In this document: positions 1 to 64,000 of the stretch, one piece after another | Numbering within the stretch: position 1 is the stretch's first letter | Layout of the letters: each line of letters starts with the position of its first letter | NCBI GenBank assembly: GCA_050732935.1 | Contig: JBOHRW010000217.1 | Location: 398-64,397 of the forward strand | Reading direction: 5' to 3' | DNA length: 64,000 nt | Source: Gemmatimonadota bacterium | Lineage (GTDB): Bacteria; Gemmatimonadota; Gemmatimonadetes; JACCXV01; JAHWKZ01 | Notes under the pieces: model-generated | Told to the model about the DNA's origin: nothing | Databases searched by the model: none | The model's input: the letters and a program-made list of their open reading frames with translations, nothing else | Made by a program: the position numbers and the translations under genes

Positions 1-109
1 CTTGAGCGCCGAGAGATAGCCAGGCGTCATCTCGTCCATCGACTCGACCACGAAGCCGTTCGCGATGCGTTCCTTGAGGGCCTCGTCGTGGTTCGCTTCA
101 GGCATGAAT
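1..109 (-). CDS. hypothetical protein, 5' part only (gene continues beyond window start)
   Basis: ATG at 109-107 on minus strand reads MPEANHDEALKERIANGFVVESMDEMTPGYLSALK with no stop before the window edge. It starts 5 nt after the stop of the upstream minus-strand lipoprotein gene. Confidence 0.35.
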
Positions 110-113
110 CACC

Positions 114-614
114 TCACGGCAGAGTCTTCCAGATCTCGGCATACGTTTGTACCCAGCCGGCCCCCGGATGAGCCGGATGCGGCCCGGTCGCCAGATCGAG
201 GTACGCATCGCCCTTGGTCGCGTGAAGCACGTGGGAGGACGGTTCCGCCGCTCCGAGCTGCACCGTCCACCCCGCCTCCTCCAGGGCACCACGGTACCAG
301 CTGAAGACAGTGTCCGGCTCGCTGCGGGCGACGATCGTCACCGTGCTCCACGTGCCGGTCGACCCCCCGCGGGCCGTCGCGGCGACCACCGTGTTCTCGG
401 GCGCGATCGGGAAGTCGGCCGGGAAATCGCGTGGCAGCTCGACCGGCGTGAAGTCGGGCTCCTCGTCGTCGGTGCCTGTCTCGACCGTATCCCTCGACGC
501 GCCAGGGCGATTCTCGCTGGCCGGTCCGGCGTCCGCGGTCCTATCGTCTCGCTCTCCGCCGCAGGCGGAGAGAGAGCAGACCAGACCGAGCGCGGCGACC
601 GCACGCAGGGTCAT
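114..614 (-). CDS. lipoprotein, hypothetical (signal peptide with lipobox LSAC)
   Basis: Internal Met of the 114..1151 minus ORF gives MTLRAVAALGLVCSLSACGGERDD. The long upstream extension of that ORF is Arg/Pro-rich antisense of the DUF488 gene. Confidence 0.5.
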   Translation of the reverse strand: MTLRAVAALGLVCSLSACGGERDDRTADAGPASENRPGASRDTVETGTDDEEPDFTPVELPRDFPADFPIAPENTVVAATARGGSTGTWSTVTIVARSEPDTVFSWYRGALEEAGWTVQLGAAEPSSHVLHATKGDAYLDLATGPHPAHPGAGWVQTYAEIWKTLP

Positions 615-695
615 CGATGCCTCTCGGATGGCGACACGGACACGGAATCGAGGAGAGAGCGTACGGAGAGCCCGGAAGAGCGTCAAGGTGGACGG

Positions 696-1226
696 GTCTG
701 GACGATCGGCCACTCCAGTCAGTCGTTGGCCGACTTCCTGTCCCTCCTGAAGGGTCATCGGATCGAGCGCGTGGCCGACGTCCGGCGCTATCCGGCCTCG
801 CGACGGCACCCTCATTTCGACTCCGAGGCGCTGCAAACGGCGCTCGAAACGCACGGGATGTTTTACCGATGGTTCGAGGACCTGGGAGGGCGACGGAGCG
901 GGTCGGGTTCCGGCTCGCCGAACGAGGGAATCGAGAACGCGGGGTTCCGCGGCTACACCGATTACATGCGGACCCCACGATTCACTCACGCCTTCGAGGC
1001 CCTGGACAATGTGCTCGACCTCGGACGCACCGCACTCATGTGCGCGGAGGCTCTGTGGTGGAAATGTCATCGGCGTCTCCTGAGCGATCTCCTGGTACAC
1101 CGCGGGACGACGGTGATCCACATCCTCCCGGACGGTCGCACCGCCCGACATGAGGTCTGGGATCTCGCGCGTCCTACCCCGGACGGGTTAGTCTATCCCC
1201 CCATCCAATCCGGGCTCGAGATCTGA
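696..1226 (+). CDS. DUF488 family protein (start codon uncertain)
   Basis: VWTIGHSSQSLADFLSLLKGHRIERVADVRRYPASRRHPHFDSEALQTALETHGMFYRWFEDLGGRR matches the DUF488 N-terminal consensus (TIGHS...DVR..P.SR). No canonical start codon lies near the conserved N-terminus, so an indel or an unusual start is possible. Confidence 0.55.
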   Translation, partial: VWTIGHSSQSLADFLSLLKGHRIERVADVRRYPASRRHPHFDSEALQTALETHGMFYRWFEDLGGRRSGSGSGSPNEGIENAGFRGYTDYMRTPRFTHAFEALDNVLDLGRTALMCAEALWWKCHRRLLSDLLVHRGTTVIHILPDGRTARHEVWDLARPTPDGLVYPPIQSGLEI

Positions 1227-1254
1227 CGGCGCCGCGTCGCGAACGAGGCGGGAG

Positions 1255-1860
1255 ATGACGATGAGGGAGCTTGCAACCGGCGTTCACGGCTGGAGCGTAC
1301 ACTCCGAGCGTCTGGGATACGACCTGAACGGCTTCGCCTGGCGGGCCGACGGTCAGACCGTCGTCGTCGACCCACCGGAGCTCATCCCGGCCGCCGAGTC
1401 CTTTTTCGACAAAGTCGGCTGGCCTGGCCTCATCGTCGTCACCAACCGGACCCATTGGCGGGCCACCGACCAGCTCCGGGAGCGATCGGGAACAACGGTC
1501 GCCATGAGCGCCGTGGATGCGGACGCCGTGGAAGGGAAGGTAGACCGGATCCTGACACCGGACGAGGTTCTGCCCGGCGGCTGGCGCGTGCTCGACATGG
1601 CCGGCAAGACCCTCGGAGAGATCGGGCTGTTCAGGGAGGCGGGAGGAGGGGTCCTGCTCCTGGGAGACAGCCTGATCGGCGACCCGCCCGGCCGGCTGCG
1701 GCTCCTCCCAGACGCGAAGATCGACGACCGGAACCTGCTTCTCGCCTCGCTGTCCCGGATCGCGGCGCTCCAATTCGACGTCCTTCTCCTGGGTGACGGG
1801 AAGCCCGTCCTGAGCGACGCGGCCGACCGCGTGCGGGCTTTCCTGCGGTCGCTCCAGTGA
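1255..1860 (+). CDS. MBL-fold metallo-hydrolase-like protein
   Basis: 201 aa, clean ORF. Its topology and length fit the metallo-beta-lactamase fold (VVVDPP...LIVVTNRTHW...LLLGD), although the canonical HxHxDH motif is degenerate. Confidence 0.55.
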   Translation: MTMRELATGVHGWSVHSERLGYDLNGFAWRADGQTVVVDPPELIPAAESFFDKVGWPGLIVVTNRTHWRATDQLRERSGTTVAMSAVDADAVEGKVDRILTPDEVLPGGWRVLDMAGKTLGEIGLFREAGGGVLLLGDSLIGDPPGRLRLLPDAKIDDRNLLLASLSRIAALQFDVLLLGDGKPVLSDAADRVRAFLRSLQ

Positions 1861-1885
1861 CCCGGATTCCGGACGCTGACCCGTA

Positions 1886-2863
1886 GTGTCAGCCGGTCTC
1901 CAGATCCTGTTCGTCATCGACCCTCTCGAGGCCCTGATCCTCGAGACCGAGACGTCGCTCCTTCTGATGAGCGAGGCCGCGCGCCGCGGTCACGCGCCCT
2001 GGATCACCTATCTGCGGGAGCTCTACCTGCAGGACTCGATGGCCCGCACGCGGGCGCGGCCGATTGCCATCGACGAGAGCGTCCGTCCGTTCTATCGCCT
2101 GGGACTCGCCGAGGATCGCGCGGTCGACTCGTTCGACGTCGTGCTCATGCGCAAGGATCCGCCCGTCGACGTGGACTACCACAACGCGCTGGCGATCCTC
2201 GCGCGGGCGAGGGAGCGGGTGCCGGTCCTCAACGATCCAGTCGGAATGTGCCGGAGCAACGAGAAGCTCCTGCCCCTCGAGATTCCCGGCGCCGCTCCGC
2301 CTTCGGTGGTCACCGCCGATCCGGAGGTCGCCGCCGCGTTCGTCCGTGAGCACGGAGACGTGGTAGTTAAGCCGCTCAATGAGTACAGCGGTCATGGCAT
2401 CCGAAGGGTGCGCGTTCCGGAGAGCGCCTTCGACTCCGGCATTCTCGAGTCGCTGGCCGCTCAACCGGGCCGCCATGTGCTTCTCCAGCGCTTCCTCTCC
2501 GAGGTGGCGAAGGGAGACAAGCGGGTCCTGGTCCTCGATGGGGAGGCCCTGGGCTGGGTCAACCGGATCCCTCGCCCGGGGTCCTTCTACGCCAACATCC
2601 ACCAGGGCGCGGTGGTGGAGGCGACGGACCTGACCGAGCGCGAGCGGGAGCTCATCAGGGGCGCCGCTCCCCTGATGGCGGAGCGCGGTCTGGAGATGAC
2701 CGGGTTCGACTTCATCGGGGGCTGGCTCACGGAGATCAACTTCACGAGCCCCTCGGCCCTCCGGCAGATCGACCAGGTGATGAAGAACCGTCTCGAGACG
2801 CGGGTCGTCGACTATCTGGAGCGCCGCGCCGCGGAAGGCGTTCGGCGGACCCTGCCCGTTTGA
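1886..2863 (+). CDS. gshB: glutathione synthetase (prokaryotic ATP-grasp type)
   Basis: Contains the motifs LMRKDPP, CRSNEKL, VVKPLNEYSGHGI, KGDKRVLVLDGE and LTEINFTSPS, which are diagnostic of bacterial GshB. Confidence 0.85.
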   Translation: MSAGLQILFVIDPLEALILETETSLLLMSEAARRGHAPWITYLRELYLQDSMARTRARPIAIDESVRPFYRLGLAEDRAVDSFDVVLMRKDPPVDVDYHNALAILARARERVPVLNDPVGMCRSNEKLLPLEIPGAAPPSVVTADPEVAAAFVREHGDVVVKPLNEYSGHGIRRVRVPESAFDSGILESLAAQPGRHVLLQRFLSEVAKGDKRVLVLDGEALGWVNRIPRPGSFYANIHQGAVVEATDLTERERELIRGAAPLMAERGLEMTGFDFIGGWLTEINFTSPSALRQIDQVMKNRLETRVVDYLERRAAEGVRRTLPV

Positions 2864-2961
2864 GAATCCACTGGCCGCTGGCCGCGCGATGGAGAGGGGG
2901 CACCAAGGTGGAAGGACGCCAGCGAGAAGGCGAACCAGAGATAGAAACCCACCATAAAGAA

Positions 2962-2991
2962 GGGGGCGTCCGGATCGAACCGGACGCCCCC
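2962..2991 (-). terminator. rho-independent terminator-like hairpin downstream of minus-strand OMP gene
   Basis: Perfect 12-bp inverted repeat GGGGGCGTCCGG-ATCGAA-CCGGACGCCCCC. On the minus strand it is followed by TTCTTTATGG (T-rich), and it lies 23 nt after the stop of the 3014..3577 gene. Confidence 0.5.
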
Positions 2992-3013
2992 GGCACACTC
3001 AGCTCAGGCGCGA

Positions 3014-3577
3014 TCAGAAGATGAAGGAGATCCCGCCCGAGAACTCCAGGTTGTTCGTGGCCTCGCTGTCGTCCTCTCCGCTCTCCACGAAAATGATGTT
3101 GTCGCGGACCTCGCCGCGCAGCGCCCAGGTGGCCGTGCTCGGCGCGCCGTTGTACCACTTCACGCCGCCGCCCACCGGAATGAGGAGGTTCGTCTCGCTG
3201 TCCTCGATAGGCTCGGGCACGTCTGACACCTTGATCGTTGCCGCTCCCACTCCCGTGCCAACAAAGAATCGGGCCGGACCCGACGCAGGGAACATGTACT
3301 CGAGACCTATGCTGTAGAGATACATGTTCACGTCGAAGTCATCGCCCTCGAAGTCGGCGTTGGAAGGGATCCAGTCGAAGTTGCCGCCCCACGCTACGCC
3401 GTTGGCGTACTGGAGCATCATCCGGGCGCCGAGGATACCGTCCGTGTCATCCACGTTGTCAGCGCTGAAGGCACCGCCGTGGAGGTTCAGCTCGTACCAG
3501 TTCTGAGCCCGTGCAGGTTCCGCCGTGAGCAGAGCGACCAGCAGCCCCAGGGCCGCGACCAACGATAGCCGGTACAT
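3014..3577 (-). CDS. outer-membrane beta-barrel protein (paralog family 1 of 4)
   Basis: Signal peptide MYRLSLVAALGLLVALLTAEPARAQ. Alternating amphipathic strands. C-terminal ...NLEFSGGISFIF with a terminal Phe typical of OMP barrels. Homologous to the 3750, 5463 and 16710 genes (NLHGGA..., WA.R.D.RDNII...). Confidence 0.7.
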   Translation of the reverse strand: MYRLSLVAALGLLVALLTAEPARAQNWYELNLHGGAFSADNVDDTDGILGARMMLQYANGVAWGGNFDWIPSNADFEGDDFDVNMYLYSIGLEYMFPASGPARFFVGTGVGAATIKVSDVPEPIEDSETNLLIPVGGGVKWYNGAPSTATWALRGEVRDNIIFVESGEDDSEATNNLEFSGGISFIF

Positions 3578-3749
3578 CGGATCACCTCTCCGTTGAGGTC
3601 CATGATGACGAACTCGTGGATGCGTACCCGGCTCTCGACGGCCGTGTTCCGACCATCTCAGTAGTAATTATTGTCGGATCTGGTCGGATGAGGTCCATGC
3701 TACTAACGGGTGTCGTTTCCTGAGCGTAAACCACTCTTGGAAAGGGCCT

Positions 3750-4391
3750 CTAGCTACCGAAGAAGAAGGATATCCCACCCGAGAGCTCGAGGTTGTGGGT
3801 AGCCTCCGGATCGACGTCGCCCTCGTCCACATCGAAGCGGTCGCGCCAGATGATGTTGTCGCGAAAATCGGCGCGGAACGCCCAGCTCTGGCGGGTCGTC
3901 CGGCTGAACCACTTGAGGCCGACGACGAGCGGCACGAGGAAGTCCGTCTCGCTGTCGTCGATACCCGGCGGCGCGTCCTCGAGGCTGATCGTCGCGGCTC
4001 CGACGCCGCCCCCCACGAAGAGGTGGAGGCGGTTCGGCGACGGAAACGTGTAATCCACCTCGGCGCTATACAGGAACACGTTGATGTCGAGATCCTCGTC
4101 CTCCGCCGAAGAGCCCAGGTCGATCTGCGCGGCGGGGATCCAGTCCAGGTTCGCACCGAACCCCCATCCTGGAGCCGTGTTGTAGAGGAAGCGCAGGCCG
4201 ACCATCCCGTCGGTGTCGTCGGTCTCCCCGAGTGAGCTCGCGAACTCGTCGTCGAGAAATAGCGCTCCGCCATGGAGGTTGAACTCGTAGTTGTTGTCGT
4301 GGTAGTGGGAAGCCGGGGACTGGGCCTGGATGGTGGGTGCCGTGAGCCCGAGCGCGAGCAGCGCTCCGAGCACGAAGCCGGCGGTCTTCAT
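3750..4391 (-). CDS. outer-membrane beta-barrel protein (paralog 2)
   Basis: Starts at MKTAGFVLGALLALGLTAPTIQAQ (ATG at 4391). Ends ...NLELSGGISFFFGS. Clear paralog of 3014..3577. Confidence 0.7.
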   Translation of the reverse strand: MKTAGFVLGALLALGLTAPTIQAQSPASHYHDNNYEFNLHGGALFLDDEFASSLGETDDTDGMVGLRFLYNTAPGWGFGANLDWIPAAQIDLGSSAEDEDLDINVFLYSAEVDYTFPSPNRLHLFVGGGVGAATISLEDAPPGIDDSETDFLVPLVVGLKWFSRTTRQSWAFRADFRDNIIWRDRFDVDEGDVDPEATHNLELSGGISFFFGS

Positions 4392-4618
4392 CGATCGCTC
4401 CCTTCGCCTTGGTTTGCGGGATGGAGCCATGTCAGGATTCGAATGCGAACGGTGGGGTGATCGAAAAGATAGGCGCGGCGTTTCCAGGCCGGCAACGCGG
4501 CCCTACCATGCACGGTGTCGCCTCGGGGGTTTCTGACGCCCGGGAACACCCCCAGGCTCTCTGGCGTGTATAATGAATAAGGATGTTCCGGAATTCCCGA
4601 GCGAGGAGGTCGATCTCG

Positions 4619-5338
4619 ATGTTTTCCACAGCTATCTGGTCGCCGGTCCGCGTGTTGGCCCTCGCAGCCGGCCTGCTGCTGGTCGCCGGCCCGGTCCGGG
4701 CACAGGACCGGATCGGACCGGCGTCGTCCCTTCGCGTGGTCGAGCTCGTCGACACGTCGGGCGCGCGTCTCGAACGGACGATCCTCGAACCCATGCTCCC
4801 CGCTGAGGTCCTGCGACTCCAGATCGCGCTCACGCGGGCCGGGTTCGATCCCGGTGTCCGCTCGGGCGTCGTGGATATTGAGACGGAGACCGCCCTCCGG
4901 CAGTTCCAGCTCGCCCGTGGTCTCGAAGCGTGCGGCTGCCCCTCCTACGAGACCGTGCTCGCTCTCGGCGTACCGGTGCAGGTCGTGGGACGGGCCGAGA
5001 TACGCCGGGCATCCGGGGTCCGTGCCGCGGATGGCAGCCCGGTCTACGTCCTGGAAGGCGACGGCTTCGTATCCGGTATCCTGCTCCATGACGGCTTCTT
5101 CTTTCACAGTCACAAGGATCGCTTCCACCGGCCGTTCTTCGGGAGCGGCGTGGTGGTGGGAGGCGAGCCGGCGCTGGGAGCCGGACAGGTGGGGCGGATG
5201 ATTCCGCGCTCGTCGGTCGGTGTCCGGGAGATCGTGCGCCCTGCGCCGTCCGGTCGCGGCGGCACCATTCAGCCGGCGGTTCCCGATGCGGGCGGCGACG
5301 GGGGCTCCCGGCCGCCGAGGCCACAGCCGAATCAATAG
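4619..5338 (+). CDS. secreted protein with peptidoglycan-binding (PG_binding_1-like) domain
   Basis: GGAGG lies 10 nt upstream of ATG 4619. Signal peptide MFSTAIWSPVRVLALAAGLLLVAGPVRAQ. LRLQIALTRAGFDPGVRSGVVDIETETALRQFQLARGLEACG resembles the PGRP/PG_binding_1 helical repeat. An overlapping minus ORF 4388..5335 exists but has no recognisable features. Confidence 0.5.
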   Translation: MFSTAIWSPVRVLALAAGLLLVAGPVRAQDRIGPASSLRVVELVDTSGARLERTILEPMLPAEVLRLQIALTRAGFDPGVRSGVVDIETETALRQFQLARGLEACGCPSYETVLALGVPVQVVGRAEIRRASGVRAADGSPVYVLEGDGFVSGILLHDGFFFHSHKDRFHRPFFGSGVVVGGEPALGAGQVGRMIPRSSVGVREIVRPAPSGRGGTIQPAVPDAGGDGGSRPPRPQPNQ

Positions 5339-5462
5339 AGCGCCGACCGGCGGTTCCGGAGGCAGGCCCCGGATCGGCCGGACACGAGAATTCCCCGGAC
5401 AGACGAAGGCCCCCGCCCGACTCGGACGGGGGCCTTCGATCGTGGCCCGTCTGGCGCTGGCC

Positions 5463-6599
5463 CTATCCGGTCGTGCCGCGCACGCCCTGCTCGACCTGAT
5501 AGGGCTGATACGTATCGGCCGGCGCGCACAGCGGCAGGTAAGCCTCAGTATAGGGCTGACGCGCTTCGACTCGCACGTAGACCGGAACGCCGTCGTACTC
5601 GCCGATCTGGACGAGCTGATCCATCCCGATCGTGGTCGAGGACCCGAACTTCACCCAGTTCCGTCCGTCGACCGAGATCGTCTCGTTGAAGCGGTACCAG
5701 TCGCGCCCGTCCGCGCAGGCCGCCGCCGGCTCCGGCTCCACGACGATCGGGCAGCCTTCGCTGTCGACCTCCTCGCCGAACGGCGTCTCGGGGCACTGGT
5801 CGCGGTCATCGGGAACGCCGTCCCCGTCCGAGTCCACCGGGACCGGGCAGCCGAAGCTGTCGACGGGCGTGCCGAGCGGCGTATTGGGGCATTGGTCGCG
5901 GTCGTCGTAGACACCGTCGCCGTCAGCGTCGGTCGGGGGCGGTGGCGCCGCCGGCCCGCCACCGAAGAAGAAGGAGATCCCGCCCGAGAGCTCCCAGTTG
6001 TTCTTCCACTCTGTATCGTCCTCGAGCGGTGTGGGGTCCACAGCGTCGATGTCGTCGCGCCAGATCAGGTTGTCGCGCGCGTCGATCCGCAGGGCCCAGG
6101 TGGGATCCTCGGCGTCGTTGTGGACCTTGAGCCCGATGCCGACCGGGATGAGGAGATCGGTCTGGCTTTCATCCTCGTCGTTCACACCTACATCCCCGAG
6201 ACGGGTCGTCGCTCCACCCACACCGCCGGAGAGGAAGAAGTTGGTAATTCCCGCAGAAGGGAAGGTGTAGTCAATCGTTCCACTCCACAGGAAAAGACCG
6301 ATATCGATGTCGTCTGGCTCGGGGTTTGTATCTGTCGGTGGCCTCTCGATCTGATCGGCGAAGACCCAATCGCCGTTGACGCCGATCCCCAAGCCGTTCT
6401 CCCAGTGGCGGGCCAGGCGTAGGCCGGCGAGCACGTCGGTGTCCGTGTTGTCCTCGTCATCATCATCGTCGATGCCGAGGTCGTAGGCGAACGCGCCGCC
6501 GTGAACGTTGAATTCCCAATAGTTGTGCTGGGCCTGCGCCGCGTGTGGCGTGAGAAGCGCGACCAGGGCCCCCAACATGAGTGCCCAAGCGTGTCGCAT
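5463..6599 (-). CDS. outer-membrane beta-barrel protein with TSP type-3 (OmpA-like) Ca-binding repeats and an uncharacterised Cys-containing C-terminal domain (paralog 3)
   Basis: Starts at MRHAWALMLGALVALLTPHAAQA. Barrel ends GGISFFFGGG. It is followed by repeats DADGDGVYDDRDQCPNTPLGTPVDSFGCP and DSDGDGVPDDRDQCPETPFGEEVDSEGCP, then CADGRDWYRFNETISVDGRNWVKFG...GEYDGVPVYVRVEARQPYTEAYLPLC. No OmpA_C domain is present. Confidence 0.75.
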   Translation of the reverse strand: MRHAWALMLGALVALLTPHAAQAQHNYWEFNVHGGAFAYDLGIDDDDDEDNTDTDVLAGLRLARHWENGLGIGVNGDWVFADQIERPPTDTNPEPDDIDIGLFLWSGTIDYTFPSAGITNFFLSGGVGGATTRLGDVGVNDEDESQTDLLIPVGIGLKVHNDAEDPTWALRIDARDNLIWRDDIDAVDPTPLEDDTEWKNNWELSGGISFFFGGGPAAPPPPTDADGDGVYDDRDQCPNTPLGTPVDSFGCPVPVDSDGDGVPDDRDQCPETPFGEEVDSEGCPIVVEPEPAAACADGRDWYRFNETISVDGRNWVKFGSSTTIGMDQLVQIGEYDGVPVYVRVEARQPYTEAYLPLCAPADTYQPYQVEQGVRGTTG

Positions 6600-6726
6600 C
6601 GAAAGACTCCTTTGTGTCGGGAGAAGGGGTCCGCGATGGGGCGAAAGCAATATAGGAAGTATCTCGCTACCGGGGAACGGGGTCCGTCAGATGGATGACA
6701 TCGGACCGGTCACCGCCTGCAGGATC

Positions 6727-7626
6727 TCACGGCGAGTCCAGCGGCGTCAGCCACTCGCTCTCGGGCAGCGGTCGCTCACTCCGCAAACCGAGCACTCCCG
6801 AAAGGATGAACAGCCCGCCCAGGATCTGGACGAGTCCGATCCGCTCGTCCAGCACTACGGCTGCGGTCAGGACGGTCACCACGGGCTCGAGCGTGCTGTA
6901 GATCGCCGCCCGTCCGGCTTCGACGCGCTGGAGACCGACCACGAAGAGCGTGATCGGAATCGCGGTGCTCACGATTGCCAGCAGAGAGATCAGCGCGAGC
7001 CCCCGGGCGCCGCCTCCCAGCTCGACATCGCCGGCGACGATCGCAACCGCGAAAAGGATCGCCGCACACGCGGTGGTGATGACGGCCGCGCTCCCGTGGG
7101 CCGGCTCGCGGTCGAGAATCCGGCGGCCGGTCACGATGTACACCGAGAGCGCGGCCATCGAGAGGACCACGAGCACGATCCCGAGGACGCTTCCGCCACG
7201 CAGCGCGCCGCCGGCGGTGAGGGCGCACCCCAGCGTGGCGAGGCCGGTGGCGACGAGACGACGCTTGCCGAGCCCTTCGCCGAGGAAGGCCGCCGCGAGC
7301 AGCACGACCACCACCGGATAGGCGTAGAAGACGAGCGTGGCCGTCGAAGCCGTCACCCACTGGAGGGCGAGCGTGAACAGGAGCGCGTCCATCGAGTAGA
7401 GGCCGCCCAGCCACAGGAGCCGCGGAAGCGACGAGCGGGACGGCAGCGGGCGCCGACGGAGTCCGAGGAGCAGCCAGACCGCCAGCGAGGCGATCGCGAA
7501 CCGCCAGGCGACCAGAGGCAGGGGTCGAACACCGGCCTCCAGCGCGAGCTTGATGAGAACCGAGATGAAGCCGTAGCCGATGGCGGAGGCCACGATGGCC
7601 AGCACGCCGAGCCGATCCGGACGCAT
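6727..7626 (-). CDS. EamA/DMT-family transporter
   Basis: Starts at MRPDRLGVLAIVASAIGYGFISVLIKL. About 10 TM helices arranged as two EamA-like halves. Confidence 0.75.
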   Translation of the reverse strand: MRPDRLGVLAIVASAIGYGFISVLIKLALEAGVRPLPLVAWRFAIASLAVWLLLGLRRRPLPSRSSLPRLLWLGGLYSMDALLFTLALQWVTASTATLVFYAYPVVVVLLAAAFLGEGLGKRRLVATGLATLGCALTAGGALRGGSVLGIVLVVLSMAALSVYIVTGRRILDREPAHGSAAVITTACAAILFAVAIVAGDVELGGGARGLALISLLAIVSTAIPITLFVVGLQRVEAGRAAIYSTLEPVVTVLTAAVVLDERIGLVQILGGLFILSGVLGLRSERPLPESEWLTPLDSP

Positions 7627-7678
7627 GGCACGGCAATCTACGGGCGTGTGTAAAGGACCGCGATTAGGATAGTGGTCG

Positions 7679-8359
7679 ATGGAGATCGACCTCGAGCCTC
7701 GTGGCGACTTGGCCCTCGCGGATTCGGTCAAGCCGTACTTCCGCCACTTCCTCGTCTGCACGGGGACGACCAAGTGGCCGCCCAGGATCGAGGAGGCGGA
7801 GGGGCTCTTGGGACGGATGGCGCGGGATGTCCGGGCGCTCCGCGACCTCGTCGGGACGCCCCCCAAGCTGACCGCTACCGACGAGCCCAGCGAAGAGCAC
7901 GGTTTCGACCTGCTCGTCTATCCCGATGCGATCCGCTACCACGGCGTGGACGAGAGGGCCTGGCCCGTCATCCTGCGGGAGCACGTCGAGGGTGGGGCGG
8001 TCGCCCGAGGCGTCCGGACCTCGTCCCTCCAGCGGCGGGCGGTGCTCGTATGCGTTCACGGCGCCCGCGACGAGCGCTGCGGATGCCGCGGCCCGGCGAT
8101 CCTCCGCGAGCTGCGCGAGGCCGGCGCAGCCAAGGAACTGGACGTCGCCGTCCACGCCACGAGCCATGTCGGCGGGCACAAGTACGCCGCCAACGTAATC
8201 GTCTATCCGGAGGGGGTCTGGTACGGAACGGTGCGGCCCGAGGACGTTCCGATGATCGTCCGCGATCATCTCGTGGAGAACCGCTGGGTCGCGCCGCTCC
8301 TGCGCGGCCGCATGGCCGCCGGACGGTCCCGGACTCCGACCCGGGATAGCTCCGCGTGA
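7679..8359 (+). CDS. Sucrase/ferredoxin-like (thioredoxin-like [2Fe-2S] ferredoxin) family protein
   Basis: FLVCTGTTKW...VLVCVHGARDERCGCRGPAI Cys pattern is typical of the Suc_Fer-like family. Confidence 0.65.
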   Translation: MEIDLEPRGDLALADSVKPYFRHFLVCTGTTKWPPRIEEAEGLLGRMARDVRALRDLVGTPPKLTATDEPSEEHGFDLLVYPDAIRYHGVDERAWPVILREHVEGGAVARGVRTSSLQRRAVLVCVHGARDERCGCRGPAILRELREAGAAKELDVAVHATSHVGGHKYAANVIVYPEGVWYGTVRPEDVPMIVRDHLVENRWVAPLLRGRMAAGRSRTPTRDSSA

Positions 8360-9501
8360 GCGGGCCGCTCACCGTGCTCTCGGACGAGGAGACCCTCTTC
8401 GCCGAGACCGTGCGCCGCTTCGCCGAAGAGCAGATCCGTCCGCGGGTCGCCGCCATGGACGAGGCCGGCAGGCTCGATCCCGAGATCGTCGCGCCGTGCT
8501 TCGATCTCGGGCTCATGGGCGTGGAGATTCCCGAAGAGCACGGCGGAGCTGGGGCATCCTTCATGGTGGCCTGCCTGGCGGTGGAGGAGCTTTCGCGCGT
8601 CGACCCGTCCGTGGGTGTGTTCGTGGACGTCCAGAACACCCTCTTCAACAACTGCCTCTTGCGGTGGGGAACCGACGAGCAGATCGCCCACTATGCCCCG
8701 CGGATGGCCGCCGACACGGTGGGGGCCTACGCGCTCAGCGAAGCGTCCAGCGGCTCGGACGCCTTCGCCCTCAAGACCCGCGCCGAGAAGCGGGGCGATC
8801 GCTACGTCCTGAACGGCTCCAAGCTGTGGATCACCAACGGCGCCGAAGCGGAGGTCTACGTCCTGTTCGCCACCGTCGATCCCGACGCCGGATACAAGGG
8901 AATCACCGCCTTTTTCGTCGAGCGCGACTTCCCGGGCTTCATGGTGGGCAAGAAGGAGGACAAGCTCGGCATCCGGGCGTCGTCGACGACGGAGCTCCTG
9001 CTGGAGGAGTGCGAGGTACCGGAGGAGAACGTCCTCGGTGAGGTCGGCAAGGGCTACCGCGTCGCGATCGAGACCTTGAACGAGGGCCGGATCGGGATCG
9101 GGGCCCAGATGGTGGGATGCGCGAGGGGGGGGCTCGAGGCGTCCCTCGCGTACAGCCAGGAGCGGGAGGCCTTCGGCCGGCCGATCTTCGATTTCCAGGG
9201 CGTTCAGTTCGAGCTCGCCCGGATGGCCACCGAGCTCGAGGCGGCGCGACTCATGGTCTACAACGCGGCCCGGCTCAAGGACGCCGGACGGCCCTTCCTC
9301 AAGGAGGCGGCGATGGCCAAGCTGTTCTCCTCGCAGGTCGCGGAGCGGGTCACCGGCGCCGCCGTCGAGATCTTCGGCGGCTACGGCTACACCCGCGACT
9401 ATCCGGTCGAGAAGCTCTATCGCGACGCGAAGATCGGGAAGATCTACGAGGGCACCTCGAACATGCAGCTCGCCACGATCGCCAAGGCGCTCGCAGGTTG
9501 A
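8356..9501 (+). CDS. acyl-CoA dehydrogenase (short/branched-chain type)
   Basis: GTG start overlaps the previous stop (GTGA). Carries the ACAD N/M/C domain signatures (YALSEASSGSDAFALKT, LNGSKLWITNG, YEGTSNMQLATIAKAL). Confidence 0.9.
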   Translation: MSGPLTVLSDEETLFAETVRRFAEEQIRPRVAAMDEAGRLDPEIVAPCFDLGLMGVEIPEEHGGAGASFMVACLAVEELSRVDPSVGVFVDVQNTLFNNCLLRWGTDEQIAHYAPRMAADTVGAYALSEASSGSDAFALKTRAEKRGDRYVLNGSKLWITNGAEAEVYVLFATVDPDAGYKGITAFFVERDFPGFMVGKKEDKLGIRASSTTELLLEECEVPEENVLGEVGKGYRVAIETLNEGRIGIGAQMVGCARGGLEASLAYSQEREAFGRPIFDFQGVQFELARMATELEAARLMVYNAARLKDAGRPFLKEAAMAKLFSSQVAERVTGAAVEIFGGYGYTRDYPVEKLYRDAKIGKIYEGTSNMQLATIAKALAG

Positions 9502-9557
9502 GCGCGGGTCCGAACCCGCCGACCCGGTCGGTAACGATCTCCCTGGCACCCGGCCGG

Positions 9558-10187
9558 GTGGCCCTGCTCCTGGTGATCGGGATCCTCGCCCTGGCCGCCG
9601 CAAACGTCCTGGCCGGCTTCTACCAGGTCTTCACGGGCGCCGACGTTCCCACCCTCATCGACGTGTCGGAGGAGTGCAACATCCCGACCTGGTACAATTC
9701 GGCGCTGCTCGCGCTGGCGGGGGGCTTGGCGGCGCTTGTCGGTCGAGCGGATCGCGGTCGGGAGGGCGCCCGCCCGAAGTACTGGTGGGGGATGGCTCTG
9801 GCCATGTTCCTCGTGTCGATGGACGAGGTGGCCGCGGTCCACGAGCGGATCGACGCCCTGGTGCCGCCGCGGCTCGTCGAGCCTTTCGGCGAATGGATCA
9901 CCGTTCACCCATGGGTGATCTTCGGACTCCCGGCCGTCCTGCTTCTCGGGGCGCTGTACGTTCCCTTCCTGCGTGCGCTTCCAGATCGGACCCGGCGGTT
10001 CTTCCTTCTGGCGGCCGCCGCCTATGTGGGAGGGGCCATCGGGGCGGAGTCGCTGCACGGCGCCATCAACGTCTATTATGGCGGGGGCGTCTTCACGTCG
10101 CTCGCCATTCTCCTCGAGGAGTCTCTCGAGATGACGGGCGTGGTGATTTTCATCTACGGTCTCCTCGACCACCTGCGCCGGATCTAG
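9558..10187 (+). CDS. hypothetical integral membrane protein
   Basis: Hydrophobic helices (ALLLVIGILALAAANVLAGF..., WGMALAMFLVSM..., WVIFGLPAVLLLGALYVPF...). The start is ambiguous (GTG 9558 or TTG 9498) because the same frame runs through the ACAD 3' end. Confidence 0.45.
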   Translation: MALLLVIGILALAAANVLAGFYQVFTGADVPTLIDVSEECNIPTWYNSALLALAGGLAALVGRADRGREGARPKYWWGMALAMFLVSMDEVAAVHERIDALVPPRLVEPFGEWITVHPWVIFGLPAVLLLGALYVPFLRALPDRTRRFFLLAAAAYVGGAIGAESLHGAINVYYGGGVFTSLAILLEESLEMTGVVIFIYGLLDHLRRI

Positions 10188-10370
10188 GGTAGCGGAGCGA
10201 GATTCTGGGCCTGTGCTCCCACCGCGTCGGGACGCACGGCGGGTCGGGTGGGTGCGGTTGGCATCTCCGAGGATAGAAATGGTCGCCCGAGGTCGGTATA
10301 CTGTTCAGTACAGCAAAAACGAGTTCATTAACGTCCTTCAATCACCAGAAACAAAGGGGGATCGATTCGC

Positions 10371-11963
10371 ATGTCGCTGTTGAGCTTTTTCACGGCCGGG
10401 CTGATGGCGCTCTCCTCCGCGCCTGCCGACACCGTGCCGCTGTATGACGATCTGGGGGACCATCACTACGAGATCACCACCGACGTCGAGGCCACCCAAC
10501 GGTATTTCGATCAGGGCCTTCGGCTGGTGTGGGCGTTCAACCATGCCGAGGCGATCCGGGCCTTCGAGGAGGCCGCCCGGCTCGATCCCGAGTGTGCGAT
10601 GTGCTGGTGGGGGATCTCGTACGCCTACGGGCCCAACATCAACGCGCCGATGGACTCGACCAGCGGCGTGGCCGCCTGGGAGGCGATCCAGAAGGCGAGC
10701 TCTCTCAAATCGCATGCGAGCGAGAAGGAGGGGGCCTTCATCGACGCCCTGGCCCGGCGCTACGCCGAGGTCCCGCCCGTCGAGCGTGCGGCGCTCGACT
10801 CGGCTTGGGCCGAGGCCATGACGGAGGTGGCCGATCGTTTCCCCGACGACCTCGAGGCGGCGACGGTGGCGGCCGACGCGAGGATGAACCTGAGCCCCTG
10901 GAACTACTGGACGCCGGAGGGTGAGCTCCGGCCGGGACACGAGCGAACGCTGGCGCTGCTCGAGGGCGTGATCGCCGCGGACTCGACGCACCCCGGGGCG
11001 TGCCACCTCTACATCCACGCCGTCGAGGCCGCCCAGCCCGAGAGGGCGGTGGAATGCGCCGAGCGCTTGGCCGGCCTGATGCCGGGAGCGGGACACATCG
11101 TGCACATGCCGGCCCACATCTATATCCGCGTGGGGCGCTACAACGACGCGATCGAGTCCAACATTCACGCCGTCCATCAGGACGAGTCGTACATCATGGA
11201 CGTGGGGCCGTCGGGGATCTACCCGGCCTTCTACTATCCGCACAACTATCATTTCCTCTCCTTCGCGGCGACGTTTGCCGGCCGGGCTGACATGGCGATC
11301 GAGAACGCCCGCAAGGCGGCAGAGAACATGGATCCCGAGCTGGCGCGACAGTTCGGCCCCGAGGCGGGCCGGCTGCTCGCCCACCCGCAGTTGACGCTGG
11401 TGGCGTTCGGGCGTTGGGAGGAGACGCTGGCGGAGCCGATGGTGCCCGCCGACATTCGCTTTGCGTCCGGTCTCGTCCATTACGCGCGCGGCGTCGCGAA
11501 CGCCGCCCTGGATCGATGGGACGAGGCACAGGTCGAGCTCGACTCGGTGCGCCAGATCGCGACCGAGTTCACCGAGGATTGGCCGGCCACGGTCATGCAG
11601 GTCGCCGTCCACGCCCTGACGGGGGACATCGCCTACCGTCAGGGGAATTACGAGGAAGCCATCACCCACTACGAGGTGGCGATCGACCTGGAGGACGGCC
11701 TGCGCTACACGGAGCCCGCGTACTGGAACAGGCCGCTCCGACTCGATCTCGGCGCGGCGCTTCTGGCGGCCGGTCGGGCCGCGGACGCGGAGCGGGTCTA
11801 TCGGGAGAACCTGGCGCGCTTTCCGGAAAACGGCTGGGCGCTCCAGGGGCTGGCGGTGGCGCTCGAGGAGCAGGGCAAGGCCGAAGACGCCGAGGCTGTC
11901 CGGGCCCGGTTCCAGGAGGCCTGGGTGGAATCCGACGTGACGCTCACAACGTCGCGTCTGTAG
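10371..11963 (+). CDS. secreted TPR-repeat protein
   Basis: Signal peptide MSLLSFFTAGLMALSSAPA. Multiple TPR-like helical repeats (AEAIRAFEEAARLDPECAMCWWGISYAY, NYEEAITHYEVAIDLEDG, ...). Confidence 0.65.
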   Translation: MSLLSFFTAGLMALSSAPADTVPLYDDLGDHHYEITTDVEATQRYFDQGLRLVWAFNHAEAIRAFEEAARLDPECAMCWWGISYAYGPNINAPMDSTSGVAAWEAIQKASSLKSHASEKEGAFIDALARRYAEVPPVERAALDSAWAEAMTEVADRFPDDLEAATVAADARMNLSPWNYWTPEGELRPGHERTLALLEGVIAADSTHPGACHLYIHAVEAAQPERAVECAERLAGLMPGAGHIVHMPAHIYIRVGRYNDAIESNIHAVHQDESYIMDVGPSGIYPAFYYPHNYHFLSFAATFAGRADMAIENARKAAENMDPELARQFGPEAGRLLAHPQLTLVAFGRWEETLAEPMVPADIRFASGLVHYARGVANAALDRWDEAQVELDSVRQIATEFTEDWPATVMQVAVHALTGDIAYRQGNYEEAITHYEVAIDLEDGLRYTEPAYWNRPLRLDLGAALLAAGRAADAERVYRENLARFPENGWALQGLAVALEEQGKAEDAEAVRARFQEAWVESDVTLTTSRL

Positions 11964-12003
11964 CCTCGGTCCGTCGGGGAGGGCGCCGATCCGCCCTTCC
12001 CGG

Positions 12004-12462
12004 CTACCGTGCCTGGATCGTGATCGTGCTCACGACCTGGTTGTCCGACGGGTCCGGGTCGTTCTGATCGAGCGCGGTGACCTGGATCGTCATCTGGAGG
12101 GTCGCCGTCACCGTCACCGTGGCCGCGGCGGTCATCGCTTCCATTTCGGCGGTGATGGTGGCGGTTCCGTCACCGATCGCCGTCACCGTGCCGTCGCCAT
12201 CGACCGTGGCCACATCGGGATCGCTCGATCGCCAGGAGAGACCGTTTCCGGGCGCCAGAGGCGCGCCATCGCCATCGGTGACGGCGAGCTGCCGCTGACC
12301 GCCGATCGCCCCGAGGACGAAATCGGCCGGTGACAGGGAGATGGCGTCCGGGAGCTCTCCCCCTCGAGTCGCGTCGAAGGGTCCGACGCCGGAGCATGAT
12401 CCCAACAACACGCAGGCCGCGGTCGCCACGATCCCCCAGGCAGCCATTCCTCGATCGGACAT
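12004..12462 (-). CDS. Big_2 (bacterial Ig-like group 2) domain lipoprotein, cassette B
   Basis: MSDRGMAAWGIVATAACVLLGSCSG lipobox. LSWRSSDPDVATVDGDGTVTAIGDGTATITAE matches the Big_2 core. Sits 29 nt downstream of adhesin-like gene B on the same strand. Confidence 0.65.
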   Translation of the reverse strand: MSDRGMAAWGIVATAACVLLGSCSGVGPFDATRGGELPDAISLSPADFVLGAIGGQRQLAVTDGDGAPLAPGNGLSWRSSDPDVATVDGDGTVTAIGDGTATITAEMEAMTAAATVTVTATLQMTIQVTALDQNDPDPSDNQVVSTITIQAR

Positions 12463-12490
12463 CGCTATCTCTCCTCTCCGCCTGCGGCCC

Positions 12491-13849
12491 TCAATTCGAT
12501 TCCTCGTCCATGACCGTCAGGATCAGCGTGAGCGTCTCCCGCTCATCCGGGGCCAGGCTGCCCACGGACCACACACCGGTCGCCTGGTCGTAGGCCCCCT
12601 TGCTGGCGGTCGCCGAAGTCAACGCGAGCCGGGGCGGGATCCCCTGAACGAGCTGGACGCCGGTGGCGGTCACCGGTCCACCGTTCCGCACCGTCACGAC
12701 ATAGGCGACGTCGTCCCCGACGGTCGGGGAGTCGTCGCTCACCGAGACCTCGACCCCGAGGTCTGCGCTTTCGGCGGCGAAGGTGACGGTCGCCGTGTCG
12801 TCGATCGTCGCGCCGTTGACGGTCCCGGTGACCGTCGCCGTTCCGGGAGTCGTGATGGAAGTCAGGGTGGCCGTGTAGATGCCATTTCCACGGTCGCTGA
12901 CAGGACCGAGCGTCCCCAAGGTCGTCGACAGGGTGACCGCGTCGCCGCCCGATGCGAGCGGCTCCCCGTTAGGGTCGATCAGCAGGACCGTGATCGTCGA
13001 CGTGCTGGAGCCATTGGCGGGGATCGATGCCGGGTCGGCGGTGATCATGCTGTTCGCTGGCGAAGGGGCGCCCGCGGTGAACTCGACCGTCGCGGTATCG
13101 TCGATGCTCTCTCCATCGACCGTGCCGGTGACGGTGGCTGTGCCGCCCCTAGTCGGCGAGGTGAGGGTGGCGAGGTACGTGCCATCGCCTGCGTCCGAGA
13201 CGGAACCCAGGGTCCCTGAGTCGGTGGACAGGGTGACTGCATTCCCACCCGACGGGAGCGGGTTTCCGGATTCGTCGCGAAGCCGGACGGTGATCGTCGA
13301 CGTGCTCGATCCATCGGCCGGGATCGAGGTGGGGTCGGCGGTGATCTCAGAGGTCGCGCCCGAAGGCGGCCCCGGCTCGTCATCCTCATCGTCATCGTCG
13401 TCATCCTCATCGTCGTCATCCTCATCATCCTCATCGTCGTCATCCACGACGTCGAATGGGGCGCTGGTCGTGCTCGTGAGCCCGTCCGCCGTCGCCTCCA
13501 GAGTGTATCCCGCTCCAGGCTTGCTGACCGAGAGGTTGTCGAACGTGGCCAGGCCGCTCTCGGCGTCGTCATGCTTCCGTCCACCCAGCGTGGCTCCGCC
13601 GGGGTTGGAATGGAGCCCCACATCGATGCGTGCCGTGAATGATGCCACGCGGTTTCCGGATGCATCCACGGCTTCGACCGTGACCGCAGGATCGATGTGC
13701 TCGCCCGCGTCCACATCGGTGGGCTCCTCCACGAAGCGCAGGGCGGTCGCAGTCTGAGCGCGCAGGCCGGAAGCCGGAAGGAGCGCGGCGACGAGGCACC
13801 CGAGGACGAGCGCCGATCGCCCCGGGGGATGGGTCGCCGGGGAAATCAT
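12491..13849 (-). CDS. secreted adhesin-like protein: invasin/Big_1-like Ig repeats, poly-Asp/Glu linker, C-terminal DUF11 domain (cassette B)
   Basis: Signal MISPATHPPGRSALVLGCLVAALLPASGLRA. Two repeats of the form ITADP.SIPA(D/N)GSSTSTITV.L.D..GNPL..GG.AVTLST..GTLG.VSD.G.G.Y.ATLTS. Then DDDDEDDEDDDDEDDDDDDEDDE. C-terminal ...VTVRNGGPVTATGVQLVQGIPPRL...TGVWSVGSLAPDERETLTL (DUF11-like). Confidence 0.7.
   Translation of the reverse strand: MISPATHPPGRSALVLGCLVAALLPASGLRAQTATALRFVEEPTDVDAGEHIDPAVTVEAVDASGNRVASFTARIDVGLHSNPGGATLGGRKHDDAESGLATFDNLSVSKPGAGYTLEATADGLTSTTSAPFDVVDDDDEDDEDDDDEDDDDDDEDDEPGPPSGATSEITADPTSIPADGSSTSTITVRLRDESGNPLPSGGNAVTLSTDSGTLGSVSDAGDGTYLATLTSPTRGGTATVTGTVDGESIDDTATVEFTAGAPSPANSMITADPASIPANGSSTSTITVLLIDPNGEPLASGGDAVTLSTTLGTLGPVSDRGNGIYTATLTSITTPGTATVTGTVNGATIDDTATVTFAAESADLGVEVSVSDDSPTVGDDVAYVVTVRNGGPVTATGVQLVQGIPPRLALTSATASKGAYDQATGVWSVGSLAPDERETLTLILTVMDEESN
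13378..13447 (-). repeat. GAY/GAR trinucleotide simple-sequence tract encoding a 23-residue poly-acidic linker
   Basis: Plus strand reads tcatcctcatcgtcatcgtcgtcatcctcatcgtcgtcatcctcatcatcctcatcgtcgtcatc. It encodes DDDDEDDEDDDDEDDDDDDEDDE within the 12491..13849 gene. Confidence 0.7.
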
Positions 13850-13931
13850 GAGCCTGCGAAATATGGGACATCGCCCGGGACACGACACCCCCCGACTACT
13901 TCGTACGGGGTAGGCTCCGGTCGGGTGCCGT

Positions 13932-14420
13932 CTACGGAGCCACGACGGTGATCGTCGTCACGACTTGGTTGTCGGAGTCATCCGAGTCGGATTGATCCGT
14001 GGCCGTCACCTCGACCGTGGTCTCGATTGTCGCAGCGACGGTGACGAGGGCGGCGGCCTCCTGTCCAGCAAGGGTGGCGGTGATGGTGGCCTGCCCGTCG
14101 CCGGACGCGCTGACGATCCCCGATCCGTCCACGGATGCCACTGCCTGGTCGCTGCTGGCCCACGACACCCCGTTCCCCGGAGGAATGGGGATCCCCTCCC
14201 CATCGACGACGCCGAGCTGACGCCGCGCGCCGATGGCGCCGAGGGTGACCTGGTCGGGGTCGATGGAGATCTCTCCTGGCGAGATCCCTCCGTACGGGCC
14301 AACGCCCGAGCACGTGGCCCCGGTCAGCAAGACCGCCAGAACGACGAATCCCCTGCGCAATGTCGATCCCTCCTTCGGGACCGGCGCTCGCCGATCGAGC
14401 CGGGGGTCGGCCACTTCCAT
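13932..14420 (-). CDS. Big_2 domain lipoprotein, cassette A (paralog of 12004..12462)
   Basis: ...GFVVLAVLLTGATCSG lipobox. VSWASSDQAVASVDGSGIVSASGDGQATITAT is a Big_2 core. Alternative TTG start at 14360. Begins 4 nt after the stop of adhesin-like gene A. Confidence 0.6.
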   Translation of the reverse strand: MEVADPRLDRRAPVPKEGSTLRRGFVVLAVLLTGATCSGVGPYGGISPGEISIDPDQVTLGAIGARRQLGVVDGEGIPIPPGNGVSWASSDQAVASVDGSGIVSASGDGQATITATLAGQEAAALVTVAATIETTVEVTATDQSDSDDSDNQVVTTITVVAP

Positions 14421-14423
14421 CCG

Positions 14424-16619
14424 CTAATCCGAATCCGGGCCCAGGACGCGGGTCACGATGGTGAGCGTGGCCCGCTCGCCTTCGGCCAGCGCCCCCACGC
14501 TCCAGATCCCCGTTGTCGACACGTATTCTCCCTGACTGGTCGTGGCGGATACGAACTCCAGCCGCGCGGGCAAGGTCTGGGTGATTTCGACCCCCGTGGC
14601 ATGGTCGGGACCCTGGTTGCCGGCCGTCACGACGTAGACCACCTGGTCCCCGATCCCCGGCGTCTCGTCGCTCACCTCGACCACGACCTCCAGGTCCGCG
14701 CTCCCGGCCGCGAACGTCACGGTGGCGGTGTCGGAGATCGAGGCTCCATTGACGGTGCCGCTGATGGTGGCGGTTCCCGGCGCGATGGTGGAAAGAAGGG
14801 TCGCCGTGTACGTCCCGTCCCCGTTGTCCCGCACGGCACCCAGGGACCCGAGCGTGGTCGAGAGGTTCACGTTGTCGCCGCCTGTCGAGAGGAGCACTCC
14901 TTCCGCGTCGCGGAGCTGGACGACGATGCTGGACGTGCTGGCTCCATCCGCGAGGATCGAGACGGGATTGGCGCTGATCGTGCTCGTGGCCGGCGAGGCC
15001 GCGCCGGCGGTGACGGCGAACGTCGCGCTGGTCGCACCCGCCGCCCCCGAGACCGAGAACCCGAGCCGGTAGCCGCCCGCCGATCGGTCGATCCGCAGGT
15101 CGTCGAAAGTCGCGACACCGTTCAGGAGCGGCTCGTTGACATCTCCCTGGAGGTCGGCGCCGGCGGGATTGACCGCCAGTGTGGCCGCCACGTTGCCGGT
15201 GAAGCCGGTCAGGGTGTTGCCGAGGCCGTCCACGACGCGCACGACGACCGGAGGCGTGATGGGCTCGTCGACGGGCGTGTCGGTCGGCTGCTCGTCGACG
15301 ACCAGCGTGGGCTGGCCGACCAGCGCGAACGTGACGGACGCGGTATCCGTGATGTCCGCCCCGTTCACCGTGCCCGAGATGGTCGCCGTGCCGGCCGTGG
15401 TGGCGGAGGTCAGCGTGGCCGTGTACGTGCCGTCCCCGTTGTCGATGTCGGGGCCAAGGGTCCCCGACGTGGTAGAGAGCGAGACGTCGGCTCCGCCACC
15501 GGTCAGGGGGTTCCCGAACGCGTCCCGGAGCTGGACGGTGATCGTCGACGTGCTGCTCCCGTCGGCCGGGATCGTGGTCGGGTCGGCCGTGATCTCCGAC
15601 GTCGCTCCGGAGGGTGCGGCCGGGGTGATCTGGAAAGAGCTGCTCGTCGCTTCCGTGAGCGGCGCCGAAGCGGCCTGGAGCGTGTAGGTCCCAGCCTGCT
15701 GTATCGAGAGGTCGCCGAAGGTCGCCACGCCATCCACTGCGGCCTTGCTGGTCGTGCCCATGAGCGCTCCCCCGGCCGGGCCCGTGGCGATCGACAGCGT
15801 CACCAGGCCGGTGAAGTCCGGGTCCACGTTCCCACCGGCGTTCCTGGCCTCCACGGTCACCGCGGGGGTGATGGTCTGGCCGGCCGCCCTGCTGGTCGGT
15901 TGCTGAGCGAAAGCGAGCTGAGTGGCCGGGGCGACGGTGAACGTGACCGTGGCGTCGTCGTCGAGGACCAGGTTGTCGACCGCGGCGGTCACCGTCGCCG
16001 TCCCGGTAGCCGTCGAGGTGAGGGTGGCGGTGTACGTGCCGTCGCCCCCATCGTCCACCGTGCCCAGCGAGCCGAACGTGGTGGAAAGCACGACGTCGGC
16101 CCCGCCGGTCGTCAGGGGGTTTCCGAACTCATCCCGGAGGAGGACGGTAATCAGGGCGCTGCTCACCCCGTCGGCCGGGATCGAAGTCGGGTCGACCGTG
16201 ATCTCCGACTCCTCGGGGTCCGGGGGGCCGGGAGTGATCTGGAAGGAGGCGCTGGTAGCAGCCGTGAAGTTGTCAGCCGTAGCCAGGAGGGTGTAGGTGC
16301 CGGCCTCGTCGATGTTCAGGTCGCTGAAGGTGGCCGTCTCCAGGACTGTCTGTTGGGCCACGGTTCCGTCGAGCCCCCCGGGGCCCGAGGCGATGCTGAG
16401 CGTTACGGTCACGGGGAGAATGGCGCCCGGTGCGTGGACCACGACGTCCGGCATGATCTGCCCGGCTTCCGTATCGGTCGGCTGTTCATCGAATTCGAGC
16501 GCGATCTGCGCCCTCAGGTCCTTGACGAGCGGGGAGGCGAGCGACGTGATCAGGCAGGCCAGAAGGCCGATCGCGGCGAGGGTCCCCCGCCCCGGGGGTT
16601 GGGTCACCGGGGGAAACAT
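14424..16619 (-). CDS. secreted adhesin-like protein: six alternating Ig-like modules (invasin-like + Big_1-like) and C-terminal DUF11 domain (cassette A)
   Basis: Real start MFPPVTQPPGRGTLAAIGLLACLITSLASP at 16619; the listed 1360-aa ORF continues upstream only as antisense of the OMP gene. Modules of the type QPT...AG..I.P.V.V.A.D..GN...F.G.V.L...GP.G..L.G......GVATF.DL.I..AG.Y.L alternate with ITADP.SIPADGSSTS.ITV.LRD..GNPL.GGG..V.LSTT.G.LG. Ends ...VVYVVTAGNQGPDHATGVEITQTLPARLEF...TGIWSVGALAEGERATLTI. Confidence 0.7.
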   Translation of the reverse strand: MFPPVTQPPGRGTLAAIGLLACLITSLASPLVKDLRAQIALEFDEQPTDTEAGQIMPDVVVHAPGAILPVTVTLSIASGPGGLDGTVAQQTVLETATFSDLNIDEAGTYTLLATADNFTAATSASFQITPGPPDPEESEITVDPTSIPADGVSSALITVLLRDEFGNPLTTGGADVVLSTTFGSLGTVDDGGDGTYTATLTSTATGTATVTAAVDNLVLDDDATVTFTVAPATQLAFAQQPTSRAAGQTITPAVTVEARNAGGNVDPDFTGLVTLSIATGPAGGALMGTTSKAAVDGVATFGDLSIQQAGTYTLQAASAPLTEATSSSFQITPAAPSGATSEITADPTTIPADGSSTSTITVQLRDAFGNPLTGGGADVSLSTTSGTLGPDIDNGDGTYTATLTSATTAGTATISGTVNGADITDTASVTFALVGQPTLVVDEQPTDTPVDEPITPPVVVRVVDGLGNTLTGFTGNVAATLAVNPAGADLQGDVNEPLLNGVATFDDLRIDRSAGGYRLGFSVSGAAGATSATFAVTAGAASPATSTISANPVSILADGASTSSIVVQLRDAEGVLLSTGGDNVNLSTTLGSLGAVRDNGDGTYTATLLSTIAPGTATISGTVNGASISDTATVTFAAGSADLEVVVEVSDETPGIGDQVVYVVTAGNQGPDHATGVEITQTLPARLEFVSATTSQGEYVSTTGIWSVGALAEGERATLTIVTRVLGPDSD

Positions 16620-16709
16620 GACACAGGGAATATCGCGAGCCCGGGCCTCCCGCGCACGGGCCGCTGATTGACCGGCCTCGCCCGCGGGCGTACACTGCGG
16701 AACAGCCCC

Positions 16710-18128
16710 ATGACCCCTCGCACGGCCCTCGCTCTGGTGGCGCTCCTTTGCGTCCTGTCGGCGGCTCCGGACCAGGCGGTCGCCCAGACCGGCTGGGAGG
16801 CCAACGTCCACGCAGCGACCCTCGTCAACGATCTCTTCGAAGAGAGCGGGGACGGCGTCCAGGTGGGCGGCCGACTGGTCTACACGACCCCGTGGCGGGT
16901 CACGGTGGGCGGCAACTTCGATTGGGCACGGCTGACCGATGTCGGACTGGGTCTGGTGGACGGCGCGACGGCCGACCTCCTTCTCTACAGCGGCCAAGTC
17001 GGATACGCGGTGCCCGTCGCCTCGCGGGCGGATCTCATGCTGGCGGCGGGGATCGGCGGGGTCACCATCCGTCTGCGGGATGTGCCCTCCTCGACCGGGG
17101 TGCTGACCAGCAGTTCGGGCCAGCTCGTCCCGGTAGGGGTCGGGATCAGGCTCCGGAACCGGGCCGTCGACGCCTCGTGGGCGTTCCGCGCCGACGTTCG
17201 CGACGACATCATCTTCCTGGACGTCCAGGACCCGGCGAGCGGCGATGTCGACCAGGAGCCGCGGCACAACTGGGAGATCTCGGCGGGCGTCTCGTTCCTG
17301 TTCGGCGGCGGGGAGCCGACGCCGACCCCGACCGACACTCGACCCGTGGAGCGACGGCCCGTCGAGCCGCGCCCGGAGCCCGAGGCCGACCGTCCGGCCC
17401 AGCCGAGGCCGGTCGTCCAGGGCGACGCCGACCGAGACGGGGTCCCTGACCGCCTCGACCGCTGCGTCAGAACGCCGTCGGATCTGGCCGTCGGAGCGAC
17501 CGGATGCCCGATCGACATGGATCGTGACGGCGCGCCGGACCGCCGCGTGGCGCAGGTGCCGCCCGATCGGCCTCCCGCCGACGAAGGGCCCGAGCCCCCG
17601 GAGCCTTCGGACGAGGTCGAGCCGCCCCGGGTGGGTCCGGGCGACACCGATCGGGATGGCGTCGCGGACGCCGCCGACAGGTGCGTGAACACACCGATCG
17701 GCTCCGCCGTCGACGAGCGGGGCTGCCCGCCTCCTCCACCGGCGGCGGAGCCCGGCCCGGAGGTCGAGGCGCCTGCGGTGGAAGATGAGGCGAGACCCGC
17801 CGACGAGCCGCCCGTCGATGAACGGCCCCTGGACGAGGCGCCCCCAGACGAGGCGCCGGATGAAGGCGTGGAGGCCGCTCCGCCAACCGCGTGCCTGGAT
17901 GGACGGCCGTGGGATCGCCCAGGGGTCACGATCGCATTCGATGGTCGCCTTTGGGAGCAGCTGGGTCCACCCGAGCCGATCACGCTGAGCAACCTGAACC
18001 GGGTCGGCGAGTTCGACGGGGTCCCGATCTACGTGGGGTCGGTTGCCGAGGAGCCGTACACGGACCTGTGGGTGCCGCGCTGCAGCGGGGCCTATCAGCT
18101 CTACGTGGAGGAGGGGAGCGCGGAGTGA
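16710..18128 (+). CDS. outer-membrane beta-barrel protein with TSP3-like repeats and the same uncharacterised C-terminal Cys domain (paralog 4)
   Basis: Start MTPRTALALVALLCVLSAAPDQAVAQ. Barrel ends AGVSFLFGGG. Pro-rich linker. DADRDGVPDRLDRCVRTP...GCP and DTDRDGVADAADRCVNTPIGSAVDERGCP. C-terminus ACLDGRPWDRPGVTIAFDGRLWEQLG...GEFDGVPIYVGSVAEEPYTDLWVPRCSGAYQLYVEEG aligns with the C-terminus of 5463..6599. Confidence 0.75.
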   Translation: MTPRTALALVALLCVLSAAPDQAVAQTGWEANVHAATLVNDLFEESGDGVQVGGRLVYTTPWRVTVGGNFDWARLTDVGLGLVDGATADLLLYSGQVGYAVPVASRADLMLAAGIGGVTIRLRDVPSSTGVLTSSSGQLVPVGVGIRLRNRAVDASWAFRADVRDDIIFLDVQDPASGDVDQEPRHNWEISAGVSFLFGGGEPTPTPTDTRPVERRPVEPRPEPEADRPAQPRPVVQGDADRDGVPDRLDRCVRTPSDLAVGATGCPIDMDRDGAPDRRVAQVPPDRPPADEGPEPPEPSDEVEPPRVGPGDTDRDGVADAADRCVNTPIGSAVDERGCPPPPPAAEPGPEVEAPAVEDEARPADEPPVDERPLDEAPPDEAPDEGVEAAPPTACLDGRPWDRPGVTIAFDGRLWEQLGPPEPITLSNLNRVGEFDGVPIYVGSVAEEPYTDLWVPRCSGAYQLYVEEGSAE

Positions 18129-18570
18129 GGCGGATCGGGGCCGGGGTGGCGTCCAGGATCGCGGTCGCGGTGGTTCTCGGATGCGGAAGCGGGACGGTGG
18201 CGCCTGACGACATCCCCGTTTCCGAGAGGGATCTACGGATCGCGGTCGCGAGCGGGGACCATCAACTGGGAGAGGTCGGAACAACGCTGCCCGCCTTCCT
18301 GGTCGCGCGGGTGACCGACGGGGCACTCTTCCCGTAGAGGACGTCCGGGTGCGGTGGGAGGCCGTCGAAGGAGATGGGGAGCTCAGCCTGAAGGGGAGCC
18401 TCACGGACCGCACGGGCCTGGCCGCCGCGGTCCTCTTCCTGGGGGACGAGCCCGGCGAGCTCGTCGTCCGCGTGTTCCTCGAGAACAAAGAGGAGGCGCG
18501 GTTCACGGCCCGAGCCGTCGAGGTCGGCGCGCCAAGGCCTTCGGTTTCTCCTGCCTCCCGGGGACGTTAA
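18125..18570 (+). pseudogene. small lipoprotein gene split by a frameshift at about 18335 (pseudogene or assembly indel)
   Basis: GTG 18125 (GTGA overlap with the OMP stop) gives VRRIGAGVASRIAVAVVLGCGSG...LPAFLVARVTDGALFP, then stop. The +2 frame continues as ...RWEAVEGDGELSLKGSLTDRTGLAAAVLFLGDEPGELVVRVFLENKEEARFTARAVEV, which looks Ig-like and protein-like. Confidence 0.3.
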
Positions 18571-18906
18571 ACGCTGGCCGCCCGGCCGTTGTTCTTGAAC
18601 CAGTACGATACCTCTGTCGCCTGCCCGGTTCGACCTCCGCGCCGGGTGGGCGATCCATGCCCGAGCCGTGCACCGCGATCGGATGTTGGCTGGCGCCGAT
18701 GCGGGATCGGTGAGGGAGCCGGGCGGGTTTTCCCGCCCGGCCTGATTTCAGGGCTTCGGGCCTCTCGAATCTACGGTCTGGTGCGCGGGTTCGCCTCCCG
18801 GCTCGATAGCGCCGCCTCCAGGCCCCGCATAACTTCCTCAAGCGTTCCGCATTCCCACGTCGCGCTGGCGGCGGGCATCCCCCTCTCGTGGAAGGAACCG
18901 GATGGC

Positions 18907-20862
18907 ATGGGCCTCTGCTTGACCCGAAGAATCATCGACGAGCATCTCGTCGACGGCGATCCGTCGACGCCGGGTAACGAGATCGGCATCCGCATCGATC
19001 AGGTGCTGACCCCCGACGCCACCGGCGTTCTCTGCTACCTGCAGTTCGAGTCGATGGGGCTGGAGCGCGTGCGCGTGAAGCGCGCGGTGGCCTACGCCGA
19101 CCACGTCGTCTATCACTTCGACGAGAAGAACGCCGCCGACCACCGCTACCTGCAGACCGCCGCCAACCGTTACGGCTCCTGGTTCTCGCTGCCGGGCAAC
19201 GGCATCTGCCATCAGATCCACCAGGAGCGCTTCGCCGTGCCGGGGGAGACCCTGCTCGGCTCCGATTCCCACACGCCGACCCAGGGCGGGCTCGGCATGA
19301 TCGCGATCGGGGCCGGTGGGTTGGACGTCACCGTCGCGTTGGGGGGTGGAGCCTACTGGCTTCCCATGCCCGAGGTGGTCGAGGTGCGTCTGGAAGGCGA
19401 GCTGCCCGAATGGGTGACCGCCAAGGACGTCATCCTGGAGATGCTGCGCCGGATCTCGGTCAAGGGCGGAATCGGAAAGATCTTCGAGTACACGGGGCCC
19501 GGCGCGGCCTCGCTCTCTCCCTACGAGCGATGCACGATCGCCAACATGGGAACGGAGCTGGGGGCGACGACCTCGGTCTTCGCCACCGACGACCGGACGC
19601 GCGACTACTTCGAGCGGCTGGGCCGTCCCGAGGACTTCCGCGCCGTCGAGCCCGACCCCGACGCCGGATACGACGACCGGATTACGATCGACCTGGCTTC
19701 CTTGGAGCCCCTGGTCGCGTGTCCGACCATGCCCGACCACGTGGTGCCGGTGCGCGAGGTCGCGGGGACGCCGATCGACCAGGTGATCGTCGGATCGTGC
19801 ACCAACGGGGGCTACGAGGACCTGCGGGCGGTGGCCGAAATCCTGAAGGACCGGCGCGTCAGCCCCGGCACCAACTTCGTCATCGCGCCGTCGTCCAAGC
19901 AGGCCCTCGAGACGCTGGCCCGGGAGGGACTCGTGGCGGACATCCTGGCGAGCGGGGCCAACCTGAGCGAGTCCACCTGCGGGGCCTGTATCGGCGTCGG
20001 CCACGTGCCCGCGCCCGGCCAGCGGAGCCTCCGCTCCTTCAACCGCAACTTCCCGGGCCGGAGCGGCCTCAAGGGCGACCAGGTCTATCTGGCGAGCCCG
20101 GAGGTGTGCGCGGTCTCGGCGGTGACAGGTGTGCTCACCGATCCGCGCGACTGGGCGCGGGAGAGCGGAAACGGGCACGCCCCGGAGAAGCCGCTTCCCG
20201 AGCGGTTCACGGGCTCGACGGCCGGGCTCGTGCCGCCGGCCGGCGAGCCCTCACGGATCGTGGTCAGTCGGGCCTCCCACATCACCGATATTCCGCTGTC
20301 GCATCCCCCCGACGACACGCTCTCGGGCGAGGTCCTGATCGTCACCGGAGACGACATCACGACCGATGACATCGTCCCGGCTACGGCCGAGATGCTGGCC
20401 AACTGGGCCAACATCGACGCGGTCGCGAGCTTCATCTTCAAGCGCCTGGATCCCGAGTTCCCCGCGCGCGCGTTCGCGAAGAAGGGCGGCTGGATCGTCG
20501 GCGGCGCCAACTACGGCCAGGGCTCCTCCCGCGAACACGCCGCGATGGCTCCGATGTACATGGGCGTCAAAGGCGTGATCGCCAAGTCGTTCGCCCGTAT
20601 CCACAAGGCGAACCTCGTCAACTTCGGCCTGCTGCCGCTCACGTTCGTCGATGCGGCCGACTACGATGCGGTCGGGCAGGGAGACGAGCTCGTGATCGAG
20701 GGCGTCCACGCGGGCGTCGACCGCGGGCGGGTCGCCGTGCGGAACGTCACACAGGGGACGAGCTTCGACGCCGCGATCGAGCTGACCGAGCGCGAGCGCG
20801 CGCTCCTGAAGGCAGGTGGGGTGCTGCCCTACACGCGGGAGCACGGCGGCCTGGCGGCCTGA
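18907..20862 (+). CDS. aconitase-family protein (short, about 650 aa, AcnA-like domain order; putative aconitate hydratase)
   Basis: Start MGLCLTRRIIDEHLVDG. Aconitase motifs GSDSHT, VIVGSCTNGGYEDL, and the swivel domain GDDITTDDIVPA...GGANYGQGSSREHAA...NLVNFGLLPL. Confidence 0.8.
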   Translation: MGLCLTRRIIDEHLVDGDPSTPGNEIGIRIDQVLTPDATGVLCYLQFESMGLERVRVKRAVAYADHVVYHFDEKNAADHRYLQTAANRYGSWFSLPGNGICHQIHQERFAVPGETLLGSDSHTPTQGGLGMIAIGAGGLDVTVALGGGAYWLPMPEVVEVRLEGELPEWVTAKDVILEMLRRISVKGGIGKIFEYTGPGAASLSPYERCTIANMGTELGATTSVFATDDRTRDYFERLGRPEDFRAVEPDPDAGYDDRITIDLASLEPLVACPTMPDHVVPVREVAGTPIDQVIVGSCTNGGYEDLRAVAEILKDRRVSPGTNFVIAPSSKQALETLAREGLVADILASGANLSESTCGACIGVGHVPAPGQRSLRSFNRNFPGRSGLKGDQVYLASPEVCAVSAVTGVLTDPRDWARESGNGHAPEKPLPERFTGSTAGLVPPAGEPSRIVVSRASHITDIPLSHPPDDTLSGEVLIVTGDDITTDDIVPATAEMLANWANIDAVASFIFKRLDPEFPARAFAKKGGWIVGGANYGQGSSREHAAMAPMYMGVKGVIAKSFARIHKANLVNFGLLPLTFVDAADYDAVGQGDELVIEGVHAGVDRGRVAVRNVTQGTSFDAAIELTERERALLKAGGVLPYTREHGGLAA

Positions 20863-20887
20863 GCGCTCCTGGTCCCACCGGGTTCCG

Positions 20888-22619
20888 TCAGGGCGAGACG
20901 ACGCGGCCGGGCAACGCTCCGGTCGGCTCGCCATCCCTGACCACGACCCGGCCGTTCACCACGACGTGCGGGATGCCGATCGGATAGCGGTGCGGGTCCT
21001 CGAATGTCGCCGTGTCGGCCACACGGGCAGAATCGAACACGACGAGATCGGCGGCCCGACCGACGGCGATCGTTCCGCGATCGCTGAGGCCGACGATGGA
21101 AGCTGGGAGCGAGGTCATCTTCCGGACCGCCTCCTCGAGCGGGAGCGCACGCTCCTCGCGGACGTACTTAGCCAGCACGCGCGGATAGGTTCCGTACGCC
21201 CGCGGATGGGGGGTGCCCTCCGAGAGCGGTCCGGTCGAGCGCCGGGCGCCGGCGTCCGAGCAGATGGCACCCAGGGGGTGCACGACGAACCGGCGGGTGT
21301 TCTCCTCCGACATCCCGTGCCCGACGATCGAAACGCGGTTCCTGGAGTCTGCGAGGAGCTCCACGGTGACGTCGTAGGGATCCGCGTCCCGCCCGGCGGC
21401 GTACTCGCCGAGACGTCGGCCGACCGCGCCCTCGTCCGCTTCACCGGTCACACTCGCGATCTGGATCGCGTCCCAGTCGCCCATCATGGCGATCTTCTCC
21501 GCGACCGCCGCCCGGATCGTCGTTTCCTGCCCCGGATCTTCCAGCCGCGCCAGAAACGCCTCTGTCCCGCCCTCCCGGACCGCGGCTGGGAAGAGGGAGG
21601 CGAGGCCCGTGGAGTACGCCGTGTAGGGATAGCGGTCGAAGTGTACCCGACGGTCCGCGGCCGCGGCCTCCAGGGTCTCGATCAGCGACGTCGCCTTGGG
21701 CCAGTTGCGCCGGCCCTGGGCCTTCAGGTGGCTCGCCTGGAACGGCACCCCGGCCGTGCCGGCGATGGCCAGCCCCGCGGCGAGCGCCTCCTCGACACGG
21801 TCGGCCTCGTTCCGCAGGTGGCTGGCGTAGGGAAGCCCCGTCCCGACGAGAGGCCGCGCGAGCGCGACCAGCTCGTCCAGGTCGGCGAAGGCGTTGGGCG
21901 TGTACTCGAGCCCGCTCGAGACCCCCGCTGCTCCGGACACCCGTCCCCGCTCGATCTCGGCGACCATGCGCTCCAGCTCCGCAGGCGACGGCGGGCGGTC
22001 GTCATTGCCGATCACAGTCTCGCGGACGGTACCCGAGCCGATCATGGTGGCGAAGTTGGCGAGGTGACCGCGCTCGGAGAGGAGGCGGAACAGCTCGTCC
22101 CACGACGTGAAATCGATCTCCACGTCGTATCGCTCGAGGGTGTTCCGACGGCGCTCGTCCCGCATCGCGTCGCTCACCGGGGACGGAGGAGCCGTCCTGG
22201 CCAACGATCTCGGTCGTGACGCCCTGGCGGATCTTGGAATCGGCGAGATGATCGACGAAGATCCCGAGGTCGGTGTGGCCGTGAATGTCGACGAATCCCG
22301 GGGCGACCACGAGCCCGGTGACGTCGAGGACAAGCGCCGCTCCGGCCGCGGACAAGGTACCGAGCGCTTCGATCCGGCCGTCCCTCACGGCGACGTCGGC
22401 CGCGAAGGCCGGTCGGCCGGTCCCGTCCACGACCCGGCCGCCGCGCAGCACGAGGTCGAGGGGAGGACGGGCCTCGATCCGTCCGGTCGACCAGCCGCCA
22501 AAGGCGACCTGACCGGCGGCGACCGCGCCAAGCTGGAGGAAGCGGCGCCGATCGATCCCGCGCGCGGTCCCCGCGCTGTCGTGTCCCCCGGTCTCGCTCA
22601 TCGCGCGGCAATCTAGCAT
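20888..22619 (-). pseudogene. N-acyl-D-amino-acid deacylase (D-aminoacylase, amidohydrolase family) with TAT signal; frameshift at about 22185 (pseudogene or assembly indel)
   Basis: N-terminus (frame of 22002..22619) carries RRRFLQLGAVAAG twin-Arg signal, LVLRGGRVVDGTGRP...VAPGFVDIHGHTD and GVTTEIVGQDGSS. The remainder (frame of 20888..22333) continues ...PVSDAMRDERRRN... to the C-terminal VVFDSARVADTATFEDP. The join is in a C/G homopolymer at 22181-22190. Confidence 0.65.
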
Positions 22620-22673
22620 GGTCCGTGGCGAATCCGCGTGCGTGCTCCCGACATGAGATTATATTGCCGCGCG

Positions 22674-23111
22674 ATGAGAACGTTCGTCAGGGCTTCGATG
22701 CTCCTCGCTGGTCTTGCCGCCTGCTCGGGCGGCGAGTCCACGGGCGAGCCCGTCGGCGAGCTGGCGGTGTACGAGGAGGAGCGGGGCGTCCTCTTCGTGG
22801 AGCCGGAGAGCGTGCGCGACTACACGGAGGCGGCGAACGACGTCGTCTTCGTCGACAACCGGAACGCGTTCAGCTTCCAGCAGAGCCGTATCGCGGGCGC
22901 CCGCCTCATCCCGACCGGCGAGATGGCCCGCTCGGTCGGAAGCCTTCCCCTCAACAAGTGGATCGTCTTCTACTGCACCTGACCCGACGACGGCTTGAGC
23001 GTCCGGGCGGCGCAACTCGCGGAAGAGAACGGATACGAGAAGGTGGCGGTGCTGGAGGGCGGCTTGGGGGCGTGGACACGGGCGGGGTACCCGGTCGAGT
23101 CCGGCTCGTAG
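22674..23111 (+). CDS. rhodanese-like sulfurtransferase lipoprotein with in-frame TGA (22980-22982) at the catalytic Cys position; selenocysteine candidate or pseudogene
   Basis: MRTFVRASMLLAGLAACSGG lipobox. Rhodanese fold ...VVFVDNRNAFSFQQSRIAGARLIP...NKWIVFYCT-TGA-PDDGLSVRAAQLAEENGYEKVAVLEGGLGAWTRAGYPVE. Ungapped alignment to GlpE ([33 protein letters not shown]) puts the TGA exactly on the active-site Cys. Confidence 0.55.
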
Positions 23112-23129
23112 CCGGGCGCGGGCGCCAGC

Positions 23130-23541
23130 CTACGCCTTGGTCAGGACCATCGAGCCGACTCGCGCAACGGCCTCGAAATGATCGTCGTAGCTGAGAACGA
23201 TGGCTCCCGCCTGGGCGGCCGTGGCGGCGATCCAGATGTCGTTGGTCGGGATCGGGGTCCCGATCCGACGCAGGTCGACCACGATCTCGGCATAATGCCG
23301 GCTGACCTCGTGATCCACGCCCAGCTCCTCGACCGACGGGTTGGCGAGGAAAGCACGCAGCGTCTCTTCGTTCTCCTCGCGACGGCTGCCGAGCAGGAAT
23401 CCGACCCGGAGCTCGCCCAGCGCGATCGCCGGCATGCCGATCCACTCGGCCCGGTCGATGAGTTCCACCACGCGGGCCTCGCCGCGCTGGAAACGACTGT
23501 AAGCCGAGGTGTCGAGGCAATAGCGGCTCACCCCCAGAGTT
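23130..23541 (-). CDS. vapC: VapC-like PIN-domain toxin
   Basis: GTG start gives VSRYCLDTSAYSRF... (PIN N-terminal D). ...DIWIAATA...SYDDHF. The start overlaps the antitoxin 3' end by 14 nt. Confidence 0.7.
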
Positions 23542-23773
23542 CCTCGTCGACCTGTTCGAACGGCGCGGTCGCCTCCTCGAACTGCCGGAATTCCTCCTCG
23601 GTCCACTGCCCGGCCAGGCGCGCAAGGCCGTTGCTCCGTCTCGCACCGATACCGAGTCGCTGACTCAAGAGATCGATCACGATCGCGTTGATGGATTTCC
23701 CGCGGCGAGCTTTCTCGCGTTTCAGTGCGTCGTGCAGGTCCTCAGGCACGTTCCTGATCGTCAAGGTCTTCAT
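23528..23773 (-). CDS. vapB: ribbon-helix-helix (VapB/FitA-like) antitoxin
   Basis: MKTLTIRNVPEDLHDALKREKARRGKSINAIVIDLL is a typical RHH antitoxin N-terminus. Lies immediately upstream of, and overlapping, the PIN gene. Confidence 0.7.
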   Translation of the reverse strand: MKTLTIRNVPEDLHDALKREKARRGKSINAIVIDLLSQRLGIGARRSNGLARLAGQWTEEEFRQFEEATAPFEQVDEELWG

Positions 23774-23917
23774 CGGCTCGTCTGCCCTTGTCGTCATTGA
23801 GTGTAGTCTATGACTTCAGAAGAGTGCAGTCAACCGGCCGGCGGGCGTAAACGTCCTAAGGGTTAGCCCCTGGAGTCGGCGGGACGCGCCAAGGCGTCAA
23901 GACCTCAGCGCCGGGGG

Positions 23918-25702
23918 TTGGATTTCGAGCCCTCCAAAGGCACATTCCAGCCCCCGATGGCCGACCCGACCTCCGCCGAGCTCCCCTCCTTTTGCAAGTC
24001 GCTGTTCGGCGGCGTCATCGCCGACGAGCTGGTCTTCCCCTACCCACGGCTCCCGAGGCACGAGGCGGAGACGCTCGAGACCTACCTCGAGGACCTGCGC
24101 CGATTCTTCGACGCCAAGGTGGACGCCGCGGCATTCGACCGCGCCGCCGGGGTGCCGGAGGGGGTGATCGAAGGGCTCGCGGAGCGCGGCGTCTTCGGCC
24201 TCTACGTGGCGACGGCCTATGACGGTCTCGGCTTCAGCCAGACGCAGACGGCGCGCGTCATGGAGTTCGTGGCCTCGCGGGACGCCGGGATCGGCGTCCT
24301 GCTGGGCTCGCACCTCTCGATCGGGATCAAGGGGATCCACTTCTATGGGAACGAGGGGCAAAAGCGGCGCTGGCTCCCGCCCTGCGCCAAGGGCGAGACG
24401 CTGGCTTCCTTCGCCCTCACCGAGCCCGACCACGGCTCGGACGCCGCTCATATAGAGTCCCGCGCCGAGCGGGCCACCGACGGCGAGGGCTGGATTTTGA
24501 ACGGCCGCAAGATCTGGATCGGCAACGCCCAGCGCGCGGGCGTGATCTCGACCTTCGCGCAGACCCCCGTCGAAAAGGATGGCCGCACGGTCGACCGCGT
24601 AACCGCGTTCGTCGTCGAAGGCGATCAGGAGGGTCTCGCCAGGGGCCGCACCTGGACCGACGAGAAGCTCGGCATCCGCTCCTCGACCCAGGCCGAGCTG
24701 ATCTATCGCGATCTTCGGCTGGCGGACGACCAGGTTCTCGACCGTCCCGGGCATGGGTTCAAGGTCGCGATGAACGTGCTGAACGGAGGCCGGGTCGGTC
24801 TCGCTGCGAGCGCGGTGGGGGGCGCGCGCACCATCCTGGACGCGGCGATCGACTTCGCCACGACCCGCCGCCAGTTCGGCCGGCCGATCGCGGAGTTCGA
24901 CCTGATCGGCGGGAAGCTCGCCCGGATGCGTCTCGAGACCTTCGTGGCCGAGTCGATGGTGTACCTGACGCTTGGGCTCGTAGACCGCGGCGACGTCGAT
25001 TACAGCCTCGAGTCGGCGATCTGCAAGATCTACGCGTCGGAGATGATCTGGCGGGCGGCCGACGACGCCGTCCAGATCGCCGGGGGGCGGGGCTACATGA
25101 ACGACCGCCCGTTCGAGCGGTTCCTCCGGGACACCCGCATCATGCGGATCTTCGAGGGGACGAACGAGGTCCTGCGGGTCTTCGTCGCGCTGGCGGGAAT
25201 CGAGCGCCTCGGCGAGTACCTGGAGGGTGTGGGGAGGGCGCTCCGGGAGCCGATCAAGGAGCTGGGTGTCTTGACCGAGTTCGCCTTCCACCGGATCCAG
25301 GACGCCGTCGGCAGCCGCCGCTCGAAGGCCGTGGTGGCGGATCCCCTGGCCGGCTGCCTTAGGCAGGTCGAGCGCTTCACCGGCATCCTGCACGAGGGGG
25401 CAGAGTCGCTGATCCGGACCCATCGCGACCGCCTGGTCGAGGAGCAGTTTCAGCTCGAGCGGCTGGCCGACATCGCGATCGACGTCTACGCGCTGGTGGC
25501 ATCGATCGCCCGCGTCCAGGATCGGATCGAACGAGAGGGGGAAGCGGCCGCTCGCCCCGGGATCGACCTCGTCCGGCACTTCTGCCGGGAGGCCGGCGCG
25601 CGGATCGAGCGGAATCAGGCGCTCCTGTCGATAAACCGGGACGAGCGTGTCCGCCGGATCGCGGGCGAGGCGATCGCCGAGCGGAAAGGGGCACGGGGAT
25701 GA
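23918..25702 (+). CDS. acyl-CoA dehydrogenase, long (VLCAD/ACAD9-like, 594 aa)
   Basis: ACAD core (FALTEPDHGSDAA, LNGRKIWIGNA, IFEGTNEVLRVFVA) plus about 180-aa C-terminal helical extension, as in very-long-chain ACADs. Confidence 0.85.
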   Translation: MDFEPSKGTFQPPMADPTSAELPSFCKSLFGGVIADELVFPYPRLPRHEAETLETYLEDLRRFFDAKVDAAAFDRAAGVPEGVIEGLAERGVFGLYVATAYDGLGFSQTQTARVMEFVASRDAGIGVLLGSHLSIGIKGIHFYGNEGQKRRWLPPCAKGETLASFALTEPDHGSDAAHIESRAERATDGEGWILNGRKIWIGNAQRAGVISTFAQTPVEKDGRTVDRVTAFVVEGDQEGLARGRTWTDEKLGIRSSTQAELIYRDLRLADDQVLDRPGHGFKVAMNVLNGGRVGLAASAVGGARTILDAAIDFATTRRQFGRPIAEFDLIGGKLARMRLETFVAESMVYLTLGLVDRGDVDYSLESAICKIYASEMIWRAADDAVQIAGGRGYMNDRPFERFLRDTRIMRIFEGTNEVLRVFVALAGIERLGEYLEGVGRALREPIKELGVLTEFAFHRIQDAVGSRRSKAVVADPLAGCLRQVERFTGILHEGAESLIRTHRDRLVEEQFQLERLADIAIDVYALVASIARVQDRIEREGEAAARPGIDLVRHFCREAGARIERNQALLSINRDERVRRIAGEAIAERKGARG

Positions 25703-25778
25703 GCGAGTCGACCGACGCGCCCCCGCAACCCTTGCGTAGGTTTGCCGAACGATCGTCCATGCTGCTACCGTCCCCCCC

Positions 25779-26009
25779 ATGGCCATCCCAGCGGAAGATC
25801 CCATCGCGGCCGTCGACCACCTGGTCGACCGGTATCGCACCGAGTGCCTCTGGTTCCTGCGCGAGGACTACTACCCGCGCACGGATGCCGAGCGTCTGCG
25901 GATCCTCGGCTACATCGAGCGCTACGGAGACCGGGAGGCCTGGCGCACTGCCGCGGACTTGCGACGATGGCTCTCACGAGCTTCCAGCGTGACATCCTCC
26001 GGCTCCTAG
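25779..26009 (+). CDS. small hypothetical protein (76 aa), uncertain
   Basis: MAIPAEDPIAAVDHLVDRYRTECLWFLREDYYPRTDAERLRILGYIERYGDREAW has a protein-like composition. Overlaps the start of the downstream NTase-like gene. Confidence 0.3.
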   Translation: MAIPAEDPIAAVDHLVDRYRTECLWFLREDYYPRTDAERLRILGYIERYGDREAWRTAADLRRWLSRASSVTSSGS

Positions 26010-26382
26010 CCCGGGAGCGGATCGCCGCCGGCGAGCGCTACGTAGCGGGCGGGGTGGCCCTCGGCGAACTCCTCGCCTCGCTGAGGATCTCGCGTGAGAT
26101 CGACCTCTTCCATGACGCGGCGGAGGCGGTCGCAACCAGCTGGGAGGCCAACCGCGCGCGCCTGGTAGCAGCCGGCTGCGAAGTCGACCACTCCGTGAGC
26201 GCCCCGCCTACGTCGAGGCGCGTGTTACGCGCGACGGCCGGTCGGCGCGTTTGGAGTGGGCGCGGGACAGCGCGTTTCGCTTCTTTCCTCTGATCGAGCA
26301 CGAAACCCTGGGGCTCACCCTCCATCCGGTCGATCTCGCCACCATGCCCTCCGACGTGGCCGGGCCCGGCGGGCGACGATAA
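25967..26382 (+). pseudogene. minimal nucleotidyltransferase-fold protein, paralog a, frameshifted at about 26200
   Basis: MALTSFQRDILRLLARERIAAGERYVAGGVALGELLASLRISREIDLFHD carries the GG.A...R.S.DIDL NTase motif. After the frameshift the +1 frame reads ...DGRSARLEWARDSAFRFFPLIEHETLGLTLHPVDLATMPSDV, comparable to the C-termini of paralogs 31696 and 50729. Confidence 0.4.
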
Positions 26383-26428
26383 CCTTGCTCTCCGCGTGCT
26401 TTCGGAAGATCGCCGAACGGAGGTAAAC

Positions 26429-28257
26429 ATGACCCGCCGCATGGTCTTCGTCCTCACGCTGGTTCTTACGGTCGCCTGCGCGAGCGGTCCCCGCACCGAC
26501 GAGGTCGTCACCACCCGACAGGACGAGGAAGCGCCCCGGGCGCAGCCGGTCGCCACCGTCGTCGCCTCGACCGAAGGCGCGACCGATCTGCCGCCAGCCG
26601 CGCTCGCGCCCGATATCTCCCCCGAAGGGCTCGAGGCTCGCGTGGCGAAGTTCGCCCCGGTCGAGCTGGACTTCGACGACGCCCTCCTCGATCTCGATCA
26701 ACGGTTCGTGGTGAGGAAGCTGGTCGAGGCTTCCGACATCCTGGGAGAGATCTTCCGCGAGCAGGTCTGGCGCTCCAACCCGGAGTACGCGGCCGAGCTG
26801 GCGGCGGCGACCGGCCCCGGCCTGGACGCCGCCCGCGAGTACTACGCCATCATGGCCGGCCCGTGGGATCGTCTCGAGCACAACCAGCCCTTCCTCGACG
26901 TCGGCCCCAAGCCCCCCGGTGCGGGCTATTACCCTCCTGACCTCACGAAGGGGGAGATCGAGGCGTGGCTCGAGGAGCACCCGGCACAGCGGGACGCCTT
27001 CACCTCCTACTACACGGTGATCCGACGTGGTGTCGCCGGCCGCGCGGCTGACCCCGCGGAACGCACGGCCTTCGAAGGTCCCGTGCTGCTCGCCGTGCCC
27101 TACAGCACCGCCTACGCCGACGAGCTGGAGCGCGCCGCCGCTCTCCTCGACGAGGCGGCCGGCCGGGCCGGGAACGCATCGCTCGAGGACTTCCTGAGCA
27201 AGCGCGCACAAGCCTTTCGCACCAACGATTACTATGCCTCCGAGGTCGCGTGGATGAAGCTCGAGGGGAACCTGATCGAGCCCACGATCGGGCCCTACGA
27301 GGTCTACGAGGACGAGCTCATGGATGGAAGGCGGCGTTCGAGTCGTTCGTCACCCTCAAGGATCCCGAGGCGAGCACGGACCTGGAGACGCTGGTGAGCC
27401 ACCTCCCGGATCTCGAGGCCGCGCTTCCCATCGACGATCGATACAAGAGCCTCGACCGGTCGTTCGCGTCGCCGATCTCGGTGGTCGACGAGATCTACAC
27501 GTCCGGGGACACGCGAGCCGGGGTCCAGACGCTGGCCTACAACCTGCCCAACGACCCGCGCGTATCGAAGGAATACGGCACGAAGAAGGTGATGCTGAGA
27601 AACGTCATCGAGGCCAAGTTCGAGAAGATCCTGGCGCCGATCGCGGAGCGGCTGCTCGAGCGGTCCTTGTCCGACGGGATGGAGGCGCGACCGTTCTTCA
27701 TCTCGATCGTGATGCACGAGTTGGCTCACGGGCTCGGTCCGCGGGTCGTCCACGGAACCGAGACGCCGGTCTCGGTCGCGCTGGGGACCAGCTATTCGGC
27801 GATCGAGGAGGCGAAGGCCGACGTCGTCGGCTACCTCTCGCTCGAGAGGCTCGTGGACGAGGGGGTCTATCCGGAGGACTTCCGCCGCCAGGTCACGATC
27901 TCGACGGTCGCCGGGCTCTTCCGCTGCGTCCGCTTCGGGACCGGCGAGGCGCATGGCAAGGGCTGCGCGCTGCAGCTCGATCAGCTCGTCGAAGCGGGGG
28001 CCATCACCGTGGGGGAGGACGGGCGGTTCGGGATCGACTTCGAGAAGGTCCGGTCGGCCTACGAGGACCTCGCGCGAACGCTTCTGACCCTGGAGGCCAC
28101 CGGTGACGCTTCGGGCGCCGAGCGGCTGCTGGCCGAGCGCGGCACCGTACCCCAGGAGATGGAGGCCGCCCTGGGCGCGCTGTCAGACGTGCCGGTCGAC
28201 ATCCGGCCGCGCTACACGGTCGTGGACAAGATGCGGACATGGGAGGATACCCAGTGA
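26429..28257 (+). pseudogene. peptidase M49 (dipeptidyl-peptidase III)-like lipoprotein; frameshift at about 27322 (pseudogene or assembly indel)
   Basis: GGAGG RBS. MTRRMVFVLTLVLTVACASG lipobox. HELAHGLGP (HEXXH) and EEAKADVVG (the EEXRAE-like second M49 motif). The two ORFs 26396..27397 and 27250..28257 join at ...YEDELMDG|WKAAFESF. Confidence 0.6.
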
Positions 28258-28265
28258 GAAGCGCC

Positions 28266-28811
28266 ATGACGGTCGGCTTGACCCGGGATCTGCGCCCCCT
28301 GCGCCTAGCCGCCACTCTCCTGGTCGTGATTCTGGGCACGGGCTGCGGCGAGCAGCCCCCCGACGAGGACGCCTCCGCGCCCGGCAATCCGGCCCCGGGC
28401 GAGCTCGCTCAACCTCCGTCAGCCGGCGCACCTCGCGCGTCCCAGCCTGGCTTCTCGCCGGACACGATGCGTCCGGATGCGGCCGAGGAAGACACCCTGG
28501 CCATGCTCGACGCCGCCCCGGCGACGAGCGACCTGAGCGTCGACTCGATCGTCGGTCAGTATCGGAACCACTACGCCGCGGAGCTCGTCGAGATCCGGAC
28601 CGGGGACGCCGGGGCCGAGGAAGTGGACGCCGTGGAGGCGGCCCAGCGACGCACCGCCCTCGACTTCGGCTACGTGGAGATGACCGCCTGGTCGGACATG
28701 GTGGCCGACCTCACCGAAGCCCAGCGCACCGAGCTGGCGCGGCGAGTCGAGCAGGCGAACCGGGAGCTTGCGCAGGAGGTCCAGCGTGAAGATCCCGGCG
28801 GGGAGCCCTGA
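28266..28811 (+). CDS. lipoprotein, hypothetical
   Basis: MTVGLTRDLRPLRLAATLLVVILGTGCGEQ lipobox. Acidic and Ala-rich, 181 aa. Confidence 0.45.
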   Translation: MTVGLTRDLRPLRLAATLLVVILGTGCGEQPPDEDASAPGNPAPGELAQPPSAGAPRASQPGFSPDTMRPDAAEEDTLAMLDAAPATSDLSVDSIVGQYRNHYAAELVEIRTGDAGAEEVDAVEAAQRRTALDFGYVEMTAWSDMVADLTEAQRTELARRVEQANRELAQEVQREDPGGEP

Positions 28812-29700
28812 CGCCCTGACCACCCTCCCTCCCCGGGCCGGGGGCACCGACGTCGATCGGACAGGCCGGCTCCGGACCTGGGGCCGCTTCCTGCGCTTCG
28901 AGCACACGCTCTTCTCGCTCCCGATGCTGTTCGCCGGTGTCCTGCTGGGCGCCGGTCTCGACCCGCCGGGGCGGCTCCTGCTGCTGGTGCTGGTGGCCGG
29001 GATCGGCGCCCGTACGGCGGCGCTCGGGCTGAATCGCATCATCGACCGGCGGCTGGACGCCGAGAACCCGAGGACGGCCTCGCGCGAGCTCCCGAGCGGC
29101 GCGCTCGGGCTGGGCGAGGCGCGGGGACTCACGGCGGCCGGGATGGTGGTCTATCTGGGGGCGGCATGGCTCCTGGACCCCGTGTGCCTCGTCCTCGCGC
29201 CGATCCCGTTGGCCGTGTTCGTTGCGTATCCCTACCTCAAGCGCGTCACACCCTGGTGCCACCTGGGCGTCGGGTTGGGGCTCGCCATGGCGCCTCTCGG
29301 GGGATGGTTCGCCGCCCGGCTCTCGTTCGACGGTGTCGAGACGGCGCTTCTTCTGGCCGGCTTCACGCTGGCCTGGGTGGCCGGCTTCGACGTCATCTAC
29401 AGCACGCTCGACGAGGGTCACGACCGGGCCGCCGGCATCCGGTCGCTGCCCGCCCGCTACGGTCGCTCCGCCGCCCTCGGGATCTCGCGGTGGCTGCACG
29501 TGACGGCCTGGCTGCTGTTGGCCGCGCTCGTCTTCGGGTGGCTGGCCTGGCCTCCGGCGCTCCTGCCCCTCCTCGGCGTGGGCGTCCTGCTCGCCTGGGA
29601 GCAGAAGAAGGCCGACGACATCGATCTCGCCTTCTTCCGCATCAACGTGTGGGTCGGCTTTGTCGCCCTGGGGACGGTCGCGGCCGGGGCGTCGCTCTAG
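28786..29700 (+). CDS. mqnP: UbiA-family prenyltransferase (MqnP-like, futalosine-pathway menaquinone prenyltransferase)
   Basis: AGGAGG lies 6 nt before GTG 28786. NRIIDRRLDAENPRTASRELPSG (NxxxDxxxD) plus a second Asp-rich motif DVIYSTLDEGHD. Nine TM helices. Lies next to the ubiX/ubiD-like genes. Confidence 0.75.
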   Translation: MKIPAGSPDALTTLPPRAGGTDVDRTGRLRTWGRFLRFEHTLFSLPMLFAGVLLGAGLDPPGRLLLLVLVAGIGARTAALGLNRIIDRRLDAENPRTASRELPSGALGLGEARGLTAAGMVVYLGAAWLLDPVCLVLAPIPLAVFVAYPYLKRVTPWCHLGVGLGLAMAPLGGWFAARLSFDGVETALLLAGFTLAWVAGFDVIYSTLDEGHDRAAGIRSLPARYGRSAALGISRWLHVTAWLLLAALVFGWLAWPPALLPLLGVGVLLAWEQKKADDIDLAFFRINVWVGFVALGTVAAGASL

Positions 29701-29824
29701 GGTCCCGAGTCAGATCGCGCGACTTTTGACTCGCCACAAGTGTTTCCCCCCCCCAGAACCGAAGCGGGCGACGCCCGGTGTCGGGCACCGCCCGCTGGCG
29801 TCAAGGGAGGGTCCTGGGCTTTGC

Positions 29825-30667
29825 CTACTGCACCGTCACGCTGGTCGTGTCAGCCAATCCGCCGGACTCGGCCACGACCCCGGTCGAACCCGCCGCCACA
29901 CCGGTGACCAGGCCGGTCCCGTCCACCGTGGCCACCAGCGAATCCTGCGACGAGAAGGTCACCGACGGATCGGTGATCGCCGCCCCGGTCGTGTCCTGGA
30001 CCGTGACGGTCAGCCGCGAGGTGTCGGCCACCGCGAGGGTGAGGGAATCCGGAGCCAGCGTGACCAAGCCGACCGCCGCGCCCGCCTGCACCGTGACGCC
30101 GACCTGCGCGGTCAGCCCCTCCGTCTCGACGGTGATCACGGCGTCTCCTTCGGCCATGCCCGTGATCACGCCGCTCTCGTCCACGGTCGCGACCGTCTCG
30201 TCCGAGCTGGTGAAGGTGATCACGGGATTCACGACGGGAACATCGTCGCTATCAAGCACCGTAACGGTCACGTCCTGGGTCTCGTCGATCGCCAGCGTCA
30301 CGTCGCTCGGCTCGACGGAGAGAGCGGCCGCTTCGCGCACGAAGATCGTGGCCGTCGCGGTCTGAGGGCCCGCTTCGGCCGTGATGGTGGCCGTGCCCGG
30401 CCCCTGGGCGGTGACCAGACCGGTGCTGGATACCGTGACCACGCTCTCGGCGCTGCTCGTGAACGTCACGTCCGCGTCGAGCGTATCGCCGCCCGAGCCC
30501 ACGACGATCGCCTGCAGCTGGACGGTCTCGGACACCGACAGGCTGTCGGCGCTGGGCTCGAGGACGATCGAGCCAACGGGAGGACTCACGGGATCGTCCT
30601 CGCAGGCCACGGCGAGCATGGAGACGAGCGCGAGCGCCGCGGCTCCGATGGCGGTTCGGGATCGCAT
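29825..30667 (-). CDS. lipoprotein with three tandem Big_2 domains
   Basis: MRSRTAIGAAALALVSMLAVACEDD lipobox. Three repeats of the type TFTSS.E.VATVD..G.VT....G.A.ITVE. Confidence 0.65.
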   Translation of the reverse strand: MRSRTAIGAAALALVSMLAVACEDDPVSPPVGSIVLEPSADSLSVSETVQLQAIVVGSGGDTLDADVTFTSSAESVVTVSSTGLVTAQGPGTATITAEAGPQTATATIFVREAAALSVEPSDVTLAIDETQDVTVTVLDSDDVPVVNPVITFTSSDETVATVDESGVITGMAEGDAVITVETEGLTAQVGVTVQAGAAVGLVTLAPDSLTLAVADTSRLTVTVQDTTGAAITDPSVTFSSQDSLVATVDGTGLVTGVAAGSTGVVAESGGLADTTSVTVQ

Positions 30668-30884
30668 AGGGGCTTCCTTTCGAATGAGTGACTCGAAAAA
30701 TCGAAGATCGAAGGAGTCAGTATCCCTCCGTGACCGGCGTTCGTCTGTCATTCAGGCGACGACCCGACCCCTAGCGCGGTGACAACGGATGTGGAGATTG
30801 GGCAGTGGGTCAGCTAAACCGACCCACCAAGCGGAGACGGTCTCCCGTTGCTGCACCTCCGGCACGCCGATAGCTTGCCCTTCG

Positions 30885-31709
30885 ATGCGCACCGTCGTGG
30901 CGATGACCGGGGCGTCGGGGTCGATCTTCGGCCTCGAGCTCATGCGACGCCTGCCGGGCGAGGTATACGCGATCCTCTCCCGCTGGGGGCAGCACGTGCT
31001 CCGCGAGGAGATGAACTTGGGTCGCGAGGACGTGGAAGCGATCGCCACACGTCTCTTCTACGACGCGGATCTCTCCGCACCCCTGGCTTCCGGGTCCAAC
31101 CGGTGGGAGTCGATGATCGTCCTGCCGTGCTCGACGTCGACCGTCGGGAAGATCGCCTCGGGGATCGCCGATTCCCTGGTCACGCGGGCGGCCGCCGTGA
31201 CTCTCAAGGAAAGGCGACGCCTGGTCCTCTGTCCGCGCGAGACCCCGCTCTCCGCGGTGATCCTTCGTCAGCTCGCCGAGCTGGCCCGGGACGGGGTGAC
31301 GGTCATGCCCGTCTCCCCGGGATGGTACGGACATCCAGGGACGCTCGACGATCTGGTCCACGACTTCGTGGATCGCGTTCTCCAGATTCTCGGCGTCGAG
31401 GTGCCGGGAGGCTGGCGGGCGGAGGAACTGGAAGGTGCACGGCGGTCACCGCCAATCGAGAGCGTGCCCGGTGGCAAGGCCGGGACTCGGACTGGAGTGG
31501 CGGAGGGCGATGCATTCGATCTGCTCGATACCTCCATGGTACCGATCTACGCGGCGATGACTCCTTCGCGCCGATTGGCCACCGCATTCGGCGCCATCGA
31601 TTTCATGCGTAGACGGATTCGAACGCACCTGCGGCAGCGGAATCCCGACTGGACCGACGAGCAGATCGAAGCCGAGCTGGCCGCGAGGATCCGGCGTGGA
31701 GCTGGATGA
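30885..31709 (+). CDS. ubiX: UbiX-like flavin prenyltransferase with about 85-aa C-terminal extension
   Basis: MRTVVAMTGASGSIFGLELMRRL...MIVLPCSTSTVGKIASGIADSLVTRAA...LVLCPRETPLSAVILRQL matches UbiX/Pad1. The ORF continues about 250 nt past the usual UbiX end, so the extension may be a separate small gene. Confidence 0.75.
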   Translation: MRTVVAMTGASGSIFGLELMRRLPGEVYAILSRWGQHVLREEMNLGREDVEAIATRLFYDADLSAPLASGSNRWESMIVLPCSTSTVGKIASGIADSLVTRAAAVTLKERRRLVLCPRETPLSAVILRQLAELARDGVTVMPVSPGWYGHPGTLDDLVHDFVDRVLQILGVEVPGGWRAEELEGARRSPPIESVPGGKAGTRTGVAEGDAFDLLDTSMVPIYAAMTPSRRLATAFGAIDFMRRRIRTHLRQRNPDWTDEQIEAELAARIRRGAG

Positions 31710-32259
31710 GCTTCTGGAACATCTGGTCCGCGCGCTGGAGGATCTGAACCTACCTTACGCCTTGACAGGTTCGATCGCGTCGATGGCGTACGGGGAGCCA
31801 CGTACCACCCTCGATATCGATGCGGTGGTGGACGTCTCGCAGGAGAATCTCCCCGGTCTTCACCGGCGATTCCCCGAGCCGGACTTTTTCCTGGACGAGG
31901 TGGCGGCGCGTCGCTTGATCGCCGATCGGCAGCAGTTCCAGATCCTCTGTCCTGCGTCGGGCTTCAAGATCGATATATACATCCCCCGATCGGCACTGGA
32001 CTGGAGTCAGATCCGGGAGAGCAGACGGATCGAGGTGACGTCCGGTCTGGAGGCCAGGCTCTCGCCCCCGGAACAGGTGATCGTCAGCAAGCTGATCTTC
32101 TATCGGGAGGGTCGCTCGCCGAAGCACCCCCGGGACATCGCCTCGATGCTGCGGATCTCGGGCGACACGATTGATCTCGCTGTCATCGAAGACTGGGTGG
32201 AGGAGCTCGGACTCGCCGACACCTGGGCTACCCTACTGGAGCGCATGGAGGAAGCTTGA
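31696..32259 (+). CDS. minimal nucleotidyltransferase-fold protein, paralog b
   Basis: LPYALTGSIASMAYGEPRTTLDIDAVVDV (GS...G..R.T.DIDxxVD motif). 187 aa. Overlaps the ubiX ORF end by 14 nt. Inserted between ubiX-like and ubiD-like genes. Confidence 0.55.
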   Translation: MELDELLEHLVRALEDLNLPYALTGSIASMAYGEPRTTLDIDAVVDVSQENLPGLHRRFPEPDFFLDEVAARRLIADRQQFQILCPASGFKIDIYIPRSALDWSQIRESRRIEVTSGLEARLSPPEQVIVSKLIFYREGRSPKHPRDIASMLRISGDTIDLAVIEDWVEELGLADTWATLLERMEEA

Positions 32260-32266
32260 CCGACCG

Positions 32267-34183
32267 TTGACGTTTCCCGACCTCCAATCCTTTCTGTGGT
32301 TCTGCGAGTCCAAGGGCGATCTCTCCCGTGTCCGGGTCGAAGTCGATCCCCGCTTCGAGATCAGCGAGATCGTGACGCGGGTGGTGCACGCGGACGGCCC
32401 CGCACTCCTGTTCGAGCGGGTCAAGGGCTCGCGCTTCCCGGTGGCCGCGAATGTGCTCGGCAGCGACCGCCGTTGCGCCTGGGCGCTGGGCCGGGAGCCG
32501 GAGGCGATCGGGGCGGAGCTCCTGGCCGCCGCCGAGCGCCTCCTGCCGCCCCGACCGCGAGAGATCTGGGCGGCGCGGCAGGTGCTCTTCCGCGGAAGGC
32601 ACTTCCGGGTCCGACGGACCGCGAGCCCGCCATGGTCCACCGAGGGGGGCGGGCGGTTCCTTCGCGATGACGGTCGTCCGGTCACGCTCGACGATCTCCC
32701 GATCCTCACCTGCTGGCCGGGAGACGGCGGTCCGTTCATCACCTTCCCGCTCGTCGTCACCGAGCATCCGGTCACCGGGGCCCGGAACCTGGGCATCTAT
32801 CGGATGCACGTCTATGACTCCGCCCGCGCCGGGATGCACTGGCAGATCATGAAGGGGGGCGGGTACCACTACGCCGCCGCCGAGCGCCTCGCGCAGCCGC
32901 TCCCGGTGGCGGTCGCCCTGGGAGCGGACCCGATCACGCTGTTGGCGTCGGTGGCGCCGCTTCCCGAGGGCATCGACGAGCTCGCGTTCGCCGGCTTCCT
33001 GCGCGGGACGCCCACCGAGCTGGCGCGCTGCGGCTCGATCGACATCCAGGCGCCGGCGAGCGCGGAGTTCGTGCTCGAGGGCGAGGTCCCGCCGCGGGAG
33101 CGCGCCCCGGAAGGGCCGTTCGGCGATCACTTCGGCCACTACTCCCACGCGGCCCCGTTTCCAGTGTTCCACGTTCGACGGATCTCCCACCGGGAGCGCC
33201 CCATCCTCCCGGTCGCGGTGGTCGGGAAACCGCCCCAGGAGGACAAGGCCATGGGGGAGGCGGTGGCGGCCGTCGTGGGGCCCCTGATCCGCCTCGTCCA
33301 GCCCGAGGTGGCCGGACTACACGCCTGGTTCGAGGCGGGCTTCCACAACCTGCTGGTGGTGGCGGTCCGCGAGCGCTATCGGAAGGAGGGGGTGAAGACG
33401 GCGCTCTCTCTCCTTGGTCAGGGACAGCTCGCGCTCACCAAGGTGGTTGTCGTGGTCGACGACGACGTCGTGACGGACGATTGGGACGCGGTCCTCGAGG
33501 TTTTCCGGCGGTACTGGGCGGCTTCGGAGGACGCGCTGCTCCTGCCAGGCGTACCGCTGGACACGCTGGACTTCACGTCGTTCACCATGAACTTGGGTTC
33601 GAAGCTCGTCCTCGACTGCACGCGGGGCGCCGGTGGGATCTCGGGCGACGAGCCCTCCGCTTCGGTCGAAGGTGCGGCCGGGATCGACGAGCTGCCGGGA
33701 GGTGGGGCGGCGCCGTTCGTCGCCCCCGATGAGCAGGAGGGGCGGGTCGAATCGTGGCGCGCCTACGGAGGGTCGGCGGGTCCCGGATCTACCGATTCCC
33801 GCGAGGCGGCTGGCGCCGCTCTGCTCGTGGTCCAGGTCCGCGAGCGGGACGGCCGGAGCGGACGACGGGTCGCCGAGGCGCTGGCCGCGAGCCCCCGCCT
33901 GGGCCAGGTGAAGTGGGTGGCGGTCGTCTCCGAGGATGTCCCGCTCGACGACCGGACGCTCCTCCTGTGGGGGATCTTCACCCGTTTCGACGCCGCCCGG
34001 GACGTCGTGTTCAGCGAGATGCGGCTGGATGGCGCCTGGCTCCGCTACCGGGGCCGGATGGCCATCGATGCCACCTGGAAGCCGGGCTATCCCGAGCCGA
34101 TCGAGATGAACCCTGAGATCATCGCCCTCGTCGATCGGAGATGGGGGAAGTACGGGATCGGTCGCGGTGCCGGACGTAGCTGA
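32267..34183 (+). CDS. ubiD: UbiD-family decarboxylase (futalosine-pathway type) with long low-complexity insert
   Basis: VRVEVDPRFEISEIVTRVVHADGPALLFERVKGSRFPVAANVLGS..., ITFPLVVTEHPVTGARNLGIYRM. Start uncertain (TTG 32267 is the first in-frame start after the NTase stop). Gly/Ala/Ser-rich insert of about 70 aa near the C-terminus. Confidence 0.75.
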   Translation: MTFPDLQSFLWFCESKGDLSRVRVEVDPRFEISEIVTRVVHADGPALLFERVKGSRFPVAANVLGSDRRCAWALGREPEAIGAELLAAAERLLPPRPREIWAARQVLFRGRHFRVRRTASPPWSTEGGGRFLRDDGRPVTLDDLPILTCWPGDGGPFITFPLVVTEHPVTGARNLGIYRMHVYDSARAGMHWQIMKGGGYHYAAAERLAQPLPVAVALGADPITLLASVAPLPEGIDELAFAGFLRGTPTELARCGSIDIQAPASAEFVLEGEVPPRERAPEGPFGDHFGHYSHAAPFPVFHVRRISHRERPILPVAVVGKPPQEDKAMGEAVAAVVGPLIRLVQPEVAGLHAWFEAGFHNLLVVAVRERYRKEGVKTALSLLGQGQLALTKVVVVVDDDVVTDDWDAVLEVFRRYWAASEDALLLPGVPLDTLDFTSFTMNLGSKLVLDCTRGAGGISGDEPSASVEGAAGIDELPGGGAAPFVAPDEQEGRVESWRAYGGSAGPGSTDSREAAGAALLVVQVRERDGRSGRRVAEALAASPRLGQVKWVAVVSEDVPLDDRTLLLWGIFTRFDAARDVVFSEMRLDGAWLRYRGRMAIDATWKPGYPEPIEMNPEIIALVDRRWGKYGIGRGAGRS

Positions 34184-34301
34184 CGGTCGCACCGGACGCA
34201 GCGCGTGTAATTCCTCGTACGGACCCTTGGCGCCGAACTCCGTAACCTGTGAGCGTTTACCAGCGGACTCCGGGAGCCTGGAACAGACGTGAGGAGATGA
34301 C

Positions 34302-34586
34302 ATGGACATCGACATCAAGCACGACCCGAAGGGACAGCGCTTCTTCGCGGAGCTGGACGGCAAGGAAGCCAACCTCCAGTACAGCCAGTCGGACGAGAAG
34401 ACGCTCGATTACGAGAGCACGTTCGTGCCCGTCGAATACCGGCAGCAGGGAATCGGCGAGCGGATCGTGATCGAGGCTCTCGGCTTCGCCCGCGACAACG
34501 GGTACCAGGTGATCCCGAGCTGCCCGTTCGTCCGGCGGGTCCTGGAAGAGCACAGCGAGTACGACGACGTGATCGCGCGCAAGTAG
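34302..34586 (+). CDS. small GNAT-like N-acetyltransferase (about 94 aa, YjdJ/Acetyltransf_CG-like)
   Basis: QGIGERIVIEALGFARDNGYQVIPSCPFV is typical of the short single-domain GNAT-like family. Confidence 0.55.
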   Translation: MDIDIKHDPKGQRFFAELDGKEANLQYSQSDEKTLDYESTFVPVEYRQQGIGERIVIEALGFARDNGYQVIPSCPFVRRVLEEHSEYDDVIARK

Positions 34587-34642
34587 GCGCGACGCGTGAG
34601 CGTGTTGCCCTGCGACAGGACGCCGGCGAACTTCGGCGTCCC

Positions 34643-35797
34643 ATGAACCCGGCGAACGCCACCGCCCACCCGCATACCGCGGCGGTCCTCGACCCCGTGC
34701 GGGTCGAGGCCCCCGCGATCGACTTCCTGGACCCGGCTCTCGAGCGGATCTGGGACCGTGTTCTGGCCGGCGAGCGTCTCGACCACGCTGACGGGATGGC
34801 GTGCCTCGAGACATGGGATCTGCCGGCCCTCGGGATGATGGCCGACCATGCCGCGCGCCGCCGCCACGGCGACAGGGTCTATTTCGTCCTCAACCGCCAG
34901 CTCAATCCCACAAACATCTGCGTCCTGGACTGCGGCTTCTGCGACTTCGCCGCGCGGCCCCGGAACGATCCCAAGGCGTACGAGATGAGCTGGGACGAGA
35001 TCCTGGCCCACGTCACCGACGACATCCGCGAGATCCACATCGTGGGCGGGCTCCACCACCGCTGGCCCTACGAGAAGTACGTCGAGATCGTGCGCCGGAT
35101 CCGCGAGAAGAGCCCCACGATCACGATCAAGGCGTGGACCGCGGTCGAGATCGACTTCTTCGCCAAGATCGGGAAGCGCTCGATCGAGGGGGTGCTCGAG
35201 GACATGGTCGAGGCCGGCCTGGATGCCCTCCCGGGTGGCGGTGCGGAGGTCTTCAGCCAGCGGGTCAGGGAGGAGCTCTTCAAGCACAAGATCGGCGAGA
35301 AGGAGTGGTTCGCCGTCCACGACGTCGCCCACCGGATGGGGATTCCCACCAACTGCACGCTTTTGTATGGTCATATCGAGAGCTACGAGGAGCGGGTCGA
35401 CCACGTCCTCAAGCTACGTGCGCAGCAGGACAGGACGGGTGGCTTCCAGGCCTTCATCCCGCTCGAGTACCAGGTGGGCGAGACGCGGATCGTCGAGCGC
35501 CAGGCCTCGGCCATCGAGGACTTGAGGACGATCGCCATGAGCCGGCTCGTCTTCGACAACATCCCGCACGTCAAGTCGTACTGGGTGATGCTCGGGGAGC
35601 AGACCGCCGAGATGGCGCTGAACTTCGGGGCCACGGATCTCGACGGGACGATCGGGGTCGAGAAGATCGCCCACTACGCCCATGCGGAGAGCGCGGTCGG
35701 CCACACGGTCGAGCGGCTGGTGGCGATGATCCGGGCGGCGGGGAAGGTCCCGGTGGAGAGAGATGCGCTGTATAGGGAGATACGGGCACACGAGTAG
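34643..35797 (+). CDS. mqnE: radical SAM enzyme of the MqnC/MqnE family; by synteny with the mqnP/ubiX/ubiD-like genes most likely aminodeoxyfutalosine synthase
   Basis: NPTNICVLDCGFCDFA (CxxxCxFC radical SAM cluster motif), with a TIM-barrel-like remainder. The MqnC/MqnE assignment cannot be resolved by eye. Confidence 0.75.
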   Translation: MNPANATAHPHTAAVLDPVRVEAPAIDFLDPALERIWDRVLAGERLDHADGMACLETWDLPALGMMADHAARRRHGDRVYFVLNRQLNPTNICVLDCGFCDFAARPRNDPKAYEMSWDEILAHVTDDIREIHIVGGLHHRWPYEKYVEIVRRIREKSPTITIKAWTAVEIDFFAKIGKRSIEGVLEDMVEAGLDALPGGGAEVFSQRVREELFKHKIGEKEWFAVHDVAHRMGIPTNCTLLYGHIESYEERVDHVLKLRAQQDRTGGFQAFIPLEYQVGETRIVERQASAIEDLRTIAMSRLVFDNIPHVKSYWVMLGEQTAEMALNFGATDLDGTIGVEKIAHYAHAESAVGHTVERLVAMIRAAGKVPVERDALYREIRAHE

Positions 35798-35978
35798 GTG
35801 CGATAGGACCCGGGGGCAACCGCCAGGCCTGAGCCCTGTCACGAGTTCATGCGCTTGATCTGATGCGTTTGCAAAGTCAATGAGTTAGAGCTGCGATGAT
35901 ATGCAGCCGCCGTTGGCCCTTGTATGTGGATATACGGAACTAGATATCCTTAGTTAGACTGCGGAAGAGGAGGCTGAG

Positions 35979-36356
35979 ATGAGACGCTGGGTCGGTCGCT
36001 GGATCATCGGGGTCGGCATCATCCATGCTGGGGTCGGAGTCGTCATATTTCGAGAACGCCTGTTGGCGATCCTCCACGACGGTGTATGGAACGCCGTGGA
36101 CGGCCATCCTGGTCGACCGCTCGCGTTTTGGTTCGTATTCCTAGGTTTATTTACGATCGTGTTCGGGAGCCTCGTCGATTCGATGGAAAGCCGCGATCTT
36201 TCGCTTCCCCGCTTTGTGAGTTGGGCATTCTTCGTCTTGGTGGTTCTCGGAATCGTGACGATGCCCGTGGGCGGCGGATGGCTGCTCCTTCCGGCAGGGC
36301 TCGGTCTGGTCGTGCGTTCGTATCGACGAGGAACCAACGCCGCGCCCGCAGTCTAA
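35979..36356 (+). CDS. small hypothetical membrane protein (3-4 TM)
   Basis: GAGGAGG RBS. MRRWVGRWIIGVGIIHAGVGVVIF...LAFWFVFLGLFTIVFGSLV...WAFFVLVVLGIVTM. First gene of the low-GC island. Confidence 0.45.
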   Translation: MRRWVGRWIIGVGIIHAGVGVVIFRERLLAILHDGVWNAVDGHPGRPLAFWFVFLGLFTIVFGSLVDSMESRDLSLPRFVSWAFFVLVVLGIVTMPVGGGWLLLPAGLGLVVRSYRRGTNAAPAV

Positions 36357-36486
36357 CAACCGGTTGCAGCGGACGGTCCGCTCCGCGGCCCGCCGCTGAA
36401 CCGGAGCGTTAGGCCGATCAACTCCAAGGGTTGTCGGCTTCGCGCGATAGTTTCCTGCTTGGGCCTGAGATGCTAGGGGAGGGGAA

Positions 36487-37104
36487 GTGGCCGACAATCC
36501 GCCGTTCGTTACGGCCTACGGAAACATTACAAAGGCCCTGACCAAGATCCAGACAGCGGCTGTACCCCCTCGGTTTACGCAGGACTTCCTTGCCACAAAA
36601 CTGGACCTCAAAGGGGGATCGCCGAAACCGGTAATTCCTTTCCTTAAGCGGGTCGGGTTCTTGGGCACGGACGGGGTCCCTACCGAGTTGTACAAGCGGT
36701 TTCGGAACCCTAAGCAACGCGGACCGGCGGCGGCCGCCGCACTGAAGAAGGGGTACCGAACGCTTTACGAGATCAACGAGTACATCCACGAGGCGAAAGA
36801 TGATGAACTTAAGGGCGTCGTGGTTCAAATGACAGGTGGGGAGCCAGAGTCGAGCACCACAAAGGCAATCATCGGATCCTTCAAAGCGCTTCGGAAGTTC
36901 GCGGCCTTCGACGAGAACGAAGAGCCAGAAGAGCCGGAGGATGTTGAGGAGTCGGAAGAGGAATTGCCTGAAGGGCCCGATAACAAGATCACGACGACGA
37001 AACTTGGTTTGTCGTACGCGATCAATCTGAATCTTCCCGCAACCTCGGACGTAGCGGTGTTCGACGCAATCTTCAAGAGCCTGAAGGAGCACTTACTTAA
37101 GTGA
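36487..37104 (+). CDS. hypothetical protein, possibly DUF5343-like; upstream partner of a HEPN gene
   Basis: 205 aa. ...SPKPVIPFLKRVGFLGTDGVPTELYKRFRNPKQRGPAAAAALKKGYRTLYEIN resembles DUF5343 from memory (not verified). Acidic C-terminal tail. 4-nt GTGA overlap with the next gene. GC is about 52%, against about 69% for the flanks. Confidence 0.5.
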   Translation: MADNPPFVTAYGNITKALTKIQTAAVPPRFTQDFLATKLDLKGGSPKPVIPFLKRVGFLGTDGVPTELYKRFRNPKQRGPAAAAALKKGYRTLYEINEYIHEAKDDELKGVVVQMTGGEPESSTTKAIIGSFKALRKFAAFDENEEPEEPEDVEESEEELPEGPDNKITTTKLGLSYAINLNLPATSDVAVFDAIFKSLKEHLLK

Positions 37105-37700
37105 CCGATGACCACATGGCATTTCGTGACCGGCTCAAGCTCTTTGCAATGAACAATCAGTTACTTGAAAACGGCCTGGATGCGGTGGAGCAAGAGCATG
37201 CCATCGATCTCGGTCGAGGGCATCAGTGGACTGTGGGCCAGGACAAGGACTACTACCCACAACTTGACCAAGCGGTCCGCACGGAGGCGCGTGCAATGGC
37301 GCCGCACTACGAGATTTTCTACTCGCTCGAGAATTCGATTCGAAGTCTCATCTCGGAAACACTCGAAGTAGCCGAACCTGCGGGATGGTGGGAGAGCGGC
37401 CGCGTCCCGCCAACGATCAAAGCAGCCGCTGAGGAGACGCGAAGGCGAGAGATTGAATCTGGGATGACGCCACGGTCTGCAGAGCCCCTCGACTTCACGA
37501 CTTTCGGGCAGCTCGGGGAAATCATCAAAACCAACTGGGATGTCTTTGGGGGCATGTTCAACAGCCAGAGAGCCGTTGAGCGCGTAATGGCCAACTTGAA
37601 TACGCTTCGTGGTCCGATAGCTCACTGCAGCCCACTTGCTGAGGACGAAATCGTGAGGCTTCGTCTCAGTGTTCGAGACTGGTTCCGCTTAATGAGCTAA
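37101..37700 (+). CDS. HEPN-domain protein (Swt1-like HEPN, R-x4-H motif)
   Basis: C-terminal ...ANLNTLRGPIAHCSPLAEDEIVRLRLSVRDWFRL carries the R-x4-H HEPN signature followed by a conserved helix. 199 aa. Confidence 0.55.
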   Translation: MTDDHMAFRDRLKLFAMNNQLLENGLDAVEQEHAIDLGRGHQWTVGQDKDYYPQLDQAVRTEARAMAPHYEIFYSLENSIRSLISETLEVAEPAGWWESGRVPPTIKAAAEETRRREIESGMTPRSAEPLDFTTFGQLGEIIKTNWDVFGGMFNSQRAVERVMANLNTLRGPIAHCSPLAEDEIVRLRLSVRDWFRLMS

Positions 37701-37817
37701 TGGCCGGACGCTTACGGCCTAACTCGCTTCAGGAGCCGACCGAGGGCTCGCTGTCGCTCGGCACTCGGCGGGTCAGCAGCAAGATTCGTTGCGCCTTGCG
37801 ATCAGGAGGCACGTCGC

Positions 37818-39071
37818 ATGTTCAAGCTCGTCGATAGGCGCAAAGGCTACCTTTTCGCGAGCAGCGACCTACGCCAGATCATCGAGACTGCGCTCTCCAG
37901 AATGCATTTAGAGGTTGAAGGGCTTGAGGCCGATCGATTCTTGAACACGGCACCAGCAGATCTGGCCTCATACCTAGTCGAGAAGTCCACGATTACCGCA
38001 CCAGTCTTACTCCGAGAGCAGTGGACGGTCTCGGAGGCAGAGACAAAGGTAGACGTCCGCTACGACAGTCGCCGTTGGATCGATGACCGGTCTCGCCCAG
38101 TCTTGGTGCCCGGCCAACGGATTGAAATCGAGGTGCCCGTTGAAGGCTCCATCGACCTGTTGTATGCGCGGGCAAGCACCTTCAGTTCTTCCCCGCCGCG
38201 CGCTGAAATACGAGGGAACGCCGTCGTTCTTGTCTTTGAGATCCCACACGACAGTGGTGACCGAGACATCAAGCAACAGGCAGAGCGAACTCTAAATGAG
38301 ATCGAGCAACATCTCACCTGGATCCGGAACGATCTAGCGGGTTACAACTCCAGCCTTCCCGGCGCCGCCGACGCAGCCATCTCCGGCCGTCGGGAACGCC
38401 TCCTTGCGAATCGAGGTCGAGTCGCGGCTCTAGGCATCCCCCTTAAGCGACGCGAGAACGCCCCAGCTACGTATGCTCCACCAGAGGTGCGCCGCAAGGT
38501 ACTGTCTTCACCGCCACCTGCGAGTTCAGCGCCCTTCGCCCCGGAACCGGCGATGGACGGGCCCACCTACGAGCACATTCTGAACGTCATTCAGAACATG
38601 GCCCATGTTATGGAGCGCAGCCCAAGCGCGTTTCGGAATATGGCCGAGGAGGATATACGCCAGCACTTTCTGGTACAGCTCAACGGTCAGTTCGAAGGCA
38701 GCGCCACCGGAGAGACTTTCAACGTCTCAGGCAAGACAGACATTCTCCTGCGTGTGAACGGGCGCAACGTCTTTATCGGCGAATGCAAGTTCTGGAAGGG
38801 ACCGAAGCAATTCGGCGAGACTATCGGCCAACTGCTTTCCTATACCGCATGGCGCGACACAAAGACCGCGATTCTCGTCTTCAATCGGGACACCTCTCTC
38901 AGCACGGTCCTCGGCGGTGTTGACGCAGAGGTCAAGAAGCACGAGCAGTTCAAGCGGATCGTTCAATGGTCGCATGAGTCCGGATTCCGGTACGTGCTTC
39001 ATCAGACAAACGACTCCAACCGGGAACTGGTCTTGACCGTACTTGTGTTCGATGTGCCTAAGCCAGAGTAG
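37818..39071 (+). CDS. hypothetical protein with C-terminal PD-(D/E)xK (restriction-endonuclease-fold) nuclease-like domain
   Basis: 417 aa. C-terminus ...FNVSGKTDILLRVNGRNVFIGECKFWKGPKQF shows the D...(E)CK core triad spacing of PD-(D/E)xK nucleases. The N-terminal 300 aa is unrecognised. Confidence 0.5.
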   Translation: MFKLVDRRKGYLFASSDLRQIIETALSRMHLEVEGLEADRFLNTAPADLASYLVEKSTITAPVLLREQWTVSEAETKVDVRYDSRRWIDDRSRPVLVPGQRIEIEVPVEGSIDLLYARASTFSSSPPRAEIRGNAVVLVFEIPHDSGDRDIKQQAERTLNEIEQHLTWIRNDLAGYNSSLPGAADAAISGRRERLLANRGRVAALGIPLKRRENAPATYAPPEVRRKVLSSPPPASSAPFAPEPAMDGPTYEHILNVIQNMAHVMERSPSAFRNMAEEDIRQHFLVQLNGQFEGSATGETFNVSGKTDILLRVNGRNVFIGECKFWKGPKQFGETIGQLLSYTAWRDTKTAILVFNRDTSLSTVLGGVDAEVKKHEQFKRIVQWSHESGFRYVLHQTNDSNRELVLTVLVFDVPKPE

Positions 39072-39145
39072 TCTGAACCGAGCGAGGCCCTGATCCTAGT
39101 TAGAACGCCTCGTTTGCCGCAGGGGCGGGGCGACCGCAGAATGGG

Positions 39146-39772
39146 ATGAGGCAAGGCATGCAAAGGATCGAAATTGAGATTCCCGTTATTCGGCCTGGCG
39201 GAACGATGTTTCGGGTCGACAGCGACTGGCAGCACAACGCTGTAATCCAGACCTATCATCCCTCGTGGTACGTCTACGCCCACGCTTATCGCATGGGTGC
39301 CGATCGCCTAGTTGCCTCGGCCATGCAGGACCGCCGTGACATAGACTATCTCGTCTTCCCCATTGCTTTTATGTACCGGCAGTATCTCGAGCTTGGTCTA
39401 AAGGCGCTGATCCTTGATGCGGAGGAGTTGGCCAACACCTCATCGGCGGATCCCTACGGACACCGCCTGGACGTGCTATGGAACCGCTGCGAGCGGGCAT
39501 TGCTAAATCTGGAGAATCCACCATCTCTCGTGGAACGAGACGTGATCGGGAAATCTATCGATCAGTTCGGCACCATAGACGCGTCTTCGGTGGCGTTTCG
39601 GTATCCAGTTACGAAGGACGGTCATCCAGTACAACTCCCGACGACGCATATCAATCTCCGCGTACTCCGGGACGAGATGAAGAACGTCGGGAATGTCATC
39701 GAGTCCCTTTTGAACGGCCTGAGCGCCATGGTTGACCTAAAGCGTGAGTTCGAGGGTGAATGCGGGATGTAA
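39146..39772 (+). CDS. hypothetical protein (alpha-helical, about 190-208 aa)
   Basis: Clean ORF in the island, with an alternative start at MFRVDSD (39206). No recognisable family. Confidence 0.4.
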   Translation: MRQGMQRIEIEIPVIRPGGTMFRVDSDWQHNAVIQTYHPSWYVYAHAYRMGADRLVASAMQDRRDIDYLVFPIAFMYRQYLELGLKALILDAEELANTSSADPYGHRLDVLWNRCERALLNLENPPSLVERDVIGKSIDQFGTIDASSVAFRYPVTKDGHPVQLPTTHINLRVLRDEMKNVGNVIESLLNGLSAMVDLKREFEGECGM

Positions 39773-40151
39773 CCTCGCCGTTCAGACCGCGGCGGCCGCA
39801 TGCGGAGCCCGGTGTTCTAATGTGAGGAGGACGGACTCGAGTGCCCGTCCCTGTCGCGCGGGCAGAAAACTTGCTGCAACGGCCTCGAAGCAAGAAGGCT
39901 TCGAGCTCAGTGTTGAGGCGACACAAGGCGAACGAGACTCGAATCTCGTTGAAGGTCAGACTTTCCGCGGTCTCGACAATGTCACAGCAAGGGTGTCATA
40001 GAGGTCACGACCCGCCGTCTAACGAGTGAATGGACCTGACGGTGCGGCTGGCTCCTCAACCGGGAATGTTTGACATGGGGGAGGGCGTCGGTGATTTGAG
40101 AGGAACTCAGGTGGCCGCGCGGCAGGCGATTCGTGAATCCGTTAGGCGATC

Positions 40152-40850
40152 ATGGGAGAAGAGATGGCTCGTAGGAAGGTGACCGTCATTCCGAATCAGG
40201 TTTTTGTGGGCCTGCCCTGGCGAAACGTGCGCCCTCGGTACGAGAAGTGCATCGACAAGCTCGAGCAAAGGTACCCTCTGCATTTCACCATCGTGGGTCG
40301 AAAGGACGCACAGGACGCCGAGGACCTGCTCCAGGTCATCACCGCTCGTATCGACGCGTCGAGCTATGCTATCTTTGATGCCACTGGCGGGAATGCTAAC
40401 GTGTCGCTTGAGTACGGATACGCCGAAGCTGTAAACCTTCCGCGTGCCCTGTACCTCAGCACCCACAAGGCCGCCGGGGGAGGCAGCAGAGGTACGATCA
40501 TCTCTGATCTTGGCGGTAAGCGACGTGTGGAGTATAAGAATGAGCAGAGTCTTCGGACCCGCCTCGACACCTTCTGCAAGGATCACGATTACACGAAGCG
40601 CTTCGAATCCTTCTTGCAGAAGCGCGTCCGTCCGACGAAGCCCGGAGAGAAGAAGAGACAGCGGACGCTCGCACTGAAGTTGATACACCACCTGGACGAC
40701 AAAGCAAAATTACGACGAGCCGATATAGCGCAATCACTCCAAGCAAGTGGCTACTCCGAGAAGGAGATCTCCGATATGCTGACCAAATTGCACAAAGAAG
40801 GACTACTGAACGTAAGTCGCGGGCGGTTCTCGGACGTGCGGGTCGCGTAA
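40152..40850 (+). CDS. hypothetical protein: N-terminal nucleoside-2-deoxyribosyltransferase/SLOG(TIR-like) Rossmannoid domain + C-terminal winged-HTH
   Basis: KVTVIPNQVFVGLPWRN...SSYAIFDATGGNANVSLEYGYAEAVNLP resembles the D.T..N.NV..E.GyA motif of NDT/SLOG-like domains. C-terminus ...EKEISDMLTKLHKEGLLNVSRGRFSDVRV is wHTH-like. Confidence 0.5.
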   Translation: MGEEMARRKVTVIPNQVFVGLPWRNVRPRYEKCIDKLEQRYPLHFTIVGRKDAQDAEDLLQVITARIDASSYAIFDATGGNANVSLEYGYAEAVNLPRALYLSTHKAAGGGSRGTIISDLGGKRRVEYKNEQSLRTRLDTFCKDHDYTKRFESFLQKRVRPTKPGEKKRQRTLALKLIHHLDDKAKLRRADIAQSLQASGYSEKEISDMLTKLHKEGLLNVSRGRFSDVRVA

Positions 40851-40944
40851 CACGACCTACAGCGGATCGGCTACATTGGCCGTTAATCGCCGAACTGTTG
40901 GACACTACGCCAAATCCGAAATCCCCGCCGGGGACCAGGACCTC

Positions 40945-43050
40945 ATGAACCACAGCCAGATAGTCAGCTTCATCTGGGGTGTCGCGGATCTCATCCGCGA
41001 CACCTTCAAACGCGGCAAGTACCAGGACGTGATCCTCCCGCTCACCGTGCTGCGGCGGCTCGACTGCGTGCTGGCTCCCAACAAGTCGAAGGTCCTAGAG
41101 GTCCAGGCTAAGTACAAGGGCAAGATCGAGAACCTCGACCAGCTGCTCCGGCGCGCCTCGGGCTTCGCCTTCTACAACACCTCCCGCTACGACTTCGAGA
41201 AGCTCCTGGGCGACGCGCCGCACATCGCGCAGAACCTCCGCAACTACATCGCCAGCTTCAGCCCCAACATGCGGGAAGTACTTGAGAAATTCGACTTCAA
41301 CAACACCATCAGCAAGCTCGACGAGGCGGGACTGCTCTTCCTTGTCGTGCAGAAATTCGGCGAGGTGAATCTCCACCCGGACGTCATCGACAACCCGACG
41401 ATGGGCACCATCTTCGAGGAGCTGATCCGCAAGTTCAACGAGGCCTTGAACGAGAACCCGGGCGAGCACTTCACTCCTCGCGACGTGGTCCACCTGATGG
41501 TGGATCTTCTGATCGCAGGAGACGAGCAACGGCTACGCAAAAAGGGCGTGATCCTAACGGTATACGATCCGTGCTGCGGCTCGGGAGGGATGCTGACGAT
41601 CACGAAGGAGCACATCAAGGCAGGCGAGTGGTGCGGGCGAGACCTCCGGAAGCCGCCCGTAAACCCGGGGGCTGACGTCCATCTCTTCGGGCAGGAAGTG
41701 AACCCAGAGACCTGGGCGGTCAGCAAGTCCGATCTCTACATGAAATCGGTCGACGGCCGCGACGCGGAGAATATCGCGTACGGGAGCACCCTCTCGAACG
41801 ATCGTCATGCGGGCACGGCCTTCGACTACCTGATCGCCAACCCGCCCTACGGCAAGGACTGGAAACGCGACGAGGTCGCCGTACGGGCCGAGCATGAGCG
41901 GGGCGCCGCGGGACGCTTTGCCCCAGGGCTCCCACGGATCAGCGACGGCCAGCTCCTGTTCCTCCTGCACATGCTGGCGCACATGAAGGAGCCCAAGCAG
42001 GGCGGTTCGCGCGTCGCCATCATCATGAACGGCTCTCCGCTCTTCACCGGAGACGCCGGGAGCGGCGAGAGCGAGATCCGCCGCTGGATCCTCGAGAACG
42101 ACCGCCTCGAGGCGCTGATCGCGCTTCCCGAGCAGCTCTTCTACAACACGGGGATCGCCACGTATGTCTGGGTGCTCACCAACCGGAAGCCTCCCGAGCG
42201 GCGCGGCAAGGTCCAACTCATCGACGCCACCCGCTTCTGGACTTTGCTCCGAAAGAGCCTAGGGGCCAAACGGAGGGAGATCCCATTTGAGAAGAAGGAG
42301 GACATCCTCGCGCTGCTCCAGAACTTCGCGGACGGCGAGACCCGCAAGATCGCGGAGGACGGCGAGGAGCGCGAGCTCGTGGTGAGCCGGATCTATCGCA
42401 CGACCCACTTCGGCTTCCGCAAGATCACGGTCGAGCGACCGCTCAAGCTGGACTTCCAGGCGACGCCCGAACGGATCGCGCGACTCGATGAGGAACGCCC
42501 CTTCAAGAATCTCGCCGTCTCGCGCAAGAAAGGGGCGGCCAAGGCCAAGGAGGAGGAGGAAGGGCGCGCCCAGCAAGCCGCCATTCGCGAGCTCCTGGCG
42601 AACCTTCCGGGCGAACTCTACCTGGATCGAACCGAGTTCGAGGCGGTCCTCGGGAAGGCGGCCCGGAAGGCCAACCTGAAGCTCGCCGCTCCGATCAAGA
42701 GGACCATTCTCTCGGCACTCTCCGAGCGCAACGAGAGCGCCGAGATCTGCCGCGACAAGGACGGAAATCCGGAGTCCGACACTGAGCTTCGGGACACCGA
42801 GAGCGTTCCCCTCTCCGAGAGCGTTGAGGCCTTTTTCGAGCGCGAGGTAAGGCCCCACGTCCAGGACGCGTGGATCGACATCAGCCGGCGCGACCCGCAG
42901 GACGGAGAAGTCGGCATCGTGGGTTACGAGATCAACTTTAACCGCTACTTCTACGAGTACCGCCCACCGCGGTCGCTGGAGGAGATCGAGGCCGACATCC
43001 AGCACGTGGAGAGAGAGATCGTCTCGATGCTGCGGGAGGTCGCGGGGTAG
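40945..43050 (+). CDS. hsdM: type I restriction-modification system, DNA methyltransferase subunit M (long form)
   Basis: HsdM N-terminal domain, FTPRDVVHLMVDLL, VYDPCCGSGGML, LIANPPYGKDW (NPPY). Confidence 0.9.
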   Translation: MNHSQIVSFIWGVADLIRDTFKRGKYQDVILPLTVLRRLDCVLAPNKSKVLEVQAKYKGKIENLDQLLRRASGFAFYNTSRYDFEKLLGDAPHIAQNLRNYIASFSPNMREVLEKFDFNNTISKLDEAGLLFLVVQKFGEVNLHPDVIDNPTMGTIFEELIRKFNEALNENPGEHFTPRDVVHLMVDLLIAGDEQRLRKKGVILTVYDPCCGSGGMLTITKEHIKAGEWCGRDLRKPPVNPGADVHLFGQEVNPETWAVSKSDLYMKSVDGRDAENIAYGSTLSNDRHAGTAFDYLIANPPYGKDWKRDEVAVRAEHERGAAGRFAPGLPRISDGQLLFLLHMLAHMKEPKQGGSRVAIIMNGSPLFTGDAGSGESEIRRWILENDRLEALIALPEQLFYNTGIATYVWVLTNRKPPERRGKVQLIDATRFWTLLRKSLGAKRREIPFEKKEDILALLQNFADGETRKIAEDGEERELVVSRIYRTTHFGFRKITVERPLKLDFQATPERIARLDEERPFKNLAVSRKKGAAKAKEEEEGRAQQAAIRELLANLPGELYLDRTEFEAVLGKAARKANLKLAAPIKRTILSALSERNESAEICRDKDGNPESDTELRDTESVPLSESVEAFFEREVRPHVQDAWIDISRRDPQDGEVGIVGYEINFNRYFYEYRPPRSLEEIEADIQHVEREIVSMLREVAG

Positions 43051-43177
43051 CTCGTACCGAAACCTCTGCACCACCAGCGCCGGTGTCTGCGTGTGTTCCC
43101 CCTCCACGGGTCCGTGCCAGTGGACACAAAATGTAGGGGATTGCGCCTAACCCCCGACGCTTTGTATCATCCACCCC

Positions 43178-43774
43178 GTGAACAAGCGGGATCAAGCCCT
43201 GGCGATCATCGAGGAAAGGGGCCTCGTCCGCCCAAAAGAGCTCGAGGCCCGGGGTGTGTCGCGCGCGCTGCTCTATCGTCTGGTTCGCGAGGGGCTCGTC
43301 GAGAGGCAGACGCGGGGCGTGTACGCTCTGGCGCGCCACACACCTACAGCGGAGCATACACTAGCGCAGGTGGCGAAGCGCGTTCCGGCGGGCGTGTTCT
43401 GCCTACTCACCGCTCTACGCTTCCACGGCCTCACCACCCAGGCGCCCGCCGAGGTGTGGATCGCGCTACCCGAGAAGGCGCGGATCCCCCGACTCGACTA
43501 CCCCCGGCTGCGGGTCGCGCGCTTCTCGGGGGCCTCGCTCACGGAAGGGGTCGAGACGCACCAGGTCGAGGGCGTCGAGGTGCGCGTCTACTCGCCGGCG
43601 AAGACCGTGGCCGACTGTTTCAAGTACCGCAAGAAGATCGGCATCGATGTGGCCGTCGAGGCGCTTCGCGACTTCACCCGACTGTATCGCGGGGGCGCGA
43701 CCGATCTGGCTCGGTTCGCTCGCATCTGCCGGGTCACCCGCGTGATGCAGCCCTACCTGGACGCCATCGCATGA
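43178..43774 (+). CDS. abiEi: AbiEi-family antitoxin (type IV TA, N-terminal wHTH)
   Basis: GTG start. MNKRDQALAIIEERGLVRPKELEARGVSRALLYRLVREGLVERQTRGVYAL is an AbiEi_4-like N-terminus. 4-nt ATGA overlap with the following NTase gene. Confidence 0.75.
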   Translation: MNKRDQALAIIEERGLVRPKELEARGVSRALLYRLVREGLVERQTRGVYALARHTPTAEHTLAQVAKRVPAGVFCLLTALRFHGLTTQAPAEVWIALPEKARIPRLDYPRLRVARFSGASLTEGVETHQVEGVEVRVYSPAKTVADCFKYRKKIGIDVAVEALRDFTRLYRGGATDLARFARICRVTRVMQPYLDAIA

Positions 43775-44724
43775 ATCCCACCAAGCGGAACATCGCCGCT
43801 TCGGTCGCTGCGCGCCTGCTCAACGAGGCCCGACGTACTGGTGACGATTACCAGACCCTGCTCACAGCGTACGCGTTCGAGCGGTTCCTGTACCGCTTGG
43901 GCCTCTGCGAACTGCGCGATCGTTTCGTGCTCAAGGGCGCCATGCTCCTCCGCCTGTGGTCGGACAATCCGTACCGTGCAACCCGCGACCTGGACCTCCT
44001 GCGGACAGGCGACGGATCGTTTGATGCCATCCGGGCAGACCTCCGGACCATCTGCACGGTTCCGGTGGACCCCGACGGCATCGCCTTCGAAGTCGATTCC
44101 ATTCGTGTCGAGGCTATTCGGGCCGAGGACGAGTTTGCCGGTACCCGCGCGACGCTGCTTGCGCGTTGTGGCTCCGCGCGCTTGTCCCTGCAGGTGGACA
44201 TGGGCCTCGGCGATGCCGTTTGGCCGCCTCCCCAGCCCATCGTCTATCCCTCGCTGCTCGACTTTCCGGCACCCGAGGTGCTTGCGTACCCGCGCGAGGC
44301 GGTCGTGGCGGAGAAGCTGGAGGCGCTGGTGGTCCTCGGCGACCGCAACAGCCGGATCAAGGATTTCTTCGACCTGCACCACCTCGCGAACCACTTCGCC
44401 TTCGATCGAGGGACGTTGGCCGATGCTGTGCGTCGAACCTTTGCCAGACGCGCCACACCCATTCCGGCCGAAGCGCCGATTGGTCTCACTCGCGCATACT
44501 GGGAGAACCCCTCACGCCCAGCTCAGGTGCGCGCCTTCGCTCGGCGTTCAGGTCTAGAGATACCGGAGGACCCCGGTCACGAGCTGGCAGACCTCGTCGG
44601 CGCGTTCCTCCTGCCGATACTGGACGATCTCCGACGGGGCGCCGAGGAGACTGGATCGTGGGCTGCCGGGGGACCCTGGCGGCTGATCACGCATGCCAGG
44701 CAAGAAAGCCAAGCCGATGTCTGA
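43771..44724 (+). CDS. abiEii: AbiEii/AbiGii-family nucleotidyltransferase toxin (DUF1814)
   Basis: FVLKGAMLLRLWSDNPYRATRDLDLL (NTase motif of DUF1814). 318 aa. Lies directly after abiEi. Confidence 0.75.
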   Translation: MNPTKRNIAASVAARLLNEARRTGDDYQTLLTAYAFERFLYRLGLCELRDRFVLKGAMLLRLWSDNPYRATRDLDLLRTGDGSFDAIRADLRTICTVPVDPDGIAFEVDSIRVEAIRAEDEFAGTRATLLARCGSARLSLQVDMGLGDAVWPPPQPIVYPSLLDFPAPEVLAYPREAVVAEKLEALVVLGDRNSRIKDFFDLHHLANHFAFDRGTLADAVRRTFARRATPIPAEAPIGLTRAYWENPSRPAQVRAFARRSGLEIPEDPGHELADLVGAFLLPILDDLRRGAEETGSWAAGGPWRLITHARQESQADV

Positions 44725-46054
44725 GGCGCTCGCGCAGATCAGGGGGGCGCGACCCCGGCGCTACCGTCCGTACACGAGGTGCAAAGATTCCGGCGTCGAT
44801 TGGCTTGGGCAGATCCCGGTGCATTGGGAAGTGAAGCGGCTCAAGTTTATTGCGCCAGCAACCATGGGTAAGGTAGACGTCAAGCCGGATGACGCGGTCT
44901 ATATCGGCCTCGAGCATGTCGAGTCATGGACGGGTCGCCTGCTACTCGATAACCAACCCGATGTCGTAGACAGCGTCGTGACATCGTTCAAGGCAGGCGA
45001 CGTGCTCTTCGGTAAACTTCGTCCCTATCTGGCTAAGGCGGCTCGACCAGACTTTGACGGAGTCTGTACAAGCGAGATTCTACCGCTTCGGCCGGCAGCC
45101 CGGTGCTCTCAAAGCTACTTGATGTACTGCCTTCTGAGTGCACCGCACATTCGGTTCCTCGACTCCCTTACCTATGGCACCAAGATGCCGCGACTCAGCC
45201 CCGCGCAGATCGGAAACAGCTTCGTGCCAGTTCCCCCCCTTGAGGAGCAGCACGCTGTTGCCGGTATCCTCGACCGCGAAACATCTAGGATCGACGGGCT
45301 CGTGGCGAGGAAGGAGCGGCTGATCGAGCTGCTCCAGGAGAAGCGGACTGCCCTCATCACCCACGCCGTCACCCGCGGCCTCGACCCGAGCGTCCAGCTT
45401 ATGGACTCCGGCATTGAGTGGGTGGGGGAGATTCCGGAGCATTGGGAGGTAAGCCGCATCAAATGGGTTGCTCGGATGGAAAGCGGGCATACACCGGACA
45501 AGAAGATCGAAGCTTACTGGCGTGATGGAGATGTGCCGTGGCTCTCACTCAATGACACTGGATTCCTGAAGGATCACGACTACATATCTGAGACGGCTCA
45601 CTATACGAATGAGCTGGGGCTGAGGAATTCCTCCGCGCGCCTCCTTCCTGCGGGAGCCGTAGTCTTCTCGCGCGACGCAACGATCGGACTGTGCGCGATT
45701 ACTGAACGGCCAATCGCGGTATCGCAGCACTTTATTGCCTGGCTATGCGGGGGGAGGCTTCTGCCGGAGTACCTGCTGCGAGTCTTTGATGCAATGCAGG
45801 GTGAGCTTGAGAGGCTAACGATGGGCGCGACTCTACGAACGATTGGAATGCCTCATGTAAAGGAGCTAGCAACTCCAATCCCGCCCGTGTCAGAGCAAGA
45901 GCAGATCGTCGCTGTCATCCGCACCGAAACCGCCAAGATCGATGCCCTCATCGTCAAGGTCCGCAAAGCCATCGACCTTCTCAAGGAGTTCCGCACCGCC
46001 CTGATTTCCGCAGCCGTCACAGGCAAGATCGACGTCCGCGATGGGGTACCGTGA
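44693..46054 (+). CDS. hsdS: type I restriction-modification system specificity subunit S (two target-recognition domains)
   Basis: Two TRD halves, each followed by a conserved coiled-coil region ([39 protein letters not shown]...; [38 protein letters not shown]). Confidence 0.85.
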
Positions 46055-47097
46055 CCTTCTCCCCGCGCTTCTCGATCTCCAACGCCAGCGCCGAAGCGCT
46101 GACGCAAATCGAGCGGGCGCGGGGGTTTCTCGAGGCAGCGAGGCTCTCGGAGGATTGGCTCGCCTCCATGCGCTCGCGCGCCTTCGTCCTCGAAGCTCAC
46201 CACACGACCCACATCGAGGGGACCCGGCTGACCCTCGAGCAGTCCGAGCAGCTCCTCGCGGGCCATGAGGTGCCGGAAACCGATCCAGAGGATGCGCGCG
46301 AGCTCCTCAACTACCGTGAGGCCTTCGAGTTCGTGAGCGACTGGCTCAAGGATGGCGAGGCCATCACGGAGGGTCTGATCCGAGAGATCCACAGACGTCT
46401 TGTCGCCGGCGTACGTGGGGGGTCGGCGGCTCCCGGAGAGTATCGCCGCGTGCAGAACTACATCGTGAACATGGCCGCGGGCGAGACGGTCTACGAGCCG
46501 CCTCCCGCCCACGACGTACCGATCCTGATGCGGGAGCTGGTCACCTGGCTGAACGATCCGGGTCAGGTCCACCCGGTGCTTGCCAGCGGGATGGCGCAGT
46601 TCCAGCTCGTCCACATCCATCCGTTCCTCGATGGAAATGGCCGGACTTCGCGGCTCCTCTCCACGATCTGTCTCTATCGAAGCGGCTACGACTTCAAACG
46701 GCTCTTCACGATCAGCGAGTACTACGACCGCGATCGCGCCGCGTTCTATCGCGCTCTCCAGGGCGTGCGAGAGGCCGGCATGGATCTGACAGGCTGGCTC
46801 GACTTCTATACCCAGGGGCAGGCCACGCAGCTCGACGAGGTCAAGGCGCTTGGCGAGCGTGCGATTCGGCGGGACGTGCTCGTCCGCGAGCATGGGCTCT
46901 CGGAGCGCCAAGGGCTAGCCCTTGGGCACGTGATGGAGAACGGGTCGCTGACGATCAAGGACTACGAGGCGCTCTGTCCGGGCGTCAGCCGGCGTACTTT
47001 GCAGAGAGATTTGAAAGGGCTTGTGCAACGGGCTCTCTTGAAGACCAAGGGCGCCACAGACCGTCTTCAATACGTTGGAGGCAAGTCACTTACGTGA
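46051..47097 (+). CDS. fic: Fic/DOC-family protein (AMPylator-like)
   Basis: [16 protein letters not shown] (HPFx[D/E]GNGR). GTGA overlap with the hsdS stop. Confidence 0.85.
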
Positions 47098-47155
47098 ACT
47101 TGCGACAAACTTGCGGCAGAACTTGCGACAGACTCGCGACGGGACTTGCGACATG
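47098..47155 (+). repeat. tandem direct repeat array, five copies of ACTTGCGACA with 11-12 bp period, filling the fic-hsdR intergenic space and ending on the hsdR ATG
   Basis: acttgcgacaa / acttgcggcaga / acttgcgacag / actcgcgacggg / acttgcgacATG. Confidence 0.7.
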
Positions 47156-50100
47156 ACCCAAAGAGTCTCAGAGCGCGCCTTTGAGGAGGCGATCGAGTGC
47201 GCCCTCCTCGAGCACGGGCCCGACGCCTGTCCAGGCGACGCCACGGCGGTCCGGGAGCCACCGCCGACCTTCGACGGCGATCCTCTGCCGGGGGGCTACC
47301 GGAAGCAAAGGCCCGAGTACTACGACCGCGCGCTCTGCCTGATCACGAAGGACGTGATCGACTTCCTCCTGGCCACCCAGCCGAAAGAGTGGGAGAGGCT
47401 CCGCCAGCATCACGGTTCGGAGGTTAAGGACCGCTTTCTGTCGCGCCTCTCGCGCGAGATCGGCCGGCGGGGCGCGCTCGATGTTCTGCGGAACGGCGTC
47501 AAGGACTCGGGCTGCAAGTTCCGCCTGGCGTTCTTCCGCCCAGCGAGCGGCCTGAACGAGGAGACGCGGCGGCTCTACGCCGCCAACCTCTTCTCGATCG
47601 TCCGTCAGCTCCGCTACAGCGAGCGGGGAGAACCGAGCCTCGACCTCGTGCTCTTCCTGAACGGGATCCCCCTCTTCACGGCCGAGCTCAAGAACCCGCT
47701 GTCGGGCCAGGACGTCGAGGACGCGATCCGGCAGTACCGGACCGATCGCGACCCGCGCGAGCCGCTCTTCGCCTACGGCCGCTGCCTCGCCCACTTCGCG
47801 GTGGATCCGGAGCTGGTCTTCGTGACCACCCATCTCCGGGGATCCGCGACCCGCTTCCTGCCCTTCAACCAGGGGCGCTTCGGCGGCGCCGGAAATCCCC
47901 CCGTGCCGCCGACACGAAAAGGGTACGCGACCGCGTACCTCTGGGAGCGGACCTGGGCGCGTGACAGCGTCCTCGACCTCGTCCGCCAGTTCATCCACGA
48001 GGTCGAGGAGGAGGACAAGCGCTCGCTGATCTTCCCGCGCTACCAGCAGCTGGACTGCGTCCGTCGGCTCGTGCGTCACGCCCGGAATCACGGCACCGGG
48101 CAGCGCTACCTGATCCAGCACTCGGCCGGGAGCGGGAAGAGCTTCACGATCGCCTGGCTCGCTCACCAGCTCTCGACCCTCCACGACGCCGAGGACCGGC
48201 GCGTCTTCGACTCGATCGTGGTGGTGACGGACCGCCTGGTCCTCGACCGCCAGCTCCAGCGGACGGTGCGCCAGTTCGAGCAGACCCTGGGGGTGGTCGA
48301 GAACATCGACCAGACCTCGCGCCAGCTCAAGGAGGCCCTGGAGTCGGGCCGGACGATCATCGTGACGACACTACAGAAGTTCCCGGTGATCGCCGAGCAG
48401 ATCGAGCAGCTCCGGGGCCAGCGCTTCGCAGTGGTCCTGGACGAGGCGCACTCCTCGCAGACTGGGGAGAGCTCGAAGAGCCTGAAGCAGGCGCTGACCG
48501 CCGGCAGCCTCGAGGAGGCGGAAGCGGAGGAGGCCGGTGCCGGGACGCCCGAGGAGGAGATCGAGGACGCGGTTCACGAGGAGATCCGAAGGCGCGGGCC
48601 CCAGCCCAACCTCTCGACCTTCGCGTTCACGGCGACCCCCAAGCCGAAGACCCTGGAGCTCTTCGGCCGCAAGCGCCCGGACGGGCAGTTCGAGCCCTTC
48701 CATCTCTACTCGATGCGTCAGGCCATCGAGGAGGGCTTCATTCTGGACGTCCTCGCGAACTACACCACCTATAAGACCTATTGGCGGCTCCTCAAGAAGA
48801 TCGAGGACGACCCCCGCTACGACCGGCGGAAGGCCCAGTACCTGCTCAAGTCGTTCGTCGACCTCCATCCCCACGCCATCCAGGAGAAGATCCGCATCAT
48901 GGTGGATCATTTCGCCGGAAAGGTGCAGGGGGAGATCAGCGGGAGGGCCAAGGCGATGATCGTGACGCGGTCTCGGCTCCACGCGGTTCGCTACAAGCGG
49001 GCGCTGGACCGCTATCTGAAGGAGAAGGGCCACATGTGGAAGAGCCTGGTGGCGTTCTCGGGGACGGTCGAGGACGGGGGGAAGAGATACACGGAATCGG
49101 GCATGAACTCCGCCGGCGAGGATCACGTGATCGGCGAGCGCCAGACGGCCCTCGAGTTCGGAAAACCCGAGTGCCGGTTCCTGGTGGTCGCTAACAAGTT
49201 CCAGACGGGCTTCGACCAGCCGCTCCTCCACACGATGTACGTGGACAAGAAGCTGGGCGGGGTGAACGCGGTCCAGACCCTCTCGCGCCTCAACCGGACG
49301 CACCCGGGCAAGACGGGCACCATGGTGCTCGACGTCGCCAACGAGGCCGAGGAGATCCGGAAGGCCTTCGAGCCGTACTACGAGACGACGCTGCTGTCCG
49401 AGGAGACGGATCCGAACCTGCTCTACGAGGTCCAGGGGCGGCTCCTGGGGTTCGGCGTGTACACCGAGGTCGATGTCGCGGCGTTTGCGCGGGTGTACTT
49501 CGACTCTAAGACCACCCAGGACCAGATCTACGCGGCGCTGGAGTCGATCCGCGAGCGGTTCGGAGAGATCACCCCGGAGGAACAGGCCGGCTTCTGGGGC
49601 CAGGTCACCGACTACGTCCGGCTCTACGCCTTTCTTTCCCAGGTCCTGACCTTCGCCGACCCTGACCTCGAGAAGCTCTACGTCTTCGCCCGTTATCTCC
49701 GGCGGCTCCTGCCGGCCGACCCTGAGGAACTCCCCCGTGAGGTGCAGCAGAACATCGACATGGAGTCCTACCGCATCCAGGAGATGAGCCGCGGCAGGAT
49801 CAAGCTCGAACGCCAGGCCGGGAAGCTGGGTCCCATGCGCAGCAAGCCGGGCCACGGGCGCGGGGAGGAAGAACTCGAGCCCCTTTCCCAGATCATCGCC
49901 GAGCTGAACGAGCGGTTTGGGCTGAACCTCGGGCCCGAGCACCGCATCGCCCTGGAGCGGATTCGCGATGCTCTTGACGAGGACGCCGGCCTCGACGCCA
50001 GTGCGCGGGTCAACACGCGGGAGAACGTGCGTCTCACGTTCGACCCCAAGGTCGAAGACAAGATCCAGGAGATCGTCGACACCAACTTCGAGCTCTACAA

Positions 50101-50719
50101 GCGGATCACCGACGACCAGGCCTTCGGCCGGGCGCTCAAGAACCTCCTCTTCGACGACTACATCCGCCGCCATCGTCGTGTGGAGGAGTTGCTGAAGCTC
50201 CAGGAGTCCAAGACGCTGGAGTTCAAGTCGAGCCTGCGCTGGAACCTGAAGGAGGACTGCAAGGACGACCGCCACGTCACCCACGCGGCCCTCAAGACGA
50301 TCGCCGCCTTTCTGAACACTGAGGGCGGTGACCTCGTGATCGGTGTGGCCGATGACCGCACCGTCGTTGGCATCGAGCCCGACCGGCTCGAGAACGACGA
50401 CAAGTTCATGCGCCACCTGGCCCAGGTGGTCAGGAACGGTCTCGGGGTTCGCGCCGGGACCTGCATCGATCCCAAGACTCAGATCGTGGATGGGAAGACG
50501 GTCTGCCTGGTGAGCTGTCAGCGGAGCCCGGAGCCTGTATTCCTGAAGTGGAAGGGGCTGGAGAAGTCCAAGAGCGGGGACCTCTTCGTGCGCAGCGGCC
50601 CCAGCACAATCCCGCTGGAAGGCGATGACGTCGAGGAGTTCATCACTACGAGATTTCGTGCGACGGTCGGGCCAGGCGCAGGGATAGCACCAGTTGACGA
50701 ACCTCGGACACCAGCATAG
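47153..50719 (+). CDS. hsdR: type I restriction enzyme R subunit with C-terminal AlbA_2 (Schlafen-like) domain
   Basis: HsdR N-terminal nuclease and SF2 helicase motifs (QHSAGSGKSFT, DEAHSSQ, ...). The C-terminal 170 aa, ESKTLEFKSSL...HAALKTIAAFLNTEGGDLVIGVADDRTVVGI, matches the AlbA_2 core. Confidence 0.9.
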   Translation: MTQRVSERAFEEAIECALLEHGPDACPGDATAVREPPPTFDGDPLPGGYRKQRPEYYDRALCLITKDVIDFLLATQPKEWERLRQHHGSEVKDRFLSRLSREIGRRGALDVLRNGVKDSGCKFRLAFFRPASGLNEETRRLYAANLFSIVRQLRYSERGEPSLDLVLFLNGIPLFTAELKNPLSGQDVEDAIRQYRTDRDPREPLFAYGRCLAHFAVDPELVFVTTHLRGSATRFLPFNQGRFGGAGNPPVPPTRKGYATAYLWERTWARDSVLDLVRQFIHEVEEEDKRSLIFPRYQQLDCVRRLVRHARNHGTGQRYLIQHSAGSGKSFTIAWLAHQLSTLHDAEDRRVFDSIVVVTDRLVLDRQLQRTVRQFEQTLGVVENIDQTSRQLKEALESGRTIIVTTLQKFPVIAEQIEQLRGQRFAVVLDEAHSSQTGESSKSLKQALTAGSLEEAEAEEAGAGTPEEEIEDAVHEEIRRRGPQPNLSTFAFTATPKPKTLELFGRKRPDGQFEPFHLYSMRQAIEEGFILDVLANYTTYKTYWRLLKKIEDDPRYDRRKAQYLLKSFVDLHPHAIQEKIRIMVDHFAGKVQGEISGRAKAMIVTRSRLHAVRYKRALDRYLKEKGHMWKSLVAFSGTVEDGGKRYTESGMNSAGEDHVIGERQTALEFGKPECRFLVVANKFQTGFDQPLLHTMYVDKKLGGVNAVQTLSRLNRTHPGKTGTMVLDVANEAEEIRKAFEPYYETTLLSEETDPNLLYEVQGRLLGFGVYTEVDVAAFARVYFDSKTTQDQIYAALESIRERFGEITPEEQAGFWGQVTDYVRLYAFLSQVLTFADPDLEKLYVFARYLRRLLPADPEELPREVQQNIDMESYRIQEMSRGRIKLERQAGKLGPMRSKPGHGRGEEELEPLSQIIAELNERFGLNLGPEHRIALERIRDALDEDAGLDASARVNTRENVRLTFDPKVEDKIQEIVDTNFELYKRITDDQAFGRALKNLLFDDYIRRHRRVEELLKLQESKTLEFKSSLRWNLKEDCKDDRHVTHAALKTIAAFLNTEGGDLVIGVADDRTVVGIEPDRLENDDKFMRHLAQVVRNGLGVRAGTCIDPKTQIVDGKTVCLVSCQRSPEPVFLKWKGLEKSKSGDLFVRSGPSTIPLEGDDVEEFITTRFRATVGPGAGIAPVDEPRTPA

Positions 50720-50728
50720 ACGGAGAGA

Positions 50729-51415
50729 ATGCCAAAACTACGCAGTCTCGAAGCCATCTTCCGAGAGCTCAACGCTGAAGGGATCCGCTACCTGGTGGCC
50801 GGGGGAGTCGCCGTCAACGTCCACGGCTATCAGCGAATGACACAGGACCTTGATCTCATCGTGGATCTCGCACGGGAGAACGTGCTGGGTGCCCTAAGGG
50901 CGCTTGGAAAGCTGGGGTACCGGCCGGTGTTACCGGTCGAGGCGGAGGATTTCGCGGATCCCGCAAAGCGGCGAGCTTGGGTGGAAACGAAGAATCTGCA
51001 GGTCTTCTCGCTGACCAGCGAGGAGCACCAGGACACGACCGTCGACCTGTTTGCAGGCGATCCCTTCTCAGGTCGGGACGAGTACGCCCGCGCCGTCCTG
51101 GTGGAGATTGCTCCTGCCCTCGAGGTGCCCTTCGTGCACTTGGCCACCCTCATCGCCATGAAGGAGGGGACGGGACGCGCCAGAGATTCGGATGACGTCG
51201 AGCACCTTCGTGAAATCCAGACGGATTTGGAAGCTGGACCGGACAGGGTCAGGGAGACGGGGGGCTGGGTAGCCGCCACCTGGGGGGGAAGCCGCCGCGA
51301 GCAACTGCGGAGAGCGCTTCGGCTGAGTGCATCCGAGCGGCTCGAGGGGCTGGAGGCCCTGACGGAGACGAGCGAGCGGCTGAAAGGAATCGCCAGGCCG
51401 GATGGCGGCCCATGA
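50729..51415 (+). CDS. minimal nucleotidyltransferase-fold protein, paralog c
   Basis: IRYLVAGGVAVNVHGYQRMTQDLDLIVD. 228 aa. Begins 10 nt after hsdR stop. 14-nt overlap with the downstream deaminase gene. Confidence 0.55.
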   Translation: MPKLRSLEAIFRELNAEGIRYLVAGGVAVNVHGYQRMTQDLDLIVDLARENVLGALRALGKLGYRPVLPVEAEDFADPAKRRAWVETKNLQVFSLTSEEHQDTTVDLFAGDPFSGRDEYARAVLVEIAPALEVPFVHLATLIAMKEGTGRARDSDDVEHLREIQTDLEAGPDRVRETGGWVAATWGGSRREQLRRALRLSASERLEGLEALTETSERLKGIARPDGGP

Positions 51416-51950
51416 AACCGTCGGGAGGGCCGTGACCAGCAGCGCTCAACATCGTGAACGGCTACGGGAGCTCGTCGAATTCACGGCGTCCTCGTTGGAC
51501 ACCGACTTCCCCTCACCGTTCGGATCCGCGGTCTACGACGAGCGAAGTGGCGGACTGATAGCTCAGGCCTACGACACCGTCATCGAAGCGCGCGACCCCA
51601 CGAACCACGCGGAGATCAACGCCATTCGCGAAGCCACGAAGAAGCTCCGATCGCTGTCGCTTCGGGGATGCATCCTGTACAGCACCTGCGAACCATGCCC
51701 CATGTGCATGTCCGCCAGCATCTGGGCCGAGATCGATACGGTGGTCTTCGGCGCGTCGACATTGGAAGACGCCGATCGGTACTGGCCGCAGGCATCGGAC
51801 ATGTCACCGCTCGATCTCGTGGCCCGCATGCGCCGGGAGCCGCGATGCGGGCTCGTACCTCACGTCGAACGCCGCCTCTGTCAGGACCTCTTCCGGCGAT
51901 GCGACGAGGCGCGAAGGGAACGCGGCCTGGAGCTTCCTCCCCACCGCTGA
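51402..51950 (+). CDS. CMP/dCMP-type zinc deaminase (TadA/nucleoside deaminase-like)
   Basis: HAEINAIREA...CEPCPMC zinc-binding signature. Confidence 0.75.
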   Translation: MAAHETVGRAVTSSAQHRERLRELVEFTASSLDTDFPSPFGSAVYDERSGGLIAQAYDTVIEARDPTNHAEINAIREATKKLRSLSLRGCILYSTCEPCPMCMSASIWAEIDTVVFGASTLEDADRYWPQASDMSPLDLVARMRREPRCGLVPHVERRLCQDLFRRCDEARRERGLELPPHR

Positions 51951-51964
51951 GCGAAGCCCTTTGT

Positions 51965-53188
51965 CTAGCGCCCCATCTGCCGCAGCCAGCTCTGATAGAC
52001 CTCGTCGGCGAGATTCTTGGCCAGCACGCCAATCCGCTCGCGGGTCAGATCGAAGGCGCGCGCCTGAACGAGCCGGTGGAGGTCCTCGAGTGGCGCGGCG
52101 ATCCCATTGCAGTGGCCGCGGCCGAGCTGGAGACCGACATCCCGGGCGATCTCCTCGAGCTGGGCCTGGCTCTCGAGATCCGCGATGTCGAGCGCCTGAT
52201 AGCCGAAGTCCCAGGAGTGGACCCACCACTGGCTCTCGTCTCCGGCGCCTTCCTCCCATGGGAGATAGCCCAGGACCTGGGGTTTGATCCTTCCCAGCCT
52301 CGCGGTGGGCAGCAGGATCCGCAGCATGCCACCGGCGGGTGCCTGGAGCAGGCAGGGCGCCGCGACCTCGCCCATGGGCTTGATCTCGACGATCACGTCG
52401 TCCTCCGACGCCTCGGTCGCGCCGCGGATCCGCAACAGGAACTTCGTGTCCAGGGCGCTTCCGACCCCGATGTCGATGGAGCCGAGACGTTCGATGCCGT
52501 AGAAATCGTCGAGGGCCGCGGGCTGAAGCCGCAGCATCAGGTGCGCGAACAGCGTCCAGCGATCCACGATCCGCGTGCGGGTCTCGGGATCGGGGGCTTC
52601 CATCAGAGATTCCGCCCATTCCAGGTAGGTTGTCCGATCGAGCGGCGCACGGCTCCGCGCCCGCTCGACCCAAGCCGGTGGTGGAACCGGGGAATCCGGG
52701 TGTGTGAGTCCGGTGGCGTAGGCACCGAGAAAGGCCTCCACCGCCGCGTCGGGCTCGCAATCGAAGCCCGTGCTGCGGCAAGCGAAATGGATCGAGGACG
52801 CGAACCGCACGAGATCCACGACGGCCGGGCCGATGCCCGCCTCGTCGAAGTCATCGAGCCCGTGCGCGGTCGGAGTGATCGCGTACTGCTCGATGTGGGC
52901 GTCTCCATGGAGGTTCACGAGCGGCATCTCGCCGGCCAGAGCCGCGAACTCGGCGCACACCCGCTGCGAGAAGGAATTCGTCAGCAATCGGTAATACGTG
53001 TAGGGATCCGACCGCACGCGCTCGAGCAGGTCGGCACGCTCGGAGAGGATGTCGAGCTCGGCCCGGGTCAGGCTGAGTGAGGAGCCGGGCACGGCCAGCT
53101 CCGAACCGCTCCCGGCGCCGGAACGTGACGCCGAGCACCCCGTCAGGGCGATCGCCGTCGTCAGGCAGAGCACGACCTGTCTGCTCAT
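51965..53188 (-). CDS. lipoprotein, DUF2252-like (uncharacterised)
   Basis: MSRQVVLCLTTAIALTGCSAS lipobox. VNLHGDAHIEQY resembles the HGD.H..N motif recalled for DUF2252. 407 aa. Confidence 0.45.
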   Translation of the reverse strand: MSRQVVLCLTTAIALTGCSASRSGAGSGSELAVPGSSLSLTRAELDILSERADLLERVRSDPYTYYRLLTNSFSQRVCAEFAALAGEMPLVNLHGDAHIEQYAITPTAHGLDDFDEAGIGPAVVDLVRFASSIHFACRSTGFDCEPDAAVEAFLGAYATGLTHPDSPVPPPAWVERARSRAPLDRTTYLEWAESLMEAPDPETRTRIVDRWTLFAHLMLRLQPAALDDFYGIERLGSIDIGVGSALDTKFLLRIRGATEASEDDVIVEIKPMGEVAAPCLLQAPAGGMLRILLPTARLGRIKPQVLGYLPWEEGAGDESQWWVHSWDFGYQALDIADLESQAQLEEIARDVGLQLGRGHCNGIAAPLEDLHRLVQARAFDLTRERIGVLAKNLADEVYQSWLRQMGR

Positions 53189-53262
53189 CCATCCTCCGGT
53201 CGCACGATTCGTCGTCGCGGCTCGGTCCTGTAGATTAGCACGCTTTCCGGAGGAGCGTCCTT

Positions 53263-54060
53263 CTGAAGGTCGCCAAGATCCCCTATCTGAACGCCCAGCC
53301 GTTCTATTACGGCTGGGGCGACGAGCCGCCCTTCGAAGTCGTCTCGATGGTGCCGAGCGAGCTCGGGCGCGCCGCCTCGGAGGGCTCGATCGACGCCGGC
53401 CTGATGGCGGTCGCCGACTACATCGGTCAGGAAGGGACTTTCGAGCTCACGTCGCCGCCGATGGGGATCGCCGTGCGCGACCATGTTCGCTCGGTCGTCC
53501 TCCTCTCGCGACGTCGGGCGCGGGGCCTCGACGGCCGGAGAGTCGGCGTCACGCGGGAGAGCTCGACCTCCCGCCGGCTCCTCGAGCTCCTGGCCCGGGC
53601 GCGGTGGGAGGTCGAACCGGAATGGGTCCGCGAAGACGACATCGACGGCGATCCCGGCGAAGCCGTCGACGCCCTGCTGCTCATCGGTGATCGAGCGCTG
53701 GAGGCCGTGGCGGATTCGAAGCGCCGCGGATGGGAAAGAGTGATCGATCTCGCGACCGAGTGGCGGGAGTGGCAGAAGCTCCCCTTCGTCTTTGCGGTGT
53801 GGGCGGTGCGGACGACCCTTCCACGTCGCGAGCGCGAACGGTTCGCCGGATTCCTCACGGGTTCGCTCGCCGTGGGCAGCGAGCACCTCCTGGAGATCGC
53901 CACCGCTGCCGCGGGAGAGCTCGGCACGAAAGAGGATCTGGCGGCCTACCTGGGGAACTTCGTCTATCGGCTGGGCGCCGAGGAGCGCGCGGGCCTGCGG
54001 CGCTTCCGCGACCTCCTCGCCGATCACGACATTCTGGAGTATCGGCAAACGCCGGTATGA
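53263..54060 (+). CDS. mqnA: chorismate dehydratase MqnA (futalosine pathway); apparent non-ATG start
   Basis: KVAKIPYLNAQPFYYGW... (the MqnA N-terminal hallmark IPYLN..P) and the VitK2_biosynth fold. The conserved N-terminus precedes the first ATG (53347). GGAGGAG lies 7 nt before an in-frame CTG at 53263, so the start is either unusual or affected by an indel. Confidence 0.65.
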   Translation: MKVAKIPYLNAQPFYYGWGDEPPFEVVSMVPSELGRAASEGSIDAGLMAVADYIGQEGTFELTSPPMGIAVRDHVRSVVLLSRRRARGLDGRRVGVTRESSTSRRLLELLARARWEVEPEWVREDDIDGDPGEAVDALLLIGDRALEAVADSKRRGWERVIDLATEWREWQKLPFVFAVWAVRTTLPRRERERFAGFLTGSLAVGSEHLLEIATAAAGELGTKEDLAAYLGNFVYRLGAEERAGLRRFRDLLADHDILEYRQTPV

Positions 54061-54079
54061 CAGGCCCGATCCCTGCCGG

Positions 54080-54763
54080 TCAGGTCCCGGCGAGTCGCCT
54101 GTCCCCGTAGTCGCGGAAGACCCACACCAAGAGCAGCCCGGCCACGAAGCCGCCGATGTGGGCCGCGTACGCGACGCCCCCGGTCTGCTCGGTCCGGGCC
54201 ATCTGCCCGATCCCGTTGATGAACTGCAGCACGATCCACATGCCGATGACGAAGATCGCGGGCATGTGGGTGATCGCCCGGAAGACGAGCACCCGGACCC
54301 GTTGCCGGGGGAACAGGATGAGGTAGGCGCCGAGGACGCCCGAGATCGCACCGCTCGCTCCCAGGCTCGGGATCTGGCTGTCGATGTCCATGAAGATCTG
54401 GGCCAGCGCCGCCGCTACCCCGCAGATCAGGTAGAACACCAGATACTTCACGTGGCCCATGGCCTCCTCGACGTTGTCCCCGAAGATCCACAGGAACAGC
54501 ATGTTGCCGCCGATATGCATGAAGCCGCCGTGCATGAACATCGAGCTGAACAACGTGGTCCAGAAGGGCCCCGGATGAGTCGGCGGCAGATCCGTCTGCT
54601 GGCCGTACTCCACCGGCACCACCGACCACTTCATGAAGAAGCTCTCGATGTCGCCGTGCATCAGCTGGATCAGAAAGACCAGGACGTTGATGCCGATGAG
54701 GGCGAAGGTGACGATCGGGGTGATGTGCATGCCCGAATCGTCGTCGCCGAGCGGCATGACCAT
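54080..54763 (-). CDS. rhomboid-family intramembrane serine protease
   Basis: GASGAISGVLGAY (GxSG), AHIGGFVAGLL (catalytic His). Six TM helices. Confidence 0.85.
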   Translation of the reverse strand: MVMPLGDDDSGMHITPIVTFALIGINVLVFLIQLMHGDIESFFMKWSVVPVEYGQQTDLPPTHPGPFWTTLFSSMFMHGGFMHIGGNMLFLWIFGDNVEEAMGHVKYLVFYLICGVAAALAQIFMDIDSQIPSLGASGAISGVLGAYLILFPRQRVRVLVFRAITHMPAIFVIGMWIVLQFINGIGQMARTEQTGGVAYAAHIGGFVAGLLLVWVFRDYGDRRLAGT

Positions 54764-54945
54764 GGCGTTTACCTCCGTCCGGGTGAAGGCCGTGCGTCCG
54801 TGGGGGAGCGTCTCGACTCGAGCGGAGTCATTCTAACACGCGGGCCATAAACCGTGCCGGCGGGAACCGTGTTTTTCTCGGACGGGACGTTAGAATCGAT
54901 GCATAGCTTCCCGCTCACCTGGATGTGTCTCGTCGGGGAGGTATC

Positions 54946-56157
54946 ATGCGAAAAGCCTTCTGGACGCTCGGCTTCGTGCTGGTGCTGGTCTCCTGCGACG
55001 AGACACCCGCCGGGCCCGAGCCCATCGCAGAGCTGCCGCGTCAGCTCACGGCGGAGGAGGTAGCGGCGGTCCGGGCGGGCAACGACTTCGCCTTCCGCCT
55101 CTTCCGAAGTCTCACCCGCGCCGCTCCCGACTCCAACGTCCTCATCTCGCCGATCAGCATCTCCTTCGCGCTCGGAATGGCGCTGAACGGGGCGGACGGG
55201 AGCACACTCGAGCAGATGAAGGTCGCGCTCGGCCTCTCACCCCTCACGGTGGAAGAGATCAATCGCTCCTACAGCGGGCTGATGGCCCTTCTCCTGGGTC
55301 TCGATCGTTCCGTCGACATGCGGATCGCGAACTCGATGTGGTTTCGGGAAGGCTTCCCGGTGGGACCCGAGTTCGTCGCGACCAACCGCGAGGTCTTCGA
55401 CGCCGAGGTCGCGACCCTCGATTTCGCGAGCCCCGAAGCGGTGAAAGCCATCAACGACTGGGTCCGGGAGAACACGAACGGACGGATCGAGAAGATCATC
55501 GAATCGATCCCCCCGGACTACGTATTCTATCTCATCAACGCGATCTATTTCCGGGGACTGTGGACGTATCCTTTCGATCCGGAGAGGACACGCGAGGCGC
55601 CGTTCCACAGGCTCGACGGAACGACCGAGCCCGTGCCGCTCATGGGACGGGATTCGCTCTACGTGTACCTCGAGACCCATCGCTACAGGGCGGTCGAGGT
55701 GCCGTACGGCGGAGAGGCCTTCGCGATGACCGTCGTGCTGCCCGCCGAGGGGACTACGCCGGCCGAGCTGATGTCGGACTTCGACGCGGCGGACTGGGAG
55801 ATCCTCGTCACCGGGCTGACGAGCGAGCGCCTCGTTCTCTCTCTGCCCCGCTTCGAGCTCGAGTACGAAAGGAAGCTGAACGAGATCCTGGCCGAGCTGG
55901 GGATGCCGGAGGCCTTCACGCCTGCCGCCGACTTCAGCCGTCTCTCCCCTGTGGGGGTATGGATCGACGAGGTCCGGCACAAGACCTTCGTCCGGGTGGA
56001 CGAGGAGGGCACCGAGGCGGCGGCGGTGACCTCGGTCGCAGGGCCGACCTCCGCCCCGCCCGCCTTCCGCGCCGATCGACCGTTCGTCTTCGTTATCCGG
56101 GAGCGGTTCAGCGGTACTATCCTGTTCATTGGACAGCTCGTCGATCCGGAGGGGTGA
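54946..56157 (+). CDS. serpin (serine protease inhibitor) lipoprotein
   Basis: GGGGAGG RBS. MRKAFWTLGFVLVLVSCDE lipobox. Serpin core, with hinge and reactive-centre-loop region ...EEGTEAAAVTSVAG... and C-terminal FVFVIRE...ILFIGQ. Confidence 0.85.
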   Translation: MRKAFWTLGFVLVLVSCDETPAGPEPIAELPRQLTAEEVAAVRAGNDFAFRLFRSLTRAAPDSNVLISPISISFALGMALNGADGSTLEQMKVALGLSPLTVEEINRSYSGLMALLLGLDRSVDMRIANSMWFREGFPVGPEFVATNREVFDAEVATLDFASPEAVKAINDWVRENTNGRIEKIIESIPPDYVFYLINAIYFRGLWTYPFDPERTREAPFHRLDGTTEPVPLMGRDSLYVYLETHRYRAVEVPYGGEAFAMTVVLPAEGTTPAELMSDFDAADWEILVTGLTSERLVLSLPRFELEYERKLNEILAELGMPEAFTPAADFSRLSPVGVWIDEVRHKTFVRVDEEGTEAAAVTSVAGPTSAPPAFRADRPFVFVIRERFSGTILFIGQLVDPEG

Positions 56158-56158
56158 C

Positions 56159-57052
56159 CTAGACCCCGAGCCGCTCCCGCGTTCGCCGACCCCACTCGAG
56201 AAGGACGGCATAGTCTTCGGCCAGGGTGTCCTCCGTGAGCCAGCCGACGCCCGTCTTCTCGCCGATCTTGCGCGCGGCCTCGATATCGGCCCACCCGTCG
56301 AGCATCGGCTCCGGCGGCGGGCCCACCGCTTCGCCCGAGAGATCGACGAGCTCGAGGTTGAGCCGGAGCTGCTCGCGGCTCTCCTCCAGGGTCCGCTTGA
56401 CGCGCGCGTCGACCCGCAAGTCGCGGTCGATCCAGTCGCGCACGTGCCCGCGGCTCTCGATGAGCCGCCGCGCCATCGACGGCGTGACGATCTTCGGGAT
56501 TCCGTCCGCCGTGTCCCCCGACAGGGCCAGGAAATCCGCCACGTAGGCCGGCGTCACGCCCAGGATTCCCCGGACGTCCGAGAAGCGCACCGTCCCGCGG
56601 ACCCGGCCCTCCATCCTGGTCGAGCCCGAGAGGAGTTGCATGAAGTCTTTGTCGTCCGAGCGGATAACGAGCTCCTCGTCTCCCTCGAGCCTGTGGGCCA
56701 CCGCGGCCAGCAGCTCGTCGGCTTCGCGCCCGTCGGTGCGGAACTGCACGGCGCCGAGCGCCGAGAGCACGGCGAGGAGTGACTCGTAGTCCGCCCGCCC
56801 CGCGTGGTCCCAGATCTCGGGACGGTTCCGGTACGCGGGCCAGCGATCCCGTTTCCACTGTCGCTCCGCGTTCCAGAAGAGCGCATAGGTGTCGTCCGCC
56901 TCCCTCACGAGAGGGCGTAGCATCCTCGGCACCTGGAAGGTGAGCGGGAAGTCGATCCTGCCCTTCAGGGCGTGCCAGGCGGAAAAGGCGATCATGCCGG
57001 CGTCGATGAGCTGCACGAAGCGATGCCTATCCCGGACGCCGCGGGAGTGCAA
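56159..57052 (-). CDS. 5'-3' exonuclease / flap-endonuclease-like protein (Xni/ExoIX family)
   Basis: FVQLIDAGMIAFSAWHAL (PIN-like 5'-3' exonuclease N-terminus), GVTPAYVADFLALSGDTADGIPKI (H3TH). Confidence 0.7.
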   Translation of the reverse strand: MHSRGVRDRHRFVQLIDAGMIAFSAWHALKGRIDFPLTFQVPRMLRPLVREADDTYALFWNAERQWKRDRWPAYRNRPEIWDHAGRADYESLLAVLSALGAVQFRTDGREADELLAAVAHRLEGDEELVIRSDDKDFMQLLSGSTRMEGRVRGTVRFSDVRGILGVTPAYVADFLALSGDTADGIPKIVTPSMARRLIESRGHVRDWIDRDLRVDARVKRTLEESREQLRLNLELVDLSGEAVGPPPEPMLDGWADIEAARKIGEKTGVGWLTEDTLAEDYAVLLEWGRRTRERLGV

Positions 57053-57058
57053 GGGGCG

Positions 57059-57703
57059 CTAGGACTTCTCCCCCCAGATCTGCTCGAGCCGTTGCGCACG
57101 CCGACAGTTCCACTTGTAGAGCTTGTAGCGGATCGGATTCTTGTCGTAGTAGTCCTGGTGATAATCCTCGGCCGGATAGAACTCGCCCGCCGGCACGATC
57201 TCGGTGGCGATCGGCTCGTCGAACCTGCCGGATCTCTCCAGGGCCTGCTTCGAGACCTCCGCGAGGCGCCTTTGCTCCGACCCGTGGTAGAAGATTGCCG
57301 AGCGGTAGGAGTCTCCACGATCGCAGAACTGCCCGCCGGAGTCGGTGGGGTCGATGTTGTGCCAGAACGCGTTCAGCAGCGCCTCGTAGGTCGTCCGGGA
57401 CGGGTCGTAGACGACGCGCACGGCCTCCGCATGCCCGGTGCCGCCGGAGGACACTTGCTCGTAGCTCGGGTCGGGCGTGTCACCGCCTGTGTAGCCGGAC
57501 GTCGTCGAGACCACGCCCGGCACGTGATCGAACGCCTCCTCCACGCACCAGAAGCATCCGCCCGCGAAGGTGGCCTCGGCCGTCTGCGGATGATCGAGGT
57601 CGGCGGGTGTGCGCCGGGGAGAATTCCCGGATCGGTCCAGGACGGCCGCGAGGCCGAGACCGGCCAGGGCCAGGGAGAGAACGATTAAGCCCGCCGAGCG
57701 CAT
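57059..57703 (-). CDS. msrA: peptide-methionine (S)-S-oxide reductase
   Basis: [15 protein letters not shown] (GCFWC). Signal peptide [20 protein letters not shown]. Confidence 0.85.
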
Positions 57704-57839
57704 GGGTTTCCGCCTTTCTTCAAGTGATTCGTCCATGGAATACATACGATGTCCGGGTTCGTTTCAACCCTCGACCCGAAACGCCATACACGCTACCGTG
57801 ATTCCCGAGGCGGAATTCTTTCGACGAGAGAGGCAAGCG

Positions 57840-58430
57840 ATGAAGAGGCTGTTCCGATCGGCGATGCTGCACCGGGCGCTCCTGACCACGCTCGCCGTCG
57901 GTCTTGGCGCCAGTGCCGCGTGTGCGCAGAGCCAGGCCGATGCTTCCGGGGACATCGGGGACCGGAAGCCGAGCGAGGAGGTGCTCAGAAGGACGCTCAC
58001 CCCGCTCCAGTACGAGGTCACCCAGGAGGAGGGGACCGAGCCCGCCTTCCGCAACGAGTACAACGACAACAAGCGGGCCGGGATCTACGTGGACATCGTG
58101 TCGGGGGAGCCCCTCTTCAGCTCGCTCGACAAGTACGATTCGGGCACCGGCTGGCCCAGCTTCACACGGCCCCTGGAGCCCGACAACATCGTCTACCGGG
58201 AGGACTGGAAGCTGATCTTCAAGCGCACCGAGGTCCGTTCGCGGCACGCGGATTCCCATCTCGGTCACGTCTTCAACGACGGGCCGCCGCCGACGGGACG
58301 CAGGTTCTGCATGAACTCGGCGGCCCTGCGCTTCGTGCCGCTCGAGAAGCTCGTCGAGGGGGGCTACGAAGAGTATCTGCCGCTCTTCGAGAAGGGCGGG
58401 AAGACGGAAGGGCCGAGCCCAAGGAGCTGA
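57840..58430 (+). CDS. msrB: peptide-methionine (R)-S-oxide reductase
   Basis: [33 protein letters not shown]. Signal peptide [29 protein letters not shown]. Divergent from msrA. Confidence 0.85.
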
Positions 58431-58484
58431 GCGGCCGCCCCCGTCGGTGGACATGCGTGGGTCCGGCGCGGAGATTCCTTCGCC

Positions 58485-59705
58485 ATGCTCAAGATCATCC
58501 GTACGAAGCTGGCCGCCGGCGAGCGGCTGACGTCCGCCGAGGGGGAATGGCTGCTGACCGTCGCGCCGCTCACCGCATTGGGGGCCCTCGCCAACGCCGA
58601 GCGCTTCCGGCGCCATCCGGAGCGCGAGGTCACTTACGTCATCGACTCGAACCCCAACTACACCAACGTCTGCAACGTCGACTGCGTGTTCTGCGCCTTC
58701 TATCGCCACGCGGACCATGCGGATGCCTACACGCATTCGGTCGAGGAGGTGCTCGAGAAGGTGGCCTGGGCGGCCGAGCAGGGGGCCACGACCGTGCTCC
58801 TCCAGGGCGGGGTCAACCCCGATCTCCCGTACGCGTACTACCTGGATCTGGTCCGCGAGACGGTGGCGCGGTTCCCGGCGGTCACGCCGCACTACTGGAG
58901 CGCGGTCGAGATCCAGGGGATGGCCGAGGTCGCCGGGAAGACGCTCCAGGCGGTGCTCGAGGACCTCTGGGAGGCGGGCCAGCGTACGATCCCTGGCGGT
59001 GGCGCCGAGATCCTGGCGCCGCGCGTCAGGAAGAAGCTCGGGATCAGGAAGGGCGGACCCGAGGCGTGGCTCGAGGTCCACGAAGTCGCCCACCGGGTCG
59101 GCTTCCGGACCACCGCGACCATGATGTACGGCTCGATTGAGACGCCGACCGAGGCCATCGAGCACCTGGAGGGCGTGCGGGCGCTTCAGGACCGCTCGCT
59201 GGCGCTCACGAAGGCCACGCGCGCCGACCGGCCGGGGTCCTTTACCGCTTTCATCCCGTGGTCGTTCAAGCCCGGCAATACCCCGCTCGAGAAGGTGAAG
59301 CGAGAGCCCGAGGGACCCGCCGCCTACCTCCGCATGATCGCCACGAGCCGCCTCTTCCTCGACAACGTGGATCACGTCCAGGCCTCCTGGTTCAGCGAGG
59401 GCAAGAAGGCGGGGCAGGTCGCGCTCCACTGGGGGGCCGACGACTTCGGCGGGACCTTGTTCGAGGAGTCGGTCCACGCCGAGGCGGCCTTCGTCAACAC
59501 GACGACGGTGGAGGAGATCCGCACCCTGATCCGCGAGGCGGGGTTCGCCCCCGTTCAGCGGACGACTCTCTACGAGCGGCTGCCCGAGACCCGGCTCGAG
59601 GACATTGTGCAGCATGCCCCGCGCCGCGCGGGTCACGGCGGGCCGTCGGGACCCCGTGACGCGGAGGGCGGCCTCGATCCCTACGCCCTCCCGGTCATCG
59701 CCTGA
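58485..59705 (+). CDS. mqnC: radical SAM enzyme of the MqnC/MqnE family (second copy; by elimination cyclic dehypoxanthinyl futalosine synthase)
   Basis: NPNYTNVCNVDCVFCAF radical SAM motif. Paralogous to 34643..35797. Confidence 0.75.
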   Translation: MLKIIRTKLAAGERLTSAEGEWLLTVAPLTALGALANAERFRRHPEREVTYVIDSNPNYTNVCNVDCVFCAFYRHADHADAYTHSVEEVLEKVAWAAEQGATTVLLQGGVNPDLPYAYYLDLVRETVARFPAVTPHYWSAVEIQGMAEVAGKTLQAVLEDLWEAGQRTIPGGGAEILAPRVRKKLGIRKGGPEAWLEVHEVAHRVGFRTTATMMYGSIETPTEAIEHLEGVRALQDRSLALTKATRADRPGSFTAFIPWSFKPGNTPLEKVKREPEGPAAYLRMIATSRLFLDNVDHVQASWFSEGKKAGQVALHWGADDFGGTLFEESVHAEAAFVNTTTVEEIRTLIREAGFAPVQRTTLYERLPETRLEDIVQHAPRRAGHGGPSGPRDAEGGLDPYALPVIA

Positions 59706-59754
59706 GCCCCCGGGGCCCGGCGATCCGTCTTCCACCATTCGGCGCCAGGCTGCT

Positions 59755-60268
59755 GTGAGCGCCACCCCCGTCGTCTCGTGCGCCAACTGCGGTCGCCGGT
59801 TCGCGGGCCGCTGGTGCCCGAGGTGCGGCCAAGAAGCCTCCGAAGTCCGGCGCCCGTTCTCGCAGATCGTGGTCGAGTTCCTGGGTGATTTTCTGGCCTT
59901 CGACGCCCGCATCCGGCGCACGGCGGTCCCGCTCTTCCTGCGCCCGGGCTACCTCACCCGGCAGTACGTGACCGGACATCGGGCGCCTTACGTGCCGCCT
60001 CTCCGGCTCTACGTCTTTCTTCGCGGTCTTCGCTTTCTTCGCGGTCTTCGCTTTGGCGAACGGGGGCCCGATCCGCATCGTGGCGGGCGGGCAGTCCGGC
60101 GACGGCATCGTGAGCTTCGACTACGGTTCAGGGGCGGAGGTCTCCCCGGTCTACGAGGAACGCTGGTGGAAGCTGGCGCTGAAGTTCGTGGCGCTGGGCC
60201 TTCTGTACATCGTCCTAGGGGGGGTGGTTGTGGGCAGCGTTGCCTTCCTCTCGGTCCTCTTCCTCTGA
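59755..60268 (+). pseudogene. DUF3667-like zinc-ribbon membrane protein; frameshift at about 60015-60020 (pseudogene or assembly indel)
   Basis: VSCANCGRRFAGRWCPRCGQEA zinc ribbon, ...TGHRAPYVPPLRLYVF. The continuation in the +2 frame is hydrophobic: FFAVFAFFAVFALANGG...WWKLALKFVALGLLYIVLGGVVVGSVAF. The shift lies next to an 18-bp tandem duplication TTTCTTCGCGGTCTTCGC x2. Confidence 0.45.
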
Positions 60269-60409
60269 CCGTGGGGGGCTGCTCAGCCTCCGGGGCTTCG
60301 AACTGCCGTTTCTGATCGGCGCGGCGCTGGCCCTCGCGGCAGCTGGGGTCGAGTGGCGCTGGGTGCCGGAGACCGTGAAGAGGGGACCCTGACGAAGCCC
60401 ACCGGGGTG

Positions 60410-60919
60410 CTACCCGCAGTCGCGGGTCTCCTGCCGCTCGACGTAGACCGGGTGACCGGCGTGCCGTTCGAGGGAGACCGCCGTCACGGGTGCGGTCAGC
60501 GCCTGGGTCGTGAGGCAGCCGGCACCGGGGGAGACCTCGACCACAGTGACGTACAGGCTGTCGGCGGCGGCCCGCACGCTCTCGATCCGAATCGCGTAGC
60601 CGCCGGTCGATCGCCGGCCCATCGCCGCCACGATGACCATCCGACGCTCGAAGTCGATGGCGGGCGGCTCGGGCGGGGGGATCCGGCCCGCAGCCAGCTC
60701 GCTCCACAGCTGGCGCCACTCCGATTCCGAACGAACGACCTCGCGGCGGCGGTCCTGGATCCCGCTGCGGGCGGCCTCGGCGACCGCTTCGATCGGCTGG
60801 ACTCGCAGGGTGTCGGCCGTGGCGGCTGGCTCGGGGAGCGGCGGATTCTGCGCGTTCGTGCAGCCGGACAGGAGAACGGCCCCCAGGACGCCGACGATGC
60901 GCCAGCCAGCCGCGAGCAT
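60410..60919 (-). CDS. lipoprotein with PrcB_C-like domain
   Basis: MLAAGWRIVGVLGAVLLSGCT lipobox. ...MVIVAAMGRRSTGGYAIRIESV...VTVVEVSPG resembles the PrcB C-terminal domain. Confidence 0.45.
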   Translation of the reverse strand: MLAAGWRIVGVLGAVLLSGCTNAQNPPLPEPAATADTLRVQPIEAVAEAARSGIQDRRREVVRSESEWRQLWSELAAGRIPPPEPPAIDFERRMVIVAAMGRRSTGGYAIRIESVRAAADSLYVTVVEVSPGAGCLTTQALTAPVTAVSLERHAGHPVYVERQETRDCG

Positions 60920-60942
60920 CCCGGGTGCCTCGCTGCGAGGCA

Positions 60943-61806
60943 CTACACCAGCTCCCCGATCTCGACCGGCGGGACGAGCTCCGCGGCGGCCGCGCGTTCG
61001 TAGAGGGTCTCTAGGGCCCGCCGGCCCTCGTCGCCCATGTTCCGGGTGTACTCGTTCACGTACATGCGCACGAAGCGGCGGGTCCTATCCGGATCCAGGC
61101 CACGGCCGTAGTCGAGCGCGTACGCGACGGCCTCGTCCTCGTGCTCGAAGGCGTAGTCGATCGAGGCCGCGAGCGCCTCGGCGATCTCGCCCGCCAGCTC
61201 GCGTCCCAGGTCGCGGCGTACGACGTCGAGACCGAGCGGAAGGGGCAGCCCCGTGTCCTCCAGCCAGACGGCGCCGAGATCGCCCAGCCTGGCGAGCCCC
61301 TGGTCGGCGTAGGTGACCTGACCCTCGTGGATGACGAGACCGGCGTCCACCTCGCCCGCCAGCACGGCGTCGGGGATGCGGTCGAAGGCCATCGGCACCG
61401 CGTCGAATCTGGGCAGGTACAGTCGGGCCACGAGGTAGGCGGTGGTGAGCACCCCGGGGATCGCCACCGCTCGGCCGCCCAAGTCGGCCATTGAGCCGGG
61501 CCCGTCCGGGCGCGCCACCACGACCGGCCCGTAACCGCGTCCCATCGAGGCTCCACAGTGCATGATCCAGTAACGATCGGCGACCCTGGGATAGGCATGG
61601 GCGCTGATCGCTGTGACCTCGATGGCGCCCTTCAGCGCCTTTTCGTTCAGGCTCTGGATGTCCTCCAGGACGTGCTCGACCCGGAAGTCCCGGATCGTGA
61701 CCGCACCCCGCGCGAGACCAAAGAACATGAACGCGTCGTCGGGGTCGGGGCTGTGCCCGAACCTGAGCGTCCGCGTGTCGCTCGTCGTGGTCGACTCGTC
61801 TGGCAT
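60943..61806 (-). CDS. mqnD: 1,4-dihydroxy-6-naphthoate synthase MqnD (futalosine pathway)
   Basis: LRFGHSPDPDDAFMFFGL...AISAHAYPRVADRYWIMHCGASMGRGYGPVVVAR, which is the MqnD-type VitK2_biosynth signature. Confidence 0.8.
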   Translation of the reverse strand: MPDESTTTSDTRTLRFGHSPDPDDAFMFFGLARGAVTIRDFRVEHVLEDIQSLNEKALKGAIEVTAISAHAYPRVADRYWIMHCGASMGRGYGPVVVARPDGPGSMADLGGRAVAIPGVLTTAYLVARLYLPRFDAVPMAFDRIPDAVLAGEVDAGLVIHEGQVTYADQGLARLGDLGAVWLEDTGLPLPLGLDVVRRDLGRELAGEIAEALAASIDYAFEHEDEAVAYALDYGRGLDPDRTRRFVRMYVNEYTRNMGDEGRRALETLYERAAAAELVPPVEIGELV

Positions 61807-61917
61807 GGGAGGACGGGAACGTACCGGCCGCATACGGGGCTGGCAACGAAGGGGCGACGGGCCTACGATACCTCGTCCTTCCGTTCACCCGCACCCCAAC
61901 CCGTCGGGGGGAACTGC

Positions 61918-62607
61918 GTGCCGCGCGTCCGCTATATAGCGATCGATGGGGTGATAGGGGTTGGAAAGACCTCGCTCGTCCATCGGTTCCAGGCCGAGTG
62001 GGGCGGGAGACGCTTTCTGGAGCTGGTCGAGGAGAACCCGTTCCTCACCGGCGGCTTCTACCGGGACATGGAGCGTCTGGCCTTCGACACCGAGCTGTTC
62101 TTCCTGCTGGCCCGCTTCCGCCAGCAGCGCGAGCTGGCGAGCGCGCTTGGCATCGGTGACGGGCCGGTACTGAGCGACTACCTGTTTGCCAAGAACCGGA
62201 TCTTCGCGCGCATCACCCTGTCGCCCACGGATTACTCGATCTGGAAACGCGTGTACGACTCGCTGGAGCCCGAGACCCCCCGCCCGGACCTGGCCATCTA
62301 CCTGCGCTCGCCGACCGATCGTCTCCTGGACCGCATCCAGCTCCGCAACCGACCGTTCGAGCGGGACATCACCGCCGACTACCTCGATCGCGTGAACGCC
62401 GGATACGATCGCTTCTTCGCGAAGTACCCGGGCGAGCTGCTGACGATCGATCTCAGGTGGCTGGACTTCGTCGGCAGCGAGGCGGACTTCGCGGCGATCC
62501 GGGCCATGGTCGAGCACAAGATCGGCACGATCGAAGCCGGGCAGGGGGAGCTCGATCTGCTCGCCGGTCGGGACCCTGCCGGCGTGACCGGCGAGGGGCG
62601 CGCGTGA
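61918..62607 (+). CDS. deoxynucleoside kinase (dCK/dGK family), copy 1
   Basis: GTG start. IAIDGVIGVGKTSL P-loop. dNK fold motifs (FERSI-like ELFF..., DR.. lid). Confidence 0.8.
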   Translation: MPRVRYIAIDGVIGVGKTSLVHRFQAEWGGRRFLELVEENPFLTGGFYRDMERLAFDTELFFLLARFRQQRELASALGIGDGPVLSDYLFAKNRIFARITLSPTDYSIWKRVYDSLEPETPRPDLAIYLRSPTDRLLDRIQLRNRPFERDITADYLDRVNAGYDRFFAKYPGELLTIDLRWLDFVGSEADFAAIRAMVEHKIGTIEAGQGELDLLAGRDPAGVTGEGRA

Positions 62608-63242
62608 AGGTGTTCTGCGCCGTCGCCGGGAACATCGGCTCGGGCAAGTCGACCCTGACCCGGCTCCTGGCGGAGAGGTTCGCCTGGCGCGCCTACTACG
62701 AGCACGTCGAGGGCAATCCCTATCTGTCCGACTTTTACGCCCGGATGCAGCGCTGGTCGTTCCACCTGCAGATCTACTTCCTGTCGAAGCGATTCCAGCA
62801 TCACCAGGAGATCCTGGCCGCCCCGGACTCGGTCATCCAGGATCGGACGATCTACGAGGATGCGGAGATCTTCGCCCGTAACCTCCACGACATGGGCCAC
62901 CTGGACGACCGCGACTTCGAGAACTACCGGGAGCTGTTCGCCGTCATGACGCAGTTCCTGAGGCCCCCCGATCTGCTGATCTACCTGCGCACGTCGGTGC
63001 CGGTGCTCCTCGAGCGCATTCGATTGCGGGGACGCGATTTCGAGCGCGAGATCCCGGCCGACTATCTGGAGCGGCTGAACGCGTATTACGAGGATTGGAT
63101 CGCGGGCTTCGATCTCGCTCCACTGCTGGTCGTCGAGACCGACGCGCGTAACCTGGTGGAAGAGCGGCAGGAGCAGGAGATCGTGGCGCGGCAGGTACAG
63201 CGGAAGATCGAGGCGACCCGCGGCTTCGCGCTCCCGCTGTAG
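62604..63242 (+). CDS. deoxynucleoside kinase (dCK/dGK family), copy 2
   Basis: GTGA overlap with copy 1. VAGNIGSGKSTL P-loop. YEHVEGNPYL, DRTIYEDAEIFA. Confidence 0.8.
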   Translation: MKVFCAVAGNIGSGKSTLTRLLAERFAWRAYYEHVEGNPYLSDFYARMQRWSFHLQIYFLSKRFQHHQEILAAPDSVIQDRTIYEDAEIFARNLHDMGHLDDRDFENYRELFAVMTQFLRPPDLLIYLRTSVPVLLERIRLRGRDFEREIPADYLERLNAYYEDWIAGFDLAPLLVVETDARNLVEERQEQEIVARQVQRKIEATRGFALPL

Positions 63243-63364
63243 CACGAGGACCGCTGTGCCACGCGCGTGCCCGTGTTCCTCGCCCAAGTTCGTGGTAGCA
63301 TGAGAGGGCAGGGTTCCGGAACGGACCGTTCACGAGGCGGGTAAGGCATCCAGGGAGGGACCTT

Positions 63365-64000
63365 CATGAGGCGTGCGGTTTTCGACGTTCCGATCCTCGC
63401 CGGAACGGCCCTCCTCCTCTGGGTGGCCCCGAGCGCCGCTCAGCAGGATCCGGCCCGGCTTGCCGAGAGCCGCGGCGACAGCCTGATGCGGGCCTTCGAG
63501 ACCGCCGCCGCGGTCGACGCCTACCGGTCCGGGCTCGCCACGGTGCCCGGCGATCCGATCCTCCTCCGGAAAGCCTCGCGTGCCCTCCTCAACCTGGCCG
63601 AAGAGCGGCCGGGAGAGGACGGTGACGAGGGCGCGTACCGCGAGGCGGTGGAGCTGGCGCGACAGGCGGTGCGAGTGGCTCCCGACGGGGCCCGCGCCCA
63701 TGCCACGCTGGCCGCCGCGCTCGGCAAGCTGGCCCTCTTTCAGGGGGGGAAGCGGAAGGTGGAGCTGGCTCGCGAGGTCCAGACCGAGGCCGAACAGGCG
63801 CTGCGGCTCGATGCCTCCGATTTCGCGGCCTACGTCGTGCTCGGGATCCTGAACCGCGAGCTGGACACGCTGAACCCGTTCCTGAAGGCGTTCGCCCGGA
63901 CCTTCTTCGGTCGCTTGCCCGAGGCCTCGGTCGAGAACAGTGCCGCGTACCTGGAGCGGGCCGTCTCCCTCGCTCCCGACTACGTGACGCCGCGCGTGGA
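63365..64000 (+). CDS. secreted TPR-like helical-repeat protein, 5' part (continues beyond window end)
   Basis: ATG 63365. MRRAVFDVPILAGTALLLWVAPSAAQ signal. The open frame runs to the window edge without a stop. Confidence 0.5.

Follow-up and report, generated by a model that had tools for sequence, protein, structure and literature searches.

In chaperone-usher pili, a genetically incomplete Ig-like domain is completed by one or more strands of another polypeptide. In the engineered SpyTag/SpyCatcher pair, which has a CnaB fold, a strand-bearing peptide reconstitutes an Ig-like domain of the isopeptide family in trans and the joint is covalent. Among type V pili, Mfa2/FimB of Porphyromonas gingivalis are lipidated outer-membrane anchors whose C-terminal donor strands fill a beta-sandwich groove at the fibre base (PMC13655056). 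InvL of Acinetobacter baumannii is an invasin-like Ig adhesin without a T5SS barrel that is lipid-anchored and a substrate of the T2SS (PMC9245377), and chlamydial OmcB, a DUF11-type protein without a membrane anchor of its own, is co-transcribed with and attached to the small, proven lipoprotein OmcA (PMC1403754). DUF11 (PF01345) has recently been redefined as CLIPPER, a CnaA-like isopeptide domain, with nine strands in the structure 9IFR and seven to nine in published AF2 models of DUF11 (bioRxiv 10.1101/2025.04.25.650565). How Ig-repeat adhesins that lack a barrel, a sortase signal and a T9SS tag are attached to the cell is an open question in many environmental phyla.

In this study, we analysed a locus within a window of 64,000 nucleotides (the whole stretch of DNA under analysis), in which two cassettes each combine an invasin-like adhesin gene with a lipoprotein gene. 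We propose that the lipoprotein donates two missing strands in trans to the last domain of the adhesin and so tethers a barrel-less, invasin-like fibre, a reading to which we assign a probability of roughly 0.6. The locus contains the following features:

18125..18570, plus strand: small Ig-like lipoprotein gene 3' of the OMP gene, frameshifted near 18328-18337
16710..18128, plus strand: OmpA-like OMP with a small N-terminal barrel, a Pro-rich/TSP3 region and a conserved Cys-containing C-terminal domain
16620..16709, strandless: divergent intergenic region of 90 bp with back-to-back promoter-like elements
14424..16619, minus strand: adhA, 731 aa, Sec-exported invasin-like fibre protein (Pfam Invasin_D3 4e-80, Big_1, DUF11)
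14427..14696, minus strand: C-terminal CLIPPER/DUF11 core of adhA, strands 1-7 only; adhA stops in the loop past strand 7
13932..14360, minus strand: lipA, 142-aa lipoprotein with signal peptide, invariant Cys-Ser-Gly-Val-Gly-Pro, Big_2 (Pfam 1.3e-7) and C-terminal tail
13935..14030, minus strand: lipA tail TIETTVEVTATDQSDSDDSDNQVVTTITVVAP, with two strands that correspond by homology to CLIPPER/DUF11 strands 8-9; proposed donor hairpin
12491..13849, minus strand: adhB, 452-aa adhA paralog made of X1, acidic linker, I1, I2 and truncated CLIPPER/DUF11
13370..13444, minus strand: adhB linker DDDDEDDEDDDDEDDDDDDEDDE, Asp/Glu only in translation
12494..12763, minus strand: C-terminal CLIPPER/DUF11 core of adhB, strands 1-7
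12004..12462, minus strand: lipB, 152-aa lipA paralog with lipobox LLGSC, Big_2 and tail
12007..12102, minus strand: lipB tail TLQMTIQVTALDQNDPDPSDNQVVSTITIQAR, proposed donor hairpin by profile matches

The initial annotation had described a tandem duplication of an adhesin gene followed by a Big_2 lipoprotein gene, and its four minus-strand reading frames are present at their coordinates. The duplication is real: the adhesins are paralogous over their C-terminal 201 aa (BLASTP 4e-63, 59% identity), and lipA and lipB are related far beyond chance (4e-40, 56% identity). The gaps of 4 and 29 nt reported between adhesin and lipoprotein genes fared differently. In cassette B the gap is 28 nt. In cassette A, the lipA start is most likely TTG 14360 and ATG 14420 probably lies too far upstream, since AAGGAGG stands 7 nt before the TTG and homologs begin with MRK at this point; the gap is then 63 nt rather than 4. 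A Shine-Dalgarno sequence precedes both lipoprotein starts.

Both adhesins are modular. AdhA reads X1-I1-X2-I2-X3-I3-DUF11, adhB reads X1-acidic linker-I1-I2-DUF11, and the earlier counts of six and three Ig-like modules hold because the un-annotated X modules are distantly related to Big_1 modules. Pfam itself recognises three Invasin_D3/Big_1 modules plus DUF11 in adhA and two plus DUF11 in adhB (Invasin_D3 E-values 4e-80 and 3.5e-62, with Big_1 besides). The best structural matches in Foldseek were InvE, InvD, FdeC, invasin and intimin. Module number is variable, as adhB orthologs range from 542 to 746 aa. Neither the adhesins nor the OMP matched the inverse-autotransporter barrel (IAT_beta) or LysM in Pfam and NCBIfam. 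For the adhesins, the same databases returned no Por_Secre_tail/TIGR04183-type T9SS sorting domain and no FimA/Mfa family match, and the C-terminus carries a truncated DUF11 in place of a lectin domain (Pfam). No other anchor or known secretion tag was found by Pfam/NCBIfam or by comparing signal-peptide cysteines. We rejected adhA-type proteins as lipoproteins because their signal-peptide Cys is not conserved among orthologs, and adhB-type proteins are unlikely ones, with the Cys in the middle of the h-region. Having neither barrel nor anchor of their own, the adhesins would need a separately encoded partner.

The lipoproteins are the candidates for such a partner. The lipobox Cys is kept in 22/22 family members, mostly after A, G or S; the lipobox takes forms such as LLGSC (lipB), ATAC and VTGC, with an atypical GATC in lipA, and C37 and G39-P42 are invariant in the family alignment. 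Big_2 was detected in lipA and lipB with 31.9 and 32.0 bits (Pfam cut-off 22.8). In lipA it is modelled by AF2 with pLDDT 93-98, and Foldseek superposes it on Big_2 domains at 2.0-2.5 A rmsd over 84-87 columns. Every partner ends in a conserved tail of 32 residues with two strands, which in the AF2 model of lipA (131-137 and 152-158) lie outside the Big_2 fold. Big_2 matches in other phyla (L010-L021) are generic and have no tail. When representative proteins were searched with the lipoprotein profile, giant multi-Big_2 proteins dominated the matches.

The claim that both adhesins end in DUF11 was correct as far as the presence of the domain is concerned, but the domain is incomplete and stops at profile position 85-87 of 114. 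In adhA it covers residues 642-726 and profile positions 1-85/114 (Pfam). The match itself is strong, as adhesin cores score 78.9-105.8 bits on DUF11 against a gathering cut-off of 24.6 (a weak Chlam_OMP6 match is also seen), and in each of the six pairs examined it ended at position 84-87. Once the matching lipoprotein tail was appended, coverage reached 1-113/114 in 6/6 pairs with a gain of 9.6-15.3 bits. The adhA core rose from 97.4 to 107.2 bits with the lipA tail (1-113/114), and the adhB core from 84.3 bits (1-87/114) to 96.6 bits (1-113/114) with the lipB tail. The 107.2 bits were not reached by any of 72 control tails (39 shuffles, one reversed tail and 32 natural 37-mers rich in beta structure, taken from the same proteins), the best null giving about 102.5. 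The gain from a real tail is moderate (10-15 bits), and the reversed tail alone adds 4 bits. The most divergent pair, L004, whose lipoprotein is 36% identical to lipA, gave a direct alignment: joined, it matched contiguous Streptomyces proteins annotated as 'isopeptide-forming domain' or DUF11 in one tblastn piece (residues 8-127 of 129, about 41% identity, E 3e-13 to 4e-12), with the break between adhesin and lipoprotein in the strand 7-8 loop. Thus, judged from these alignments, the terminal DUF11 is divided between the adhesin gene and the lipoprotein gene, and the tail is homologous to the missing strands 8-9. The strand numbers agree with this, since AF2 gives the adhesin domain seven confident strands and the tail two, and 9IFR has nine.

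Other searches recovered less. Compared by pairwise BLASTP with a contiguous DUF11 protein, the adhA and adhB cassettes aligned no further than the core, and what ties the lipA and lipB tails to DUF11 is only the Pfam profile together with their homology, within the family, to the tail of L004. As a query for homologs, the 95-aa DUF11 core by itself found no matches, nor did chimera A (adhesin core plus tail) in a sequence search of the PDB. A profile of the chimeras reached 9IFR weakly, over the first half, and an HMM built from them found no contiguous DUF11 among 200 proteins.

The seven-strand DUF11 could also be a self-sufficient, degenerate variant, with the tail a remnant of gene fission or a hairpin for self-association or for binding another envelope component, and with the lipoprotein a functionally linked accessory or export factor rather than a structural anchor. 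The seven-strand domain might indeed be stable without the tail, given that AF2 models the adhB C-terminal domain alone with pLDDT of about 95 and that the published models range down to seven strands. The lipA tail is modelled fairly confidently as a lone hairpin (pLDDT 78-88), and the divergence of the window tails from DUF11, too great for a pairwise BLAST link, fits as well. However, a remnant would not match the folded core in conservation across sequences 34-73% identical, and pairwise identity in the lipoprotein family is 0.66 for the tail, 0.64 for the Big_2 core and 0.37 for the signal peptide. Moreover, core and tail rebuild the full profile in the right order, and truncation point and tail are jointly kept in all pairs and in the two ancient paralogs. 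We therefore regard self-sufficiency as unlikely and favour strand donation by the lipoprotein.

Conservation also bears on whether the split is an artefact, that is, an assembly error, a pseudogene or one gene broken by a sequencing frameshift or stop. An apparent frameshift lies nearby at about 18330 in the small lipoprotein gene, and ATG 14420 of cassette A is in frame with adhA past its stop. Yet at least eight independent loci from different assemblies show this split, with differing junction sequences and relative frames, and a conserved signal peptide and an invariant Cys, with a Shine-Dalgarno sequence ahead of each lipoprotein start, stand between the two halves. Every adhesin ortholog ends at the same DUF11 point, and wherever the DNA upstream of recovered lipoproteins was examined, the adhesin ended 62-111 nt before the lipoprotein Cys codon. 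An artefact is effectively refuted by these conservation data and can be practically dismissed. Fusion of the two products by stop-codon read-through or frameshifting was likewise rejected, because the relative frames vary between loci. The family is known only from MAGs of uncultured Gemmatimonadota and from metagenome contigs.

The initial annotation had compared the locus to a split intimin/invasin system in which the divergent OMP-TSP3 would export or anchor the Big_1 passenger and both might be co-regulated from the 90-bp region. The notion of modular, invasin-like adhesins that need a separately encoded partner stands, and with it the invasin/intimin character of the Ig modules; the OMP in the role of that partner is not supported. 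The OMP carries OMP_b-brl (PF13505, residues 8-196, 35.9 bits, cut-off 28.7) and TSP_3, and also matches OMP_myx_plus, a myxobacterial-type OMP domain. Its barrel of about 170 mature residues presumably belongs to the 8-stranded OmpA/OmpX class and not to 12-stranded translocators. It was rightly labelled a paralog, since the family is also represented at 5463-6599, 3750-4430 and 3014-3577, but these three copies have no neighbouring adhesin. The free end of the fibre would be N-terminal, the reverse of intimin. The suggested linkage was indeed found in all four long contigs (L001, L002, L003 and L022), where the OMP gene is the divergent neighbour, but only within a fully syntenic block. Aconitase, TPR, acyl-CoA dehydrogenase and EamA genes flanking the cassettes are conserved equally with the OMP gene, and the linkage thus shows no functional tie. 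The intergenic region contains a promoter-like TTGACC-17-TACACT element 13 nt upstream of the OMP ATG and, about 10 nt upstream of the adhesin ATG, a CGATATTCC motif, both conserved in L001, L002 and L022. No secretion system is encoded within the window. Intact orthologs (140-148 aa in L001 and L022) of the small lipoprotein gene at 18125..18570 match two different frames here. The Big_2 lipoprotein of the cassette, which the initial annotation named without interpreting it, is the better-supported partner of the adhesin. The OMP is a neighbour whose membership in the adhesin system is unsupported, and we consider its role as a separated barrel very improbable.

Regarding the joint between adhesin and lipoprotein, the Lys-Asp-Asn isopeptide triad, which is present in many but not all CLIPPER/DUF11 members, is lost here: Lys is replaced by Val/Val/Ala, Asp by Gln/Gln/His and Asn by Thr/Met/Leu. 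Only L004 retains the catalytic Asp and Asn, and in every member the Lys position is occupied by Val or Ala. Hence any complementation would be non-covalent, and an intermolecular isopeptide bond, as in a natural SpyTag, was rejected for lack of the strand-1 Lys in every member.

We propose the following mechanism. The adhesin would be exported by Sec as a chain of invasin-type Ig modules followed by a seven-strand CLIPPER domain, without barrel, lipid or other anchor. The lipoprotein would present, in this order, a lipidated Cys, a short linker, one Big_2 domain and the 32-residue tail with the counterparts of strands 8-9. The tail would insert into the incomplete domain of the adhesin and complement its fold in trans, which would join the C-terminal base of the fibre non-covalently to a lipid anchor in the outer membrane and leave the N-terminal module as the distal tip. 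Physical complementation, outer-membrane location, surface exposure, a route across the outer membrane and adhesive function are what we infer for the pair. Duplication of the complete cassette presumably preceded the divergence of the sampled species, and module number of the B copy drifted afterwards. We would give even odds that the pair acts as a natural two-gene 'tag and catcher', with a CLIPPER domain whose division at the strand 7-8 loop is permanent and a strand-bearing lipoprotein that docks onto it and anchors the fibre.

Alternatively, the tail might only cap the domain transiently, like a chaperone strand, and later be exchanged for a strand of another subunit to give a polymeric, pilus-like fibre. 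Chaperone-usher and type V pili generally assemble by donor-strand exchange (PMC13655056), and the locus offers two cassettes. Against this, the mature adhesin N-terminus leads directly into module X1, with no terminal extension resembling the lipoprotein tail that could serve as such a strand. Usher and chaperone genes were absent from the genes annotated nearby in L001-L003 and L022 and from the scanned reading frames of the window, and no processing protease is encoded nearby. A polymer of this kind is highly doubtful.

If strand donation by the lipoprotein is correct, it would be a new attachment principle, namely lipoprotein strand donation to a CLIPPER domain, and a previously undescribed way to attach surface fibres in diderms without a type V barrel, usher, sortase or T9SS tag. 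It would give a concrete function to the CLIPPER family, structurally characterised only in 2025, and provide a natural, non-covalent counterpart to engineered split isopeptide domains. A protein ending at about DUF11 position 85 next to a gene encoding the tail would then be a searchable signature. The A-type and B-type domains would also be a naturally evolved, orthogonal set of split Ig domains of possible interest for protein engineering. Otherwise, what remains is a duplicated adhesin operon of an ordinary kind in an uncultured Gemmatimonadota lineage.

Compared with the known systems, the adhesins share arrays of Big_1/Invasin_D3 modules with intimin and invasin (T5eSS), but lack their barrel, LysM and lectin tip and have opposite polarity, with the C-terminus proximal. 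InvL is itself the lipoprotein, with an N-terminal anchor in cis and a lectin-like tip at the C-terminus, whereas the anchor proposed here acts in trans at the C-terminus. OmcA and OmcB are Cys-rich proteins cross-linked by disulfides, with no split domain, and OmcA has neither Big_2 nor a DUF11-like tail, unlike lipA and lipB. In chaperone-usher pili one strand is missing, the donor is a periplasmic chaperone or the next subunit, and usher and chaperone genes belong to the system; here two C-terminal strands are missing, the donor would be a lipoprotein tail, and no such genes are nearby. In contrast to SpyTag/SpyCatcher, the split is natural, CnaA-like, concerns two strands and involves no reactive Lys. 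The sequence architecture of the adhesin/lipoprotein pair would fit a lipidated C-terminal strand donor at the fibre base, comparable in principle with type V anchors. The folds are unrelated (a transthyretin-like double sandwich there, CLIPPER and Big_2 here). Type V subunits are without exception made as lipoprotein precursors, gingipain cleavage opens their groove and they form a polymer, whereas the fibre described here is a plain Sec protein, its groove is genetically open and a 1:1 pair is expected. From CLIPPER/DUF11 as represented by PF01345 and 9IFR, the domain differs in consisting of two polypeptides, with a break at the strand 7-8 loop and the Lys gone, but core and tail together match the whole profile and align with contiguous members, and the place of the domain in the stalk of a fibrillar adhesin agrees with the account given for CLIPPER (bioRxiv 10.1101/2025.04.25.650565).

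In this study, both tandem cassettes were found to pair an invasin-like adhesin gene (adhA or adhB) with a gene for a small Big_2 lipoprotein (lipA or lipB), and the four open reading frames lie, all on the minus strand, where the initial annotation had placed them. The adhesin genes are:

adhA, 14424-16619, minus strand, adhesin of cassette A (731 aa)
adhB, 12491-13849, minus strand, adhesin of cassette B (452 aa)

The proposed tandem duplication was borne out by BLASTP, as both gene pairs are paralogous (adhA/adhB, 59% identity across the last 201 residues, 4e-63; lipA/lipB, 56% identity, 4e-40). Pfam detected three Invasin_D3/Big_1 matches in adhA and two in adhB; DUF11 stands at the C-terminus of each adhesin, and lipA and lipB each contain Big_2. 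Module-by-module BLAST resolved adhA as X1-I1-X2-I2-X3-I3-DUF11 and adhB as X1-acidic linker-I1-I2-DUF11, and identified the un-annotated X modules as distant relatives of the Big_1 modules; therefore, the earlier counts of six and three Ig-like modules are right. The linker of adhB (13370-13444, minus strand) comprises 23 residues, purely Asp/Glu. The lipA start was reassigned and is most likely TTG at 14360, given an AAGGAGG 7 nt upstream and homologs that all start with MRK.. at that point. No terminator-like site was found between the four cassette genes, which may form one operon. On the strand opposite lipA and adhA (13965-16667, plus strand), a stop-free ORF of 900 aa shows very high G+C at third codon positions, and a simple GC3-based gene caller chose antisense fragments in place of the true adhesin gene; such ORFs are an annotation trap for Thr/Ala/Gly-rich repeat genes in high-GC genomes.

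[quoted passage not shown] The adhesins do end in DUF11, as had been claimed, but not in a complete domain: in every family adhesin the match stops at profile position 84-87/114 and the protein terminates a few residues later. Every partner lipoprotein carries a conserved 32-residue tail after Big_2 (consensus TIExTIEVTAxDQxDxDxSDNRVVTTITVxAP). Joining the adhesin DUF11 part (core) to the cognate tail extended the Pfam match to 1-113/114 in 6/6 pairs tested, from the window and from homologous loci of other assemblies (L-numbers).

DUF11 profile scores of the adhesin core, and of the core joined to its cognate lipoprotein tail
Pair A (window): core 97.4 bits; core + tail 107.2 bits
Pair B (window): core 84.3 bits; core + tail 96.6 bits
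Pair L003: core 91.1 bits; core + tail 100.7 bits
Pair L004: core 105.8 bits; core + tail 121.1 bits
Pair L007: core 96.2 bits; core + tail 109.5 bits
Pair L001A (cassette A of L001): core 96.2 bits; core + tail 107.2 bits

The 72 control tails, made up of 39 shuffled sequences, one reversed sequence and 32 natural beta-rich 37-mers drawn from the same proteins, all scored below 107.2 bits, the best reaching approximately 102.5 bits. The joined L004 pair aligned as a single tblastn piece (residues 8-127/129, approximately 41% identity, E 3e-13 to 4e-12) with Streptomyces plasmid genes annotated as 'isopeptide-forming domain-containing fimbrial protein' or 'DUF11 domain-containing protein', and in a multiple alignment its point of division lies precisely in the loop that joins strand 7 (..ATLTLRAK) to strand 8 (VTNTATTHA) in the contiguous homologs. 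When cassettes A and B were compared with the same Streptomyces protein by pairwise BLASTP, the alignment reached no further than the core and left the tail unaligned; the window tails are tied to DUF11 via the profile and via clear homology, within the family, to the L004 tail, without direct pairwise similarity. Mean pairwise identity is 0.66 for the tail, 0.64 for the Big_2 core and 0.37 for the signal peptide; in conservation the tail equals the Big_2 core, so that it is under selection. Adhesin stop and lipoprotein Cys codon are 111, 94, 91, 94, 62, 62 and 62 nt apart, and the relative reading frames of the two genes differ between loci, so that read-through and frameshifting were ruled out as the mechanism. 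Core and tail are separated by a signal peptide, which is conserved, and by the motif Cys-[Ser/Asn/Thr]-Gly-Val-Gly-Pro, which is invariant. An artefact fits the data more poorly than a divided domain and is scarcely credible.

In AF2 models from a 22-sequence alignment, the lipoprotein Big_2 domain reaches pLDDT 93-98 and the tail is predicted as a pair of strands (131-137 and 152-158, pLDDT 78-88). Low-rmsd Foldseek matches span only the 84-87 Big_2 columns, so the tail lies outside the Big_2 fold. The last 201 residues of adhB were predicted by AF2 at pLDDT 95.3, the DUF11 part having seven strands. The seven adhesin strands and two tail strands add up to nine, as in 9IFR. As the main rival explanation, the seven-strand adhesin domain might be self-sufficient and the tail serve something else, which we regard as rather unlikely. 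At the isopeptide Lys position, all members have Val or Ala; the catalytic Asp position holds Gln, Gln or His and the Asn position Thr, Met or Leu, Asp and Asn being kept only in the L004 pair. Therefore, the domain is a variant that lacks the isopeptide, and a joint, if formed, would be non-covalent.

The lipoprotein family is small, with 25 clusters recovered at 90% identity; all clusters labelled with an organism come from Gemmatimonadota MAGs, and four GTDB species representatives contain the family. The adhesin gene immediately precedes the lipoprotein gene at every locus with upstream DNA examined. Orthologs of both A and B occur in L001, L002 and L022, and the duplication is therefore older than these species; one cassette was seen in each of L003, L007 and L008. 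The A-copy adhesins are steady at approximately 731-746 aa, and among the B copies of the window, L001, L002 and L022 taken together, lengths of 452, 542, 559 and 746 aa occur, so Ig modules were gained and lost in the B copy.

The gene divergent from adhA (OMP) has three further family members within 14 kb in the window:

16710-18128, plus strand, OMP, divergent from adhA, OMP_b-brl and TSP_3 (Pfam)
5463-6599, minus strand, OMP paralog with the same TSP3 repeats and Cys-containing C-terminal domain
3750-4430, minus strand, OMP paralog, barrel only
3014-3577, minus strand, OMP paralog, barrel only

It was proposed that OMP and adhesin form a split intimin/invasin-type system. Their linkage is indeed kept elsewhere, OMP being the divergent neighbour in 4/4 long contigs; however, the adjacent aconitase, TPR protein, acyl-CoA dehydrogenase, Suc_Fer-like and EamA genes are equally conserved, and the linkage is therefore inseparable from plain synteny. 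Profile searches gave no match to an inverse-autotransporter barrel or LysM in OMP, adhA or adhB, and none of the three paralogs adjoins an adhesin. The barrel region of OMP has approximately 170 mature residues, which we take to correspond to an 8-stranded OmpA/OmpX-type barrel. A role of OMP as a split-intimin barrel is not supported, and the model, a poorer fit to the data, is very improbable. The 90-bp divergent region contains a promoter-like TTGACC-17-TACACT oriented to OMP and a conserved CGATATTCC near the adhesin start, elements compatible with two back-to-back promoters. The -10-like elements appear to lie only approximately 10-14 nt from both start codons (16668-16709 and 16620-16640), which suggests very short or leaderless 5' ends. 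Directly downstream of OMP, a small Ig-like lipoprotein gene (18125-18570, plus strand, lipobox VVLGC) is broken across two reading frames near 18328-18337; its L001 and L022 orthologs are intact (140-148 aa), and the break is either a real frameshift/pseudogene or a sequencing error. A PG_binding_1 protein is encoded between the OMP paralogs (4583-5338, plus strand).

Elsewhere in the window, a lipoprotein weakly similar to lipA and lipB (29825-30751, minus strand, lipobox LAVAC) carries Big_2 three times and lacks a DUF11-like tail. A region of reduced G+C at approximately 36000-51500 (minima of 0.575-0.62, most of the window lying at 0.67-0.71) probably represents an acquired defence island; it contains a type I restriction-modification system, with HsdM (40816-43050) and an HsdR-like helicase that bears a Schlafen/AlbA_2 domain at its C-terminus (47042-50719), and a Fic protein (45811-47097). 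A full-length bacterial serpin is encoded at 54907-56157 (plus strand; Pfam Serpin, E 1e-105).

The adhesins possess a Sec signal peptide with a conserved Ala|Gln cleavage context; sequence and domain searches detected neither a barrel nor a sorting tag, of the T9SS or any other type, and no lipobox is retained across the orthologs. Gln follows the predicted signal-peptidase site in adhA, adhB, OMP and OMP paralogs (..RA|Q, ..VA|Q, ..RA|Q and ..QA|Q), which recalls the N-terminal Gln/pyroglutamate rule of Bacteroidota. From the lipidated Cys onwards, Cys-[Ser/Asn/Thr]-Gly-Val-Gly-Pro-[Phe/Tyr/Leu] (lipA residues 37-43, ~14292-14312) is invariant or nearly so family-wide, beyond what is expected for a flexible tether, and the motif may be a sorting or surface-export signal.

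The observation in the initial annotation holds and its interpretation is only partly supported; what emerges is a more specific reading, a naturally split Ig-like domain as adhesin anchor. With a probability of roughly 0.6, the lipoprotein tail completes the adhesin CLIPPER domain in trans and anchors the fibre, the sequence evidence being good for homology and still indirect for interaction. What the sequences show are the gene structures, the homologies and the conservation of both truncation and pairing. In the mechanism that we infer, including the membrane and its side, the export route and the adhesive role, Sec would export the adhesin with its C-terminal CLIPPER domain open, the lipoprotein would gain its lipid and be sorted to the outer membrane, and its C-terminal hairpin would provide strands 8 and 9 in trans. 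The C-terminus would then tether the fibre, with the N-terminal module X1 as distal tip. Transient capping of the domain for polymerisation fits the data less well than such an anchor and is most unlikely.

No description of a split CLIPPER domain was found in the CLIPPER paper (bioRxiv 10.1101/2025.04.25.650565) or in limited literature searches, and a full-text search for strand complementation and lipoprotein adhesins returned pilus systems only. In the type V pilus anchor, the fibre base receives C-terminal strands from a lipidated subunit (PMC13655056), and the likeness in principle would be this lipidated, strand-donating partner; with chaperone-usher pili, it would be donor-strand complementation. 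However, the folds and accessory genes of both families are absent here, which places the cassettes outside them. InvL of A. baumannii is a barrel-less, lipid-anchored invasin-like adhesin (PMC9245377), an idea that the window cassettes would share, with the lipid coming in trans. On the proposed reading, the cassette pair would be a variant of fold complementation anchors. The pair of adhesin DUF11 and small lipoprotein also has an echo in Chlamydia, where the DUF11 protein OmcB is co-transcribed with, and cross-linked to, the small lipoprotein OmcA (PMC1403754).

Follow-up and report, generated by a model that had tools for sequence, protein, structure and literature searches.

A C-terminal domain absent from the curated libraries, with a predicted all-beta fold, takes the position of OmpA_C on two outer-membrane barrel and TSP3 proteins of a Gemmatimonadota bacterium

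To our knowledge, the way in which diderm bacteria attach their outer membrane to the wall is understood in no more than a handful of systems (Lpp, Pal, OmpA, and OmpM/SLH), mostly in Proteobacteria, and we know of almost no biochemical work on the Gemmatimonadota, which are abundant in soil. OmpA_C has an alpha/beta fold that includes long helices; TSP3 repeats are calcium-binding and contain disulfides, each repeat having its own Cys pair. The closest described relatives of the two proteins considered here, which are encoded in 64,000 nucleotides of Gemmatimonadota DNA (the window, meaning the whole stretch analysed), are OmpA-family proteins that combine a barrel, TSP3 repeats, and OmpA_C, such as Myxococcus xanthus TraB and P0299, 'OmpA family protein [Gemmatimonadales bacterium]'. 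TraB has been described as the anchor of an adhesin complex to peptidoglycan (PMC12045341). The window proteins share with this family i) the signal peptide, ii) the PF13505 barrel, iii) the TSP3 linker, and iv) a compact, putatively periplasmic C-terminal domain; they differ in that this last domain is not OmpA_C, has no PF00691 match, and is predicted to fold entirely as beta-structure. The Pal and PA1041-family anchor lipoproteins (NF053612) offer a second comparison: some lipoproteins bearing the new domain have the same layout of lipobox, Pro-rich linker, and C-terminal domain, but the window proteins themselves score only 44-60 bits against NF053612 (cut-off 250) in a match that covers the TSP3 part alone, and the peptidoglycan-binding OmpA_C part is absent from them.

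Both window proteins are named 'outer membrane beta-barrel protein' by NCBI (from a Gemmatimonadota MAG), the identical records MGH7558869.1 and MGH7558859.1 fix the start codons of the two genes, and in each protein the barrel spans about 190 residues and closes with an aromatic-rich strand. Paralog 1 (472 aa, 16710..18128, plus strand, MGH7558869.1) is composed of a signal peptide, a beta-barrel, Pro/Glu-rich linkers with two TSP3 repeats, and the new domain at the C-terminus. On the plus strand, the signal peptide (MTPRTALALVALLCVLSAAPDQAVAQ, 16710..16787) was read from the sequence as a hydrophobic core followed by the presumptive cleavage site AVA-Q; the OMP_b-brl barrel (16788..17312), ending in the aromatic-rich strand EISAGVSFLFGGG, matches PF13505 with 35.8 bits (E=1.2e-8), above the Pfam gathering score of 28.7; TSP3 repeat 1 (DADRDGVPDRLDRC...GCP, 17424..17510) and repeat 2 (DTDRDGVADAADRC...GCP, 17643..17729) are recognised by motif and by Pfam TSP_3 (PF02412, 25.3 bits against a cut-off of 25); and copy 1 of the new domain (ACLDGRPW...YQLYVEEG, with a Cys pair, 17889..18116) covers positions 5-83 of the family HMM described below (E=1e-25).

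Paralog 2 (378 aa, 5463..6599, minus strand, MGH7558859.1) has the same order of parts: a signal peptide, a beta-barrel, two TSP3 repeats, the C-terminal new domain, and in addition a VRGTTG tail. Again reading along the coding (minus) strand, the signal peptide (MRHAWALMLGALVALLTPHAAQAQ, 6528..6599) was identified from sequence with a presumed cleavage site; the OMP_b-brl barrel (5955..6527) terminates in ELSGGISFFFGGG and matches PF13505 with 30.4 bits (E=5.5e-7), likewise above 28.7; the two TSP3 repeats (DADGDGVYDDRDQC...GCP and DSDGDGVPDDRDQC...GCP, 5748..5930) score 19.9 bits, below the TSP_3 cut-off of 25, yet are two plain copies of the DxDxDGxxDxxDxC motif; copy 2 of the new domain (ACADGRDW...YQPYQVEQG, with a Cys pair, 5484..5720) covers HMM positions 5-89 (E=1e-31); and the extreme C-terminal hexapeptide VRGTTG-COOH (5466..5483) is absent from paralog 1. 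Domain bounds were counted in both proteins from the first Cys-flanking residue, and the domain ends 2 to 4 residues before the stop codon. Besides these two, no copy turns up when all six frames of the 64 kb are scanned with the family HMM.

That the two C-termini resemble each other, as the preliminary description had claimed, is readily verified: the last 85 residues, aligned by themselves, are 47% identical over 79 residues (E=1e-22), a likeness that chance could not produce, and the peptide strings it quoted are present in the sequence. Its starting point for the paralog 1 tail has to be corrected, for position 17870 lies one base out of frame and a translation from there yields no alignment; the codon boundary is 17871.

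The tails could not be assigned to any known family. Pfam finds only OMP_b-brl and TSP_3 in the two whole proteins, and the tails give no match when the threshold is relaxed to E<=10; no NCBIfam model matches the tails, the sub-threshold matches falling in the TSP3 or barrel parts. Nor does any Pfam family lie over the new domain in any of the 149 full-length relatives introduced below, or in 25 modules that carry an N-terminal extension, and NCBIfam is silent on 10 diverse representatives except for the PilQ part of one protein. Among Pfam-A families with cell-wall roles in view, LysM, SH3b, SPOR, AMIN, and PG_binding_1-3 match neither the tails nor the domain region of the relatives. Profile searches of all PDB sequences returned no credible relative; an Ig-domain match to 3oq3_B (E=0.016-0.036) was set aside as spurious, Foldseek having given no Ig-like match. 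A search of a plasmid collection found no match, and a literature search found no description of the domain. A word-indexed homologue search retrieved only two fragments for one tail and, with a profile, only short 'hypothetical' fragments; relatives go under the database names 'hypothetical protein', 'outer membrane beta-barrel protein', 'thrombospondin type 3 repeat-containing protein', and 'opacity protein-like surface antigen'. The view that the tail was unrecognised thus holds for Pfam, NCBIfam, and PDB sequences, and we conclude that the new domain is not described in any curated library.

An exhaustive HMMER search with a four-sequence profile against 1.84 billion cluster representatives identified 402 representatives at E<=1e-3, of which 39 reach E<=1e-10 and 3 reach E<=1e-30, so that the HMM search suggested earlier as a test of conservation beyond this genome had a clear positive outcome. 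Iteration from the best 152 proteins retained 149, with 214 domain copies (84 proteins with one copy and 65 with two); five FG-GAP repeat proteins among the first matches (P0058, P0082, P0094, P0118, and P0141) were false positives and were lost on iteration. The family core reads W-[YF]-x4-(P)-I-x-F-x-G-x-x-[YWF]-x3-G ... L-x-R-x-G-E-Y-x-G-V-P-[VL]-[YF] ... P-x4-[YFW]-[VL]-P ... Q-x-Y, and the window copies match the full profile, including W15, G33, G47, G51-V-P, P69, and Q-x-Y79. Narrow patterns located 19 genome loci and no more than 5 metagenome loci; MAGs assigned to Gemmatimonadota or Gemmatimonadales account for 18 of the genome loci. In other subfamilies, two proteins bear NCBI names from Longimicrobiaceae and Longimicrobium, which are also Gemmatimonadota. 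All named relatives therefore belong to this phylum; the tandem-domain subfamily stems from metagenome contigs.

The new domain is carried by proteins of very different build, and about 138 of 151 proteins have it within 10 residues of the C-terminus. Of the 149 domain-bearing proteins, 16 have a Pfam match to OMP_b-brl and 12 to TSP_3. The carriers comprise i) OmpA-like OMP_b-brl barrels of the 8-strand type followed by TSP3 repeats, the build of the window proteins; ii) larger barrel-like N-terminal regions joined to the domain by Pro-rich linkers; iii) lipoproteins laid out like Pal, in which a clear lipobox is followed by a Pro-rich linker; iv) one AMIN and secretin protein, PilQ-type by NCBIfam; v) an unknown N-terminal domain followed by one TSP3 repeat; and vi) small proteins made up of a signal peptide and two copies of the domain. 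We conclude that the tail is a genuine, autonomous, and mobile domain of about 80 residues, and, as a signal peptide or lipobox always precedes it, that it is an extracytoplasmic module. Since both ends of even-stranded outer-membrane barrels face the periplasm, and in view of the lipoprotein and secretin fusions, we infer that the domain is periplasmic.

AlphaFold2 models copy 2 from an alignment of 82 sequences with a mean pLDDT of 86.2 and a pTM of 0.74, lower confidence being confined to a few residues at either end. In the model a one-turn helix leads into six strands, which pair up as three hairpins, and a model built from four sequences has the same topology; the domain thus has, as far as prediction can tell, an all-beta fold. 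Structure prediction had been put forward as a check, and what it returned is a confident fold unlike that of OmpA_C. Foldseek finds no match with E<0.3 in either PDB or BFVD. The best PDB match (2lvl, E=0.33, 11% identity, query-normalised TM 0.44) is SpaI, a lantibiotic-immunity lipoprotein whose fold is also that of a small, mostly beta, extracytoplasmic lipoprotein domain; these values give no ground for proposing homology or function.

The point at which the new domain joins the scaffold can be located by comparison with OmpA-family relatives. When the barrel and TSP3 part of paralog 2 was used as a query, relatives of at least 47% identity were about 370-385 aa long and had no Pfam domain in the tail, whereas P0285, P0292, P0299, and P0320 (30-35% identical over 89-99% of the query) end in PF00691 OmpA. 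Between paralog 2 and P0299, similarity stops immediately after the last TSP3 'GCP', and there OmpA_C begins in the one and the new domain in the other. These alignments bear out the earlier view that an unfamiliar domain occupies the OmpA_C position, and they show a domain swap in which the new domain replaces OmpA_C on the barrel and TSP3 scaffold. Gemmatimonadota also have OmpA_C proteins, P0299 among them, so the new domain does not have to do the same work.

Two readings would deny the tail the status of a new domain. It could be an OmpA_C so highly diverged as to lie beyond HMM recognition, as its position directly after TSP3 repeats might suggest, and a match to a known Pfam domain, for example a degenerate OmpA_C, had been named beforehand as the result that would overturn its novelty. 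No such match exists: PF00691 is found neither at E<=1 in the whole proteins nor at E<=10 in the tails, nor in any of the 149 relatives; the alignment with OmpA-family proteins does not extend past the last TSP3 repeat; and the predicted six strands with a single one-turn helix exclude a degenerate form of a domain built around long helices, so that we reject this reading. A tblastn search with OmpA_C from the same phylum likewise found no OmpA_C encoded in the window. Alternatively, the likeness of the two tails might reflect nothing more than a tail shared through recent duplication, or the skewed composition of a genome with 65-72% GC, and the two genes are indeed paralogous along their whole length (full-length alignment, E=2e-44). 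The domain nevertheless sits on carriers that are not related to one another, is repeated within single proteins, recurs in sequence clusters by the hundred, and is confidently predicted to fold by itself, leaving this explanation with practically no credit.

The preliminary description had drawn attention to two Cys residues in the domain. Within the OMP/TSP3 subfamily both are present together in 27 of 27 copies, but they are not a property of the family as a whole: 3 further copies have the second Cys only, and in other subfamilies a single Cys at a different place in the domain is seen in 45 copies, while 87 copies are free of Cys. The 'PGCEFQPY' subfamily has an N-terminal extension of about 40 residues ('VCVV...TGDT') in which one Cys, together with the PGC Cys of the domain, is invariant in 25 of 25 sequences, and in a third subfamily an 'ICL' Cys is paired with an 'LDC' Cys. 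Such subfamily-specific, strictly co-occurring pairs, each linking an N-terminal segment to the body of the domain, would suit disulfides formed outside the cytoplasm under oxidising conditions.

Mean pairwise identity over 60 orthologues of paralog 2 rises from 55% for the barrel through 63-68% for the new domain to 80% for the TSP3 repeats, so that the new domain is more conserved than the barrel; for the terminal VRGTTG hexapeptide it reaches 91-94%. The RGTTG terminus, looked for in 25 related loci as well as the window, is found solely at the very end of proteins that have the new domain.

The neighbourhoods of the two paralogs differ. Orthologues of paralog 2 lie in the order EamA transporter, OMP, a convergent gene for a PG_binding_1 protein (4583..5338 in the window), and 2-4 small barrel-only paralogs, an order kept across loci of 50-93% identity. 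In the window, paralog 1 is transcribed divergently from two adhesin genes (Big_1/Invasin_D3/DUF11), and a small gene for a Big_1-like lipoprotein comes directly after it; this lipoprotein gene is frameshifted in the window and intact in a second locus, L018, where paralog 1 is again divergent from such adhesin genes. The proximity of paralog 1 to adhesin genes recalls M. xanthus traB and is suggestive, in the few genomes concerned, of an adhesin-associated anchor as in TraA/TraB. For tandem-type members we found a shared truA and glycogen-debranching context and no functional partner. As a guide to function these neighbourhoods give no clue, the PG_binding_1 gene being convergent rather than operonic and the tandem-type genes merely lying beside truA.

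What might the domain do? Its carriers mirror those of OmpA_C, namely an OmpA-like barrel and a Pal-like lipoprotein, and by analogy we propose, at about even odds, that it serves as a periplasmic module for anchoring or binding, with peptidoglycan as the leading candidate ligand because the carrier repertoire parallels that of OmpA_C. On this proposal the domain would tie outer-membrane proteins to an underlying structure, most plausibly peptidoglycan, by a recognition chemistry different from that of OmpA_C, and the calcium-binding TSP3 repeats would act as a spacer. The earlier suggestion of a periplasmic ligand other than that of OmpA_C is a reasonable hypothesis. Against anchoring, the domain has no sequence or fold similarity to the known peptidoglycan-binding domains OmpA_C, LysM, SH3b, SPOR, AMIN, and PG_binding_1. 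The 65 of 149 relatives that are small, soluble two-domain proteins devoid of a membrane anchor fit a binding module and not specifically a tether.

Two other functions are serious alternatives. The domain may be a module for protein-protein docking or oligomerisation, whose target would be a specific periplasmic protein, or another copy of itself, in place of the cell wall; possible partners would be the neighbouring PG_binding_1 protein, whose gene adjoins the paralog 2 orthologue in all 13 loci with a long enough flank (L001-L003, L005-L009, and L011-L015), and the Big_1 lipoprotein directly downstream of paralog 1, whose GTG start overlaps the paralog 1 stop codon (GTGA) and whose gene is found in L018 too. 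The adhesin genes beside paralog 1, reminiscent of the TraA/TraB adhesin-anchor pair, would suit docking, the invariant VRGTTG peptide could be a docking motif, and the soluble two-domain proteins could be bivalent adaptors. However, the PG_binding_1 gene is convergent and its synteny extends only to fairly close relatives, where it may be an inherited gene order; adhesin adjacency is seen in just two genomes, the window and L018; and such different carriers and contexts argue for a common, ubiquitous ligand over any one partner protein, so that we consider docking rather unlikely. Small all-beta domains with several conserved aromatics are typical of carbohydrate-binding modules, and the nearly invariant W15, Y29, Y49, Y55, Y67, and Y79 (family numbering) in a small, predicted all-beta domain, many of whose members are small secreted proteins lacking an anchor, could accordingly be read as a site for some non-peptidoglycan polymer or solute, such as exopolysaccharide or periplasmic glucans, in some proteins perhaps extracellularly. 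We judge this distinctly improbable: no CBM family in Pfam matches the tails or the 149 relatives, the aromatics may simply form the hydrophobic core, and where the domain is fused to a barrel, a lipoprotein, or a secretin, topology assigns it to the periplasm.

Returning to the anchoring proposal, a bolder form of it would see in these proteins a previously unrecognised class of anchoring to the cell wall or a periplasmic scaffold, used alongside or instead of OmpA_C on barrels, lipoproteins, and a pilus secretin; we advance this as a possibility that we ourselves hold doubtful. If it is true, Gemmatimonadota would have a new outer-membrane tethering system built on a fold with no characterised relative, and the invariant VRGTTG C-terminus may be part of the binding or attachment chemistry. 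A conserved domain that takes the place of OmpA_C on one scaffold, and that Pal-like lipoproteins and one PilQ secretin have as well, offers a tangible candidate for an additional tether or periplasmic docking system, and its small, confidently predicted fold has no significant Foldseek neighbour in the PDB. In any event a new domain family is defined here, and its recognition would improve the annotation of hundreds of proteins now listed as 'hypothetical' or 'outer membrane beta-barrel'.

OMP paralog 2 lies in a neighbourhood of further outer membrane proteins: two barrel-only OMP_b-brl paralogs are encoded at 3014..3577 (-) and 3750..4430 (-), and a secreted PG_binding_1 protein at 4583..5338 (+) is convergent with OMP paralog 2. 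Across the related Gemmatimonadota loci L001-L015, the gene order EamA, OMP, PG_binding_1, and then 2-4 small OMPs is kept. The best-conserved part of the OMP paralog 2 protein is its C-terminal hexapeptide, VRGTTG-COOH (5466..5483, -), with 91-94% identity among 60 orthologues versus 55% for the barrel; a similar motif, 'R.G.LAGTTGS..PSFP', follows the first domain in the linkers of the small secreted proteins that carry two copies of the new C-terminal domain (P0155, P0158, and others). On three long-read metagenome contigs (L020, L026, and L027), tandem-domain members of the family adjoin truA and glycogen-debranching or alpha-amylase genes, and several nearby genes appear to be fragmented by frameshifts.

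Many relatives bearing the new domain (P0070, P0129, P0028, and others, in alignment A6; also at loci L022 and L023) have some 40 additional conserved residues directly before it, an extension with the pattern '[IV]xVCVV..G.L..V.A.Y.P.TGDT' and no Pfam match; both the Cys of this extension and the 'PGC' Cys of the new domain are invariant in the alignment.

Elsewhere in the window, GC content drops at about 36000..51000 (0.575-0.66, versus 0.67-0.72 outside), and defence genes lie within this stretch: DUF5343 with HEPN_Swt1 (36487..37700), HsdM (40876..43050), an AbiEii toxin (43093..44724), and a fusion of HsdR with a Schlafen AlbA_2 domain (47075..50719). The stretch is probably an acquired defence island; the 64-kb window contains no tRNA genes.

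Two adhesin-like genes lie beside OMP paralog 1, a shorter one at 12491..13888 (-) and a longer one at 14424..16628 (-); both combine Big_1/Invasin_D3 repeats with a DUF11 at the C-terminus. The longer gene has an N-terminal lipobox (LLAC) and forms a divergent pair with OMP paralog 1. A long ORF at 14424..18506 (-), called by the ORF finder and overlapping the OMP gene, was rejected as an artefact. Directly downstream of OMP paralog 1, a small gene (18125..18570, +) encodes a lipoprotein with a VLGC lipobox and one Big_1-like Ig domain. It is broken into two frames near 18320-18349, a frameshift that could be an assembly error or mark a pseudogene; the counterpart at the orthologous locus L018 (2459..2884) is intact. 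OMP paralog 1 ends in a TGA stop that overlaps the GTG start of the lipoprotein gene (GTGA), an arrangement suggesting that the two genes are translationally coupled.

Follow-up and report, generated by a model that had tools for sequence, protein, structure and literature searches.

The gene at 22674–23111 on the forward strand of the analyzed DNA, a stretch of 64,000 nucleotides from a Gemmatimonadota bacterium (hereafter the window), is very probably an intact gene for an exported lipoprotein of 145 residues with a single rhodanese domain, in which the UGA at codon 103 specifies selenocysteine (Sec). The reading frame runs from an ATG at 22674 to a TAG at 23109–23111 and contains an in-frame TGA at 22980–22982, giving the translation MRTFVRASMLLAGLAACSGG...NKWIVFYCT-TGA-PDDGLSVRAAQLAEENGYEKVAVLEGGLGAWTRAGYPVESGS. 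The ORF, the Pfam match, and the orthologs together delimit a complete gene of 145 codons, including UGA103, followed by the TAG. Translated with Cys at the TGA, the product of 145 residues matched the Pfam family Rhodanese (PF00581) over residues 54–136 (22833–23081, + strand), a segment that spans the stop, with an E-value of 2.2e-11 and a score of 44.5 bits (gathering threshold 22.2).

The first 17 codons (22674–22724, + strand) encode a predicted lipoprotein signal peptide with the lipobox L-A-A-C17 (22713–22724) at its end. The N-terminus MRTFVRASMLLAGLAAC17 fits the lipobox pattern [LVI][ASTVI][GAS]C, as read from the sequence, and Cys17 is almost invariant among the orthologs. The protein would be exported, lipid-anchored at Cys17, and oriented toward the periplasm. 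Upstream of the gene, a TATATT box resembling a −10 promoter element lies at 22660–22665 (+ strand), 8 nt 5′ of the start codon, and at least 12 orthologous loci have the same box 8–9 nt ahead of their ATG; a full σ70 consensus was sought at the promoter and not found. The box is a putative promoter element, and its distance of 8 nt from the ATG would make the mRNA leaderless or near-leaderless.

Conservation of the in-frame TGA

The TGA at codon 103 (22980–22982, + strand) was present in 25 of 25 distinct orthologous sequences from Gemmatimonadota genomes and metagenomes, which share a mean amino acid identity of 77% (minimum 62%). In each of the 25, the frame stays open for approximately 42 codons past the TGA, and in 23 it ends at the same stop position. 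These results, together with the Pfam match that crosses the stop, bear out the initial annotation, which had described the frame as open and rhodanese-like on either side of the TGA. A Cys codon at this position was found in a more distant homolog (P0009/L024, 54% identity, sequence 'MYCTCPDDGLAVQAAQ'), which carries TGC, and in the wider YC[TAS]CP family a Cys is aligned to the UGA position. 3′ of the TGA, invariant residues (e.g. G+26, G+27, L+28, A+30, and G+35) are encoded by freely varying codons; this pattern, typical of translated sequence, indicates selection at the protein level on the 42 codons.

It had been considered that the TGA might have arisen as an error in sequencing or assembly, by substitution in a TGC/TGT codon, or through a recent nonsense mutation that made the gene a pseudogene, and other apparent errors in the contig had been pointed out. 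Such errors do exist: frameshifts break two neighboring genes, for an amidohydrolase (at ~22181) and an M49 peptidase (at ~27322). They are irrelevant to the TGA, which recurs in 25 of 25 orthologs from separate samples and assemblies with a conserved downstream frame. Moreover, the window sequence from 21198 to 24482, the TGA included, is matched at 100% identity by an independent Logan assembly (L032). An error or a pseudogene can therefore be considered ruled out.

The UGA might instead be a true stop, with a 102-residue fragment as the product and the following 42 codons forming a separate small gene or remaining untranslated. All public annotations call the gene in this way, yet termination at this point would remove the last helix-strand-helix of the rhodanese fold; moreover, the downstream frame, its length, and its stop position are conserved, its amino acids are kept over varying codons, and a TTG/ATG start for a separate downstream gene is not conserved. 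Termination at the TGA is accordingly extremely improbable.

Probable decoding of UGA103 as selenocysteine

A third possibility is that UGA103 is read through by means other than Sec insertion, by a near-cognate tRNA (Trp/Cys), a suppressor, or a reassigned codon, with the downstream RNA merely stimulating readthrough. It would accord with the outcome of the searches for Sec machinery: selA, selB, and selD were absent from the window and 281 kb of related DNA (phmmer against six-frame ORFs, with approximate E. coli SelA/SelB/SelD sequences as queries), and ARAGORN detected no tRNA of any kind, hence no tRNA-Sec, in the window or the 281 kb of related loci. It would also accord with a downstream RNA element that lacks covariation and a match to a curated family. 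On the other hand, selA and selD are common in Gemmatimonadota metagenome-assembled genomes (MAGs), with both genes in 86% of the Gemmatimonadota MAGs of one hadal-sediment study (supplement of PMC8938466). UGA103 aligns with the Cys of homologs within a C-x-C redox motif, and the nearest curated family is a selenoprotein family with the same CxU motif. A reassignment is contradicted by the genes themselves: 12 of the 25 orthologs have TGA as their own genuine stop, so UGA is not reassigned, and it also ends other genes of the window. A scan of the window and all loci for further in-frame TGAs flanked on either side by coding signal returned gene boundaries only. Non-Sec readthrough thus appears very unlikely.

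The proposal of the initial annotation that the TGA is a selenocysteine codon is upheld by several lines of evidence: the TGA in 25 of 25 orthologs, the TGC in P0009/L024, the selected downstream codons, a frozen synonymous block described below, and the existence of catalogued CxU selenoproteins. Comparative sequence evidence thus strongly supports that the in-frame TGA encodes Sec, which replaces a redox-active Cys of the rhodanese lipoprotein, and on the same evidence the Sec-type protein is common to an entire clade within Gemmatimonadota.

A frozen synonymous block and candidate SECIS hairpins

Five consecutive codons, AGC GTC CGG GCG GCG at positions +6 to +10 after the TGA (22998–23012, + strand), showed zero synonymous variation across 25 sequences. 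Third-position identity was 1.00 in these codons vs 0.55–0.64 elsewhere in the gene, and the probability that the five zero-entropy codons would be contiguous is 1.8e-4. On the mRNA, the frozen segment lies 16–30 nt past the UGA. It also codes for part of the active-site helix, and part of the constraint acts on the protein, yet the freezing of silent sites cannot come from that. The Cys homolog P0009/L024 lacks the block.

Within this segment, a hairpin termed H2 (22999–23013, + strand) can form from a 5-bp stem (GCGUC/GGCGC) and the loop CGGGC, which starts 21 nt past the UGA. When folding of the segment starts at +11, H2 is the minimum-energy structure; its pairs are kept in 100% of alignment cells with one U-G to U-A change, and the corresponding 17-mer occurs once per locus, confined to the rhodanese gene. 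The published model of bacterial SECIS elements comprises a loop of 3–9 nt with a G in its first two positions, a stem of at least 4 bp, and a spacing of 16–37 nt. H2 agrees with this model in loop size, loop G, stem length, and spacing, while its energy of −6.7 kcal/mol alone misses the limit of −7.5 kcal/mol. The frozen segment is a plausible SelB-binding SECIS core, with H2 as the candidate hairpin. The initial annotation had seen no convincing SECIS-like hairpin in the 50 nt downstream of the TGA; this view has to be revised in light of H2, which was overlooked because it is short and competes with a longer, more obvious fold.

The competing fold, termed H1ext (22974–23014, + strand), is the RNAalifold consensus, a 14-bp hairpin with the UGA within its stem and the loop GNNURAG at +11 to +17; H1ext and H2 are mutually exclusive. 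It is possible, though rather unlikely, that the gene encodes a selenoprotein whose functional SECIS is H1ext, as a non-canonical class with short spacing (loop 10 nt past the UGA), and that H2 has no function. H1ext is the most stable local fold (−17.1 kcal/mol, z = −1.5) and pairs in 98.7% of cells; its variable sites lie in the loop or a bulge or show C-to-U substitutions that preserve pairing as G-U, and according to a review some SECIS elements depart from the consensus model. Against this, the spacing of 10 nt falls below the range of 16–37 nt and, from general knowledge of the ribosomal footprint, the 5′ arm would sit inside a ribosome that has the UGA in its A site. In addition, four cells break pairs of H1ext, by C+3 to G in three sequences and by G+28 to A in one; in H2, this last substitution converts the U-G pair to U-A. 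Freezing is strictest at bases +16 to +31, a stretch that coincides with H2, which we consider the better candidate.

For both hairpins, covariation analysis yielded zero compensatory double changes, so neither fold is proven; in H1ext, the substitutions that keep pairing are C-to-U wobble changes only. The folding energies of the 86 nt past the TGA and of both hairpins were no better than those of dinucleotide shuffles (z from +1.3 to −1.5), and folding energy is uninformative in a context of 67% GC. Searches against Rfam gave chance matches only, both for the whole window at gathering thresholds and for 22940–23080 at permissive E-values. The search for a bacterial SECIS past 22982 that had been proposed thus gave a divided result: H2 fits in loop, loop G, stem, and spacing; the energy shortfall, the absence of compensatory changes, and the competition by H1ext stand on the other side.

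A mechanism can be envisaged that involves both folds. In the free mRNA, the 5′ arm of H2 would probably be held within the longer, UGA-containing hairpin. A ribosome reaching the UGA would unwind the first ~10 nt, so that only the short hairpin could form, at the mRNA entrance. There, H2 may recruit SelB-GTP-Sec-tRNA(Sec), like the upper stem-loop of E. coli fdhF.

Probable position of Sec103 in the active-site loop

In classical rhodaneses, the catalytic Cys is the first residue of a six-residue loop that follows the central strand. The protein studied here contains the invariant motif Y-C-T-U-P. Compared with the CX5R/S loop of classical rhodaneses, its loop, Y-C101-T-U103-P-D-D-G, has two additional residues. 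Cys101, encoded by a TGC at 22974–22976 (+ strand), is the first residue of the C-x-U pair in the Y-C-T-U-P motif, and this Cys is conserved without exception among the orthologs and across the wider CxCP family. The TGA had been placed exactly on the catalytic Cys. Ungapped alignments, to 6MXV and in the earlier alignment to GlpE, indeed put U103 on the canonical catalytic Cys, whereas gapped alignments (2HHG, 5VE3, and 3TP9) and a predicted secondary structure in which the strand ends at Tyr put it two residues upstream, at Cys101. Furthermore, the first Cys alone is retained in the 'YCWGP' motif of BH2092 and the 'YCTWP' motif of P0198. The placement is thus alignment-dependent, because Cys101 is the Cys kept across the wider family. 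Cys101 is likely the canonical catalytic Cys, and Sec probably takes the second place in a C-x-C/U pair of an elongated loop rather than that of the canonical catalytic Cys itself. An AlphaFold model of the Cys homolog P0009 (pLDDT 89.7) has a rhodanese fold, and its top Foldseek matches were single-domain rhodaneses with 1.4–2 Å rmsd.

Genomic context and proposed function

The gene for the Cys homolog lies in a tightly packed cluster of genes for an ECF sigma factor, an AhpC/Redoxin protein, a DsbA-like protein, a DsbH-like thioredoxin, the rhodanese, a 129-aa protein, and DsbD_TM/CcdA. The Sec-type genes are flanked by an aconitase or amidohydrolase gene and by an acyl-CoA dehydrogenase gene, with no Dsb/CcdA neighbor; their redox partner is therefore proposed by analogy only. 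The locus scans also returned the rhodaneses L006, L022, and L023, which are distant matches of ordinary or inactive type and were set aside.

The Cys101/Sec103 pair could cycle through a selenenylsulfide, and by analogy with the Cys homolog its re-reduction may be carried out by a membrane electron shuttle of the CcdA/DsbD type. A Cys/Sec pair in an elongated loop makes it most likely that the protein acts in the envelope as a thiol/selenol oxidoreductase or in persulfide handling, rather than as a plain thiosulfate sulfurtransferase. No dedicated report on selenoproteins or Sec in Gemmatimonadota emerged from the library searched, and the supplements of PMC5029168 contain no mention of the phylum. 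As a tentative synthesis, which as a whole we consider rather doubtful, the protein would represent the first described selenoprotein family of Gemmatimonadota: a lipid-anchored, periplasmic Cys101-x-Sec103 thiol/selenol oxidoreductase that is fed by CcdA/DsbD and whose Sec is inserted through a ribosome-triggered switch between a long hairpin that sequesters the UGA and a short one that binds SelB.

Implications for annotation

Database searches gave 56 homologs, all from Gemmatimonadota or unassigned metagenomes and ~100 aa long. The public copies found are labeled 'rhodanese-like domain-containing protein' or 'hypothetical' and are cut at the TGA to ~100 residues; all 19 truncated homologs that were retrieved end in '...YCT', i.e. 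the gene callers stopped at the TGA. Recognition of the Sec codon returns a conserved core gene to a Gemmatimonadota clade from soil and sediment and would indicate Sec decoding in this clade. It also extends the CxU type of rhodanese selenoprotein to an exported lipoprotein, and the conserved 17-nt element offers a compact, testable candidate SECIS for a high-GC, non-model phylum. In addition, a wider 'YCxCP' rhodanese group is defined, whose active-site loop exceeds the usual length by two residues and whose Cys member connects the group to envelope redox genes of the Dsb/CcdA type. The advance is incremental and involves no new principle.

Comparison with known systems

The initial annotation had stated that rhodanese-like Sec proteins are already reported, which is correct for a CxU form (NF041203) and for other forms (PMC1976440, PMC2398784). 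The best NCBIfam match was NF041203 ('rhodanese_LYCAU, rhodanese-related (seleno)protein', catalogued as 'rhodanese form 3, CxU'), with an E-value of 2.1e-18 over profile positions 26–125 of 126. The score of 66.2 bits is below the curated equivalog cut-off of 115, as are the 47–79 bits of the other CxCP rhodaneses tested. Both are small single-domain proteins with a Y-C-x-U motif and Sec two residues after a conserved Cys; unlike the LYCAU family, the present one has the motif [FLM]YCTU-PDDG, a lipoprotein signal, and a clade limited to Gemmatimonadota. By these sequence comparisons, the Sec rhodanese lipoprotein is a sister clade of NF041203, outside the family as curated, and its CxU kind is already known.

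Rhodanese-related sulfurtransferase selenoproteins of forms 1, 2, and 4 (UxxS/UxxG) were described in deltaproteobacterial and marine metagenome surveys (PMC1976440, PMC2398784). They share the rhodanese fold with Sec in the catalytic loop; in these forms, Sec replaces the single canonical Cys of a loop of normal length (U-x-x-G), whereas here it is the second residue of C-x-U in a loop two residues longer. TsoB (NF045694) was matched weakly but specifically, in its rhodanese domain only (E = 2e-8, 32.8 bits vs a cut-off of 805). It likewise carries Sec in the active-site loop of a rhodanese domain and is tied to a DsbD-type membrane electron transporter; the Cys homolog lies two genes from DsbD_TM/CcdA, with the gene for the 129-aa protein in between. 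However, TsoB is a rhodanese/DsbD fusion of 572 residues with two Sec in a UxxxxU motif, whereas the present protein is a stand-alone lipoprotein of 145 residues with one Sec and no adjoining DsbD gene.

Of the solved structures sharing the elongated loop, the closest is that of BH2092 from Bacillus halodurans (PDB 3NHV/3O3W), which was among the top Foldseek matches. Its sequence 'ITYCWGPACNGATKAAA' aligns ungapped with 'VFYCTUPDDGLSVRAAQ', with loop length, Y-C, and Pro shared. BH2092 differs in having Gly at the Sec position and a second Cys at +5, and it is a cytoplasmic non-selenoprotein of uncharacterized function. E. coli GlpE and PspE (1GMX, 2JTQ) are alike in fold and size, GGxxAW and the AAQ helix align ungapped, and PspE is also periplasmic. 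They have one catalytic Cys in a basic or neutral loop of six residues; here, the Cys/Sec pair sits in a loop that is acidic (PDD), an unusual setting for persulfide stabilization.

At the RNA level, the candidate element resembles the SECIS of E. coli fdhF in its location just 3′ of the UGA within the coding region, in a long hairpin that includes the UGA, and in a short hairpin with a G-rich loop 16–37 nt away. Unlike in fdhF, to which it has no sequence similarity, the predicted short hairpin would be an alternative pairing of the 3′ arm of the long hairpin and not its top.

The rhodanese gene and its product

The rhodanese gene (22674-23111, + strand) runs from ATG 22674 through an in-frame TGA at 22980-22982 (codon 103) to a TAG at 23109-23111, which confirms the frame open on both sides of the TGA that the initial annotation described. 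Its product reads MRTFVRASMLLAGLAAC17SGG...NKWIVFYC101-T-[TGA]-PDDGLSVRAAQ...GGLGAWTRAGYPVESGS, with a lipoprotein-type signal peptide (lipobox LAAC) at the N terminus; with the TGA read as Cys, the Pfam Rhodanese match spans it (residues 54-136, E = 2.2e-11). A TATATT box at 22660-22665, 8 nt upstream of the ATG, was also found in orthologs, 8-9 nt before the rhodanese ATG in at least 12 orthologous loci (among L001-L029), and a Shine-Dalgarno sequence was absent at these loci. The conserved spacing fixes the start codon at ATG 22674. The box without a Shine-Dalgarno sequence suggests that the rhodanese mRNA is leaderless and has its own promoter, and that leaderless transcripts occur in this clade.

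Conservation of the in-frame TGA

A search of approximately 5.8 billion proteins identified 56 homologs of the rhodanese, each from a Gemmatimonadota MAG or an unassigned metagenome. Almost all comprised around 100 residues and aligned with just the first 70% of the query, and the 19 truncated homologs retrieved all ended in '...YCT', the output expected from gene callers when this codon is a stop in every ortholog. Ortholog DNA retrieved from collections of genomes and metagenomes, and through exact look-up, gave 25 distinct gene sequences. The alignment of orthologs proposed in the initial annotation revealed TGA at codon 103 in 25/25, with the frame open for about 42 codons beyond it and a common stop position in 23 (one codon earlier in L027, slightly longer in L029). 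Protein identity in the aligned part was 77% on average (minimum 62%), the signal-peptide regions being much more divergent. Downstream of the TGA, invariant residues were encoded by freely varying codons (e.g. G+26, G+27, L+28, A+30, and G+35, numbered from the TGA), indicating that this region is translated and under protein-level selection. The full-length Cys homolog P0009 (locus L024; 54% identity) has TGC at this codon: MYCTCPDDGLAVQAAQ. This pattern is the classical Sec/Cys signature.

The initial annotation had kept a substitution error or a pseudogene as fallback. A sequencing error is excluded by the TGA in all 25 orthologs and by a second, independent assembly (Logan, run SRR27067762), which was 100% identical to window positions 21198-24482; a nonsense mutation or pseudogene is excluded by the conserved TGA and the conserved frame downstream. 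Ortholog comparison likewise excludes two separate genes split at the TGA. Because TGA is the true stop of this same gene in 12 of the 25 orthologs, the codon is not reassigned.

A candidate SECIS element downstream of the TGA

The folding energy of the segment was no better than that of shuffled sequence, so a SECIS is undetectable by thermodynamics alone. Synonymous variation was evaluated at 30 codons with at least 4-fold degeneracy and a conserved residue in the 25 sequences. Exactly five of these showed none, and all five were consecutive (AGC GTC CGG GCG GCG, codons +6 to +10 after the TGA, 22998-23012, + strand; chance of contiguity 1.8e-4); the mean codon entropy of the other 25 was 1.25 bits. 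Third-position identity was 0.61 upstream of the TGA (codons -46 to -1), 0.64 in codons +1 to +5, 1.00 in codons +6 to +10, and 0.55 in codons +11 to +42. Each locus has a single copy of the 17-mer AGCGTCCGGGCGGCGCA, which is confined to the rhodanese gene and is lacking in the Cys homolog.

The initial annotation saw no convincing SECIS-like hairpin, but the frozen codons brought a well-defined candidate to light. The frozen bases coincide with a short hairpin, H2 (22999-23013; 5 bp, GCGUC/GGCGC, loop CGGGC), which is the minimum-energy fold after the first 10 nt past the UGA are dropped. The bacterial SECIS model (PMC13188914) specifies a loop of 3-9 nt with a G in the first two loop positions followed by G/U, a stem of at least 4 bp, a distance of 16-37 nt from the UGA, and an energy limit of -7.5 kcal/mol. 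H2 agrees with it in loop size, loop G, stem length, and UGA distance (21 nt), whereas its energy alone (-6.7 kcal/mol) falls short of the limit. The RNAalifold consensus was a mutually exclusive long hairpin, H1ext (22974-23014; 14 bp, -17.1 kcal/mol), with the UGA within the stem and a loop GNNURAG 10 nt past it. Compensatory double changes were found in neither hairpin among the 25 orthologs, so neither is proven. A single G-to-A change at nucleotide +28 after the UGA breaks an H1ext pair and converts a U-G pair of H2 to U-A, and a C+3 to G change, present in three sequences, disrupts H1ext and leaves H2 unaffected; like the match of the frozen bases to H2, these small differences favour H2. 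Given the known ribosome footprint and the precedent of E. coli fdhF, the two hairpins may act in turn: H1ext would be present in free mRNA, the ribosome reaching the UGA would melt its 5' arm, and H2 could then form at the mRNA entrance and bind SelB.

Taken together, the conserved TGA, the TGC homolog, the selection downstream, and the frozen SECIS-like block bear out the Sec candidate of the initial annotation, and UGA103 is very probably decoded as Sec in a genuine selenoprotein gene.

Sec machinery and other features of the window

The window and 281 kb of related DNA yielded no tRNA and no homologs of SelA, SelB, or SelD, and a Pfam scan covering most window ORFs revealed no sel genes. 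The gene content is ordinary housekeeping plus menaquinone (futalosine-pathway) genes. In a hadal-sediment study, selA (K01042) and selD (K01008) were present in a fraction of 0.864 of its Gemmatimonadota MAGs (PMC8938466, supplement 13), which makes Sec decoding plausible for the phylum. No description of a Gemmatimonadota selenoprotein was found in the literature searched.

Divergently upstream of the rhodanese gene lies an amidohydrolase gene (D-aminoacylase-like, Tat-type N terminus; 20888-22619, - strand), which a single frameshift near 22180-22182 divides between two frames relative to an intact 570-aa ortholog in L026. As the frameshift is also present in the independent, 100% identical assembly L032, the gene may be a real pseudogene rather than an assembly error. 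A second frameshift within 5 kb likewise divides an M49-family peptidase gene between two frames (26435-28242, + strand; break near 27322; intact 588-aa ortholog in L028). The stretch from about 36000 to 51000 has a lower GC content (0.58-0.65 versus about 0.68 elsewhere), carries a type I restriction-modification system (HsdM, 40816-43050; HsdR with a C-terminal Schlafen/AlbA_2 domain, 47042-50719) and an AbiEi antitoxin gene (43151-43774), and looks like an acquired defence island. At 12004-18566 (- strand), a very large invasin/Ig-like surface protein gene (Big_1, Invasin_D3, DUF11) is followed by three Ig-like ORFs. An in-frame TAG at 14424-14426 divides pieces of 1380 and 163 aa; the layout in L030 is similar (1357 aa + 146 aa), so the TAG probably separates two genes rather than being recoded. 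A bacterial serpin gene (54907-56157, + strand; Pfam Serpin, E = 1e-105) lies near adjacent, divergent genes for MsrA and MsrB (SelR-domain; 57059-58430), both intact and with no in-frame TGA.

Assignment of the catalytic residue

The initial annotation placed the TGA exactly on the catalytic Cys. The second Cys (the Sec position) and GG..W are spaced as in classical rhodaneses, and ungapped alignments (that of the initial annotation to GlpE, and one to 6MXV) accordingly support that placement. Seen from the hydrophobic strand-Y-C side, however, it is the first Cys that corresponds to the classical 'vvyC', with a loop two residues longer, and HMMER aligned 2HHG, 5VE3, and 3TP9 in this way. A loop of this length is also seen in the solved structure of BH2092 (3NHV/3O3W, 'ITYCWGPAC'), where the first Cys is kept and Gly occupies the Sec position; P0198 ('YCTWP') retains the first Cys only. 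The AlphaFold model of the Cys homolog (pLDDT 89.7) is a confident rhodanese fold with single-domain rhodaneses as top Foldseek matches; its central strand ends at the Tyr immediately before the first Cys, followed by the loop C-T-C-P-D-D and a helix. BH2092, P0198, and the predicted strand end favour Cys101, which is likely the canonical residue, with Sec103 predicted as a second redox-active residue two positions later.

Gene context and likely function

The acidic PDD loop and the C-x-U pair would point to redox chemistry via a selenenylsulfide rather than plain persulfide carriage. In L024 (3625-11059), the gene for the Cys homolog belongs to a cluster of overlapping or closely spaced coding regions for an ECF sigma factor, an unknown protein of 261 aa, AhpC/Redoxin, a DsbA-like protein, a DsbH-like thioredoxin of 754 aa, the rhodanese itself, an unknown protein of 129 aa, DsbD_TM/CcdA, and YkuD; this contig also has a mer operon (MerT, MerB) close by. 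Together with a weak similarity to TsoB, a rhodanese/DsbD fusion selenoprotein, and the lipoprotein signal, these features suggest an envelope function, by analogy that of a thiol/selenol oxidoreductase or a persulfide/polysulfide-handling enzyme re-reduced by a CcdA/DsbD-type shuttle. No Dsb/CcdA-type genes adjoin the Sec-type genes in the orthologous loci compared, so this redox partner is an analogy only. The conserved backbone there comprises aconitase, an optional amidohydrolase, the rhodanese, acyl-CoA dehydrogenase, and GNAT, then UbiA/UbiX/UbiD/Mqn. In the window, a VapC-like PIN toxin and FitA-like RHH antitoxin pair (23130-23797, - strand) separates rhodanese and acyl-CoA dehydrogenase, which are adjacent in L026, L028, and L031, indicating a toxin-antitoxin insertion.

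Relation to known rhodanese selenoproteins

An exhaustive HMMER search with the Cys homolog P0009 recovered a broad group of rhodaneses that share the motif Y-C-[TAS]-C-P-x-[DE]; they are small proteins, most of them signal- or membrane-anchored. This YCxCP subgroup (P0058-P0067, P0068-P0215) is widespread, apparently unnamed, and invariant in Y-C-x-C-P, with an active-site loop that exceeds the classical CX5R/S loop by two residues; DedA fusions or N-terminal membrane anchors are frequent among its members, and variants include C-W-x-x-x-C, as in BH2092.

Public records list the Gemmatimonadota gene mis-annotated as truncated proteins. Its value lies in annotation and in extending the selenoproteome to this phylum, not in a new principle: rhodanese selenoproteins have been known since metagenome surveys of the mid-2000s, and this is a new clade of that kind. 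The best curated family match was NCBIfam NF041203 ('rhodanese_LYCAU, rhodanese-related (seleno)protein'; E = 2.1e-18, profile positions 26-125 of 126), at 66.2 bits well below the 115-bit equivalog cut-off; all 10 tested members of the YCxCP group also matched below it (47-79 bits). On these scores, the Gemmatimonadota clade forms a separate Sec-bearing branch of the YCxCP group and lies outside NF041203 as curated. The current selenoproteome catalogue lists NF041203 as 'rhodanese-like form 3, CxU motif', a label with which the Cys101/Sec103 assignment agrees.
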